64,000 nucleotides of DNA from Leptogorgia sarmentosa (Eukaryota), in the NCBI GenBank assembly GCA_964658305.1, contig OZ210885.1:15996001-16060000 (forward strand), given 5' to 3'. Each line of letters begins with the position of its first letter. Position 1 is the stretch's first letter. The notes beneath the pieces were generated by a model. It worked only from the letters and a program-made list of their open reading frames with translations, did no database searches and had not been told where the DNA came from. The position numbers were made by a program, and so were the translations under genes. Shown here piece after piece: positions 1-64,000 of this stretch.

Positions 1-3000
1 CATCTTTTTGTTCCCCTCCTGTATCTGTCTTTGCCCGCTGTCTAATTCTTTTGCCATCTGGGACTTCCTTGGTAGCTCTTCCTAGCGGATTCTTGCACGC
101 TCTACATCGACAGAAATTCCCGCATCCCTTACTATTTTTTAGACAAGGACAACAAGAGGAGTATTTGCGTCCATTAGGAGCCTCCCTATCTATGCATGAA
201 TCAGTTGCATCTTTTCTTGTCATGCCACAGGTACATTCAATTTTTTTGTTGCTCTCTGACTTTTCGCATTTTTCACCATCTGATAAATCTGCAACGGCAT
301 CGTAATGGCCTGGTCCATCTCTTGTAAAAGTTAAAAATATGTTATTTGTCAATAAAGTCATCCGGGGTGATAGTAATGACCTGGTAGTTGGTCATATTTG
401 TTAGGAGTATAAATGGTGTTTTCAGCACATTTGCCAAAGCCTTCACCATTAGGTCGCCCATATCCCCGGAAAATACACCTGGCATCCCAAAAGATTCAAC
501 TAGTTGGTCATATTGTTTATCAACCATTGCTTGTAGAAATGGAAAGTACTTGGTTTTGTTTTCTTTTAGTTCATTTACCAATATTTTTCGGAGCAGCAGA
601 GCAATTTCCTCATTGGAATAGCATGGTTCAATACCTAATTCAACGTAATGTTGCGCAGCAGTACTAGTTTTCTCTTCACTGCTTGTCAAGAACTGGGAAA
701 CACTGTAGGCAATGGCATTGAACAAACAATTTCCGTCTTTTCTCATTGGTACAACTTGCATCCCAAAACGAACAGTTGCACAATCCACTCCGGTTTTGCT
801 CACTTCACCACCATTTTCAAGTGCTTCATTTTCTCCAGATGCACGGACAAGGTATCTCATTATTTCATTATGAAAAAATAAATCTTGCGAATTCGATTCA
901 GTTCCATTATCGCTGTTTGTTTTTAAAAAGTTATGCGATCTTAACATTGCTACTGCGCGTTTCACTACACCTTGATCAGCAATCTCGTTATTATTTCTTG
1001 GTTCTGCGTGAAAAACAGCTTCATTGTTAGCGGTATGATCATTTGAATCGTTCCCAATTCCAAATGTTTCATTCGTTTCCATGCCCGTTGTAGTTCTTTC
1101 CTGCACCGATGAAAGTAGTTGGACAATTGGAATTCCCTTTATTTTGTTTTTTCGTCGTGAATTCCACCCATAAAAAAAAACAGTAAGCAAGGCACCAGCT
1201 TTGCGCCAGCGAAGAGTTCGTTGATTTTTTCGTGCAAGCTCTCGTTTATACTGGTTGAATATCCAACTGGTATGCCAGATAAACATCCCAGAATTGTGTT
1301 TTCGCAGGTTCTCAGTTTCTTTCTCAAATGATTCGCGAAGAATGGGATTTTCAGGTAAGGATTGGGAGATCTGCTTCCATTTTTGAACGAAAAGATCGAA
1401 GTTTGCAAGCAGAATCTCCTTTGATGGAGTAGGTTTCAGTCGTTGGTTGCCTTTGTCATCGTGTTGTCTGAATATCATTGCGCATTCATGTTTGCAAGTG
1501 GCTTGGAAAGGATGAGTTTTCACGATAGTTTTTGTGATCCTTTGAGTTGCATGAAAAAGGTCGAGAAGTACGCGGATATCCTCTCCGAATATCTCCTGTA
1601 TTTTCTTACGCCAAGTGCAGCAGTTATCAATGATAAAGTATTTGATGTCGTTTGCGCATAAACTTGGCCGGTCTCTTATCTTTTCAAGGAGTGACTTTGT
1701 TATGTCAAATTGTTCTTTTTTTGTCAGTTTCCAACTCACTACCTCGTGTTTTTCATTCAGTACGACGAAAAGAGAATTGAATTGCTTCACCCAAGCACCA
1801 TCTGCATCGCGTTTAACACCAATGTTCACTGCCACCTTGAAACAGAATTTGGATATACAGTAGTATTAATAGAAAGTTATATTAAAGAGGATAATTACTG
1901 CGTTAAAAATTGCGTTTAAATAAAATCATAGGCGTACAGGCTACATTTTTTCAGGGGGGGGCAGAAAGATATTTGCCTGAATTTGAGGGTATAGTGAACG
2001 TCACGAGGTGCCACCATGGTTGGCACCGAGTGAGAAAATTTTGAACATTTAGAACCTTTAGATTGCCGAAATTTGCCCGAATTATCGACTTTGAAATTTT
2101 TTGGGGGCAGTTGCCCCCCTTGCTCCCCCCCCCCCCACCTCGTATGCTTATGATTATGAAATTCTCAGCTTACTTTAAATGTATGATCAGCCATTAAACA
2201 TGAGGCTGTAGTTGAGCGCATTGCATTTTTGTAAAGATCTTTTTGTTTCTCAAAATCTTTCAAAAATATGTCACAAAGGAGATCATCGCTTGGACAAAAT
2301 GATAAGATCTTTTCCTTGTACTCATCCCAACACGAACTCGAGCAATCAGGGATGAATTGTTGATTAGACGCATGTAAACGTTACCACAAAGTTTTGTGGC
2401 AGTTGAACTGTTGGTGCCTTGTTAGAGAATCTTGCAACTGCCACTCTAAGTAATTTGCTTGCAAATAAATAAATGATATTCTGTTGGAAACAAAGTCTCT
2501 GAGACGCTGTGTGAAAGGCAAAGTAAACACATACCTGTGTGTTAATCTGAACGGCGTATGCATAAATTGACTAATAGTTTCCATAAAATTCCCATTCGTA
2601 CCACGAATGAAATGTCTGCCTCGGTTACAATAATAGTTTCTTGTTATTAATAACGCTAGCCATTGGATGTCTAAAATAACATGTGGATTTAACGAGTTTG
2701 TGGACCCATCTGTCCTCTGCCTCGGACTCAACCGTGCGCCCGGATGGTCCAGACAAGTTATGGGGAAATTTGAAAATACATCTGCGTATTGCAATAGTGG
2801 GTCCCAGACATACGAGTTCGGTAGTGTATATCGATAGGCGCACGGTGTCGTTGTTATTAATTCTCTCGGCGGTTGAATTACGTGAAAATGCTTATCGATC
2901 TTGCCTTCTTCAAACTTCTCTATTACCTCCTTCACATAACCTTTCCATTTGTTGGATAAAACAACCGAAAATGAAACATTACAAAAGCCGTAAACGAATA

Positions 3001-3064
3001 AGATTTTTAACCAAATTGATTGATACCCGTTCATGTCAAAAACACTCGGAAACGTGTATGTCAA
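1..3064 (-). pseudogene. Disrupted DxxH-type DDE transposase-like + OTU + CXC fusion gene (copy A); runs off the left edge
   Basis: Motifs in order on the minus strand: YVWDPLLQY (ORF 2381-3064); exon ~2170-2380 ending ADHTFK/gtaag; intron to an AG at ~1837; then VAVNIG..LNEKHEV, IIDNCC, DLFHATQR; STSINESLH in a shifted frame (ORF 1139-1408); OTU DGNCLF. A further frameshift near 340 gives GPGHYDA and CTCG..C..CCPC..C..CRC..CKNP. Premature stop at 2381. Collinear with 44258-47713. Confidence 0.8.
1927..2152. mobile_element. Short non-autonomous DNA element (MITE-like) in the intron of copy A
   Basis: Imperfect inverted ends CATAGGCGTAC...GTATGCTTATG with G-run/C-run subterminal inverted motifs. 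No clean TSD seen. Confidence 0.45.
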
Positions 3065-3759
3065 ACACCTAACAGTAACACAGAGTTGAACATGTGAATT
3101 AATATGTCCTCAGTTGAGTATAACGATTGTGCAAGCGCAATCCTATAATGACACCAAAGATTCTTCAATTTGTATGTATTGGAACATCAGACCTTATGAA
3201 CACCGTGCGCGACAGAAATATCAGGCCTTATTTCCATTGCAATTTGCACGTCACCCATTTTTTTTTAAAATGCAACAGTTCGTATGATATTTATTGCATT
3301 CTTGATTACCAAATCACGATCAATTTTGTCAAGTACAACTTGATTATACATATAGGCCATGACTGGCCGTGTTAACAACAACAACTATAAAAAGACTGAG
3401 CCAAATTATACGTCTGGCCGCTTTCATGACGCTCTAGAAAAAACGGTAAACAAAATTACGAGGGGGTAAACACAAAAACTTCCTTTTAACACAAGGAAGA
3501 TACTCAGAAATTCCCTACCTTATATTTCCAGGTGTTTTCTTATATTTTGTGGGTTTTTACAGCCCGCTCTCCTTTGTATACAATTTTCCTTTATAATTTC
3601 CCGCTCTTTTCTAATACCTTGCGCATGCGCAAAACGTTTGACCGCGGTGTTGTGCGAGTTACAACTTACTGAATACTTACACCATTCCTAAATTTACTAA
3701 CATGTAGTATTGCAATAAATAGATATAATGCGAATGTGACCTCGAATTCGAATGTGACC

Positions 3760-6700
3760 ATGGAAGGAAATATAACTCCACTTTTCGTAACGATATTCTC
3801 GAAACAGTCGATGATGTTGAATTGTGGGAAACAGAAAGTCTAGACAGAAGCACATTTAGCGATTATTCTTTACTAAGTAGTAATTTTTCGAGGGAGAAGC
3901 AGAAATACGACATCTTCGACGGAGAAATTGGTTATAAAAAAGGCGAATCTATCATTTCGCTGACAAATTATTCGGCTCAATGCACTGGATACGTGACGAA
4001 AGATAATAAGGTTCGTGTACAAGAGAACCGCGAAGACGGCCTCGAAGACAGCGGTAACGAGGGCGAAATCACCCAAAGGTATATTATTACTTTGTTAACT
4101 TTATGCACTTACAGATGAACATTTTTCATGTTAACAATTTTCAATGTACGTATAAAGTATTATTGTATAGGTTGAACGTGTTTACCATGTACTGTATGTA
4201 AGTACAAATATATACCGAATATATGCCGTAGTTTCTGTTTACGTACCTCGCGGTGGACTGAAATATCTAATAGTTTATTTAGCCTGCGTACAGCAAGCGT
4301 TTCTGTGAGTTTTACAAAGAATATATATTCGTTCGGATGTTCAGAAGTTCATAATTATATTTGCAAACCCTGTAGTTAAATGTTGCATTACACTGATTAC
4401 AGTTCTTTAATTTCTAATTACAAAGGGAAAGCTATTATTTAACCTGGAAAGACATGTCTAGTCAGTTTGGAATCTTAAATGTGATATCGTCCACAAAGCT
4501 TTGGACTGCTCCTAGCAAAGAACAGTTCCTGCCACAGTTGTTCAAAGTGCTTTGTGACAAATACAGTTGTTCTCCAACTGTTCGTCGAGTATTCCCAGTT
4601 CAGGTTTTTTAGCAAGTTTTAGTTATTTTTAACAATCGCAAAATGTGAATCAATCAATGGACAATTCGCATAAGGCAAGCAACCTTTCAAAAGTAGAAAA
4701 ATTTCAAAATTTGTTGTGCGAATGGTTGTAAAATACGGAAAATATATACACAAAGTTTGTAAATTTTCTTTAATGGTGTTACGTGTTTGTTACGTACTCA
4801 AACCTTACCGTCTTCGGCTCAAAAATAGTAACAATTTCCGCAAACAACCGACAACAACAGATTTGCGAACTTTGCAAGCTAGGTTATATTTCCATATTAA
4901 GGTCTGTACGAGAAATACTTTCCCGTACAGACCAAGCAAGCGCGAGGTTAATAAAGGATTTATTATGTGGCTTTGTTCGATCGCAATTTGTTCTGACATT
5001 GTAGAAAGAACTAGAAAACACTTTCATTGCTAAAACGTTCAGCCGTATATACTGGCATACTGCGTGGCGGTTTCTGTCCGTTTACTGCTTTACAACGACA
5101 AAACAATAAAAATACAGCAAAGAAACAAATTGGATAAAAAATATAATGTAAATTTCGTGATAGACAACAAGCGTTTAATGCGAAATGAAGCCATTTAAGT
5201 GCTGCGAAAACAATGTTCGCAACAGTTTTCGAACTGTTGTTTTGTTCAGTGTTATTTTCACTTTAAAACTCAGCATTTGGGTCGTTTGTTTCTCTGGGGC
5301 AGTAAAATTCAAACGGGGATTGTTCTTCATCGTCATGTTACGGCATAATGAGATTTATTTTCCTTAAAAATTTTATTTGTAGAATAGTTTCACGAGCAGG
5401 CAAGATGAATTTGCGAGCGGGCAAGATGACTTTTTCCAGACTGCTAATCAACCAATCAGCGTGCGGCATTTATCTCAGCCATATTATAATTTACAATATT
5501 TCACGCCATTTTTTTGAATTTTGATACTTTTACTACTAAAAGGTTCTTTTCGTGAATTTGAATAAAATTCAGTTTTTTTGTGCAAATTGTCATTAATGTT
5601 ATTAATTGGCATTATAAAAATATATCGCATGTTATATATTGCATGAAAGCACTTCTGGAGAGATGATTGTCTACATGTTATTGTTTAAGGGTCTGGGTCT
5701 ACAAAATGCTGACATTGATGAACCGACATGGATTTTTGGGTCAGATTTTCATGTTAGATTGAAAGATGGTAAAGGTCAACGGTTGTCACCCATGGATTCA
5801 CCTTTTTGTATGATTGGTAAAGTAGCTGAATCTCTTCCATCTCTCAACATTGAAGGTATGTCACAAGGGAAGGTGTCCACGCTTTCTTCAATGTTTTGCT
5901 CTAGTAAGCGCTTGTTGGCTGTTTATGATTTGATAGGGCCTGTTGTATGTGTGTTAGTGAGAGCTCATCATTGAAATCTAATAATTCTAGTCTCAATCTG
6001 AAATATGGTATTCACATGTATTTTGAAGGCGTTTTGGATGAAGGAGAGACATTAAGAAAGGTTATTTCAATGAAAAAACAATCCATGTCAAGAAACTTTG
6101 AAGCAACTTTGCTGGTTTTAGGAGGTTTGGGCCTGGCTGTTCATTATGAGCAGCTCGCTATTCCATATGATGGAATACCTCTTGTTATGGCATATGGTGA
6201 GCCTGTTTCAGGGAAGTCACATGCTGTTGAATTTGCAATGGCAGTTATAGGGCAGTTCGACAGGATTGGAGGTATTTAATATATGAACCTCTATGATATG
6301 CATTTCTAAAAAAAAGGAATTAATGTCTGCACACATATATCTATATAGTGTCAGTGTTTGTTTATTTGTTTGTTCGAATTTTGCAGAGTGCAGCACAGCG
6401 GCAGGCATGGAATTACTTTCTCGACAAACTGTTCCATTCTGGTGGGATGATGCTGCCAATTACAAAACTTTGGAAGATATCGCTGTAGCAGCATTCAACA
6501 AAGTAAGATTTGACTTATATAATACTAACATATCGTCTCAGCACCCCCAAACCATGTATTTATATAACAGTTATCATGTAACAATTACGAACGTACGCTC
6601 GCAAGGCCTATTGATTATATTTTGCAGTCCAAAAAGAAGAAAGCCCGTGAGAAGACAGGCAACGTACAGCGCCCAAGAACGGTCCCTCTAATTACAATGA

Positions 6701-9250
6701 ATCCCTCTGCAATACCAGCTAGTGTTAAAAGGGACTATCACAAAAATAATAGGTACAGTACGTGAATGAAATACAGGGGGATTTAGGCTTTTACATGGGT
6801 ACATGTACGTGTAAAAACGCGTAACTGGAAAGCAGCCTTTAATGGCACGTCACATTACTTATTATTATCAGATTCACAGGGCATTTTCCAGAATAGCAGT
6901 TATTCCTTTTGAACATTTATAAACAAGCCAAAATCTGCTGACACAAAGTCGAGAAATTCACATGGCAGTAAAAGAGGCTACAGGCGATCTGATAAAGAGC
7001 GTTGATGTTTTTGTCGAGCTATCAACAACTTTCACCTCGATGGAGAGTGACCCACTGTGGTATAACATTCTAAAAATAGTGGAAAAAACGGATGGAATGG
7101 ACGTACGGCCGGCGACAAATTACAGTCTTCTTTTATATAGTACGGCAAAGGTATATACAATATTGAACGACCAAACACAAGCCTTTCATTTAAGTGAAGC
7201 CTAAAGTAATAATGTAATCATAACAACATCAATCCACGCATAAATCATTACCGCTGTGAGCGATTCTTAGTTGCGCTCGCCGGCCCAATCCTGCTAATGT
7301 AATGATTTCATGATGACTCATGTCTCGACTGCATGTAGATGTGTTCGATAGTGTGTTTTAAAAAACCTTAATATATAAGTGCGCAGTGAACAATTTTCAG
7401 CTACAAACCATAGGCAAAAATTACTACCAAAACCCCTCCCTAAATAAGTGCTTAATTTAAATAAGTAATAAGAAACTAACAGGACTTGGGTTCAAAGTGC
7501 GCACCCTGTGCCCCTTCTCCGTTCAAAACCTGGCTGACACACCTGTATCGTTTTACATTACAAGGTTTTATGATTTTGAATATTGGAAAAAATTGGCTTG
7601 CAAACATTATATCCAGAAGTCCGAGACTGGGTGGTAAACGTCCTTTTACCGCATCATATAAACCTGGTAGGGAAAGACAACGGAACGAATGACGTGGATG
7701 AACAAAAAGATGCTAGCGAAATTCACCCCATGTGGAAAGTCATACTCAACATGGTTAAAAATGCAATTCCTGATCCGACTAAGGTTAGTCCTCACAATTT
7801 TTATATATTTAGGGAGCAGAAATGCCGCCAATCTATTTAGCAGCAATTTTTTTTCTTATTCATTAACTTCATTTGAGACTGCTAAGCGCAAGAAAAAAGA
7901 TTTAAGCCGGTGTAACACGTTCTTGGGGAAGGAACAAAAATATACACTTATAGGTTAAAAATTGTTCATTTCCGAATTAAAAGGCATCGCTTGAGCGAGG
8001 TTTTTATACATGCATTCCTGTCACAAACATGTTTGTAGTGTGCAAGGATAAAAAAAATAGTGCAATTGCTTTGGACTTGTTAGTGAAACACAAAAGCCAA
8101 ATCACAGCCTCATGCGTTATATGTTAGAAAAGTATGTCCGATACTCTTGTTGCAATTAATCTAAGCTTTCTGCGATCATTTTCAGGTAAAAACGATTTTT
8201 AACCCTTGTCTAAGCGCCAGGACATGCACTTGCGGATTGGTATTTGGTTTTAACGTACGAGAAGGGACGAAGTTGGCTGGTGCGGAAGATGCACTGCGTC
8301 CGTACGTCGGTCAGAAATCGATTGGGTCCAGTGGAAAGCAGCATACTTGCACCCACATAAAGTTGGATTGCCTACCAGAAAAGCTACGTCTTGAACTAAG
8401 TAAAGGTATATATTGGTATATTAATAATTGGTATATCTTGCCCTTTTGTATATCAAGCGTTGCATAAACTTTATTGTAAGGAATGCACCTGTAACAGAGA
8501 GAATTTCATTGCCATTGATCAATGTTTTATGAGAATTGACCTTTACTTTTGTCTCATGCACAGCATTTTCAAGTGGAACAGACAAAGTTGCTGAGAAAGG
8601 CAAGATAATAATGATACTATTAGCTAGCCTATACTTTATCAAACATTTGTAATCGAAACTATATACATCATACATGATTCTTGTGTGCATGGCATGTATT
8701 TAGTTCATCTCATCGGAATTCAAACATATACAATTGCCCGTTTTAATTCGTGATTAAATGTGTTTAAAAAGGCACTTATAATTACACAGATGTCAATGTT
8801 TTTCATTTCAGATAAAGGTGAATGTTCAAATAATAGTGATGACAAAGGTACATATTAATCAACATAGAAACTTGACATCAATTCATAAGTGATTGTTTTG
8901 GACATTGAGTAAATAAATAAAAATTTTCCTTTTCAGCAAACAGTGAAAGTCCTCCAACCCTTCCTGTAACAACTGGAAGTAAAGACGGTACAGGTATGTA
9001 ATGAAACATACAAACGTGGTAAAAAAGAAGTTTAATATCATGCATGCATGATTTATGTTAGCGCTTATACCGTCGGTATATACATGTTGAAACATACGAA
9101 CGTCATTTTATGTTGAAACAACATTATTTAATTAACTGAGAACATCCAATATTTTCAAAAACATAATTTAAACTGTTAAAATTACTTAGAACCAAAGAAG
9201 GACCAAAAGACCCACTCAAGTCGAACAGTAAAAGCAGAAAACTAAAATGA
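3760..9250 (+). pseudogene. Multi-exon P-loop NTPase/helicase gene (DUF927/Cch- or SF3-like), probably degenerate
   Basis: GT-AG-bounded exons at approximately 3760-4078, 4425-4603, 5690-5856, 5937-6271, 6388-6502, 6628-6752, 6880-7150, 7564-7783 and 8186-8405, plus small 3' exons. Walker A GEPVSGKS, Walker B PFWWDD, motif-C-like PRTVPLITMN, Arg-finger-like FSRIAVIPF. The frame appears broken near 6920. Start and end are approximate. Confidence 0.65.
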
Positions 9251-9335
9251 ACTTCAAGATGAAAGTCATGAAAGAATGAAACTTGTGTTAAATAATTTAC
9301 ATTAGGGGTTTTAAAAGATTGTATCTTGATATTAC

Positions 9336-9575
9336 CATAGGCAGCCCAGAAATGAGCTGTTTCCTTTGGATAACCTAAAATCAATCGATTTTATGCATGC
9401 ATGATATTCCTTGTATCGAATGGCTGCATCGACATAATTTACGCGAGCGTCGCCCGATATTGACCGACTATCGCGCGACAAATTATCGATGCGGCCATTC
9501 TATAGAAGGGATATGCATAAAATCGATTGATTTTAGGTTATCTAAAGAAAACAGATCATTTCTGGGCTGCCTATG
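9336..9575. mobile_element. Palindromic MITE
   Basis: CATAGGCAGCCCAGAAATGA...TCATTTCTGGGCTGCCTATG, with arms pairing over most of the length. Confidence 0.75.
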
Positions 9576-9699
9576 CTTGCACAGAACGCTTCATGGATTT
9601 TAATAAAACAAAGGTGTACTGGCAACAGTCTGCTTAATGTGATTTAACTATATACTGCAAACACACACTTATGGAGAGTGATAGACACTCATGCATGCA

Positions 9700-9878
9700 T
9701 TGGTATAGATACCGAGGGAGAATTGTAGATAGTTGTGGAGTGTTATATGCACCTATGGAGTGTTATAGATAGGTATGGAGTATTATATATACCTATGCAG
9801 TGTTATAGATACTTATATATACCTATGGAGCGTTATAGATACGTATAATAGAGTGTTATAGATGCCTATGGAGTATTA
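9700..9878. repeat. 20-bp tandem repeat, left part (unit ~TATAGATACCTATGGAGTGT)
   Basis: Degenerate copies of the same unit as 18098-18500. The array is split by the BEL insertion. Confidence 0.85.
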
Positions 9879-10024
9879 TGTAATATTTTATCGTAAAACT
9901 ATCGCTTTGTTCGAACCTCACACACACCGACTTCTTTCCAATAACAACCATTTATTATACACTTTTACACGTGCCCATAAATTACATAAATTACAACAAT
10001 TAACATAAATTTAGAGTTCTTACA
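9879..10024 (-). repeat. 3' LTR of the BEL element (146 bp)
   Basis: Begins TGTAAG and ends TTACA on the minus strand, immediately after the PPT CAGGGGGGAG. Matches 17996-18097. Confidence 0.9.
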
Positions 10025-10144
10025 CTCCCCCCTGTTGACTCATAACATGAACAACAGTAACAAAATGTCAACTAAATTTCTGAGTATCTTCTTCTTAATT
10101 CTCCGGCCACCGCCGCTGTTCTTCTACGTCTGTCATTGTCCCTG

Positions 10145-11317
10145 CTAGATGGCTCTACTGGAGTGACTTCTTGCTTCGTTGGTTCCGAGGTGTGAATTTC
10201 TAACGGTATTCGATGTTGTATAACTCTTTTTAACCTTGAAGGGGGTGACCTTGCTCTGAAATGGTTTTAACCATGGCTGATCTAACCTTCCCATCTCTGC
10301 TTTCAATAAGTTCGTCGACCTTTGCAAGCTTCCAGAAATTTCTTGATGTGAAATCTGACTTAAGCAATACAATGTCGCCGACCGCAATTTCGGTTGGATT
10401 TAACTTGTTTACACCGTATGATTTAGTTTTGTTCTCTCGAAGATTAAGGAGATAATTACGCCGCCAGTCGTTCGTAAAGTGTCGTAGCAGCTCACGATGA
10501 TGCTTCGCTCTTCTTGTTAAAGAGTTGTTTGTGCTTACCACCTCAAAGTGGCTACTGTTGGCCATGTTGGTAATTCGTCGTCCCGAGATGAGGTGTGACG
10601 GGGTAAGGGGATAGGAAACCGACTCGGTATCATCGTATACGTAGGTCAATGGCCGAGCGTTAATGATTGATTTGACCTCGATTAAAATAGTGCTCAACTC
10701 CTCATACGACAGTGTCGCTCGTCCAATGGATTTCTTCAAGCTTTGCTTTACGGTTTTTACCATCCTTTCCCAAAACCCACCCCACCAAGGCGCTCGATTG
10801 GCGATAAATTTCCAGGTTACACGGTTGGTGGCCAAATAACGGAGCACTTCTTCTGAACAAATTATTCTCTTCAACTCATTCGAGGCGGCTTTGAATGTTT
10901 TAGCGTTATCTGAGATAATAGTAGCTGGTAATCCTCTTCTTCCGACAAATCGACGAAACGCCAATAAGAATGCAGAGACACTCAGTCCTAGAGTACACTC
11001 TAAATGTATGGCTCTCGTTGAAGCGCACGTCATAAGCAAAATATATACCTTTGTAGCTTTGCTGTTGACTGTCCGATCTCCCCCTTTCGTGATTAATTGG
11101 TTTGTTATAAAGAGGACCTGCGAAGTCCAATCCCGTATGTGAAAATGGGGGGTCTTCGGACACTCGATAACTCGGCAAATCGGGAACACAAACAGGATTG
11201 TATGCTTTCCCTTCCAACTTTCCGACAAACTACGCATTGCCTAATGCATTTCTTTACTGCCTCTCGTCCCTTGAGAATCCAAAACCTTTCACGTAACGTC
11301 GATAAAGTGTCTCTTAT
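10145..11317 (-). pseudogene. BEL integrase (zinc finger remainder, DDE core, C-terminal domain), frameshifted
   Basis: IRDTLSTLRERFW..C..C, PFSHTGLDFAGPL, TRAIHLE, ISDNAKTF, APWWGGFWERMV, INARPL. Confidence 0.9.
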
Positions 11318-12058
11318 TATTCTCGCGTTTGTTTTAATTGAGGAGTGAGCATATTATTTAAATCGGTGTAATCAGTGTCATATCTCAGTGAGGAAATTTA
11401 CATCTGTCAGGCACAGGCCAGTGAAATTGTTTGGGAGAAATTGTTTTGAGTCAAACATGGCCAGTCTAAAGTTTATTTGTTTGATTGTTTTGCTTGATGG
11501 AGATCGTTGAAGGAGAAGTGCAAATTGAGGACGGACAGAGATGTCGCCAACGTGCTTCTCAACGAATATATGGCCAGAAATGTCGAAGTTTGGTACATAG
11601 TAATGTACGAAACAGTAAAAATTAACTTACATTACATTAAGAATCAAATATTTTACTGTTTCGTACTTTACTGTGTACCAAACTTCGACATTTCTGGCCA
11701 TATATTCGTTGAGAAGCATGTTGGCGACACTCTGTCCGTCCTCAAATTGCGCTCTTCCTTCAACGATTTCCATCAAGCAAAACAATCAAACAAATAAACT
11801 TTAGACTGGCCATGTTTTACTCAAAACAATTTCTCCCAAACAATTTCACTGGCCTGTGCCTGACAGATGTAAAATTCCTCACTGACATATGACACTGATT
11901 ACACCGATTTAAATAATGTGCTCACTCCTCAATTAAAACAAACACGCCTTTATTATTGCCGGAAGTGAGACTAGACCGAGAATAACACTGACACATCCGG
12001 TGGAGTCTCCAGACGTAAACAAAGCTCGCACATGCGCAAAAGGGACTGTAACCCCTCT
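11318..12058. mobile_element. Long palindromic non-autonomous DNA element (possibly Kolobok-type), left end truncated
   Basis: ~300-bp inverted arms (11326-11620 versus 11650-11947). The right arm continues to ...ACCCCTCT followed by TTAA. The left arm lacks the matching terminal ~75 bp. Confidence 0.7.
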
Positions 12059-13201
12059 TTAAAAAAGTTGTATGTTCAACTGTCTATTTGTGCGTGCTCG
12101 AGATTTAGAAACATTCGAATGTTTAATTTTCACGCTAAATGAAAGATCCTTCTATATTAAGCAAAAATTTAACTACGTTTAAGATAAACCAAAGCACTTA
12201 TTACACAATGCTTATGTAGTAAACAGCGACAGGTGGTCTGGTCGTTATGTTATTCATATTTTAGGGCTCTGCCGACTGATTTCTTCTGATATCAATTCAT
12301 ATTAAAACAACTGATTTCAAAAGAACTCAGTTGGCAGATCGCCAAATTATGAATATGCACCCACCCCCCCCCCCCCCCCCAGGGCCGCCCAATTAACGTT
12401 CTATCGCCGGCCCTGTGTGAATGGCATAGTTAGAGACAACCTTTGTATTTGGAATTAAACTATGTAAATACAAAAGGAGCCCACAGTAGTGTTTTTCCGC
12501 CTTATTTGTATTTTCCAGCATTTATCTCTTTTCACGGGTCCAGGTTCTCTTATAGTCAGTTGTGGTCTTGTTGCAGTGGTTCTTGTCTTCGGTTTTTGTC
12601 TTTTCACAAGCTTCTATCACTCTTCATATTTTTGAGATCAATGATGACTACTCAATGATAACCAACATTATAAAACAAGATATACTGTATAAATATCACA
12701 TTAGATCAAATGTCTTTGCCTATATTACTATATAGCAATCTTAGTCACCCAAATTTCAATGACCTAATTTATACATTTTGCAATTTGAAAGTCGTAATTT
12801 GCATTCATTTTGAGGAAAATTTAAAATCTCGAAATTTCACACGGAGGAATGTTGACACACAAACTGGTTCTATAAAACTCTTAATTTTGTTAACTGCTTT
12901 CATAGTTAAATGGTAGTTAGCTCTAGAAAACGCATTTCGTAATGGTTAACTTTCGCACTTCAACTACGTTTTTATACAACCGGCCCCAGTTGTATAAAAG
13001 GCCGCTCAGCCTAACCTGGGGCGGGAATTTAAAATTCAAAAATTTCCAGTTTGCCTATAAATTGAGAAATATTCTCCAGAATTGCGAAATCTTGGTCGGG
13101 AATGAAAAGAGTTTTCTTCTTTGGAGTTTCGAAGTATATGGGAATTTAGCTGTACATATATTTGTTGTTTTTTAGGTTAGAGTGACGTATCATACCACAC
13201 A

Positions 13202-13492
13202 ATGGCGGGAGAAACAGTAGGATTTAACGATCCAATTCATGGCCACATGGAATTTGATCCTTTATTGGTGAAAATCATACATACTCCATCCTTTCAAAGA
13301 ATGAAGAACATCAAGCAACTGGGTGGTTCATATTGGATCTTCCCTGGTGCCTCACACAATCGCTTCGAACACTCCCTCGGCACTGCGCACCTGGCTGGAA
13401 TGATGATTGAAAGGTTGAGAAATGTGGGCGATGGTAGAGACTATGTAACGGATGAAGACGTCTTGTGCGTTAAGATTGCAGCACTCTGTCAT
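13202..13492 (+). CDS. SAMHD1: SAMHD1-like dNTP triphosphohydrolase, isolated first coding exon
   Basis: [41 protein letters not shown]. Acceptor ttttag at ~13175; donor GTAAGT at 13493 falls between the H and D of the HD motif. No downstream exons noticed in the window. Confidence 0.85.
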
Positions 13493-13784
13493 GTAAGTAA
13501 TATGAGTGTGACTTTGTCTACTGATATTTTTTTTTTAATATTTATATATAAAGAAAAACGGCATGCAAGGTTGTTTGGCTGAGGTAGCTCGTCTACTTTA
13601 ATGTATGTATGTACGTAAAACTTTATTTCAATACGCTAACTTTGACAATTATTTACAAACTGGTTTCCATGAAGGGTGTATACACACAAAGAGCTAAATG
13701 TTAATTATATAAAGAACAAAATATGTAAGAATCCCACCCTAAAATTTTAACATCATCCTCCCAAACCTCCACCCCCCAACATCT

Positions 13785-16700
13785 GCTATGTTTTATTCGT
13801 TCGTGCGTGTCACGGATTAATAAATTGGAAACGTGATGCTTTGAGGGTAGAAGGATAGGATTCTTTGATGATGCAGGAAGAGAACTCTCGTTTATTCTTC
13901 CCTTACAACGGATGATCTCTGTTTTGTCTAAATATAATCCGAATTGCGCCGCGAGAACTGGTGGTGAGGATCGTTGATTTCCACGTAAGTAGCTCCGTTC
14001 ACTCCCGAATGTCAATTTCTGCACAGTTCTTATCCATAAAGCCTCCGATTCATCGATCTCGCGCGCTGATAATTCGGTTTCCGGTCCCTTGACTTTCTTC
14101 CTTACATTACGTACGAATCTTAGCACGTACGCTGTAACTCGGAAAAGTCGCGTTATGCTGCTGAACGCACAACAGTCAATAATCTTTGACACATTTTCTT
14201 CTGATGTAGTTTCTTGTGCTTCAGTTACAAGCGAATGACATACTTGCGGTGGATGCTTTACGAGCTCGAGAGCCGCTAACTCCTCTCCGGATGCACTGAC
14301 TGGACAGTTGGGCCATTCCTCCTTTGGCCTCGCAAGAAAACCTGGACCTTCCCACCATAGGGAATTGTTTAAAAACTCTTCTGCCGACAATCCTTGTGTT
14401 GCCAAATCAGCAGGATTCTCATGCCCTGGGCAAAATCTCCAATCAGTTTTGCTGGTTAGCTGTCGTATCTCGCTGACACGATGATTCACGTACTGCTTCC
14501 AAGCCCTTTCATTTTTAATCCAATGGAGAATGGTCGTCGAATCAACCCAGTACGTTATCGGTATGTCGCTGGGCAATGACTTTACCACAGTGCTGACTAA
14601 ACGGGCTAGTATTACTGCACCAAGCAATTCCAAACGGGGAATTGTCTGAGCCTTTACTGGAGCAATCCTTGTCTTCGCGGCCACGAATCTGATAAGTATT
14701 TGTCCGATTTCGTAAGTCGACCGCAGATAGATCACAGCTGCATAAGCCTTGTTAGGCGCATCGCTAAAGGCATGTAACTCCGTCTTTACTGGACGTATGT
14801 GTAACAGATAGTAACATCTAGAGATTCTGACGGCGTTCAATAATGGTAGTTCATTCACAATTGTGTTCCATTCCTTCAGCAAATCGCCATGTACAGGTTC
14901 GTCCCAATCCTTCTTTACTTGACAAATAACTTGGAACAAACACTTCATCTTCACCACAAACGGAGATAGCATTCCAAGGGGATCGAAAATTTTTGCAGTC
15001 AGTTTCAATAACGATCGTTTGGTTATTGGGAGGTCCTTGGCGAAGTCGATAAGATCTGAAATGTTAAAACACAGATCATCGGATTCACAGTTCCAACTAA
15101 CCCCAAGTAACTTGACAGTTTTCGCGTCGTTAGTCTCATTCGCCGGACCAATCATTGACTTCGTATAGGTTTCGTCGTCCTGCTGTATTGTATCAGCTTT
15201 TTCTTCGCGATTACTCCTTTTGCATTCGTTCTTGGCACTGACTTCCGTTTCCGCAATCTTATTCATCAATTCTGCTGAGTTCGACTGCCACTTCCTCATG
15301 TTGAAATTTCCTTCCGCCATCACTTTCTTTGCTGCCTTGTACAGCTCAAATCCCTTATCGAGATCCTCTGCGCCCGATACCAAATCGTCAACATAAAGAG
15401 AGTCTCCGACATGGTTCACAATAGTTGGATAGACATCCTTGTATTTGTTTAAATGCTTACGGATCGTTGAATTCAGAATCGCGGGTGATGGACGCAGTCC
15501 AAAGACCAATCTGGTAAATCGGAGATGAATAACTTCACTGTTTGGATTAGGGGGCTCTTCGAACCAGAGGAAGCGCAGCATATCTCGATCACCTTCGTGG
15601 ACGCTTATCATAAAAAACGCCTTCTCGATATCCGCTGACAATCCCACGGGATGATTTCGAAACTGTACCAATACATGTAGTAACTTTGGGATAAGATTAG
15701 GACCAGGGTACAAGCAATCATTGATGGACAATTCCCCTTCACCAGGCGTTGCTGAACCATCATAGACCACTCTCAATTTTGTAGTTTGTTTATCCTTACG
15801 CACCACTCCGTGATGAGGCAAATAGTGGACATTTTCCGAGCGATTTATCTCTTGTTGAGGGATTTTCTCAATTATACCTGCATCCAATTGATCCTTGATT
15901 ATCTTGTCGTACTCCGTCAATAGGTCACGGTCGTGTAGTAATCTTCGCTGCAGAGCTAATACTCGCCTATAAGTGAGATTGTAGTGATCTGAAGGCCGGT
16001 TTTCCTTCCATGGCAAAGTGATCTCGTACCGACCGTCCTTGTATGAAACGTTTGTGACGAAGCCTTCGTCGTTATCTGGACAAGTAGCCTCTCGAATCCC
16101 AATTGATTCCATGTCCCAGAACCTTTCGATGGTTTTAACCAAGTTGGTCTCATCAGTATCAATGCTGTACGCTTCAGCGGGTCGTGAAATTATCAGATTA
16201 GAATGAGTATCCAGGTTATTTGACGCCCCATTGGCGGGTCCGGACAACAACCAACCGATGATACTTTTGACTGCAACCGGTCCACTCTCTCCAGTTCTCG
16301 TTTCCCCGGTGACAATATCCCAGTAATGGTCGGACCCAATCAACAGATCAATAGAGCCATCTGTTTGCTCCCAGTCGTCGGCAAGCGCTAACCCTTCTAA
16401 ATGTGGACAGTCGACGTTGATTCTTGAAGGTAAGGGTGAACACAAGACGGGGAAACTGAGAGCATTGATAGTGACAGTTTTATCAAAACCCGGCTTTTTC
16501 AGACTTAACTCCACCACTTCACAGTTCTGTGTTTTATATCTTGATTCGCCAAAGGTGTTCAACTTCAGCCTTTCTTTACTCTGAGATGCCAAGCCTAATT
16601 TCGCACGAACGTTGTCAGTGACATATGATCTCTGACTCCCATTGTCAAACAGCACTCTAACAGGGATCGACCGGCTATTTTCTTCATTATACGCAACGGC

Positions 16701-17042
16701 TCGAGCTGTTTGTAAAAGAACCGTTCTCGACTTATTGTTCGCTTTACTAGTTGTGACACTTGTCGTGGTTACTTGATTAGTGTCGTCTATACGTTCCTTG
16801 GTGGATCTCTTTGGTAGGTCTGGGGTGGAGGTTTTCGCATTGGGGGCTCGATCACAAATGGATTGATGATGTTTACCACCACAGTGTCGACAGTTCTTTG
16901 CTGAGTTGCATTCTCTTGATTTGTGGTTGGTTTTCAGACAAACAAACAACGACCCGCCTTTCGCAGTATTTCCTTGCGATCCTTTGCTTGAGGAATATCT
17001 GTGCATGATGCTGAGTAATGTTCGGAATTGCAATAGACACAA
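13785..17042 (-). CDS. BEL/Pao pol (CCHC knuckles, aspartic protease, RT, RNase H, start of integrase zinc finger)
   Basis: LFDNGSQRSY, YLPHHGV, ADIEKAF, LVFGLRPSP, LYVDD, FSDA, TIPRLELLGA, NPADLAT. Homology stops at HERIKHS (~13785). Confidence 0.92.
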
Positions 17043-17980
17043 CGTGGCTTGTAATCACCAGTGAATAACGAGTTCGCTGTCGGAATTTCAGGTTTTGGGC
17101 GAAATTTTCCATTGGACTGTCTGTTCACCTGACTAAGCTCGCTTGATTCTCTGGCTGCTACTTCTCTTTCGATTACTTCCAACAATTCATCAATCTTCCA
17201 CACTTCGCTAGTAGCCTTCCTCGCCACATGCAATCGAATCTCAGTGGGTAATTTTTCCATTATGACCGGTATTAATAGGCTCCCATACTGATCAGCGGAG
17301 ACTCCTAGTGATGCCAGTCCGTGAATATGCACACTGATCTTGTCATAGACATAACGAAGCGATGATATACGATCATTCGTGCAAGCGGGTAACTTTAAAA
17401 GCTCATCCATATGACTTGTTATAACTTGCTGAGTTCTCCCAAATCGTTTGCGCAATATCTCAACTGCCGAATTGTAGTTGTCAGCAGTGAGAGATAGGCC
17501 CTGTATTGATCTGGCTGCCACACCCTCTAGCAGGGAATTTAAATAGTTGAACTTGTCAATAGTAGATAGGATGGGGTTTTCATGCACGGCAGTTTTGTAT
17601 GAGTCCCAAAATGATGCCCATTGTGTTACATTTCCTTTAAATTTATTTAAAACGAGTTTCGGCAATTTTGCTCTCACAATTTGACTGGGTAATGTTTGAT
17701 TTGATCCGAGTGTTTGTGTTTCCACTTGACTCGTCGAAAATGAATCATTGACCGGCAATTGGCTTATGGGCTCAACACCCGGGATAGTGCTTTGTGCCGA
17801 GGGTTCAACAGCCGATGACGTTGCATGCAATGTTAACGTTTGAACACCGTCTAAAATATCCTCTTCATTTACATGCAATTGCTCGCTCGTTTTTTCAGAT
17901 TTATTCGATTCCGGTACCTTGCTCACCTTATCACTTGGTTTAACCGCTAACGCGGCAGAAATAGCTCGTTGAATATCCAA
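16934..17980 (-). CDS. BEL/Pao gag (DUF1759-like), 5'-deleted
   Basis: KLPKLVLNKFKG, FWDSYKTAVH, DKFNYL, CVYC..H..C zinc knuckle. Frameshifted relative to pol. Confidence 0.88.
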   Translation of the reverse strand: MDIQRAISAALAVKPSDKVSKVPESNKSEKTSEQLHVNEEDILDGVQTLTLHATSSAVEPSAQSTIPGVEPISQLPVNDSFSTSQVETQTLGSNQTLPSQIVRAKLPKLVLNKFKGNVTQWASFWDSYKTAVHENPILSTIDKFNYLNSLLEGVAARSIQGLSLTADNYNSAVEILRKRFGRTQQVITSHMDELLKLPACTNDRISSLRYVYDKISVHIHGLASLGVSADQYGSLLIPVIMEKLPTEIRLHVARKATSEVWKIDELLEVIEREVAARESSELSQVNRQSNGKFRPKPEIPTANSLFTGDYKPRCVYCNSEHYSASCTDIPQAKDRKEILRKAGRCLFV

Positions 17981-17995
17981 TATTCGCGATTTTAT

Positions 17996-18097
17996 TTCTT
18001 TCCAATAACAACCATTTATTATACACTTTTACACGTGCCCATAAATTACATAAATTACAACAATTAACATACTTAACATAAATTTAGAGTTCTTACA
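17996..18097 (-). repeat. Truncated 5' LTR of the BEL element
   Basis: Near-identical to 9932-10024 apart from a ~10-bp duplication. It abuts gag directly, so the LTR end, PBS and gag start are missing. Confidence 0.88.
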
Positions 18098-18500
18098 TAT
18101 TATATATACCTATGGAGTGTTGTAGATACCTATGGAGTGTTATAGATACGTATGGAGCGTTATAGATACCTATGGAGTATTATATATACCTATAGAGTAT
18201 TATATATACCTATGGAGTGTTGTAGATACCTATAGAGTGTTGTAGATACCTATAGAGTGTTGTAGATACCTATAGAGTGTTATAGATACCTATGAAGTAT
18301 TATATATACCTATGGAGTATTGTAGATACCTATGGAGTGTTATAGATACCTATGGAGTGTTATAGATACTTATGGAGTGTTATAGATACCTATAGAGTAT
18401 TATATATACCTATAGAGTATTATATATACCTATAGAGTGTTATAAATATCTATGGAGTGTTATAGATACGTATGGAGTGTGATTGATACCTATGGATAGT
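18098..18500. repeat. 20-bp tandem repeat, right part (~20 copies)
   Basis: Units TATAGATACCTATGGAGTGT and variants. Confidence 0.95.
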
Positions 18501-18504
18501 ATAA

Positions 18505-19215
18505 ATATTGTAAATAACCTTGACCCAAACCACTGATCTGACCGTGACCTATCCCGGTTGCTCATATATCGAGAAAGGGCCAATAACTCTCCCCTACATC
18601 CACAAAATTTCCGAGATAACATCAAGAATACTAGAAAAACACAATCTGACACCACGAACAAACTCAAATCCGTGTTCACCAAACACAAAGACCTACTCGA
18701 CAAACACAACATAGTGTACAAGATCCCATGCCAGAACTGTGACAAAGTCTACATCGGTGAGACATCAAAAACCCTTAAATCATGCATAACAGAACACAAA
18801 AATGCCATCAAACGACAAGACCCATGTTCCTTACCCGCAAACCACGTTGCCGACAATGACCACAGATTCGACTGGACAAAAACAACCATTCTCTACCACG
18901 CAAACACAAGACATGCATGTGAATTGAAAGAAGCATGGCACATCCTAGAAAACGCTGCAATCAACAGACACATTGACATCCCTACAGCATACCAACAACA
19001 CCAGAACAGCGCCAGAGGATCAAAACGCACCAATCAGAACACCGAATCACATCAACCAATCACCGCCCCCCTAAACCAACCAATCACTGCCCCCCTAAAC
19101 CAATCACATACAAAAACATGTTATCCAGAACAATCCCACACAACCTGACGAAGACTTAAAGCACCAAGTCGAAAGCTCGTACATAACAACTAGAATCCAG
19201 AGAACATCTTTCAAA
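18505..19215 (+). mobile_element. Penelope-like element 3' fragment (GIY-YIG endonuclease)
   Basis: ORF 18558-19148 contains NIVYKIPCQNCDKVYIGET, EHKNAI, HRFDW and INRH, followed by a hammerhead-like motif and a TA-rich end. Confidence 0.85.
19145..19180 (+). ncRNA. Minimal hammerhead ribozyme core (Penelope-associated)
   Basis: CTGACGA-A-GACTT-(AAAGCACC)-AAGTC-GAAA: conserved CUGAnGA and GAAA boxes around a 5-bp stem II. Confidence 0.65.
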
Positions 19216-20689
19216 ACATATATATAAATATAGATATCGCATTACTGGTGCTTATTTTATGCGAACACTTAACTTTGTATGCTATAAGGAGTTTAGAAGA
19301 CTAACATACTGTTTCAATCCGTAAAATACCAACAGCTCATAATAATAATGCAATGGCTGAAAATCACACGCTCATACAACGGTGCATCATTTGTGCATCG
19401 TACAGTCATACGAATATATTATCTACAGCAATTATAGCATTGCTTTGTGCCAAAAATTGTGCACCGTTGAAATTTTGGAAACAATTTTAGAATATTGTAC
19501 CAAAAATATAGCACTATAATACGCATTGTAAATACTTCCAAGACAGTTTTGTTGACATTTGGTACTTTCACAGTTTAGGACAATATTGAACGTTTTCTTC
19601 CGCACGTTTTGGTGCACCATGAATAAATTATACAATAATATGAGCGTGTTGTATGAATGTTCATTGTAATTAAATGACAGACTCCCAGTTCATAATAGCT
19701 TTATATTACAAAAATATGTAAAGGCTCACAATTAGTATTTAATTCTTTGACCGCCTCTACTTATAACTAGGTTACCCACAGGGTAGGAAATGCTGCCTTA
19801 GCGCAAGCTGTAATCATCGAATGTACTACAACTCAAAAATGTTATCAATAAAAAATGGAATTATTATGAAAATGTTACAGAATGAGTTAGTTGGTGAAAG
19901 TTAAGTGCAATGTATATATTTATTATTGCAATATTGTAAGATCTAAACAGGAACAGTTGCGATAAAAACCGTATATACATTACACTGTTCCTGTTTAGGT
20001 CTTTTTGCTTACCGTTTTGTCGATTTACTTGTATGAATTAATAGGTTTGAAGTGATATTAAAATCATCTCTGACAATAGACAATACGTAAATCTTTTCTA
20101 ATAGCTCTTTATAAACAGAAAAATATGTACAAAAGTGTACATGTTCTGCGCCTATGTAGCTTGGTTACCAGCAATCACGTCAGCGGTGATCAAATCTTAT
20201 TTATTTTCGGTTTTCGATACACACATCTTATCTGTCCCTAATACGCGATCTTGCATGTATAAAAGGGTTTACTGCTAGGGAGAAGGCAAATAGCGCAAAT
20301 ACTTATCCTTTCAAGACGCGAGGTAGTGCGTGGTTAAAACATGAGATCAAACGCATCACCACTCTTTAGCTCGTGCCTATACCAGCTGCCATTTTGTAAT
20401 ATTTAGCTTGCAAGAACTTGCTTTGCTCTAGTGTTTTCCACACACACACAAACTAGCAATAATATTGACGAACTGTCGTCTTAAATAACAACGGTGACTT
20501 TGTGTTAAAACCTCTGATCAGATTGGAATGGATTATAAAAAATACCCATGCAGCCATGCTGGCCATTCGTATACTGTAGTAACTGTACGAAACGGTAAGA
20601 ATTTACAGTTGAGAGAAGTCCTGCAAATGCGAGTCGAACACCCTAAATTTACTGCTACCGTCATGCAATGCGCCAATAGAAAATTTTGA

Positions 20690-21329
20690 CTTCGATCCAT
20701 CATACTCATTCGTTTATCCATTGATTCTATAGTATTTATCAACACGCTCTATAGGGAAAGATTTAAAGGTGTTTATAACTCTGGTCGCAAATTCTTCTTA
20801 AGTTTCCTGCGTTATTGTTCCATCTATCGCTTGTCTGTCTAGTTTCCTTCTTACAAGATGAAATAGATTTTCTATTGGATTTATATCTGGACTTCTAGGT
20901 GGTATAGATAACAAATCTGTGTCTGATTCACTCATTGCCATTTTCGCTGCATTACTATTTTGACAAGGGCATCCATCTTGAATCCAAAGTTTAGAGGGGA
21001 ATTTATCAGCTTTCTGGAATAATTCTGGAATTTTACGACTTATGTACTCTTTGAAGTAATCGCTGCTCATTTTATCATACTGTTCACAGTCTATAATGCC
21101 TTTCCCAAATGAGATAAGAACCATTCACTAACTTTCTTCCTTCTTTCCTTGACTACATCCATAGTCAAGACCTTCGCATGGCTTTCTCCAAATTCGTACT
21201 TATACTTATAACCGGCTTCGTTCATTGCCCTTCGAACCCATTCCCATACTGACGGTTTTTAAATTCATCCCCGCTTCCTTAGCAAGTCTCTTGGATGCGA
21301 AAGTTCCTTCCCGTTCCTTCCCAATAATC
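20690..21329 (-). pseudogene. Tc1/mariner transposase remnant (continues at ~24241-24275 beyond the Harbinger insertion)
   Basis: WIQDGCPCQNS and IPPRSPDINPIENLFHLV (DDE-type C-terminus). The upstream part is deleted and frameshifted. Confidence 0.75.
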
Positions 21330-21470
21330 TTAGGCCCTGTTTACATGAGACCAGCACGAAGTCAAACCGGAATGAAAATTGAAATTGACATGTTTACATG
21401 AGACCGACACAAAATCACGAAATATCCCCAACCTGCGTAACGCCTGCATCACGGGCTATTTTAATCCAAG

Positions 21471-22768
21471 ATGGTGCCCACCAGTACATATCTCGTGTTA
21501 CTTCTCATGTCTACAGTTGTGTGTTATCAGTTAAATATTCTCAATTTGTTGCTTGTTTTCTCAAAGGTGCGTAAAGAGAGACTAAGAAATTTCATGCTTA
21601 GTCAGAATATGATGAAAATGATGATTTATGGTAGAAAGATTAGAAAACCTAGAAAGAAGAAACAATGGTGGGTTGCACCTGGGCGTACTGATAACTGGTG
21701 GATAAGGATGACCTCTGGGGAAGCTCCTCCTGAAGAATGGAATAATAATTTTCGTATGAGTAGGGAAAATTTTGTGGAACTTATCAATGAGTTACGGCCA
21801 TTCATCACTACTGACCCAAATTCTCCTCGACTGATCTTGAAGACACAGCAACTTTAAAGATGACAGCCAATGCATTTGGGATTAGTGTACCAACAACTTC
21901 TAAATGTGTGAAGAATGTTTGCAAAGCCATAAAAGATCATTTAGGTCCAACGTATATAAAAATACCAGCTGATGATGAACTGACAGATTCTATAAAGCGT
22001 TTTGAAGATGAACTAGGTTTTCCACAGGTTTTAGGTGCTGTTGACGGAACACATGTGCCAATTCTGCAACCAAATGAAAACAGCCATAGTTTTTTCTCTT
22101 ATAAAATGAAATATACATTGAATGCACAAGCTGTTTGTGACTCGTCTGGCAAATTTATCGATGTTGAAATTCGATGGCCAGGAGGCACACATTATGCCAA
22201 AGTTTTTGCTAATTCTGGAATTAACAGAGCGCTAAAAGAAGGGACTATTCCAAAAAGGCCAAGATTTTTGCTACCAGGACGAGATGCTATACCATTACTT
22301 TTGTTGGCTGACCCTGCATACCCTCTACTTCCCCACTGCATGAAAGAATATTCAACCTGCTACACAAATGAACAAGTTATCTTTAATCAAATGTTAAGAA
22401 GTGCTAGAAATAAGGTAGAGTGTGCCTTTGGAAGGCTCAAGGCTAGGTGGCAAGTTCTCACAACACTAGTAAACCTGAAATTGGAGGATATCCCAACCAT
22501 AATTTATGCATGCTTTGTTCTGCATAATTTCTGCGAAAGACACAAAATTCAAGTCGACAATACTCTAGTACAGAGGCAGCTTGCAGCTGATGCTGAACAG
22601 CAACCTACTTCATTTGAGAACGGTCAAATTAAAAATCAGTACTTGTTTTTGAAATCCAAGTACATTGTGTGCTTACATCTTGAGAACCCTATAACATACA
22701 GATCCCTTCATAAACTCAACATGAAAAATTTCAAAACTAGCTATTCTTCAAACTTTAAGTTAACATAA
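21471..22768 (+). pseudogene. Harbinger (HARBI1-like) DDE transposase, broken near 21830-21860
   Basis: NFRMSRENF, GAVDGTHV, WPGGTHYA, LADPAYPL, ARNKVECAFGRLKARW, CFVLHNF. Confidence 0.9.
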
Positions 22769-22835
22769 ACCTAGATTTCCACTTACAATTACAAGTAAAT
22801 AAGAATAATCCATGAATAGTTTATGGTAAAATATT

Positions 22836-24005
22836 TCATACGTCTTCATTACTATTGGTTGTGTTTGAATCACTGTAAGGACTAATTGATCGGAATTCAT
22901 ATCTTGTGATTGGGCCTGAGTGAAAGGCATTATAACTTGGCTGAGGGTAAGACAAATTAGCTCCATTTTGTTGGTGAGATAGGACCTGGTTGATATTTCC
23001 TGGCATTGGGTATTGTTGAGGAAATTGCTGTTGGCTTTGCTTATTAACTGTAGCTAGATGATTGAAACCAGTCATAATAGCATGACTTAACATCTGCATG
23101 GAATCTGCTATCTTCATCAAAGCACTTGAATCTGCATTTTTACTACTTTCCTCCAGTGACATCTTTTTTTTCTTAATGGATAAATCTTCTTTCATTAATT
23201 GTAACATAGCATTATCCCGTTGTTTGCTTTGCTACTCAGATTTTTTTCCAATTTTTTCCGTTTCTCATCAACATACAAAGCAGTTGGGCACTTTCTTTTT
23301 TTTTTGCTCTTGACCATTTTCCTCAAGATGTTTATCAATATCATCGTGGATAGTATCTTCAAATCCAGTGCCCAAATGCATGCCACCTTCATCCTCCCAA
23401 AGCTTATCATGCTCTTTAATTGAATCAGCATTGACATTGTTTTCAGTGTCGGGTTGGACACCAGTTAGACTGCTTTCTCCATATTCTAAGGGGACAGTGC
23501 CAGGAGCACCACCCCAGATTTGGATAAGAGAGTCGCAGTGTTCTTTAATAACTCTTCCACTTCCAGATCTAGTACCTTCCAGAACAGCCTTTTGGAATGA
23601 GGAACGAATTTTCTTGATCTTTGCTTTAACTCTATCATAACCAAGTTTCATTGACTTTTGATCTTTGTCAAATTTGTCCTTGAATGTTTTGTACTCTTCT
23701 TTAGACATCTCACTCACATCTGTTGTTGCCGCAATGTATTCTACTGGGCCAAAATTGTCTTCATCGTATCTCTCAGCCATGTGCATCCGTATATCGCCAT
23801 ATAATTGAACTAAATCCTCTTCAAAATCGATTCCTTCGCCTTCCTTATCTACTTTATAACTTAAAAGGCACTCTGCCAAACATGCTGTCATCTCATCATC
23901 AAAAATCCACCGTTTATTCTGTTTAATTTCGCTGTTGTCTTTAAATTTTTTAGTAGCCTTGCCCTTGCTCGCCATTTTGTTTTTGTACATTGCTTTTGTG
24001 CGCAT
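22836..24005 (-). pseudogene. Harbinger second gene (Myb/SANT-like DNA-binding protein), frameshifted near 23240-23270
   Basis: RWIFDDEMT..L..YK, GTRSGSGR, IWGGAP and a Q-rich tail. It lies inside the TIRs, convergent with the transposase. Confidence 0.8.
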
Positions 24006-24899
24006 GTGTTGTTTAGTATTTCGAACCGGTTTGAAATGTACTTTGTGTTTACATTCATGCCAGTCTGAACTCGTACCGGTTTGAAGTCAGTCGGCTCGGT
24101 CTAGCAGGCGGTATGACTTCAGACCAGTCTGAGTTATTTTCGTCTCGGTCTCATGTAAACATCTATTATAAATAATACTATGACCGAAACTAACTCGTCC
24201 CGGTTTGACTTTGTGCCGGTCTCATGTAAACAGGGCCTTAGAGTCCTTAGTAACTTTCGCATGTCTCTTTTATTTTGCTCTAAACCCTATAAAATAATAG
24301 TATGTGTTGCCAATGTTTTGATCATGATTGTTGCTGCTGTGTGTAACACAGCAATACCCCAAGGGCAATTTTTATTTGGAGACCTCTCCCAGCTGACCAA
24401 GGACATTGGCAAAACTAACAAGCTCACCAAAATAGTTTGTCCATCACAGTAATGCATGGCCGCTCTAGAGGGGCATTTATTAACTTTAGCCGTCAACAGA
24501 AATATAATCATATGTAAACAAGAAGATGGAACACTAACACAGCGTGAGCCAATTACGTTAGTGACCTGTTACTAAGCATGATTATACAAAACTTCACAAC
24601 TTAGTTATAACTTAAATATCTTGCAAACAAGAATATAGGCTAGTATAATCCTTTTTATCCAAAGTAGAGAGAGAACGTAAAAATTTCGGAAATTGGGAGA
24701 AAAAATGACAGAATTGTGAAATGGGGTTAATGCGAAAATGTATACAGATTATGTATCCTTCGATGAAGTAAGGCGAAAATGGCGAAAACCCAACTCTACA
24801 TCGGATAAAGTGAAGTATACTAAACTGAATAATTGCGAAGATAACTAGTACAATTAAGAACAACATTTCATCGTTGCGGTAAGCTGCCTGGCTTTATGG

Positions 24900-25850
24900 A
24901 ATTTCAAACAAACTAATTTCCACTTCTATGGATTTTCCTGGTCAAACACGGCTAATGTTGCAGAGAGGTAATAGTTTATAGCATGCGATTTGAAGCTTTG
25001 GAATGATAATTTTGGTTTCTGTAGCTCATCTGTTAGGCAGTTCCACACACGCGACACCCGTACAAGATAACTGTTCTGATGACATAGTGTTCTGACTTTA
25101 GGAATATTATATTTTACAAGAGAGTTATTAGAAGAGCATAGATTTATGGTTGAAGTCAAAGTATCAACTTCGGGTAGGATATCAGTTTTAACCAAGCCAT
25201 TTTTGCATTTGAAGAGGAACATGATATCAAGATATTCGTGTCAGTAACAGAGAGATAGCATATTCAACGCAGCGAGTCTCTTTTCGTATGGCATGTCAGT
25301 TTGAAATGGTAAAGACAGTACGAATTTTGTTGCTCTACCTTGTATGCGTTCGAGCTCCATACACATGGTGATAGTCTGTGGACACCAGACTTGTGAGGCA
25401 TAAGCAAGATGGGATCTCACAAGTGTAAGGTAGAGACAGCATCGGGTATTTACGTTTTTAACCTTGACAGTCGAACATTTGAGCAAAACAAGTAGGCGGT
25501 TGGCTTTCATAATTTGCTTGTGAATATGGGTATGCCATCTGACATCTGCACAAACCGTGCTCAGGCGTCAACAGCTGATTCAGCAACTGAGATGCATTTT
25601 GTGTCGTCAGCAAACAAGGAAACGTCAACAGCGGGTGAAGTTATTGATTGGGGGAAGGTCGTTTATGTAGATGAGAAACAGGAGTGGTCTGAGTATTGAT
25701 CCTTGTGGAACGCCGGAAGAAACTGGACGTGTCTCTGAAATCTCACCATTGACTAGTACACGCTGTTGTCGTCCGGATAAATAACTTTTAAACCACATTA
25801 AAATATTGTCCTTAAGTCCAAATCGTTGGAGTTTCTTTAAAAGGTTAGGA
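24900..25850 (-). mobile_element. Degenerate LINE (CR1/L2 group) RT fragment
   Basis: SGVPQGSILRPLLFLIYINDL, FADDT, LVRSHLAYASQVW, LERIQGRATK. Confidence 0.85.
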
Positions 25851-25964
25851 TTCACTTATTCATTCAATTAATTCACTTATGATTCAATTATTGCAAATGG
25901 TTAAGTATTGAAAACGATGATTTAAATATATGTGACTTTTACTCGACACACATTTTTAACACGG

Positions 25965-26375
25965 TTATGGCGGTTTTTAAATCTTTAAATGGTCTATCAT
26001 GTGAACCATTTAATGACTATTTTCAAATTATGAGTCATCAACAAAATAGTCGGAATAACGATTATTGTCTGCGACTACCGAAAGTCAAATTGGAAGTTGC
26101 CAGGAAAGGGTTTTATTTCCAAGGAGTTATAGCTTTTAATAAACTGCTTTTACATGTTCGCCAGATAAACTCCATTGTACATTTTAAAAGTGCTCTTCAG
26201 CAAATGAACAGTTTTTAGACATTGAGATCATTATATGTTTAGTATTGTATGTAGAGTATAGCATATTAACATTTTTACATATAGATTTTTAAGTATTACA
26301 GGACCCTTTGTGATAGCAGTATTTAGTTACACTGAATAAGGTTTTATCCTGTATAAATAAAGTTTTAATAATAAT
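25965..26375 (+). mobile_element. LINE 3' end fragment
   Basis: LPKVKLEVARKGFYFQG..FNKL C-terminus, followed by a 3' UTR with AATAAA and a (TAA) tail. Confidence 0.7.
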
Positions 26376-27164
26376 TGCTGCCGAGCGCCAGCGAGGCAGC
26401 ACACTATTCTTGACGTCACTGGACCCAGTCTTCCACGCCGAGCTATGTATTGTCGAAAAGTCGATCTTTTCTCGGTTCTCCATTTCCGGGATGACAGTGG
26501 ACAGATGAATATGTGGGGGAGGGACCTAGTGCGCATGCAGGCCTTCCATGTGCTAATGTTTTACAATTTACACAAACGATCGGAAATTTCAACGTAAAAA
26601 TATGTCCCAATTACGTGAACGGAATAACGGAGGAACTGTAGTAGATAAAGCGTAATCTATGAGTTCTCCGTATCAATGCTGCCTCTAGACAACTTTTATA
26701 GCCAGAATTTCTGGTATTCCTTTCGTGTATTCTATATTGTACATTTTACATTGACTGTTAACGTTATATTTATACCAGGAAGAAAAGACCGCGGCTAAAA
26801 TAAGTCGCGAACGTAATCTTTTATACGGTATTTCACGAATCCTGGGCAAAAAAATTAGCCGCGGCTTATTCTTCCTCATATATTGGCCCTATTGTCTATT
26901 GTTGCAACAACTAATTGAAATAGCTGTATCACATTTCACTTCTGTCATCGATCGTATGACTTAAAAATGTATCTTGCCCAGGCTTTTGAAAACTTGGCTA
27001 TATTTATTACATTACGCAATTATTTTGACTTCGTATCGTTAAACAGTTTCAAAAGTAGACGGGTATTTTATAACCCAGCCGGAATTTTACAGTTTGTGCG
27101 TTACGGCAGCACTTTTCCTTGCGATAGTAACTCCTAGTAATAATAATAATAATAATCACAATGT

Positions 27165-27690
27165 CAAATGCTTTAGCAGCATTGAAATACAAGATATCTG
27201 TTGGTTTCCCTGAATCCAGGTTTTCACTGATGTGGTCCTAAATGGAAATGAGCTGACCTGTGAAAGACTTTCCTCTTAGAAAACCATGCTGTGCAACAGA
27301 TATCATGTTCTCCATATGGCTAATTAAACGGTTGTAAATACAACATTCTAAAACTTTCACAACAAGGCACATGAGGGAAATTGGTCTGTAATTCTCAACA
27401 AAACTCTTGATCCCTTTTTTATGAAGAGGGATGATGTTGGACAGTTTCCATTCCGATGGTAGGGAGGCCTGCTTTAAGGATTTGTCAAAGAGACATGTTA
27501 ATGATGGTGTGATGGAGTGTGCACATTCTTTTAGTAAGCGGATTGCTATATTATCTGGACCAGATGCTTTACTTGGATAGAGACAATTAAGAACGTCATA
27601 TACTTCACTTGGGACTAATATAATGTCTGAAATAGTCTCTTCACATACAGGTGTAGTGGGGATTGAAATATCATCACTGATGGAGTCATT
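27165..27690 (-). mobile_element. LINE RT fragment
   Basis: Minus-strand translation shows KASGPDNI, NYRPISLMCLVVKVLE, QHGF and DAAKAFD-type motifs. Confidence 0.7.
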
Positions 27691-28204
27691 TTTTAGACCG
27701 GGTGTAGCCCTGGGAGCCTTTAGAATAATAAATCATATGCATATAGAATATGTAATCAAGCTGCGAGAGAATAAAAGGCGATAATCAGAGAGACACTGAA
27801 GCAGAACCGATTAAGGAGTGGTCTACACACTGATAAAATAACTTGATAAGGTAATAAATGAAAGAAGTATGCATTATCAGCGTCGCACTTTACATTATAT
27901 GGGAAAGGTGGATCTTTAATGATCAAGTGCTCTGGTATAGTGTCAAGACGAAGGTATTTGGAGATGGCCTAGTGGAATTGAAAGCGGGGATTGTTATCAA
28001 AACCTTGGCAAACTTACCGACCGCTCTGAAAATTGGGATTGTCAGGACTAGCCGAAGAAACGCTCGCTCCTGCTCTCTCCCTATCTCGTTTGTTGAGCAA
28101 CATATTAGCCCCATCATTACACAAGTAGCTGAAGTTACTGGCATTTTAATTTCGAATTTCTCTGGTGTTAATCATGGGCCCAGTACATTATATGTAAAAT
28201 GTAT

Positions 28205-30150
28205 GCCTTAAAACAACAGTTGAAAGGCAACTACACATCTACAATGGTCCTGTCACCACAAGCCAAGAAAGAGCTGCTTGGTGGATGGAAAACATAGCCA
28301 CAGCTATAAAACCAGTGCAGTGTCCAAACCCTGGCCCCGTTATTCAATCTGATGCCTCTAATGATGGGTTGGGAGCAGTCAGGGGCAATATTACTACTGG
28401 TTGGGGCGATGGACTGAGTGTGAACAACAGGACCACATTAATGTGTTGGAGCTTCAGGCAGCATTTTTCGCCTTGAAGTCCCTGTGCAGTCGGGAATCAG
28501 GGATACACATTTAAATCCAACTAGATAACTCCACAGTAGTGGCATACATAAATAACATGGGTGGCACTAAATTCCACAAAGTGAACCAACTGTCAATTGA
28601 GCTTTGGAAGTGTTGTATTCTGCGCAACATCTGGCTATCTGCTGTACATATTGCAGGGGTAACTAATGTAGAAGGTGACAAAATATCACGCCAATTCTCG
28701 GATAACCATGAGTGGATGCTTCATTAGAAATGGTTCCAAGATATCAGCAACAAATTCCCTAGATTAGACATTGATTTGTTTGCCAGTGGACTTAATGTGC
28801 AGCTGCCAAACTACATCGCATGGCACCCAGGGTGTGTGGCAGTAAATGCTTTTACAGTAACATGGCATTTCAAGATGTTTTCTGCTTTCCCAACATTTGT
28901 GTACAGAAATTATCCAGGTCAAGGCTACAGGAATCCTGATAACACCCCTCTGGACAACACAAACGTGGTTCCCTATTCGACCAACCCTGGATCTCAAACA
29001 ATCATGCAACCTCATGATTCATCCATCAGGGGCAAAAACTACACCCACTTCATAAAGACTAATGGTCTGCCCTGTATATGGGGATCCTTGCAAGCAGCAG
29101 GCCTTTCAAGGGAAGTTACCAATATCCTCATGTCCTCCTGGCGACCTGGCACTAGGAAACAGTATTATAGTTTCTCGTTGGCTGAAGTATGAAAGAAGCG
29201 AGAAATGGGTTCTCACACTGGGGGGCCCCGGGCGAGTGCATGCCCTTATTTGGGCATGCGCGGGAGATAGAGCATGTTTTGTCTTTTGCCGCAAGTGGTA
29301 GTTCCCACCCGCCCACCCTTGTGGTTCGAGTCATTGTTGGGTTATTACTATTGGGTCTATATGTTATTTTTGTGTTCGAAACCAATTTGTTAATAAATAA
29401 AGGCACTGCTACTGTTGCGGTGGCAGACTACACGGCAACCCAGTGTGAGAACAAGACTTACCTTGGGAAATCGATGGACTTTTGTAGTGAAGGGAGGATT
29501 GATCAGTATTCCCGAACACTGACCAAGCGTTATCTTACATGAAGTCTCTCAAAGACCACAGACTAAGCTATTCAGCATTAAATACTGCAAGGTCAGCTTT
29601 ATCTATATCCATTCCGGGTAGCCAAACATTTGGGACACACCCATTAGTTTCACGGTTTATGAAAAGTGTTTACGAAGAGCTGAGGCCACAACCAATATAC
29701 ACAAAAATATGGGATGTCTCTACAGTTCTCAGCTACACTAAAGCTGAACTCATCATTGTCATTGAAGAATCATACACAGAAACTTGTTATGTTGCCATTA
29801 TTAGTTTCGGGCCAGCTTCATGTCAATTTCAAGTACTGGAACATATGAAAACTAGTAAACCAGGTGGAAGCCCAACTGTTATTACATTTCAAAAATATGA
29901 TCAAAATGCAAATATCTGCCCATTACTAACATTGGCAGAGTACCTGAAACAAACAAAGAGTTTGCGGGTTGATGACGACCAAGTATTGATAAGTTATTTG
30001 AAACCTTACAAAGCAGTATCCCGCGATACAATTTCTCTATGGGTGAAACAAGTACTGGCTGATGCTGGCATATATACCAATATTTATACACCCAATAGTA
30101 CAGGAGCAGCCTCAACCTCAAAGGCATATGGTAAAGTATACCCATCTCGT
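28205..30150 (+). mobile_element. DIRS-type retroelement remnant (RNase H, methyltransferase-like region, tyrosine recombinase)
   Basis: QSDAS, HINVLEL, DNSTVVAYINNMGG, HIAGVTNV, IDLFAS, SWRPGTRKQY, NTARSALS, HPLVSRF, CPL, ISLWVK. Many stops and frameshifts. Confidence 0.88.
29208..29453. repeat. Solo-LTR-like insertion in the DIRS recombinase
   Basis: Inverted ends GTTCTCACACTGGG...CCCAGTGTGAGAAC and an internal AATAAA. It interrupts RKQY/KTYLGK. No TSD resolved. Confidence 0.4.
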
Positions 30151-31225
30151 GGATGACAGATGTTATAAATATTCATGAGCATGAAACACATGTTCAAACA
30201 ATACAAAGCGATAAGTTTCGCTTACTAAGAAAAATCTATTTGAACCAGGTGGGCAAAAGAATAGTGATCAAAATGCCAGAGTGAGAAAGGAAGAAAGAAG
30301 GAAAAGAAAGCTAGAGAGACGCCTAGCAAAATTGTCCTTAGATTCAAAGGATGAAAAGCCTAAGAAAAAAAGAGAAAAGAAAACTTGCAAAAGGGAAAGG
30401 GGGGAATAGGAGAGTAACCCGGGACCCACAACCTGATAAGAGCCAGGACCTTAGAAGAAAGACAGTAGTGGTGGGGACACTGGTGTAGTGGTGGTATCGG
30501 ACAGAGAAGTCAGTGGGATTGAAACGAGAGGATGCAATAGTATCAACTTTTTTTTCTTAAATGAATTGTTATTTGTGTGTCTTTACTATATTCTCTATAC
30601 ACTTAATAACATACTGTATAGATAGAGCAAGTACTTTTCAAGAGCCACTTGTTGATTCCTCTTGCATATTAAAAAGGTTAGGCTGTAGTGGTAATATATC
30701 AAAAATTATCACTACTGCCTGGCCTGCTTAATATGTAAGAGGATGAAAAAGAAAATTAGAGTGCCGATTCTTGTTCTATGTACATCTCTCTTAATACCAG
30801 AGTACTTGCTAGCTCTCCCTCTATACATACCACTACAGCCTATTTCATCCAAAGGGAATCTTCAGGTGGTCTACAACAGGCTGTAGTAGTAAGTTTTTAA
30901 GGTTATTATGATAATACATTTCTATATAAATTATATATTATTAATATGATCACCTGTAATGCGAAGCATTAAATGTAGTTCATTCAATACTACATTTTCA
31001 AGTTTAACATCAAGCAGTGGTAAGTGTTGGCATGAAAATGTGTTCTTCAGAGCACAATCTTGGATGATTTTCACTTGACAGGGGTAGAGTTACGCCCACT
31101 ACTGGGCAATATGACAATACATGACAATAATTATACTTCAGTATGTAAATAAATACTAAAAGAAATGACTAAGGAAACAATTATGGAAAATACCTTTTGA
31201 TGACATCACAGTGTCTTCAGCAATA

Positions 31226-31887
31226 TTGAATGAATGAATGATTTATTAATCTGGTTCACCACAATACAAATAAGTAACAAAAACTTATGACAAAAGTGGT
31301 TAGGAAGCCCAAAATAGAAACCAAAGGGCTTATAGAAACTTGGGCTACCTCATGTTATATCACATCAAATACAAATATTACAAAAAATAAACCAACCCAC
31401 AACCGTAACATGTTTATAGAATAAGTAAATTTATAAGATTAAGTGTAATGAGAAAAAAGAAACAATTTTAACATGTACATAAAATTAGATACAGGTGAAG
31501 AGTTATGTATATCGGGTTTCAATGTATTAAAAAGTTTAGGATCCTGATAACCAACCGAAAACTGACGAATATTAGTCCTATATTGTGGGAAATAAAATAA
31601 TTTTGCATTTCGTGTATTATAAGTATCAACATGGCAAACATTTAAAAATAATCCTTCAAAACAATCGGGCAGTAATTTTTGTTACCCAATTGGAGTAAAT
31701 AAATATCCTCAAATTTTAGTATTTTGTGTTTGAAAAAAATAGGAGTGGTATGAGCACCGAAAAATTGCTTATCAACGATTCGTACTGCACGTTTTTGCAA
31801 CAATACAATACGATTAAGATTACTTGAATATGTTGAACCCCAAATCGCAACACAATACTGAAGATACGGATATACTAGTGCAAAATA
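31226..31887 (-). mobile_element. L2/CR1-type LINE 3' part (host of the 20.8-kb element)
   Basis: YFALVYPYLQYCVAIWGSTYSSNLNRIVLLQKRAVR, then AATAAA and a (TTCA)n tail near 31226-31250. Confidence 0.85.
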
Positions 31888-32616
31888 CAGGGGGTTGCCA
31901 AAAAAAAAGAGCCCCCCTATTTAAAAAGGGCTTTTTGTGTAAATGTAGACGCACATGCGGTATGGATAAAATATATTGCCTCACAAGCATTCAACAAATA
32001 GTTCGTGCTAAAAGTGATGGGTTTTAGTTAATCTCACTGGAATCAATGTGAAACTGTTGCCATCGAGGAAGCAAATGAGAAGAAAGGGCTAAGAAGAAGA
32101 TAGCTAGAAACCTTCAATATTGGACTCACCCCGTGCTAGACGCGAGTGCTTGGAAAGTAGCAACGAATATAGACTCAGCTATTCTTGGGCAAAAAAAGTC
32201 GTATGAAGGAAAGTGAGAGTGCTGGATGAATGCCAGGTTCTGGAACACCGCACAAGACAAGGATTCATGAAGACAGGCTTTTGATGAGAGAGGCTGTTAA
32301 GAGATTATCAACTCTTGAATGTTTGCCCAAATATCGCTGACCTCGCACAGCCACTAATAAAGCGCACACATATATGTAACCAAATATCACCATGGACTAA
32401 AATGCCGCCTCTGCCAAAAATAAACCGAAAAAATTTAATTCAAACAATCTTCAGTCCGATTACTCAATGGAGATAACTTAATATGGGTTACATCGTTATG
32501 TTTCAGGCACCAATACATGTATAGTAGGACGCCATCTTGGATATGATGTCACCACATAGAGTATAATATAGTCGCATGCAATGCAGATGCTCAGGTAGTG
32601 TAGTATTGGCGACGTA

Positions 32617-32779
32617 ATGGACGTTATGTGCGTTATATGCGTTATAGACGTTATGGGCATTATAGACGTTATGTGCGTTATATGCGTTATAGGCGTTATG
32701 TGCGTTATAGACGTTAATGGGTGCTATGTGCGTTATGTGCGTTATAGGCCTTATAGACGTTATGGGTGTTACGTGCATT
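32617..32779. repeat. 9-bp tandem repeat, left part (GCGTTATAG/GCGTTATGT variants)
   Basis: Same unit as 42120-43015. Interrupted by the Zator-like insertion. Confidence 0.9.
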
Positions 32780-32968
32780 GGCATATTGCATTTTATATCC
32801 ATACACCCCCTGTTGAGGACATGTGTTCTGAAACCGACACCCTCCTGGATTTTCCAAGCACTTTTTCCTTTAATCCCTGGAAAATTGGCTTTATTTGTAA
32901 GGGATGCCTGGAATTCCAAGATTTTTCAGTTGTTAACCCTTGGAAATGCAATTTTACAACATTGGGCT

Positions 32969-33197
32969 GGAATTCCATTGTGAATTAAGATTGTTCTTCC
33001 CTGGATTTCCTTACCAAACTTGCAATTTCCACATGGGCTCCTGGAATTCCATTGTCATTTAGATTGCTCTTCCCTGGATTTCCTTACCAAACTTGCAATT
33101 TCCACATGGGCTCCTGGAATTCCATTGTCATTTAGATTGCTCTTCCCTGGATTTCCTTACCAACCTTGCAATTCCTACATGTGCTCCTGGAATTCTG
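32969..33197. repeat. ~73-bp subterminal tandem repeat (~3 copies)
   Basis: Unit GGAATTCCATTGTCATTTAGATTGCTCTTCCCTGGATTTCCTTACCAAACTTGCAATTTCCACATGGGCTCCT. Confidence 0.9.
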
Positions 33198-33703
33198 GGC
33201 ATCTAATGTAGGTCCCCATGGAAATATGAGCTTTTTTAGCCCTCCCCCAGATTTCCTCACTAAACAATTATCTCCAGTTTGCCCTGCCCCACCCCTCCTA
33301 CCTTCCACAGTTTAATGTCTCAAAAGACAATTTGCGATATGTAACCATTGTACTTTACCCAAAATTTTTTATATATCTTTACAACGTATGATGAATTAGT
33401 TAAGATAGAGTGTCCAATACAGCTAGCACATAAAGCAATAAACTTTCTCACTTATGGTGGTATAATATTGCTGCTATATCCCCTGACCACAATTGCTCCA
33501 CCTACTTATGTAAAAAACATTGATACACTGGTGCGTAAATAAGTTTATTAACGCAAAGTTTATTAACGCAAAACTTTACACTATAGATGGACTGTATAGT
33601 AACATACCATGTGGTAATACCATGCATGCGATATGTTTCTACATGCTAATGTTTATCATAGTCTTAATAACAAAGTCAACGAAAAGTTACGCAAATATGA
33701 ATG

Positions 33704-34645
33704 TTACTTTAAACATTCTGATAACAGTGCCTTTTTAACACCAAGATTTTTTCGTAAAGTATCTTGGGCTTTTCGGAGTTCGCTCATCGAAGAGTCCAAT
33801 GATGATTTTGCTTTTTTCAACTTTATTTTTATCTCTTCTCGGCTAACCAAATCTTGATTCCGCTTTAATGTTTGTGAAAGCGAACTAACTGTTTCTCTCA
33901 GGCTTTGGGTGCTTATATTTGCTTCCCGGACTCTTTCAAGATTTTTTGATATAGTCGTCTTTTTGCTTTTAGGGACTTGCCAGTCAGGATTCGATGTCAT
34001 TCCCTCTGCGCTTTTGATACTTTCCTCCAGTTCTTGAACTTTTTTTGATTCATTTTCAAGGAGACAGCAATGTTCGATTTTCCAGAGCTCGTTGATTTGT
34101 TTGTATATTTCGCTTTTACTAATACTTCTATCTTTGGCCAATTTTTTAACTTGCTCGTTCCAAAAGCAACGATATTCTTTCTCATTTCCTTTCCCTTTCT
34201 CTATTTCAGCATTACTATACACTTTTAAATTTCTCAGTTCGACATCCGATAGACGACGTAGTTTGGGAATTTCAGTGGAGTCAGTTGTTGATGTCACTTC
34301 ACTGTCCAACGTAGACGACACTGCAAAATTCTCCTGAAGGTTAGGCAAACTTGTGCTTTCTGCAAGCGAATCTTTAACTTTGTTCTCACCGAAGGACAAA
34401 TATATCATCAGAAATGATTCATCATCGCTTGTTAGCGCGATGTTTCGAACCATGACAGAACTTTCTTGCGATCTCGATATATTTACACCATGGTGCTGGA
34501 ATTTATAGTTATTCGACGAAATAATATCGGCCACTTGTTGCGATATCACACCTCGTATTTCACTTAAAAGCATATCTACTTTAATATCAAATAAAATTGC
34601 TACAGCCGTTTTATCATGAGCAGCATCTATCAATTTTATATCCAT
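33704..34645 (-). CDS. Uncharacterised cargo protein 1 (putative ubiquitin-like N-terminus, helical domain, coiled coil), 313 aa
   Basis: Intact intronless ORF with an ATG start. Paralogous to 35287-36312 (ISRSQE/ISPQQE; EKEYRCFWN/EKERRIFWN; ELRKAQ/ELKSCQ). Confidence 0.75.
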   Translation of the reverse strand: MDIKLIDAAHDKTAVAILFDIKVDMLLSEIRGVISQQVADIISSNNYKFQHHGVNISRSQESSVMVRNIALTSDDESFLMIYLSFGENKVKDSLAESTSLPNLQENFAVSSTLDSEVTSTTDSTEIPKLRRLSDVELRNLKVYSNAEIEKGKGNEKEYRCFWNEQVKKLAKDRSISKSEIYKQINELWKIEHCCLLENESKKVQELEESIKSAEGMTSNPDWQVPKSKKTTISKNLERVREANISTQSLRETVSSLSQTLKRNQDLVSREEIKIKLKKAKSSLDSSMSELRKAQDTLRKNLGVKKALLSECLK

Positions 34646-34993
34646 AATTTCGAAGGTTTTTACGAAATTGTTTTAACTTGGAACAGCTACTTTTGTTGCG
34701 AGAGTAAACAGACGAATAGGTATGTTGTTCCATAATTATTTAGGCCCGTTCTATAAATAACATGTGACATTTGGTCAGTTTTTGTAAACACAACATGCTG
34801 TAAAATTTAAAATTTCTTTTGCGGCTTTTTTCCCGCACTTATATTAATAGGTATATATGCCAATCTGGTTGATAAAACTAGGTTTTAAAAAACTATATAC
34901 ATATAATTATACGGTATTTTTTTGCGAATATATCGTTTTTAATGTTTTCTGGGCGGCTTGTAATCAGACGCGCTTACAGGAAAATACCGAGAG

Positions 34994-35149
34994 CGGAGTC
35001 CGTCTGTAAAGTGTTTTTAGACATACCGGTCCATTGAATGGACTCCGTCTTTTCCACTTTTATAGGCAGAAGGTAACCCTAACCCTAACGAGACGGATTC
35101 CATTCAGAAGTTTCCAGTATGTCTAAAAACACTTTATAGACAGACTCCA
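34994..35149. repeat. Small inverted-repeat element with a (TAACCC) tract, between the divergent cargo genes
   Basis: GGAGTCCGTCTGTAAAGTGTTTTTAGACATAC versus GTATGTCTAAAAACACTTTATAGACAGACTCC, with TAACCCTAACCCTAA at 35074-35088. Confidence 0.7.
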
Positions 35150-35286
35150 CACTCCGTAATCCTCACTCCATTTTTCCACCATGCTGTCAATTGGCTTCCT
35201 TGGCAAATAGCCAATCAAGTGTTAAGTAAAGCTTGTAAACAATAAATTCAGCCGCATCAAAATCTGTAGAATTCAAGGAAGTAAAT

Positions 35287-36312
35287 ATGCTTGCAAGAAT
35301 AACTTTCGTCGGCCAAGATGGACAAAAATATGGATGTCTGGAAAATGTTGACGAGACACAGACACTGTCGCATGTTCGTAAAAGTGGATATAGGTTTCTC
35401 AACAACATCCTGCCGGAGGCATACACGTTTACATGGAAGAATACCCCAATATCACCTCAGCAAGAAGAGATTCTAAAAGTTTCACGATGTTCCAAGGTAG
35501 TTTCACAGCAGCCCCGAGCACTGGAACTATCCATAAATGTGAAATGTCAAGGAAATTCTTCATCATCAGAACGATCCAGGGTTACATGTAACTCGGTTCC
35601 AGACATAAGCCAGTCTGTATCTGGAAATGTTTTTGTTGGAAATGAAAATGAATCGTCAAATTTAAGATCAGGATTGGAGCTCTTTCATGAAAATGAGATT
35701 CAAGATCCGAAAATACCAACAATGGAAAAGGAAAGAAGAATTTTTTGGAATTTGTTGGCTAGCAATATTTGTTCCCAATCACAGTTTCGAGGGTGGAGTT
35801 TGCAGGCAGTTAATGGTTTGATTGACACTGAGTGGACGTTGAGGAAAACAGAATTGCTAAAAATAGATGCAGATCAGGAAATAAAAAATATCCGCACCCA
35901 AAATGCGGAATCCGAAAAAACGGATAAAAGAGAGAGTAAAATTGAACGAATATTACAAAAACTGTTATTGCTAGACGTCCAGCGTAAAAACGTTTACAAG
36001 AAAATTGAAGGACTTCATGCACAATTGAAGCACATAACAACTGATCGTACAAGTTTTCAGGAACAGATAGCCCTAGAGGAAGATAACTTAGATAAAGTTA
36101 TTACCGAACTTAAATCATGTCAGTCTAGCCTAGAACAGAGCATTGCTAGTTCCCTAAATCGTACTGAATACACAGGAGTAGACGATTCTGCAAAAACCTC
36201 CAATCAAACAGAGGCTAGAAGTGAAGTATTATTAAGTGATGATGAATTTGAGGAAGTGAGGCAATCAGTAGTCGAAGATTATGCCGTCGACAATGTAACT
36301 GATATGAACTAA
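35287..36312 (+). CDS. Uncharacterised cargo protein 2, paralog of 33704-34645, 341 aa
   Basis: Intact intronless ORF with the same motif order as cargo protein 1 and an acidic tail. Confidence 0.75.
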   Translation: MLARITFVGQDGQKYGCLENVDETQTLSHVRKSGYRFLNNILPEAYTFTWKNTPISPQQEEILKVSRCSKVVSQQPRALELSINVKCQGNSSSSERSRVTCNSVPDISQSVSGNVFVGNENESSNLRSGLELFHENEIQDPKIPTMEKERRIFWNLLASNICSQSQFRGWSLQAVNGLIDTEWTLRKTELLKIDADQEIKNIRTQNAESEKTDKRESKIERILQKLLLLDVQRKNVYKKIEGLHAQLKHITTDRTSFQEQIALEEDNLDKVITELKSCQSSLEQSIASSLNRTEYTGVDDSAKTSNQTEARSEVLLSDDEFEEVRQSVVEDYAVDNVTDMN

Positions 36313-36774
36313 AAGGGTTGGTGCTAGGACGTTTATGTTCATGAATACTATAGTAATAGGAAAGTTGAAATTTCGTTATATCATATCAAGTATTTAATTT
36401 AAATCATAGATTTTGAAAACATTTGTATCCGTATCAGTTTAGGCGTTTGTTAAAACATCCGCGTTTCATAATATTGGATAAAACGCAAATAGGCGTTCTT
36501 CCTCCAGTTTGGTGAACATTTTTAACGCATATTCGCGTTTTGTTCAAAAACTTAAAGCATAAAACACGGACATGACTTGTAAAGGCACAAGAAGCATTGC
36601 TTGATGCAAAAGTGAGTCATCCGACTGTCGGCCTTCATCCGTACGTCCGTATCCGCCTTTAATCCTAACCTTATCTGAAATCAACAAGTTACAAGTATAA
36701 GTTAATAATTAGCTACTCATGCAATGTTATAGAATTTATGTCAATTTAAAAAAAACCGTCTTTCTAAAAGCTGC

Positions 36775-39700
36775 TTGTTTCGCTTTGTGGGAGATTTTAC
36801 AAACCTTTGCTGCATTGATAAGTTGAGAATGATAGCGAAATCCTCTATTTGTTCAAGAGCTTTGTCTGATCTGCACGATTTGTCAAAGACGAAAACATTT
36901 ACAGAGTTTGCCGATCTCGCCAGCGCATTAAAGAGTGTTTATCTGCCTTTGAAAGTGAGTCAAGTAGGCACATTGTCTTTTTCCGCATCCCGGGTTGACA
37001 CAATATCAGATAATTTGCTTCCAGAGCATTACAAACAAGATTACGCGAAACCAATTAAAACCACAGCAGATGGAAATTGCCTGTTTAATGCTGTTAGCTT
37101 GGCGTTGACCGGTTCAAAGAAGCTGAGCGCCGAACTTCGTGTGCGTACAGCAATTGAACTTGCTACTAATTTGGAATTTTATAAAAATCATCCAAATGTG
37201 GCCAAAGGCATCCCAAAAAGAACTGATAAAAACGAAATGAGAAGCATTTCTTCAGTATATTATGTTGTAATATTTGGAAATGTCGCTGCAAAAGTTTTCG
37301 AAACAATTGACTTCGGTGCTGCCATCCAGCAAGAGATTAAAACTACAGCACTTAATGGATCTTATTCTGGTTTGCTTCAGATAATGGGTCTTGCGACGGT
37401 GATAACGGGCGAAATTCATTTGATTTATCCGGACACAAAACATGAAATGCTCAGCCTTTTAAATGGCATATACTTGAGTAGAGAATGTACCGGAAATGGA
37501 GTACGTCCATTCACAACAATAATGTGGACAAATCTTACTGGTTGGCCTGATCGTTCCAAGTCTTTAAACGTAAATCATTTTGTTCCAGTTCTTAAGGTCT
37601 CTACCCCATGTTCATCACATAAAAACGCGGAACCAAGCAACTGGTTTTTTGTACATAAGAAACGAAAACATAAAACGGCGAAAAACAGTTCTAGTTTTAC
37701 ATGTGAAGGTAAACCTTCAAGTTACTCGCAAATAAAACCGCATGAAGAAAAAGGTTCTCAGAACAGAGCTTCACCAAGTCTAACACCTATGAAAAGGCAT
37801 AAGCAGGTTACGGAAGATTCAAATAACAAAAAAGGAATTAGAAAAAAATTCAAGCCGCAAATGCCGTTTCTCAGCCAGAAATGGTTCGAAACAAGAGTTG
37901 AGAACAATCCAAAGAGTAGAAAAATTAATAACAAATCAAGCAATTTATGTCCGACGATGACTCTTTTGTCAGAAAGATTTTATCGTTCAGTCAGCAATAA
38001 TATATCTGACACCGCGGTTGGCCCACTCAATACCCATTCAAAACAAACTACTAAAGCCTGCAGAGGGGAAGGGTATGACATACATGATAAAAGGAACAAC
38101 ACAGCGCACCGGAGCAACTCAGACAATAGATCATCTAACGTAAATTACCAAGATTGTAGTAAAAATGAGCACGAGGACAGAAGATCTAGAATGTTTCGAT
38201 TTAGTTTTTCCTTATTGCCCGAGCAATGGTTCGTACAAAGAGGGAAGCTAATTAGCTCAAGTGAAAAGAATACTTGTGAACATTGCGATTCCACTGCAAA
38301 TATCACTGCAACAGATTCTCACCATACTTTAGAAAACCATGGACTAACGGAAAAATCTGTGTATCAATTGGAATTTGAACAAAGTATGCCTTTATTGACC
38401 AGTAAGTGGTTTATCAGAAGGGGACGTTTGGCTAGTAAAAACAGATCACGCACAAGGCAATCACAAACTTTTGACAAAAGGGTAAATGAGAAAAACAGAG
38501 TTATCGGCGTTAAAAGAGGTGAAAAACACATAGAAGGTACCATTGAGGATAATGCTAAGGTACTAGAACAGCAAATTGAGAATGAAACGAATCAGGATAA
38601 ACGTGCGGAGTTGTATGCAATAAAGGCAGTAGCAATGTTTTTAATGGAGTATGGACCAATCATTTCGACGCAACTCGCTGGAAAAGTTCACAGAGACTCA
38701 AAAAATGAATTTCTCAATAATTTGGAAACCAAATCAAAAAAACGCACCTCTAGTAGTCTATTTTTCAAATTTTCACGACATCTTGATATTCAACAGATCT
38801 ACATACAAGGAAAAGCCTATATTGTCGAGAATCGTGTAAAAAATGTGGAACATCTTGTAAAGTGTTTGAAGGATATGATGCCATCAAACAACATTGTCGT
38901 AAACAATCACTTGCAGGAAAAGTTAGAAGATGTTTTTCAAGACTCGTTGCGCTTACTGGATACAAAGCGAGATCGCGATATTCTCAAAGGCATTTTTGCG
39001 AATGCCACAAGTATTAAATTTACGGCCAAACTTCAGGGAGTAAAGAACAGGACAGCGATTGCAAACTGCAGAGCTGAACTACGTGAAAACATTGAAAAAT
39101 TCCGCAACATTGAACGAACTTCATTGGTGGTCAGTAATGCCATGACAAACGAGCAACAGCGACTTTTTACCAGGAGAGTAATTCAAAAAAGAAAACAAAA
39201 AGAATTTAAGTGCAAATTAGATTCAAGGGGAAGAATGCTTAAATGTGAGCAATGGAAAGAACTTGCGAATTGCCTCGAATATTTTTCTGATAACCAAGAC
39301 GTAACTGAGCGTGCAGGGGAGGGATTAGAAACGCATCCTAGGCTCAAGAACGAAATTCGTTTTCGAAGTAAAGACAATAACACTTTTATGCGACAAGCCT
39401 GTCATATCATTAATAACATCTCACCTCCATCCTTCAATATTTCGTTGTCGTCTTGTTATAATTACACAATGACATATAAAGAGAATTCTGCCGCTGCAAG
39501 AAGACACCACCACGGTATGGGTGTAAATGCCAAACTGTCGCTTCGTCGTCCTTCGCACACCAAGGTGGACAAGTTGGTCATAAATCTTCACTATAGTTCC
39601 GCTAACGTTAATTATTTATGTGACTATGCCGCCAAGTTTTCTGAAAACGTGCTGGTCGATTCCAAAGACGCCAAGAAAATCGTATGTGGCGATATCACGC

Positions 39701-41822
39701 CAGTCCAAAAACCAGGTAGAATGTGGAAAGTTGTGGAATATCCTGACCATGACTGGAATCAGAGTCGTACAAACGCCGTGACACCAATGACTCACTTATT
39801 TCTACGAACAGACATCATTCATCAGGAATCTCAAATAAGCCGACTGCTAATGAAGACATACTATCACCCATTTCAGATACAGTCCTACATATAACAAGAA
39901 CAGGCACATCTGTGACACTTATTAACCCATCATTACTAGAACCTGAGACAACATTCAGGCTTTTTCATGAAGTGTTTTTATTATTAACAAAACCATCGCT
40001 GGATAAATTCTTTCGAAATCCAAATACTGGGAACTTGAAAAGCGAATTTATATTTGTAGTAGATAATGGACCCGCTGAGGATCCGTCTAGTCCTCTGGTT
40101 CAGATGCTAATGGCCAGAATGCTTAAATTCTTAAAACTTGACAAAGTGATCCAAGTTTCGTTCGCTGAATATCACAGCAAGCGTAATTTTGTCGAAAGAG
40201 TCCACGCCGTGGAAGACAAATTGCTTGCTCGCCACGGACCATTTTCATCACATGCCATTCATAGTAATATTAATATTACTCCAGGTTCGCAAGAACATGT
40301 AGAAAATATGGAAAATATGAGTGAAGCCGTTATAAATTGTTTGAAGCAAGGGCGATATGACGGCCAACCATTAAATGTGTTTCGAGGAGTAACGAATTCC
40401 TCATTTATTTTTAATGATGGGGCGAATTTAAAGACTTTTTTGTCCTGCTCAGAAGAGATAAAAGAAACAGGTGAATGGACATACAACGTTAATAAAGATT
40501 CGCTTTTGTTAAAAGACCTGTCAGTTATATGGAATGTCGACGAAAATTTCGAAGGAGATTATTTTCAGGACTATCAACTTTTGAACAATTCATTGCCACA
40601 AACTGATCACAGGACGGCGTGGGTGGACAAATACATTACAGCACTATACAGAGTAAATGACGAGTTATCTCATGAGGAATTGAAAAGGTATGAATTACAG
40701 GCAATTCCAGATTATATACGCTGGTTAGAAAGTGAAGGAGAACTACACTACCTATCGAACGAACAGCTAGAGAAAGATAATGATATGGATTGGACAATGA
40801 AACCAGGACTTTTTAGACCTGACCGACTACTTAGTCTATTGTTCACTCTCAACTCACATCCGCTTGACGACATGTACAAGCACTTTTCCTTTTTAGCGTG
40901 GCTACCAGAATCAAAAACACGTGAATATTTTAATGAAAAGCGAACATCAATGCAACAAGAGCTACATGAGGACATTGCTAGAGAGAAGTGGAGACAGCAC
41001 CCTTTCTACACAAAAAAAGTAGAGGAATTAGTGACACTTTGCAAAAGGAAAGGAATATCTACCAAGGGTAAGAAGTGGGAACTGGTTGAACGCCTGGTAC
41101 AAGAAAGGGAAGGAAATATCCCTGAAGATTACTCTCCTGACTATGATGGAGATCTAAGCACGGTTCCAAACACAGTAACTGAATTACGTAAGTACCCTGT
41201 TGCAAGATTGCGCTATATTCTAAACTACCATGGAATTCACACATGCGGCACAAAAGAAGAAATTATACTACGGTTACTTCTTGTGCGTCAGAATCGTTAT
41301 TATCTGTGTTTTAAAGGAGAAGAGGAAGAAATAATGAGCACTATTTCTTTAGCAGAGAGCGTTATTGTTAGACAGAAAAGGCAACGAATACTTCAATTCC
41401 AGTATGTGAGAAAAAGAAGAACTTACACAAAGAAAAACTGCAACAACTTCCTTAATGTTCCCCAACATATCACCTTTCAAACCCTTCAAAATTCGTTTGA
41501 GGAACTCAAGGAATATATCAAAAATTTAAAGAGCATACGTTGTCAGAAAGGGAATGAGTTAAATTTCAACTTTAACCAACCATGTGGCAATCAAACAGAC
41601 AACTATGAAGATTACTTTTCTATTGGAATGAAAATTAAAGTAAAATGGAACAGGGAGGAGTTGGGAGACAGTGGCTGGACACAAGGCTGGTACTCTGCCC
41701 AAGTTCAAGAAGGGCATATTGAAGATGACACTATTAAAATTGTTTACTTTTCTGAACCTAAATGTGTATATACCCTTTCTGTTACAGACTATCTGGCATT
41801 GGGGAAGTTAAAGTTTGCTTGA
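36775..41822 (+). CDS. Vertnin-like OTU + Zator-like DDE transposase + 2 SAP + Tudor-like fusion; one frameshift near 39835-39900
   Basis: OTU: TADGNCLFNAVS..ELRVRT..IYP..IMWT..NHFVP. Transposase: SKDAKK, PDHDW, VVDNGPAEDP, SKRNFVERVH. SAP: VEELVTLCKRKGISTKGKKWELVERL and VARLRYILNYHGIHTCGTKEEIILRL. Tudor-like: IGMKIKVKW..GWYSAQV..IKIVY. Confidence 0.8.
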
Positions 41823-42119
41823 TTAACATACATGTACATACATGTGGAATCAAAATAATATTTAATATTTTTCATAGATCCCATTTTGTTATTTTGATCA
41901 ATGTGATCAATGTGTGTCGTTATTACAGCATTAACCAATAGGCATCCACACACCCCTGTAAATGGTTACATTTGCAGTTTTCCACCCCCACCCACTGGAA
42001 TTTCCATGTCAGGTCTTTTACCCCACCCCCTGGAATTTCCAGCACTAAATACAAGAGACACCCCCCAAATTTTCCAAGGTCCTCAACAGGGGGGGGACGG
42101 ATAATAAATGCAGTATGCC

Positions 42120-43015
42120 ATTATGGGCGTTATAGGCGTTATGTGCGTTATATGCGTTATAGACGTTAATGGGCGTTATAGGCGTTATGGGCGTTATAGG
42201 CGTTATGGGCGTTATAGACGTTATGTGCGTTATAGGCGCTATAGGCGTTATAGGCGTTATATGCGTTATGGACGTTATAGGCGTTATGCACGTTATAGCT
42301 GTTATGGGCGTTATAGACGTTATGTGCGTTATAGGCGTTATGTGCGTTATAGGCGTTATGTGCGTTATAGGCGTTATGTGCGTTATAGGCGTTATAGCTG
42401 TGATGGGCGTTATAGACGTTTTGTGGGCGTTATAGGCGTTATGTACGTTATAGGCGTTTATAGACGTTATAGGCGTTATGGGCGTTATAGACGTTATAGG
42501 CGTTATAGGCGTTATGGATGTTATAGGCGTTATATGCGTTATGGACGTTATAGGCGTTATGCACGTTATAGCTGTTATGGGCGTTATAGACGTTATGTGC
42601 GTTATAGGCGTTATGTGCGTTATAGGCGTTATGTGCGTTATAGGCGTTATGTGCGTTATAGCTGTGATGGGCGTTATAGACGTTTTGTGGGCGTTATAGG
42701 CGTTATGTACGTTATAGGCGTTTATAGACGTTATAGGCGTTATGGGCGTTATAGACGTTATAGGCGTTATAGGCGTTATGGATGTTATAGGCGTTATATG
42801 CGTTATGGACGTTATAGACGTTATGTGCGTTATAGGCGTTATGGGCGTTATATGCGTTATGGACGTTATAGACGTTATGTGCGTTATAGGCGTTATGGGC
42901 GTTATATGCGTTATGGACGTTATAGACGTTATGTGCGTTATAGGCGTTATATGCGTTATGGACGTTATAGACATTATGTGCGTTATAGGCGTTATGGACG
43001 TTATAGACGTTATAC
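42120..43015. repeat. 9-bp tandem repeat, right part (~100 copies, with a higher-order duplication)
   Basis: Units RCGTTATRK. A block of roughly 260 bp recurs (distinctive GCTGTGATGGG...TTTTGTGGG near 42397 and 42661). A remnant is at ~43640-43725. Confidence 0.97.
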
Positions 43016-44257
43016 GGGACTCGAGGTGGTTTTTATCTGTTCAATAACTTCCGGTTGGTTTTGTGACCATTCTTCTTCGAAGGTTGTTTGTGGTTTGGAT
43101 AAACTGTCATGCTTGAAGGCAAAAGGATGATACTCAAGGGCTGGATTTTGATTTTCGTGTAAGTACATGTTATGTTGGTTCTTGTCAAGTACTGATGTTC
43201 ACTTCATTAATTTGAAGTTATTATTGAAAATCACGGTTTATAAACATGACTGTGTCGCTATGCGTGTGCACTAATTATTTTGCAAAATGCTTACTACGTA
43301 TATCGCGGTATTTGAATGCATACGTAGTCAGGCTGTTTTTGGTACCTGTTCTAACTAAAATAGTTCACAGCTAAACGCAGCGTGTTATTACCAACCTGTT
43401 TAGACCGCACGTGGTCTAATGCAATGTGACAAACGCAATGTGAAAAACGCGGTATTGTTATATATTTTTAGATGATTTGATGTGTGAGAAGGTCAAACAA
43501 ATTGTATAGGGACTTTCGAAACATAATTTGTACCTTTGTTTTCCCAATCTTTCCATTACATCTACATGGATCTCAACCTCCAGATCGTTACCCATGCATG
43601 ATTTTGTTGGGTGTTTGCATAAATTATAGGCTGAGAACATTATGGGCGTTATTTAGGCGTTATAGGCGCTATAGTCGATACTATATATACTGGCGTTATA
43701 ACGTTGAGAGCGTTATATGCGTGACGTACATATGATTGGTTACCAGAATGATAGCGTTTATTATTACTATAAGAAATAACACTACTCGAGAATCATTAAT
43801 GAAAGATACATACATACATACATACATCGTCTTTATTTAATCACGTCTGTTTGGCGGAACTGATATATGTAGTCTAAAGCATGCCGTGTTATTATCAATA
43901 TTCGCTATACATTCACAAGTGTTATTTTTCTTCAAATATCTAGTACAAAGTTTTGTTTCCTTTTAATATCATTTCATATAAGTTTTTGAGTTTCGGTTCG
44001 GTAAAATTTGAAAGGTTTCAACTTTCAAAATTTTTTTGCGACGTAAGTTTAAATAGCGTTTAGCGTCGCATGAAAAAGTATACTTTAATTAGATAAGGTA
44101 TTCAGGAGAAATAGGAGGCATTAATGCCCTATCACATAAGTGCGCGAGTGGTGCTGCGTATATGTATATTCTAGTTTTGCTGTTAAATGGAAGGTATGTC
44201 ATAAACGGTATGCCATTCTCAAAAAACAGGAATTGATTTTTCTGTTGCAGTTGTTTT

Positions 44258-47200
44258 GTGCTGTTCTTTGGAGAAACCACACACGCAATCAGATTAGGGG
44301 AAAGAATGAAGAGAGTACTGGCAGAAGCTACTGATGAATACGAAAAGAGGCTAACAGTGTTACGTGAAGGAAATATAGTGGACCTTGGACCAAGTACTGT
44401 CACGCATCACAGACAATGTATCCATGATGTTCGAGAGGTTACCGGGGATCACTACGTTAGTTATCTGTACATATTATGGGACCCACTTAGCCAGTACGAA
44501 TCAGTTTTTAAAGCTAAAAAAATGTATTGCCCTTTATGCTCAGCTGATGGTTTTGATTGCAATGATCTCAGTCGTTTTGGTGAATGGAAAAACGGAAGGT
44601 TAGAAAGATTGAACCCAAGGGTCCTTTTTGGTACTCACAGGTGCAAATTATTGGTCAGTTGCGTATACAGGTGCAGACGTGGTCACGATGTTCCAGCAAG
44701 CCATGCAGATATTCTGGACAGATTGAGCGCAAATGCAATAAACGTCCCTTTCTTCTTGACCCACAGAAGCGGTTTCATGCACAATTTGGTTATCCTAATC
44801 GAAGACCTGATTGACTCCGGGTTAAGTTTCGAGCAAGTAGAAAATCTAATTAAAAGGCAATACAAAAGTACGTATGACCAATTTGCCAAAAACTTTTGGC
44901 ATGATATGGAGCTTTCTAAGCAAACTTCAGTCACAATACACGATGGAAATGAAGTTTCTTTCCCATCATGGGACGATGCAACGTTTCCCTTTCCGAGAAA
45001 TGACATTCTCATAGACATCTTTTTGAAACGGTTCTTCCGAGATGAGCAAATCTATATAAATGCTATGAGCAGTTTGAGTGCCGAAATGATATCATGTGAT
45101 CATACCTTTAAAAGCGCTTGCAACATCGGATACAAACGGGCTACAGATGGGTCTTGGATCAATCAATATAACTCGATTTTTTGCATTCTTAATGAACATG
45201 GACAAATTATCAACTGGCAATTTACCAAGTCTGAAGGGTTTAATGAAGTTAAAGACATGTTTTTGGACATCAAGAAACGCTCTGGAGAAAAAGTATTGAA
45301 ATATATTTGTATTGACAATTGTTGCAAGTGGAGCTCGCTATTGAAGCTTATTTTCCCAAACACCGAGGTGAAACAGGACCTATTTCATGTAGTTCAGAGG
45401 TTCGTAACAACATTGAAAAAACGAAATCCAATCCATCGCAATATAGCGTCTGATTTTGGAAAGGTTTTTTGTGACCCCCGTGATTTGGGTGACAATCGGA
45501 AAATGCCAACACTTTGCAAGGAAGTACTCTTGTCGAATTTACAATTATTTCTAGACAAATGGAGCAGTTGGCAGTGTGATGAAGTCAAACTTCTTAATTC
45601 TGAACGTTTGGCGACCATTTCCAATATTCGTGGACATATTCAGAAGGGTTGCCTTAGCGAGATACCAGCAGGATTTTCAACATCAGTTAATGAGCGCCTT
45701 CACAAGGAGATGAAAAAGTTGCTTTGCAAAAATCGGATGGGTACACAGTTAGCGTATGCAAAATTTTCACGCTTTTTTTTCAAGCATAACCAGAACCGTG
45801 CGGCATATGATTCAGTTATTTCCCTGTCTGCGAAGGCTCACAAAGAAGCTTTTCATGGAGCCAGAAATGATATAAAGCAATTATCTGTCAGTTTTGGTAT
45901 CAGAAAAAAAGACAGAGAAGTCGCTGGAATACCGCAGCTGGTTGCAGACCAACAGTGTAAAACCCAATTTACTTTGGATGAGTTGACGCCCTTAGTACTG
46001 GATGATATATCTAAAGTTATCCAGAAAGCCAAAGATCCGCACGAAGAATCTCATGTATCAAGATTACTTCAGGATCACATGTATTCAATCAACACATGGA
46101 ACACAAGGCCATGCGTTCATGTTTTACTGTATTCCTTATCAATTTTTAGAATTATTTTGCTTATGAAGGATATGTGGTCCTCTAAAGAAGAAAATGTGAT
46201 GAAGATCCCTTTTTTGTTCCAAAATAGCTTAAATGCAACTAATGCAAGACCTACGAGTTTGCCCACAAATATGACCAGCAACCACGAGATATCTAATTCT
46301 ATTGCGAACAACATCAGCAGAGAAAGTCTTAATAACATCGCCAATTCGTTTGGATTTCGTATATTACCGGTAACAGGCGACGGGAATTGCTTCTTTAAGG
46401 CTGTAGCATTTCAGTTGCTTCAAATTCTTGGTTTACCGTCGTGTCACGACAATATTGTGAACCATATTAATGCACTTGTTATATCGGGGGAAACATGTGC
46501 GGAGGAGCTTTCAATACTATTACGACATCTAACGGTTAATGAAATTCAGAGAAACTCAGAACAATACCATGTGTTTTTTGAAGACATTGATATTCTTTCC
46601 GAATGTGAACGGTTTCGTAACAGTGGAGAATTTGCCGGGCAATTAGGTGACACAATACCTCTAGCAATGATGAACGTCCTTCAGATCCCAATTGTTGTTT
46701 TGACCGCCGTGCACAATATGCCTTTTCTATCATTGGCTCCTCGTGTGAATGTCGACCATGACATGGTGATCTACCTATCTTATATTCAGGAGGGCCCTGG
46801 GCATTACGATGCGCTGGTCACATCTGAAAACTCAGCAGAAACCACACTGCAAGAACTGTCTGACTTGGCAAAAGGTATTTAAATGAACATTGATATATAC
46901 TGTAATTATATAGGTGCCTGAAAGACTCGAACAGGCATATGGGTGACCGTGAAGTTAACTTAGGTTTGCTAATATGTCCTAAATAATTATTGAAAAAAAA
47001 AAAATTTTAACTGACTTAATTGCTACTCGATTATACTAAATTAGCTCATGATTTTGCAATTTTAGAATAACTAGCTTATTACCCTTAATTGACCTCGCTT
47101 GTCATATGGCAACCTGTCTAACGCCAGATGATTCTACTCGTCAAGCAGTGACTTCCCACCTGACCTATAAAGGGATAAATGAAATGAACATCCCTTATGC

Positions 47201-47713
47201 GCTCAATGCTAATTTAACTTCTATGACTTGTGTAGAAAATGTCGAATGTCCTAAACGTGGGATTGGATGTCGCTGTGGCCTTAATGCACGACGAAAAGGA
47301 GCATCATCATCCAAAAGAGTATATAAAAGTTCAAAAAGATGCAGGTGTATGAAGGTGGGAGTGTCTTGCAGTAAATTGTGTAATTGTGACGGTAAATGTG
47401 GAGGAAAAAACTGTGGTGGGTCTCAAAAAGACACCAAAAGCAAACGAGTAAGAAAGCGAACTCTTCACGCGATTCAAAAGACAACAACGGAAAATTGAAT
47501 ATACTTGAATATGTTGTCATTTGTGCAATTATGTTGATTTCAGAAGCAGTTGATGGTAACAAAGTAACCATTACGGACATAAAAAAGTTATACGACAAAA
47601 TAATTAGTTTTATTGAAGTGCAGAACATACCGTTGCCACTCATTAGAAGATCACAAAATATGTTGGCAAGTGGGTTTAAAAAGGCTTGTAATGTAAGGAA
47701 GACTATAGGGTAA
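44258..47713 (+). CDS. DxxH-type DDE transposase-like + OTU + CXC fusion (copy B), largely intact
   Basis: 874-aa ORF with ILWDPLSQY, CPLC..YRCRRGH, SCDHTFK, LNEHGQII, CIDNCC, QDLFHVVQR, STSVNERLH and OTU TGDGNCFF..GPGHYDA. A predicted intron (46875-47235) leads in frame to CRCG..CRC..C..CNC..C (CXC-like). Frameshift near 47490. The true 5' exon is unresolved. Confidence 0.82.
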
Positions 47714-48489
47714 GATATATATATATATATATATATATAAAACACAAGTACTAGTCTACAGAGTGTATCAAAAATGTGCCAGTTGTGTTCTGTGCTAAAT
47801 ATTTACCGAATCCCTTACTATAATTAGATCTTTTCTGTGGGTGTCATGAGAACGAATATTTTACCTTGCTTATTTTGGAAATAGTACAGCTCACTATAAC
47901 TAACAGAACAGAATTAAGGATTCTGCATGTGGTTCTACATTATTAACTAATTTTAAATTTGAATCCTCCAGTTATTAAAAAATGCTCTTTGTTAAAAGCA
48001 TTTAAAAGGTATCTCTAATTACAAAGCTGAAATAACCAACCAGTTACCAGCTGGTTAGTTCTAGCTAGCTACACATTTGATGCACTCTGTATAATAAGAA
48101 TTTTGGATGATGTTCAGTTTGTTCATGCTTTATACAAATCACACATTGCGTGTATTGTTAGTTCATTTTATAGTTATATATTAATTATGGACTGTTGGCT
48201 GTTGAACTGATGTTTAACAGTACAAATCTGTGAACTAGTAACACAACTTGAAAGTTGAAGCTTACGTCTTTAAAGGGAATTAAAATTTATCTTATTTTCT
48301 TTTGGCGTTTTCTTTTATTCCCAACAGTTTCATTTTTTGAAAGTGAGTCGTGGAGCGCAGCCACTGCCCTTTTACTTCTTTGGTCCTTTCCTCTTTGGCT
48401 GTTTCCATGATTGCCGTGTGGGGTACAGTCTTTAAAACCACTATTAATGGCATCTGGCTGGTGTGTTGAACAAGTGGGCTCGTCCACTG

Positions 48490-48895
48490 GTTGTGGGTGA
48501 ACCGACGGCTGCTGGTTTGGATCACCACCAATAAAATGCTCATCTGTTGTTGTGCGTGAATCAACGGCTGCTGGTTTGGATCACCACCAATAGAATGCTC
48601 ATCTGGTTGTTGTGCGTGAATTAACGGCTGCTGGTTTGGATCGCCACCAATAGAATGCTCATCTGGTTGTTGTGGGTGAATCAATGGCTGCTGGTTTGGA
48701 TTGCCACCAATAGAATGCTCATCTGGTTGTTGTGGGTGAATCAACGGCTGCTGGTTTGGATCACCACCAATAGAATGCTCATCTGGTTGTTGTGGGTGAA
48801 TCAACGGCTGCTGGTTTGGATCACCACCAATAGAATGCTCATCTGGTTGTTGTGGGTGAATCAACGGCTGCTGGTTTGGATTGCCACCAATAGAC
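48490..48895 (-). repeat. 60-bp coding tandem repeat (~6.5 copies; QQPLIHPQQPDEHSIGGDPN)
   Basis: Directly visible 60-bp period within ORF 48292-49032. Confidence 0.95.
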
Positions 48896-50228
48896 TGTTT
48901 GTTGGAAACGTTTGGCTGTTGGTTATTCAACTGCTGGCCAGATGCATTGGCAATATGTTGCTCATTTACTTGTTGTGAACTAACCGGCTGCTGGCCACAT
49001 GGATTAGCAGCGGGTTGCTCATGGTCACTCAATGTTTCCTCTACCTCATCGACAATTGCTTCAATTGCTGGGATTACTTAATAATGAAAACATATAATAT
49101 TAATTGAAATTTCTTGTAATTAAAATATTTCTTACCACCCTTCGTGTTGGCCGCTATTTCCTGCTGGGGTGGGGGCAAAACACATTTGGTACCCTCCCCC
49201 TCACCTGCTACGAAAACATTTTCACGAATTGTTTTCTGAATATTGAAAAGTACTAAAAAGTATTAACTCCTGTCATTTTGGATTTTAATAAATAAGAAAC
49301 TGTGATCCATCTAAAATTTCATTTTGGAAATTTAAATTCCATAGATCGTCAGAAATTGCATTAAATTGAGACATCTATTGCCTTTAGAACACAGAAAGGG
49401 GCTGTCTGAAACATATAATGATGTCACCGGGCCATGGCCCCCTGCCAGCACGCCACTGACACTGACTATTAAATTTATACTTACTGATTTGTAGTGACTT
49501 TAAGATGTCTTTTGGGAAGGCAGCAGTATGTATTATTGTGCACCTAAACCCTTTTGCTGGGCCATCTTTCTGTGGAAACTCTCTAGTACTGGACACTTTG
49601 CACAGCTGTGGGAATTTAGCCAGTTTTTGAAACAATTGTGCCTTGGATAAAGTGACGTTTTCCAAGCTTGCCCATTTGATTGCCAGAGCCTCTTTGTTTT
49701 CTAGCGAGGTTTTTCTAACTAAATAGCCAACCTGAAATGAAAATACAAAAAGCAGTTCAATTAAAACTTAAAGGGAGATGGCAAGAAAATGGTTTAAGTT
49801 GATTTGAATATTACTGAATCAGAATTAGTGAATACTTTGAAGGAATTACTATATTGTATTCTGATGGCCTAACCATATGACACACTGCCTAAGAGGCTAG
49901 TGTCTTCATCAGGGGTGAACTGAGATTACAAGGTTCCTTTTATATACAGCCAGTAGGGTGATGTCATCACCTAAATGCTACGTAGTAGGCCACAAATAGG
50001 CTTTTCCATGCAGCTAATAGCCTCTCCTGGAATCTCCAGCTAGCTACTACTAGCCCCTTAGATGATAACACTTATCACCCTGTCTTTATGAAAACTGGGA
50101 CCCTGATGCCATTTTACCCTTTTATGTGATATAAAAAGCTGTTCCTCTTTTGGACAATTAAAATTTGAGTTGTAATATTTGCATTATTAACCTGCACTGT
50201 TCAAGTCTGGGATTTACTATGATAGCTT

Positions 50229-50382
50229 CAGCGGCGTAGCCGAGCCAGCCCGACAATTTGTTCATGCTATGCAAATTTCAAACGATTACCATTATAATTC
50301 ATTTCATTAGAAATTTATTGTTTTTACGGTCTGTGAACATAGAAAAATTTGCATATCATGACCAAATTGTCGGGCTGGCTAC
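50229..50382. mobile_element. Palindromic MITE in an intron
   Basis: GCCAGCCCGACAATTTG..TGCAAATTT versus AAATTTGCA..CAAATTGTCGGGCTGGC. Confidence 0.7.
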
Positions 50383-52121
50383 ACAACTGGATACCTTGGC
50401 ATGCGTATTTTTAAAATTATTCCTCCTGTATTTGATTAGAAATACCTGTTCTGCTGTTTTGCTGTCTAAGGCGTTAAGCAAATCAGTGCCGATTTCACAA
50501 AAGGTGTCCAATGCCAAACCTTGAACATTGCTATTAGATTCCTCTTCATTTAGATCCACGTAATCAGCTGAACCTATCACTTTTGCCTTAAGAATTAAAA
50601 TAAAAAAAATATTCAACACGGTTGTCACAAAATATGGTTGTGATTTGTGGACACCTCGACAGTCTAACACATCAATTTTTGGTCTTCATATAACACCTCA
50701 TTAAATTATAGTCAGTTGATTACGGCTTAAGGCTGTCCACTTGTACGATTCATCGTGGACAACGTTATATAAAGCAAAAAATAAATCTTAATTTTCATTT
50801 CTGCATTGGCCGGTAAGGATATATTTTTTTTCACTTGTTGAAAGATGAAGTGATTTCATTATTTAACCTTGTGAAAATATTCTTACCATTGCATTCATAA
50901 ACATACATTATTTGACGTATAGTAACTTCTGTGAATTTACTGATCCACATACTGCCACCAGTCAACAAAGGACATTATAATTGTTAGTTGACCGGTTTTG
51001 TGGATTGGCATGTATTTACTCGAAAATTAAATAACTACAGTATATTACAGCAAAAAATATTTTGAAAATGTAATAAATTAGTACCTGGTTCATATTGATA
51101 CGTTAACTTGCAAAATACTGCACAAGCTTTTTTGCTGTGGTGGCTGTATCACTACCAATTTCCTCTGGGATATTCATGCCAATTTCAGCTTCCCCACACC
51201 CCAATAAAAAATGATTCAAGCTGTAGAACAGCACATGGATTACTGCACACATCCTACATAATAAAAATTAGTATAAAATTAATCTAATGGTATTTGTTGA
51301 ATACTTCAATCTGATTGGCTTGGCTTAGTCTAAATGGTCTATTCATCATTATTTGACCGCTAAGTAATGTAATTAGTAATTAGCATAATTAACAAGTGTT
51401 TATTTGCAGGTAAACATAACCTAAATTTTCAATGTTTAATGAGTTGTGCCAGGCTTGAAGGAAACATTAATGTAAGAGTAGGGCCTGTGACTGCCCCAAT
51501 TTTTTTTGCTTCGCGATTCTCAATTAAGGCTTAACTATTACCTCATAAAAATCTTTCTGTCTTTTGACATGTTATCAGAGATGATAATGTCTTCCTCAAG
51601 TTGCTTGTTCATGTTGACAACAATTTCATCTGAGAATGAACAATAGATCTCCCTTGCTTCTGCTGAAAATCTATAGCTTCTTGCAGTATGGTGTGCATCA
51701 AATATTTCTTTGTACACAGCTAAATGTAAAAAAGGCATTGAATTATTTCAATATACTATCATTGTTGTAACTATTATAATCATCAACCCTTGAGTCGAGA
51801 TTCTTGCTATCATGCAGTGATTATAGTAGAAGGCGAGAAGGCAGTAGTTTCAAGATTCAAATAACTGTTAAAAACGACTGTTTCAGATGAGAATTGGCAA
51901 ACGTTGTGGTTTCAAATGCAAAATACTTGAATGTGTCCAATACTTCGTTCCACAAATGGATCTCACTCTCTTTCAGTATCATCGAATTTACAATACAAAT
52001 GCTCATACGGTCTAGAGAACCGTCGTCGCTACAGCTAAGCATTTGGTGTAAATTGATATACGGTTGCGGCTGGCAAAACCCACCAACGGACAAAGATACC
52101 TTTTCGAGAACCTGTCGTTCA

Positions 52122-52178
52122 TCTATAACGCATATAACGCCCATAACGCCTATAACGCCCATAATGAAACATAACGAT
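52122..52178. repeat. 9-bp satellite remnant in inverted orientation near the right TIR
   Basis: CTATAACGC/CCATAACGC units, the reverse complement of the 42120-43015 unit. Confidence 0.85.
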
Positions 52179-52648
52179 GTAACCTTAATATGGCAGCATG
52201 ACAAGGACTCCCAGGAACGATTCGTATTGTGGAATATTATCTGAGGAATCAATTTTAATTGAAAATTGAAGTGTTCTTTTGCTAACACAAAGCCCAGACC
52301 CCAATCCCATTGAGAATTTGTTGCGGAGCCAGAAGAGAAGACTAGATATGAAATGTTCATCTCGAATTGAGGAGTAGTTATTTGAGGAGTCAGGGTTGGA
52401 AGAATAACAACCATGAATACGTTCATAAACTTGTCTAGAACATCCTTGGGTGAAGTCCACAGATCATCAAAGGTTGCAGATATCATATTGCTTACCAAAT
52501 GTTGTGTTCTTAGAGTGAAATAGGACTATTTCTCTACATCTCATTTGTCGTGCAATCCTTTTTTTACGACATAAGGAATATGACTTGTATAAACCTTGTT
52601 TATTTCTGTGTGAGACAAGGGGGCTCTTTTTGTTTTGGCAACCCCCTG

Positions 52649-54535
52649 TATAAAATCTGCAAAGCAGATTTAAATAAATAAAAACTTGACCTATAAATAA
52701 TTCCAATCGATTTTTAAATTTTATGTGCAATATAGGATACATGAGCTTTCCATGTTAAATTCTCGTCTAATATAACACCAAGGAAACAAACTTCATTAAC
52801 CCTGTCAATTGTGTTTTTATTAATCGCAAGTGACAGGTTATACTCTTGTTTTTTTTTTTGCCTTGGTTTAAATATTATATAATTTGATTTCTTTAGATTC
52901 AGTGAAAGCTTATTAGATTGTAACCAATCTGCAATCTTAGATAATTCAATATTTATCACATTCGTTAAAGTCGATATATTTTCATGAGAATACAACAAAT
53001 TAGTGTCATCAGCAAATAAAACAAATTCACCATAGTCAGTCGTATTGCAAATATCATTAATATACAGGGTGTATCAAAAAAAAGTTTACTGATGAAAAAC
53101 ATTCTCTAAACTAACGAGCGCTCAAAATTTCCAAAAACTTTCGGTTAGCATGGGTAGTTTAACACCCTCTGGTATATCTGGTACTAAGTTTATTTTAAAA
53201 ACAAGCTTTTTTAGAATGGGAAATGTGGTTACTGAAAGGCCCATTAAAAACGGCTTGCACGGAAAAAATGAGTTTTCTTCACACAATTTGATTTAATTGG
53301 ATGAAAATATGGAGTATGATATACAAGCTATTCAAGTTTTAGGAAATTTGGTGCACGCTGAGACGAACGTGCCATGTCCGAAAACTGGATTTTCCGCAAT
53401 TACGGACCTTTGGGGATTAGCTTGCAATTTGTATTGGTAATTAATGCAAATTTCCAATTATGCATAAATTAATCGGTAATCACGCAGGAAAGAACGCAAA
53501 ATCCAGTTTTCGGACATGGCACGTTCGTCTCAGCGTGCACCAAATTTCTCAAAACTTGAATAGCTTGTAAATCATACTCCATATTTTCATCTGATTAAAT
53601 CAAATTGTGTGAAGAAAACTTTTTTTCCGCGCAAGCCTTTTTTAATGGGCCTTTCAGTAACCACATTTCCCATTCTAAAAAAGTTTGTTTTTAAAATAAA
53701 CTTAGTGCTAGATATACCAGAGGGTGTTAAACTACCCATGCTAGCCGAAAGTTTTTGGAAATTTTGAGCGCTCGTTAGTTTCATCAGTAAACTATTTTTT
53801 TATACACCCTGTAGATAAGAAACAACAATGGACCGAGGATTGATCCTTGCGGAACACCACATGTAACCTCTATAAACACAGAAGTAGCCCCATTGAACTC
53901 TACATATTGAAATCTATGAGTTAAGTAATTTTTAAACCAATCAAGAGCCAATCCTCGAACACCATAGTGTCAAGTTTGTCAATCAATATTTCATGATCTA
54001 CAGTATCAAACGCCTTGGATAGATCAAGAAAAATTCCAACAGTATGCTTTTTTGCATCAATACCTGTAAAAATTTTGTCATAAAGATTGATGAGCATGAG
54101 AGGTTGAGTAATTTTTTCTAAAACCATATTGGTTTTTAAATAAAATCCTATTTTTATTTATATAATTCATAAGCCAGTTATAAATAGCTTTTTCCAAAAT
54201 TTTGGAAAAAACAAGTAGGACCGATATTGGCCTGTAATTTGAAACCAGACCATTTTCACCCGATTTAAATATAGGTACTATCCGTGCAATTTTTAACTGA
54301 TCTGGAATAATGCCGTTTTCAACAGACAAATTAAGGATTTCACACAACGGCTTGGAAATTAGGTCAATAGAATTTTTTACTGCCCACATGGGAATTGTAT
54401 CCTGTCCTGCAGCAGCATCAGGACGAAGCAAACTAACCCCTTCGTTAATTTCCAACTCGGAAACCGAGTCGAAAAAGATAAGAAGTGGCACTCCGTGAAG
54501 TAATTGGTATTTTTTTGCTAAACTAGGCCCAATAT
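52649..54535 (-). mobile_element. L2/CR1-type LINE 5' part (same copy as 31226-31887), interrupted by a MITE
   Basis: NYRPISVL, QYGFR, GIFLDLSKAFDTVDH, GVPQGSILGPLLFLI, LFADDT, FLGVILDENLTW, SIGIIYR..SALQIL. Confidence 0.9.
53065..53811. mobile_element. Fully palindromic Tc1/mariner-type MITE (747 bp)
   Basis: TA-CAGGGTGTAT...ATACACCCTG-TA with ~330-bp arms. It splits the LINE motif LFLI/YIND. Confidence 0.92.
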
Positions 54536-54571
54536 GAGACTAGGGATCCAAGGATAGTGCAAAGTTACTAA

Positions 54572-54691
54572 GGCCAGGGTCAAACGTCGAACTTTTCATG
54601 CGCCGAACCTGATGCAAATGAGCTCAAACAAAGAACTTGGCTCATTAACATTAGGTTCGGCACATGAAAAGTTCGACGTTTGACCTAGGCC
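54572..54691. mobile_element. Small palindromic MITE (Harbinger-like GGCC ends)
   Basis: GGCC..GGTCAAACGTCGAACTTTTCATG versus CATGAAAAGTTCGACGTTTGACC..GGCC. Confidence 0.75.
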
Positions 54692-54989
54692 TTGGAAGAC
54701 ATTAAAATCATATTTTTTAAAAGAAAACTAAGGAAACATTGTTGACGTGATACGAGAAAATAATCACTATTTTATTGTCTGGAAGCAACTGCCATCGCAG
54801 CAGCGCGCGTGTAAAGCAAATCAGATAAATCTCTGACCTCTGACCTTTTTGAAATTATATACACATCGTACTGAACAAATGATCTTAAAAGGGTTAAATC
54901 ACAATGTGGCACGCTACTTCTGCGTCTTAATAAATTATCCAGTTCATTCACAGTATCAGCCAACGTTAAATTTACTTTTGTATGCCTAT

Positions 54990-55262
54990 ATGTGGTTTAG
55001 TTCATTTAGTATCGAAAATTCTGTAAATGCTGAGGGTAGGTTTGGCATGCTTGCCTGGACTAGCTGAACAGGAGGCTGTATAAATTCGATTTGGTAACCC
55101 TGGACCACCTGCAAGACCCAAGGGTCCTGGGTGATCTTTTTCCATGTGTGACTGAAATATTTGAGGCGTCCTGCCAGGGGCAGGGATTGTATTGGATTGT
55201 TGTGAACGAGATTTAAAAACATACCTTCTGCCAAATTTCCCGGTTGTAGACTTTTCACTTCC
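54990..55262 (-). mobile_element. DIRS gag/RT junction fragment (probably continues at ~59880-59995)
   Basis: LPLAGRLKYFSHTWKKITQDPWVLQVVQGYQIEF, plus RG-rich gag-tail-like sequence on the far side of the LINE. Confidence 0.7.
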
Positions 55263-55302
55263 GGAATCAAGTTCAAGTTTATTAAATTCTTCAATTAATA
55301 TA

Positions 55303-55888
55303 CAGGGTGTCTCAAAAAAAAGGTAATCCAACTTTGGCATGCCATTGTGCGTTAATTACCGGGTGTACGAACGTGATTTTTGCATGGTCATAAAGATCAA
55401 GGTCTTAGCAGTTGAATGACATATTTGTTGTACGATATGGAAGAAAATCAGGCTAATGCGAGCGTGTTGAAAAATCTCGGTGAAAAACGCATTCTTTCAC
55501 CTCTGAGAATTGCAGCTAAACTTATTCAAAATTAACTCCCTCTGGGACTCGAAGATGACGACCTTCCCTTCAACAATCGACCTGATTATGCATAATTATT
55601 AATAATCCTGATAAAATCTTTGTTATCATGACACATTTGTGATGAATTGCATTTTTGTTTTGTTATACACTGCTTTAATTAGGCACAGAGGTGAAAGAAT
55701 GCGTTTTTCGCCGAGATTTTTCAACACGCTCGCATTAGCCTGATTTTCTTCCATATCGTACAACAAATATGTCATTCAACTGCTAAGACCTTGATCTTTA
55801 TGACCATGCAAAAATCACGTTCGTACACCCAGTAATTAACGCACAATGGCATGCCAAAGTTCGATTACCTTTTTTTTGAGACACCCTG
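55303..55888. mobile_element. Palindromic Tc1/mariner-type MITE (586 bp)
   Basis: TA-CAGGGTGTCTCAAAAAAAAGG...CCTTTTTTTTGAGACACCCTG-TA with ~200-bp arms. Confidence 0.92.
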
Positions 55889-56129
55889 TATTACAAAAAT
55901 AATACTGTACGCAAGTAGCATAGCTAATCGAGGCGTACAGTAAAAGATTACAAATTAACACATACAAGAGAAAGAAGAAGAAAAAAATAATAAAAAGATA
56001 TAACACACTAAACAAATAACATCTAAATTTTGTTAGACTAATTCATAAACATCATAACACATAAGTTGACCATTGAGATTGTTTTCCTTGGGGGAAATTA
56101 GTATCTGTTCCAGGCCAACACGGTAAAAA

Positions 56130-58950
56130 TTATTTCCAAAGCCTAGACATTTGTAAAACTAATAAATTTCCATCAACATAATCATCCTCAAGCTCAAGTA
56201 TAGTCAAAAGAGATTTTTTGATTACTTTATTAAATCTCGTTTTACCAAACTCACACACATCAGTAGAGATATTGTTCCATACTTTAGCTCCAAACCTCAC
56301 AAATGATGTACTTACTTTACTGAGTCTCGAGTATTTAATGTAAAAATTGTTTGATGCACAATGTCTGGTATTATAGTGGTGGATTTGTCGTGAATGAGTA
56401 AAACAATCCGAAATTGAAGATGGGCACGAATTGTTAAAAATTTCATGCATTAAATTACCAATAGTTTTATAGTAAAGCATATATAACGGTAATATTTTTA
56501 ATTTAACAAAAAGTGGAATTGCATGTTCTTTGCAATTTTCAAAGCACATTAATCGCAAAGCCCTTTTCTGTAATATAAGAATTTTATCTAAGTATTTCTT
56601 CGAGGTATGTCCCCATACAATTATACCATATGTTAAATAAGGCAGTATTAAACAGTGATATATGCTATTTAAAGTTGATAGAGGTACAAAATGTCTTAGT
56701 CTTGCAATTATACCAATAGCTTTACTTATTTTATTGGCAATATTATCTATATGGTATTTCCATGTAAGGTTGCTGTCTATAATAACTCCCAAGTATTTAA
56801 CAAATTCTTTAGACTCAATTTTGACAAAATTGTTACTGTTATTGTCAAACACTTTTATATTAACTTGATAATTTTGCCTTTTTTGATAAGGTCGAAATAT
56901 TACATAATTTGTCTTACTCAGGTTCAATGTCAGTTTGTTTGAATTAAGCCATTCACAAACCAACATCAACTCTTTATTAACGACTATCTCAAGAGAATTC
57001 AGATTTTTATCAGCATATAGTATATTTGTATCATCAGCGAATAAATAAAATTGGAATAGCTTAGACGACATGCATATATCATTTATATATATCAGGAAAA
57101 GAAGAGGGCCAAGAACTGAGCCTTGTGGGACGCCATATTTACTGAATTCTTTTGTAGATATATTGTCTGCAGATTGGGTTGTCTGTATTCGACCAGTTAG
57201 ATAAGATTTAAACCAAATATTAATAATACCTCGAACACAATAATGATCTAATTTGTATAGAAGTATGGAATGATCGACAGTATCAAATGCCTTTTTCAAA
57301 TCTAGAAATATTCCGCAAGAAAACATCTTTTTCTCCATATCAGTCTGAATGTTGTTCACAATATCTATTAATGCATGTTGTGTTGAATACTTGTCTCTAA
57401 AGCCATACTGTTTTTCATACAAAATTAGATTTTTTTCAAAAAATATCTTAAGGCGTTTATACATTAATTTTTCAAATATTTTGCTAAAATTAGAAAGTAA
57501 TGAAATTGGTCTATAGTTTTTTGGTTCGAGTACATCATTATCGTTATAAATAGGAATTATTTTAGCATATTTTAGCTTTGAAGGGAATATCCCATTCTGG
57601 ATTGAAAGATTCATTATTTCTGCCAATCGACAGGATATATGTTCTTTTATACATTTTAGTATATGTGTATGGCAGGAGTAAATCCCAGTCGCTTTACCAT
57701 AAGGAATTAACTTGATTTCAAATTCTACTTCAGAAGAGGTAATAGGGGTAAAAAAGAATGAATTGGGATAATTACTATCATTAAAATAGTCACTAAAATG
57801 CTTGCTTGAATTAGGCATTTTGGAAGCTAATTTCTCGCCCACGGATGAGAAGTGTTTATTAAAAATATCAGGAATTTCCGTGGGATTGGAAATTATTTGA
57901 TTTCTGACAGGACATCTTATTTTTGTAATTATTTTCTGATTACTTTTTTTATGATTTATTAAATTATTTATGGCTTCCCAGGTTTTCTTCATATTTGTAA
58001 TATTATTTTCAAAGAATTCCTGAAAATAAAGCTTTTTACTCATTCTTACTAAATTAATTATTCTGTTTCGATATAATTTATATTTATCTTTATTTCCAGA
58101 GTAAAATAATTTATTTTTTATTTTAATAGATCTTCTAATAGCCTTAGTTATCCATGGTTTAGCAGATTGTTTTATCTTACGTTTGGACATATTTTTAAGA
58201 GGTGCATGTTTATTTGTTAATTTATTTATTTTATTGTAGAATGTCGAAAATAAACTATCTATATTTTCTTTTTTACTGTCGATAACAGACTTCCAATCAA
58301 TTTGCATTAAGTCATTGTTAAGATGTGACTGTGAAAAATGTGAAAAATCTCTTACTTTACTCTGACGATGGGCCTTTGTCTTAATAATAGATGACTGAAT
58401 AATACAAAACTGTGAGAAGTGGTCGCTAATATCAGAAACAATATTTCCACTTAAGATTGAATGTTCGATTTTGTTGACAAAAATGTTGTCAATCAATGTA
58501 GCTGAGTTATTATAGACTCTAGTAGGCTTGTCAATGGTTGGAATTAAAGCATAACTTTGGAGAGTTGATAAAAAATCTTGTGCATATTTACAAGTTTGAG
58601 CCTTGAGGAGGTTTATGTTGAAGTCACCCATTACGTATATAGGCTTATTCGATCTTAAAGCACTAAATTTGTCCAAAGCATTTTCAAAATATGTTTGAAA
58701 CAGTTCAGGAGTGTTATGTTGTCTATAAATCACTCCAATGATAATATTTGCTTTATTAGGCAGTATCTAAATTAAACAGCCCTAAGTCACACATACTAGG
58801 GTATTTATTCAACTGTTTCATAGTGGGAAGAGTTAAGCAATTACTATTCAGGCTGTTGTAAGAAGGGATTAAATTAGTATTATAAAACGGAAGTTCCTGC
58901 ATTAACGATCGAATAGATTGTAAATTATTTTCATTATATTTTTCACCCAT
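56130..58950 (-). CDS. LINE ORF2 (AP endonuclease partly deleted near 58745; reverse transcriptase)
   Basis: MGDFNINLL, TLIDNIF, ISDH, NYRPISLLS, FLDLKKAFDTVDH, GVPQGSVLGPLLFLIYINDI, FADDT. 867 aa remain open. Confidence 0.92.
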
Positions 58951-59008
58951 AACTATGTATAATCAAATAAAATATATATTTATATATACTTATCTTTAGT
59001 ATACGGAA

Positions 59009-59779
59009 TTAATCCTTTAATCTTTGAAGATCTTCAACACTTTTTATTCTGATAACTCGGGAAGAAGAGCTCTTTCTTAAGTATACAGCAGAGTTCCTTG
59101 TCCAGCAATATTGGTATGAATTTAGCTCTTTGAACTTTTTCGATTCGTATAGGATATTTTGTTGCTTTGGAGTAAGATGATCAAATATTCTAGCGGTTGA
59201 ATTTACTTTAGGTATTTCTCTTTGTCGCTTCATAACATCGTCTTTAACAATTCGACGAACGAATTTGCAGATTATAGGTCGCGGTCTATTATCTTGATTT
59301 CTGCTAGGGATGCGATGAGCGATGTCAATGTCTTTCATATTAACGTCAGCACCAATTGATTTGAAGAGATTCACACAGATGGTGCTAGTTTCGGCTGCTA
59401 ATTCTTTATCATTTTGCTCTGGAAGGCTGACAATTTTAATATTGTACTGATAGCTGTACTCTTGAGCCTGATCACGTGCATCGCCAACATTATCTACTTT
59501 ACTGGATATTTCTGCAATTCTGGCACTAAGTCTATTCATTTCACTTGTCATTTTGGCCTCAAAATTGCTCAACGAGTCATATTTATTGCTTAAAAATTGT
59601 AGACTTGTTTCAAAGGATTCGTATTGAGCTTTAGATGATGTATCCTCGTGGTTACGCTTCACCGGTTCCTTGTAAGATTCGAACATGTCTTGTAGTTTAT
59701 TAAAATTGTTCTGCAGCGAATCAATTTCAGCTTTAAGAGCATCATTCTGTTTCTTTAAAGATATTATCATGTCAGGCAT
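59009..59779 (-). CDS. LINE ORF1 (coiled coil + RRM/CTD type)
   Basis: Coiled-coil N-terminus, then DIDIAHR, PRPIICKF, IFDHLT and YCWTRN. It lies directly upstream of ORF2. Confidence 0.88.
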   Translation of the reverse strand: MPDMIISLKKQNDALKAEIDSLQNNFNKLQDMFESYKEPVKRNHEDTSSKAQYESFETSLQFLSNKYDSLSNFEAKMTSEMNRLSARIAEISSKVDNVGDARDQAQEYSYQYNIKIVSLPEQNDKELAAETSTICVNLFKSIGADVNMKDIDIAHRIPSRNQDNRPRPIICKFVRRIVKDDVMKRQREIPKVNSTARIFDHLTPKQQNILYESKKFKELNSYQYCWTRNSAVYLRKSSSSRVIRIKSVEDLQRLKD

Positions 59780-60189
59780 TATGTGTATATCAATTTTAGA
59801 ATAAATATTTAAACTTTTAGTGAAATATATCGGAGCTTACAAAGCACAACCGTCTCACACAGCATCTCGTCTCAACAGGAATGACTGGAATGTTTGTGGG
59901 CTTTGGAATTGTGGGAAATGACCCCTGCTTCGGTTCCCTCGGCTGAACATACTTCCATTTCCCCGACTGTACATGCTTGGTCTGGGTTGGGGAGAACGAA
60001 ATGTTAACAACAGAGTCTCATAACTTCAGTTAAGCTACTGCAAATAAATTGCCTTAAATTATCACCAGGAGAAACCTGTGAACTGACAGTTATTGACATA
60101 TTTGAATCTATATTAAATCTAAATCTATGGTGTCTGACCATTGACAAATTGTCAAATACGAAAACGAAAAGAAGTCGAACAGAAGTTGG

Positions 60190-60837
60190 CCGTTTTTAAC
60201 AAGTTATGCTGCTATTAAAGTCTATACAGCTATGGTACTCCCAGTTTTGGACTATTGTGACGTTGTTTGGGACACTCTAAGCGACACACAGCAAAATAAA
60301 CTAGAAAAACTTCAAACTAGAGCAGAAACAATTATAAACATGTATCAGTCTTACGATTTGAACATCCACTGGCCTTCGCTAGTTTCTTGCAGAAAAATGC
60401 ATACTGCCATTTTAGCCTTTAAATGTTTAAGTAATAGAGTTCCATCTTTCTTACGAGATTATATCCATCTGGTAAATCCCACCAGAATAACGAGGGATTG
60501 CATGTACAAATGTGACATACCTAAAGTTAATCTAGTATTTGGTAGTAAGGGCTTTTATGTTAGAGGCCCACAAGTCCTCAATAATTTGCCCTCACGTATT
60601 TGTGAAGAAAACATCTTTAAAAACTTTAGGAAGAAAGTCATTGAGTACTTTAGTATTCTATAGTATGACCTTTCTAGCATAGATTCTTAATTAATTATAC
60701 TATATTGTATGACTACTATTTCTATTATACTATAAACAATTTTGTAATTAGTTAGTTTTCAGGGCTCACATTGATACCAGTTCTTCTGAACTGACGTGAC
60801 TACCCTGATGAAATTGATTTGATTTGATTTGATTTGA
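60190..60837 (+). mobile_element. LINE 3' fragment with (GATTT)n tail
   Basis: LPVLDYCDVVW..LEKLQTRA..NNLP, with a tail at ~60815-60837. Confidence 0.8.
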
Positions 60838-61689
60838 AACATAAGGGCATGAAGTATTCAGTTAAGTGGCAGGAAAAGCAGCTGACCAGTTTATACCGTA
60901 AGGTTCAACTCGGTGAAATTAAAAACCGCTGACCACGGAATACGAAATGCGTTGTAGAAATAAAATGCGACTCAAAGAAATGAAACACGAACTCAAAGAC
61001 ATGAAACGACTCGAAGTCATGAAATGCGACTCGACACGCAAAACCAACATTATATGACGCTACTCCACATCGTAAAACGACCCTACAATACGTAGTAAGA
61101 GGTGGATTGTTCGGATTGAATCATAAATCGGATCCGGATTGTTAACGTTCCTTTTGAAATAATTTCGAATGTCACAACAAATTTATTTAAAAAGCCTATA
61201 CGAAGTACTTCACATTTTACAAAGGACCCGCAGCAAATCAAGCTTTAGCGTTCCATTTGTATTGAACATCCGAGTAATCTGAATTCGTATAATAAAAATC
61301 TGGATTTTCAAATGGAACGGGACTTATTCTTGTGATGGGTTTTGAGAGGATGCTCGGAATGAGAAATCCTAGTTTAAATTTTACGGCCTACGGCCCCGCA
61401 TATGCCATTTCAACTTAAAATGCCACTCCAACTTTTAAAAATTCTGCCATTCTTTTGTTACAGAACAGGCATATGGAAAGCCATTTTGGACAAAAGTAGT
61501 TGAGTTTTACTCGGACAGTCGAGAATTTACTAGGACGGTCGAGAATTTGAAGAATCGACATCAATGATCGACATATTCACTCTGACGGTAGAGATATCAG
61601 TCGTTTGGTCGAGACCTTTATTTTTTTGACTCGACAAATCAATTCTTGAATAAGGCATTTTAACAACCAAAGAAATGCTATCAGAAACA

Positions 61690-62129
61690 GGCGATCTTCC
61701 CGTTCGAGTGCAGCACCTTTTGCAACATCATCATCTCGCACTCCAAGCCTAGGTCGCAGAGGCACAGTTGGCCCATTTACCCGTGACATAATTCTTCTTT
61801 CTGGACCAGATGATAAAAATATCCCTCGCCAAGGGTCCAAACTATTTCTGCAAGAAAACGGGCATACTATTAATGCCTTCCAATTCATGAAGGAGTGGAG
61901 TGACATTGAAGTTATAGTGCAAATTGCTGAATTATTTAAAGATAAAATACCTAGTGGTGTTGACTTCGAGATTCTCCATTCAGTGCATACTAGACTTGTC
62001 ACACCAACGCTTGCATCAGGGCAAAAATTGAATGGCTCAGTGATGTGTTGCATTTTCAGAGATAATAAGCCTGTATATGTGAGACCATCTATGCAGATTG
62101 TGAAAGAACATGTAATATGTTGTGGCTGA
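61690..62129 (+). CDS. Uncharacterised coding exon fragment
   Basis: The open frame extends upstream of ORF 61887 (GPFTRDIILL..IPRQG..LQENGH..PVYVRP) and looks protein-like. Function not assignable. Confidence 0.35.
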
Positions 62130-62869
62130 TAGTGATGTATATGAAGATGATATTTCCAATTTGTCAGAAAGTCACTATGAATGTTGTATATATCTAAGTG
62201 GCTTACAACGATCCTCATGAAAGTAATAGAACAAAGAGGTCATGTTAGATAAAATTTTAATTGTAAACAGAAATTATTTATCCAACATGGCAGCAGACTG
62301 TTGTTTTTAAAAATCAACAACTTTTTTATATATCAAAAAATATTTTAATAAGTAACCTTAATAATGGCAATAAATTTTTCAATGGCTATGAATATAATGA
62401 TGATTTTTTGGATAGTTTCATGTGTGACCCATGTCATTAATTCCAGAAATATATAGCCTAGCAGCTAGAATATAATATGTCATCCACCTATGATGGCCAC
62501 CATAGCTTAATTGGCTGAATTGTGACTTGTAATAAAATTTGCATTTGAGGTCCCAAGACTTGCAGAATAGCTATCACAATGGTAAAGTTGAATAAAATAA
62601 TGCTTTTTTGTTGCATTACCTGAACTAGAAATATGTGCTTTAAAATGTTTAATTATAGAATCAAATCCAGGCAGCAACACTGCAATTGATGAGGGTGAGG
62701 TCAATGATCACCATGATGGTAATTATGTTTGTCTGTTTTTTAACACAGATGATAAAATCAAAGTTGTGGTGGGATTTAAACTCTCACTTTTGTTCATTAA
62801 AATGAGATTATAAATGAAATCAGCTTTTCATATCGTTGAGGATGATAGAACCAATTTGAAACACTGCGT

Positions 62870-63020
62870 TGTCCTCCAAGACAAGCTTTAACGACTTAGA
62901 CAGATAGATAGTCTAGATTCTAGAAACCCGAAGCTGGGAGTTCAAATCCCGCTTGAGCCAACAAATTTTTCGTTAGTATTTGCAGTACCAGAAATTAAAT
63001 TAGATTTTAAACTAGTGCGA
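62870..63020 (+). mobile_element. tRNA-derived SINE-like fragment
   Basis: B-box-like GGGAGTTCAAATCCC. No complete cloverleaf. Confidence 0.4.
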
Positions 63021-63179
63021 TTTTTTTTTGTTCTGTTTAACCAGCTGTTATCCATACTCATGATGTGGAGGAGGATTTTCCGCAGATTTTGCAGCATGAA
63101 TGGCAGCTAGAGCCTCAACGTGAATGTGACATTCTGGCAAAATGTCAAAAAACGAAAAAAACGACTTTCAACTTTGACA

Positions 63180-64000
63180 AAAAACGACTGATCCGAGGAT
63201 GATAAAATGGAGGCTGTAAAAAGTTGCACATAGAAAATGCACCAAACCCACAAAATCGCGAAGATAGATCTCACTATGGTACCCTTTGCATTTCGGATAC
63301 CCGTGAACAAACGCCGTGAAAGTTTTGAAACGCCGTGTTTCCTTGCCGAAAGAAAAAGGTCAGAGGAAGTTTCACCTTTCTCAGCCCACTGTTCCCTGCC
63401 CCGAATGTGTGCACCTTCTGCTGCGTAGTGGTGCTCAAGCTCCAATTTCTCTTGTTCCTTTATTAGATGAGCCACATCATCACCATTAGCAACCCGTTGA
63501 TGAAGATGTTCGAGGGTGGATTCCAAATCGTGCATGTTTGACCGCCTTGATCGAGCTTTGCCTCGAGAAAAACGACGGATGATTTCTTTCAAGCAAGCCT
63601 TGCCCCGCGTCCCACCAAATGGCCAGAGACGAAAAAGTATCTTTCTCGGACTGCCACGAGACCCAGAAGTTACGGACCTCCATGCACAGTGTGTCATTGC
63701 GCAGCAAGGATGTGTTGAGTTTCCATACCCCAGGACCTCGTTCCGGTAGTGTTGGAAAGGCCACAATGAGCAATACATAAGAATGGTCCGAGCGAAAAAA
63801 GGGGAGAATGAATACCTCAGAGACGTGTTCGTGTAATGAAGACGAAATCCAAAACATGTCTTGTCGGGATGCCTGGGAGCCATTGGCCTGGTGCCACATA
63901 TAACTCCGCTTATCGGGATGAGTTAATCACCACATATTGACCAGATCGCACCAATCGGTGAGAGAAGATAGAGAAGCAGGCCAATTGTATGCCCAAGGAG
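63180..64000 (-). mobile_element. Tx1/L1-type LINE ORF2 remnant (endonuclease C-terminus and linker)
   Basis: SQASRQDMF, SDH, GPGVWKLNTSLL, WWD, GAHIRGREQWAEKGE. Frameshifted. Confidence 0.85.

Follow-up and report, generated by a model that had tools for sequence, protein, structure and literature searches.

The 64-kb stretch of Leptogorgia sarmentosa DNA that was analysed here (the window) contains at 32780..42119 an element of about 9.3 kb, which is probably a decaying transposon with terminal inverted repeats (TIRs), closest to Zator and inserting with a 3-bp duplication of the type AWT. It would encode a transposase of the domain order OTU-DDE-SAP-SAP-Tudor together with one or two accessory proteins, and it is likely that the DDE core acts by cut-and-paste, that the OTU domain is a deubiquitinase and that the SAP and Tudor domains are chromatin tethers.

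Ends, target site and decay of the element

The left TIR of 41 bp (32780..32820, plus strand; first bases GGC) and the right TIR of 41 bp (42079..42119, minus strand; last bases GCC) were identical at 35 of 41 positions, and the element was flanked by ATT on the left (32777..32779) and on the right (42120..42122). The insertion context is a 9-bp minisatellite, the period of which was regained at the empty site only when three bases were removed, although removal of zero to eight bases was tried. With three bases removed, the phase matched at 21/27 and 28/36 positions, whereas the other eight offsets gave 5-9/27 and 5-13/36, indicating that the 3-bp duplication of the window element is not due to chance. 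The ends given in a preliminary description of this DNA, i.e. 41-bp TIRs, GG..CC termini and a duplicated ATT, were therefore matched by both the TIR alignment and the phase test. Alternative ends of the type TG..CA with a 2-bp duplication clashed with the flanks of the window element and of the related loci L015 and L022, and were rejected.

Seven distinct large insertions carried both TIRs, and six of these showed perfect 3-bp duplications (in element orientation ATT twice, AAT three times and AAA once), while L015 was flanked by AAT/ATT. Nine short elements of genome G001 with the same TIRs had nine 3-bp duplications (five AAT, three ATT, one ATG). In total, 3-bp duplications were present in 15 of 16 family insertions, comprising 13 AWT, one AAA, one ATG and no TWA. 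The target had been described as non-canonical from the single ATT, and the other copies agreed with this, the rule being AWT (13/15 duplications) rather than just ATT. The termini were GG in five of the seven large insertions, namely the window element and four G001 copies, and GT in L015 and L022/L029.

A subterminal tandem repeat with three copies of 73 bp, which encloses a CTGGAATTCC-type motif, was located at 32984..33202 (plus strand). The motif matched eight times in the left 521 bp versus not once in 5 kb of the gene, and the 73-bp repeats are a possible candidate for a transposase binding array. Between the accessory genes a MITE-like insertion of 170 bp (34987..35156) was found, flanked by TA on either side and built around TAACCC repeats. 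It forms an inverted pair, showed loose ends and high depth in the sample contigs, and probably has no part in the transposon system. Contig depth in these samples was flat across the interior of the element and similar in magnitude to that at the junctions, which fits a low copy number of the window element, depth in itself being no measure of copy number.

The long gene was present as two overlapping plus-strand frames (36733-39894 and 39753-41822). When seven unknown bases were inserted at 39839, one open reading of 1,666 codons was obtained, starting with the ATG at 36829 and ending with the stop codon at 41820-41822. The preliminary description had given one frameshift and about 1,680 codons; the frameshift stands, and the size is slightly smaller. 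Comparison with sample contigs identified the frameshift (39836..39842, plus strand, near 39839) as a 7-bp deletion in the window haplotype. It was absent from the contigs of X5, X6 and X7 (three samples from one study, depth 5-6), all of which carried seven more bases at 39836-39839, X7 also showing three further bases at this site and, independently, the loss of one base at 40371. The short form was observed in X1, X3 and a second X5 contig, X1 and X3 being one sample. Elsewhere, one base was lost at 41012 in X1 and X2, and 27 bases were lost at 37570 in X1 and X4. Since seven bases restore the frame and the haplotypes are broken in different ways, the long gene is read as one ORF at a decaying locus, and the window haplotype, being frameshifted, is probably inactive. 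An assembly error at 39839 is unlikely, since the short form is common to X1, X3 and one X5 contig, although X1-X3 may be the source sample itself.

The transposase and its family

The N-terminal part of the long gene (36829..37614, plus strand, as are all other parts of this gene) encodes an OTU-type protease domain with the catalytic Cys codon at 37078 and the His codon at 37576. Its match to PF02338 (E 0.001) was under the Pfam cut-off, and a profile built from the family OTUs matched OTUD1 (E 1.3e-5), OTUD7B (E 1.8e-5) and VCPIP1 in the PDB, as well as OTU clusters in the Atlas. Cys and His motifs occurred in all 22 family OTUs spanning the Cys (among 30 records, the other eight of which begin downstream), which argues for a homologous OTU domain whose predicted catalytic residues are kept in the family. 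A linker (37861..38430) follows, in which a short P-x-L-x3-W-F motif occurs three times (at 37861, 38206 and 38386), and then a conserved, mostly helical region (38450..39640) ahead of the catalytic core, a likely candidate for the TIR-binding part. The Zator-related DDE core (39658..40200) has its acidic residues at 39658 (D), 40062 (D) and 40194 (E), with a D-to-E spacing of 44. Two SAP domains (41016..41290) were matched by PF02037 in two stretches (E 1.7e-9), and SAP was found in 17 of 21 homologs with Pfam. The C-terminal domain (41610..41822) had no Pfam match. Its structural model, taken from the homolog L015 and not from the window protein (pLDDT 78.7 for the transposase), resembled the Tudors of Spindlin1, SPF30, SMN and PHF1 (Foldseek probability 0.96-1.0, E 0.18-0.46), and seven aromatic columns were conserved in the family alignment, pointing to a predicted Tudor barrel with aromatic residues. 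The OTU, two SAP and Tudor-like domains proposed from the first reading of the sequence were thus all recovered by these profile and fold matches.

A search of proteins of 1,153-3,290 aa yielded 52 homologs, all with the DDE core, 47 with the SAP region, 40 with the Tudor, 29 with an OTU before the DDE and 20 with all four. Named homologs were from Exaiptasia and Paramuricea, and the family is spread widely among marine animals. Intact single-frame relatives were P0002, P0003, L007 (1,885 codons) and L081 (2,282 codons). The OTU-DDE fusion is therefore a trait of the family and ancestral to it, and the possibility that OTU and transposase represent two separate, unrelated insertions was rejected. 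A further 68 loci of the family were found in metagenome contigs and five in assemblies with bacterial titles. The latter were read as host DNA and not as bacterial members, since minisatellites and eukaryote-type transposons adjoin them and the assemblies are oversized. Viral contigs contained no relative of the DDE core or of canonical Zator, and tblastn against plasmids gave one chance match. In G001, three copies with about 99% identity, each enclosing both genes within its TIRs, occupied different sites, indicating that whole multi-gene elements have moved recently in some host. Pairwise comparisons of accessory, OTU, DDE and Tudor sequences gave dN/dS of 0.09-0.42 in seven of 16 cases, dS being saturated in the other nine, and purifying selection was observed on the OTU, the Tudor and the accessory genes.

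Relation to Zator

The Zator superfamily, reportedly that of Bao et al. 2009, typically has a TWA target, 5'-GG termini and a single transposase gene. For the DDE core of the window element no name was obtained from Pfam or NCBIfam, and the best fold matches of the L015 model, Mos1 and Metnase, were weak (Foldseek E 0.018 and above). Positions 140-190 of a Zator HMM from the PMC5751038 supplement could be aligned by eye to the window without gaps, with 16 of 51 consensus letters identical. The D-to-E spacing of 44 was found in 48 of 54 family proteins and is also that of the published HMM, the spacing in TP36 being 43. When three assemblies were searched with the family profile, the sole match outside the family was a canonical Zator (E 2.7e-4), which measures 3.9 kb and has GG termini, TIRs of 33 bp and a duplicated TTA at its flanks. 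The same features, with a TAA/TTA target, are given for Zator-1 of Branchiostoma in the accessible part of PMC12905397. This canonical Zator scored 21.8 bits with the family profile versus at most 2.1 bits for TP36, IS630, MULE, hAT, Chapaev-like and Harbinger sequences and 20 shuffles; partial Zator pieces reached at most 6.3 bits. HHalign against TP36, IS630, MULE, hAT and Chapaev-like profiles was weak throughout, with IS630 best (probability 6.7) and TP36 at 0.6, the profiles being shallow. Judged by these sequence comparisons, the DDE core appears nearer to Zator than to the other superfamilies tested.

A DDE tree was calculated from 15 family members, three canonical Zators (two of them partial), nine TP36 and seven IS630 sequences. 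The family members grouped together (98/97), with a long stem of 2.16 changes per column, and were placed as sister to the Zators (93/95), a position that was not starred, involves long branches and has alternatives that the test did not reject (p-AU of 0.22 and 0.06). TP36 / ISAzo13 (PF07592) belongs to the same broad group and has a similar first-D motif, but showed no significant profile match to the family; PF07592 matched none of 21 family members with Pfam, and neither HHalign nor the profile scores revealed a specific link to TP36.

The family shares with Zator the order of the DDE motifs, the D-to-E spacing, DHD after the first D, the IS630-Tc1-mariner fold, a 3-bp duplication and short TIRs, the ends of which are mostly but not always GG in the family. 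In contrast to Zator, its target is AWT instead of TWA, its ends are GG or GT, its TIRs measure 39-42 bp versus 33 bp, and its elements reach 8-14 kb versus 3.9 kb in the canonical copy. Its transposase of 1,400-2,280 aa carries OTU, SAP and Tudor domains, a conserved accessory gene is present, and the first two D residues are 117-139 positions apart versus 106. The assignment to Zator made in the preliminary description thus holds insofar as Zator is the closest group by spacing and profile, with a tentative sister position in the tree on long branches; the TWA target does not hold (0/15). Because the TWA target and the single-gene feature both fail, the element was not filed as a plain Zator member, and "Zator-related lineage" is the safer label.

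It is quite possible, though not the reading we prefer, that the family is a derived branch within known Zator diversity that is already in Repbase. The D-to-E spacing and the motif order are those of Zator, only three Zators were in the tree, and support for Zator in a large survey was only 73%, i.e. the group is diverse. The long, well-supported stem and the wider spacing of the first two D residues speak against this, as do the AWT target, the GT ends besides GG and the TIRs of about 40 bp, for which no such description was found in the open-access literature. A Zator with an OTU, a Tudor, an AWT target or an accessory gene was likewise not described there, although it may be catalogued in Repbase; the accessible parts of PMC7386202, PMC8533490, PMC4455052, PMC11071193, PMC12239620 and bioRxiv 2021.09.26.461848 mention none. 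Each domain type has a transposon precedent; what appears to be new is their combination with a Zator-type DDE core, together with the AWT rule and the accessory family. That the family is a superfamily-level sister of Zator across corals and other marine invertebrates, with a two-component system of a deubiquitinase/methyl-reader transposase and a dedicated ubiquitin-fold adaptor from a new protein family, which would dock to the transposase or regulate it, its own AWT rule and many dependent MITEs, is a speculative extension that we consider unlikely to hold in full.

Accessory proteins, ubiquitin and chromatin

Two extra ORFs had been noted inside the element, and both were confirmed, lying head to head at 33704-34672 (minus strand, 322 codons) and 35239-36312 (plus strand, 357 codons); since the TIRs of the family enclose one or two accessory genes, the description as a multi-gene element was borne out. 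Accessory gene A (33704..34645, minus strand) encodes 313 aa with a predicted ubiquitin-like fold (aa 1-86), a linker, a helical W-N-W domain and a coiled coil, and accessory gene B (35287..36312, plus strand) encodes 341 aa. The two proteins were 17-18% identical in the family alignment, in which residues I, W, N and W were invariant, and pairwise BLAST was not significant; on sequence grounds, A and B are divergent paralogs of one unannotated protein family. The N-terminus of the model of A (pLDDT 79.8) resembled SUMO, ubiquitin and Elongin B (Foldseek probability about 1, E 0.018-0.1) and the UBL of USP7 (Z 8.8, rmsd 3.0, 81 residues aligned). The di-glycine that would follow a ubiquitin-like fold was absent from 13 of the 14 accessory homologs checked, and the ESM Atlas gave no usable match for A. 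A possible resemblance of the helical W-N-W domain to an HMG box found no PDB or Pfam support and was rejected, the VIA structure matches lying mainly on the coiled coil and thus probing this domain very little. The accessory frames of L078 and L081 lacked a ubiquitin-like domain in the same frame. A second accessory copy on the same strand occurred in L001, L024 and L026, as in the window, and L001 also contained an F-box-like ORF as other cargo.

From the folds, the catalytic residues and the selection, we infer that the transposase may read chromatin and edit ubiquitin. In the favoured mechanism, the helical middle region would bind the TIRs and the subterminal repeats, and the RNase H core would insert the element at AWT with a 3-nt stagger; the ends, the duplications and the fold all point to the DDE core as the enzyme of cut-and-paste transposition into AWT. 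The OTU domain would free the transposase, or the chromatin around the break, of ubiquitin, which might shield the transpososome from degradation or from repair signalling. The aromatic cage of the Tudor might read methylated lysine or arginine, and SAP and Tudor together would tether the enzyme to chromatin. The accessory protein could be a non-catalytic adaptor or regulator of the protease-transposase; its integral ubiquitin-like domain, the missing terminal di-glycine and the coiled coil would agree with an adaptor.

The OTU type is not confined to this family. Its profile matched 5,412 representatives at E 0.001, including hAT, MULE and PHD proteins, and a scan of 32 long matches revealed Helitron domains in five and MULE, hAT-type DUF4371 and DDE_1 in one each. 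Several other OTU-bearing proteins appear Chapaev-like by motif. Mapping the family label onto the OTU tree required five or more changes along starred branches, a number inflated by fragments tagged "other", and the hAT and Chapaev-like OTUs were interleaved. In Zisupton and KDZ elements, SAP and a cysteine protease domain are likewise part of a large transposase, but these elements belong to another DDE family, and the 8-bp duplication and SWIM finger of Zisupton were not seen here; two KDZ-like OTU-bearing ORFs in the window did not match the family OTU profile. Ginger1 and Helitron elements are known to join an intact OTU-type cysteine protease to their transposition enzyme (accessible parts of PMC2836005 and PMC9741609); there the cores are an unrelated integrase or Rep-helicase, the Ginger1 OTU is C-terminal, and those parts describe no ubiquitin-like accessory gene. 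Transposon OTUs are referred to in that part of PMC9741609 as not yet tested.

The main rival to the favoured mechanism, with which it is compatible, is an anti-silencing function of the added domains, in which the Tudor would bind repressive histone marks or methyl-arginine proteins of the PIWI pathway, and the OTU, together with the accessory protein, would disarm silencing by ubiquitin or SUMO. The Tudor model resembles readers of methyl-arginine (SMN, SPF30) and of methyl-lysine (Spindlin1, PHF1, UHRF1), the accessory fold is close to SUMO, ubiquitin and the USP7 UBL domains, and the recurrence of the OTU type on unrelated transposon groups is what a general counter-defence would predict; such a role for transposon deubiquitinases has been suggested in PMC9741609, in the part available. 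The fold matches, however, do not distinguish the Tudor ligand, and fusion to an integrating enzyme is at least equally in keeping with a role at the site of insertion, and we therefore regard this function as possible but rather unlikely. It is improbable that the OTU serves to process the long precursor or a ubiquitin-like fusion instead of deubiquitinating host substrates: it is N-terminal, is followed by a long, variable, low-complexity linker with the three short conserved motif copies, and has OTU-type domains of viral polyproteins among its weak PDB matches, but Chapaev-like proteins have the domain at their C-terminus, its closest solved relatives are cellular deubiquitinases and the ubiquitin-like domain nearly always lacks the di-glycine. 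Passive capture of the accessory genes as cargo without a role in transposition is hardly probable either, since, although five of the 24 loci that had 2.5 kb or more of upstream sequence lacked the gene and different cargo, for instance the F-box-like ORF, occurs in some relatives, the gene was always opposite in strand to and divergent from the transposase at the 19 positive loci (six of which helped build the accessory profile, with many near-duplicates and about eight distinct sets) despite only about 40% protein identity, dN/dS was 0.23-0.42 or dS saturated, all four accessory matches genome-wide in G001, which was outside profile building, lay within TIR-bounded copies, and the 18 accessory homologs included no Pfam domain, informative name or named host gene.

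The element had also been proposed as informative on the origin of vertnin (VRTN), which is an inactive OTU homolog according to the accessible part of PMC10318531 and carries a transposase-like helix-turn-helix according to that of PMC3024977. VRTN shares an OTU-like domain with the family, but it is an inactive, single host gene, whereas the family OTU keeps Cys and His. The label "vertnin-like" has behind it a motif resemblance and one automatic annotation, that of the family homolog P0048 ("Vertnin"). No vertebrate name occurred among 53 OTU matches, most of them unnamed; the best 150 of the 5,412 matches were without names, and 10 entries that were looked up yielded no vertebrate VRTN. 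Helitron, hAT, MULE and further transposon groups also carry this OTU type, and the proposal that the lineage is specially informative in this respect is therefore not supported; it would be one candidate among many for the source of vertnin, VRTN being in no alignment or tree here.

With the favoured reading, the Zator group is widened from small single-gene elements to multi-gene elements of 8-14 kb with another target rule, and AWT-flanked MITEs with the same ends become assignable by curators. Were the superfamily-level extension true, the family would provide a compact, testable model for transposon manipulation of ubiquitin signalling and would be one among several candidate pools for vertnin domestication. 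A handle on why DNA transposons repeatedly gain deubiquitinases is offered by the unannotated accessory family, which is under selection, has a predicted ubiquitin-like fold and lies next to an intact OTU. With the OTU type as shared cargo of many transposon groups, the question about vertnin becomes "which transposon".

The linker motif and other cargo

The linker between the OTU and the DDE core contained three copies of a P-x-L-x3-W-F motif, at 37861, 38206 and 38386. The copy at 38386 was kept across the family of the element, and additional copies were present in the protein homolog P0003. In the relative at locus L001, an ORF with an F-box-like start, as judged by eye, lay with the accessory genes on one side and the OTU-transposase on the other (L001:6804-7610); it may represent a third ubiquitin-pathway module in this one relative.

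C-terminal OTU-like motifs of a type other than that of the element's family were also observed in two further transposase ORFs of the window, 342-1865 (-) and 44237-46882 (+), which we take to be KDZ-like from a motif. The OTU profile of the element's family did not match either of these ORFs.

Insertion site and nested insertions

The insertion of the element interrupted a minisatellite with a 9-bp unit of the GCGTTATAG type (32620-32779 and 42120-43040). A short stretch near 52200-52300 also resembled this minisatellite, as judged from translation. Between accessory genes A and B, a MITE-like insertion of 170 bp (34987-35156) was found with a TA duplication and TAACCC repeats, and the reads showed it to be multi-copy. 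In two copies from G001 (L079:11727-12072 and L080), the DDE core was split by a 346-bp inverted-repeat element, and L080 had a further occurrence of this element within its OTU region.

Translation of the window also revealed other transposons, which by their motifs are presumably a BEL/Pao-like retrotransposon (10230-18028), a Harbinger-like element with two ORFs (21815-24086) and LINE-like ORFs (56130-59836).

Relatives in other assemblies and in the same species

The canonical Zator (L180:5620-9491, 3.9 kb) showed perfect 33-bp TIRs, a TTA duplication and a cysteine-rich C-terminal frame. The searched assemblies G001, G002 and G003 are titled bacterial MAGs (10-20 Mb), and their records contained eukaryote-type transposons, MITEs and minisatellites; these eukaryote-type repeats are probably host DNA. 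In the reads over 32777-32947, the left TIR was matched at 85-90% in other contigs of the same species, where the flanks differed (ending ATT, TAT). This sharing of the TIR by contigs with different flanks indicates that related elements or MITEs are present elsewhere in this genome.
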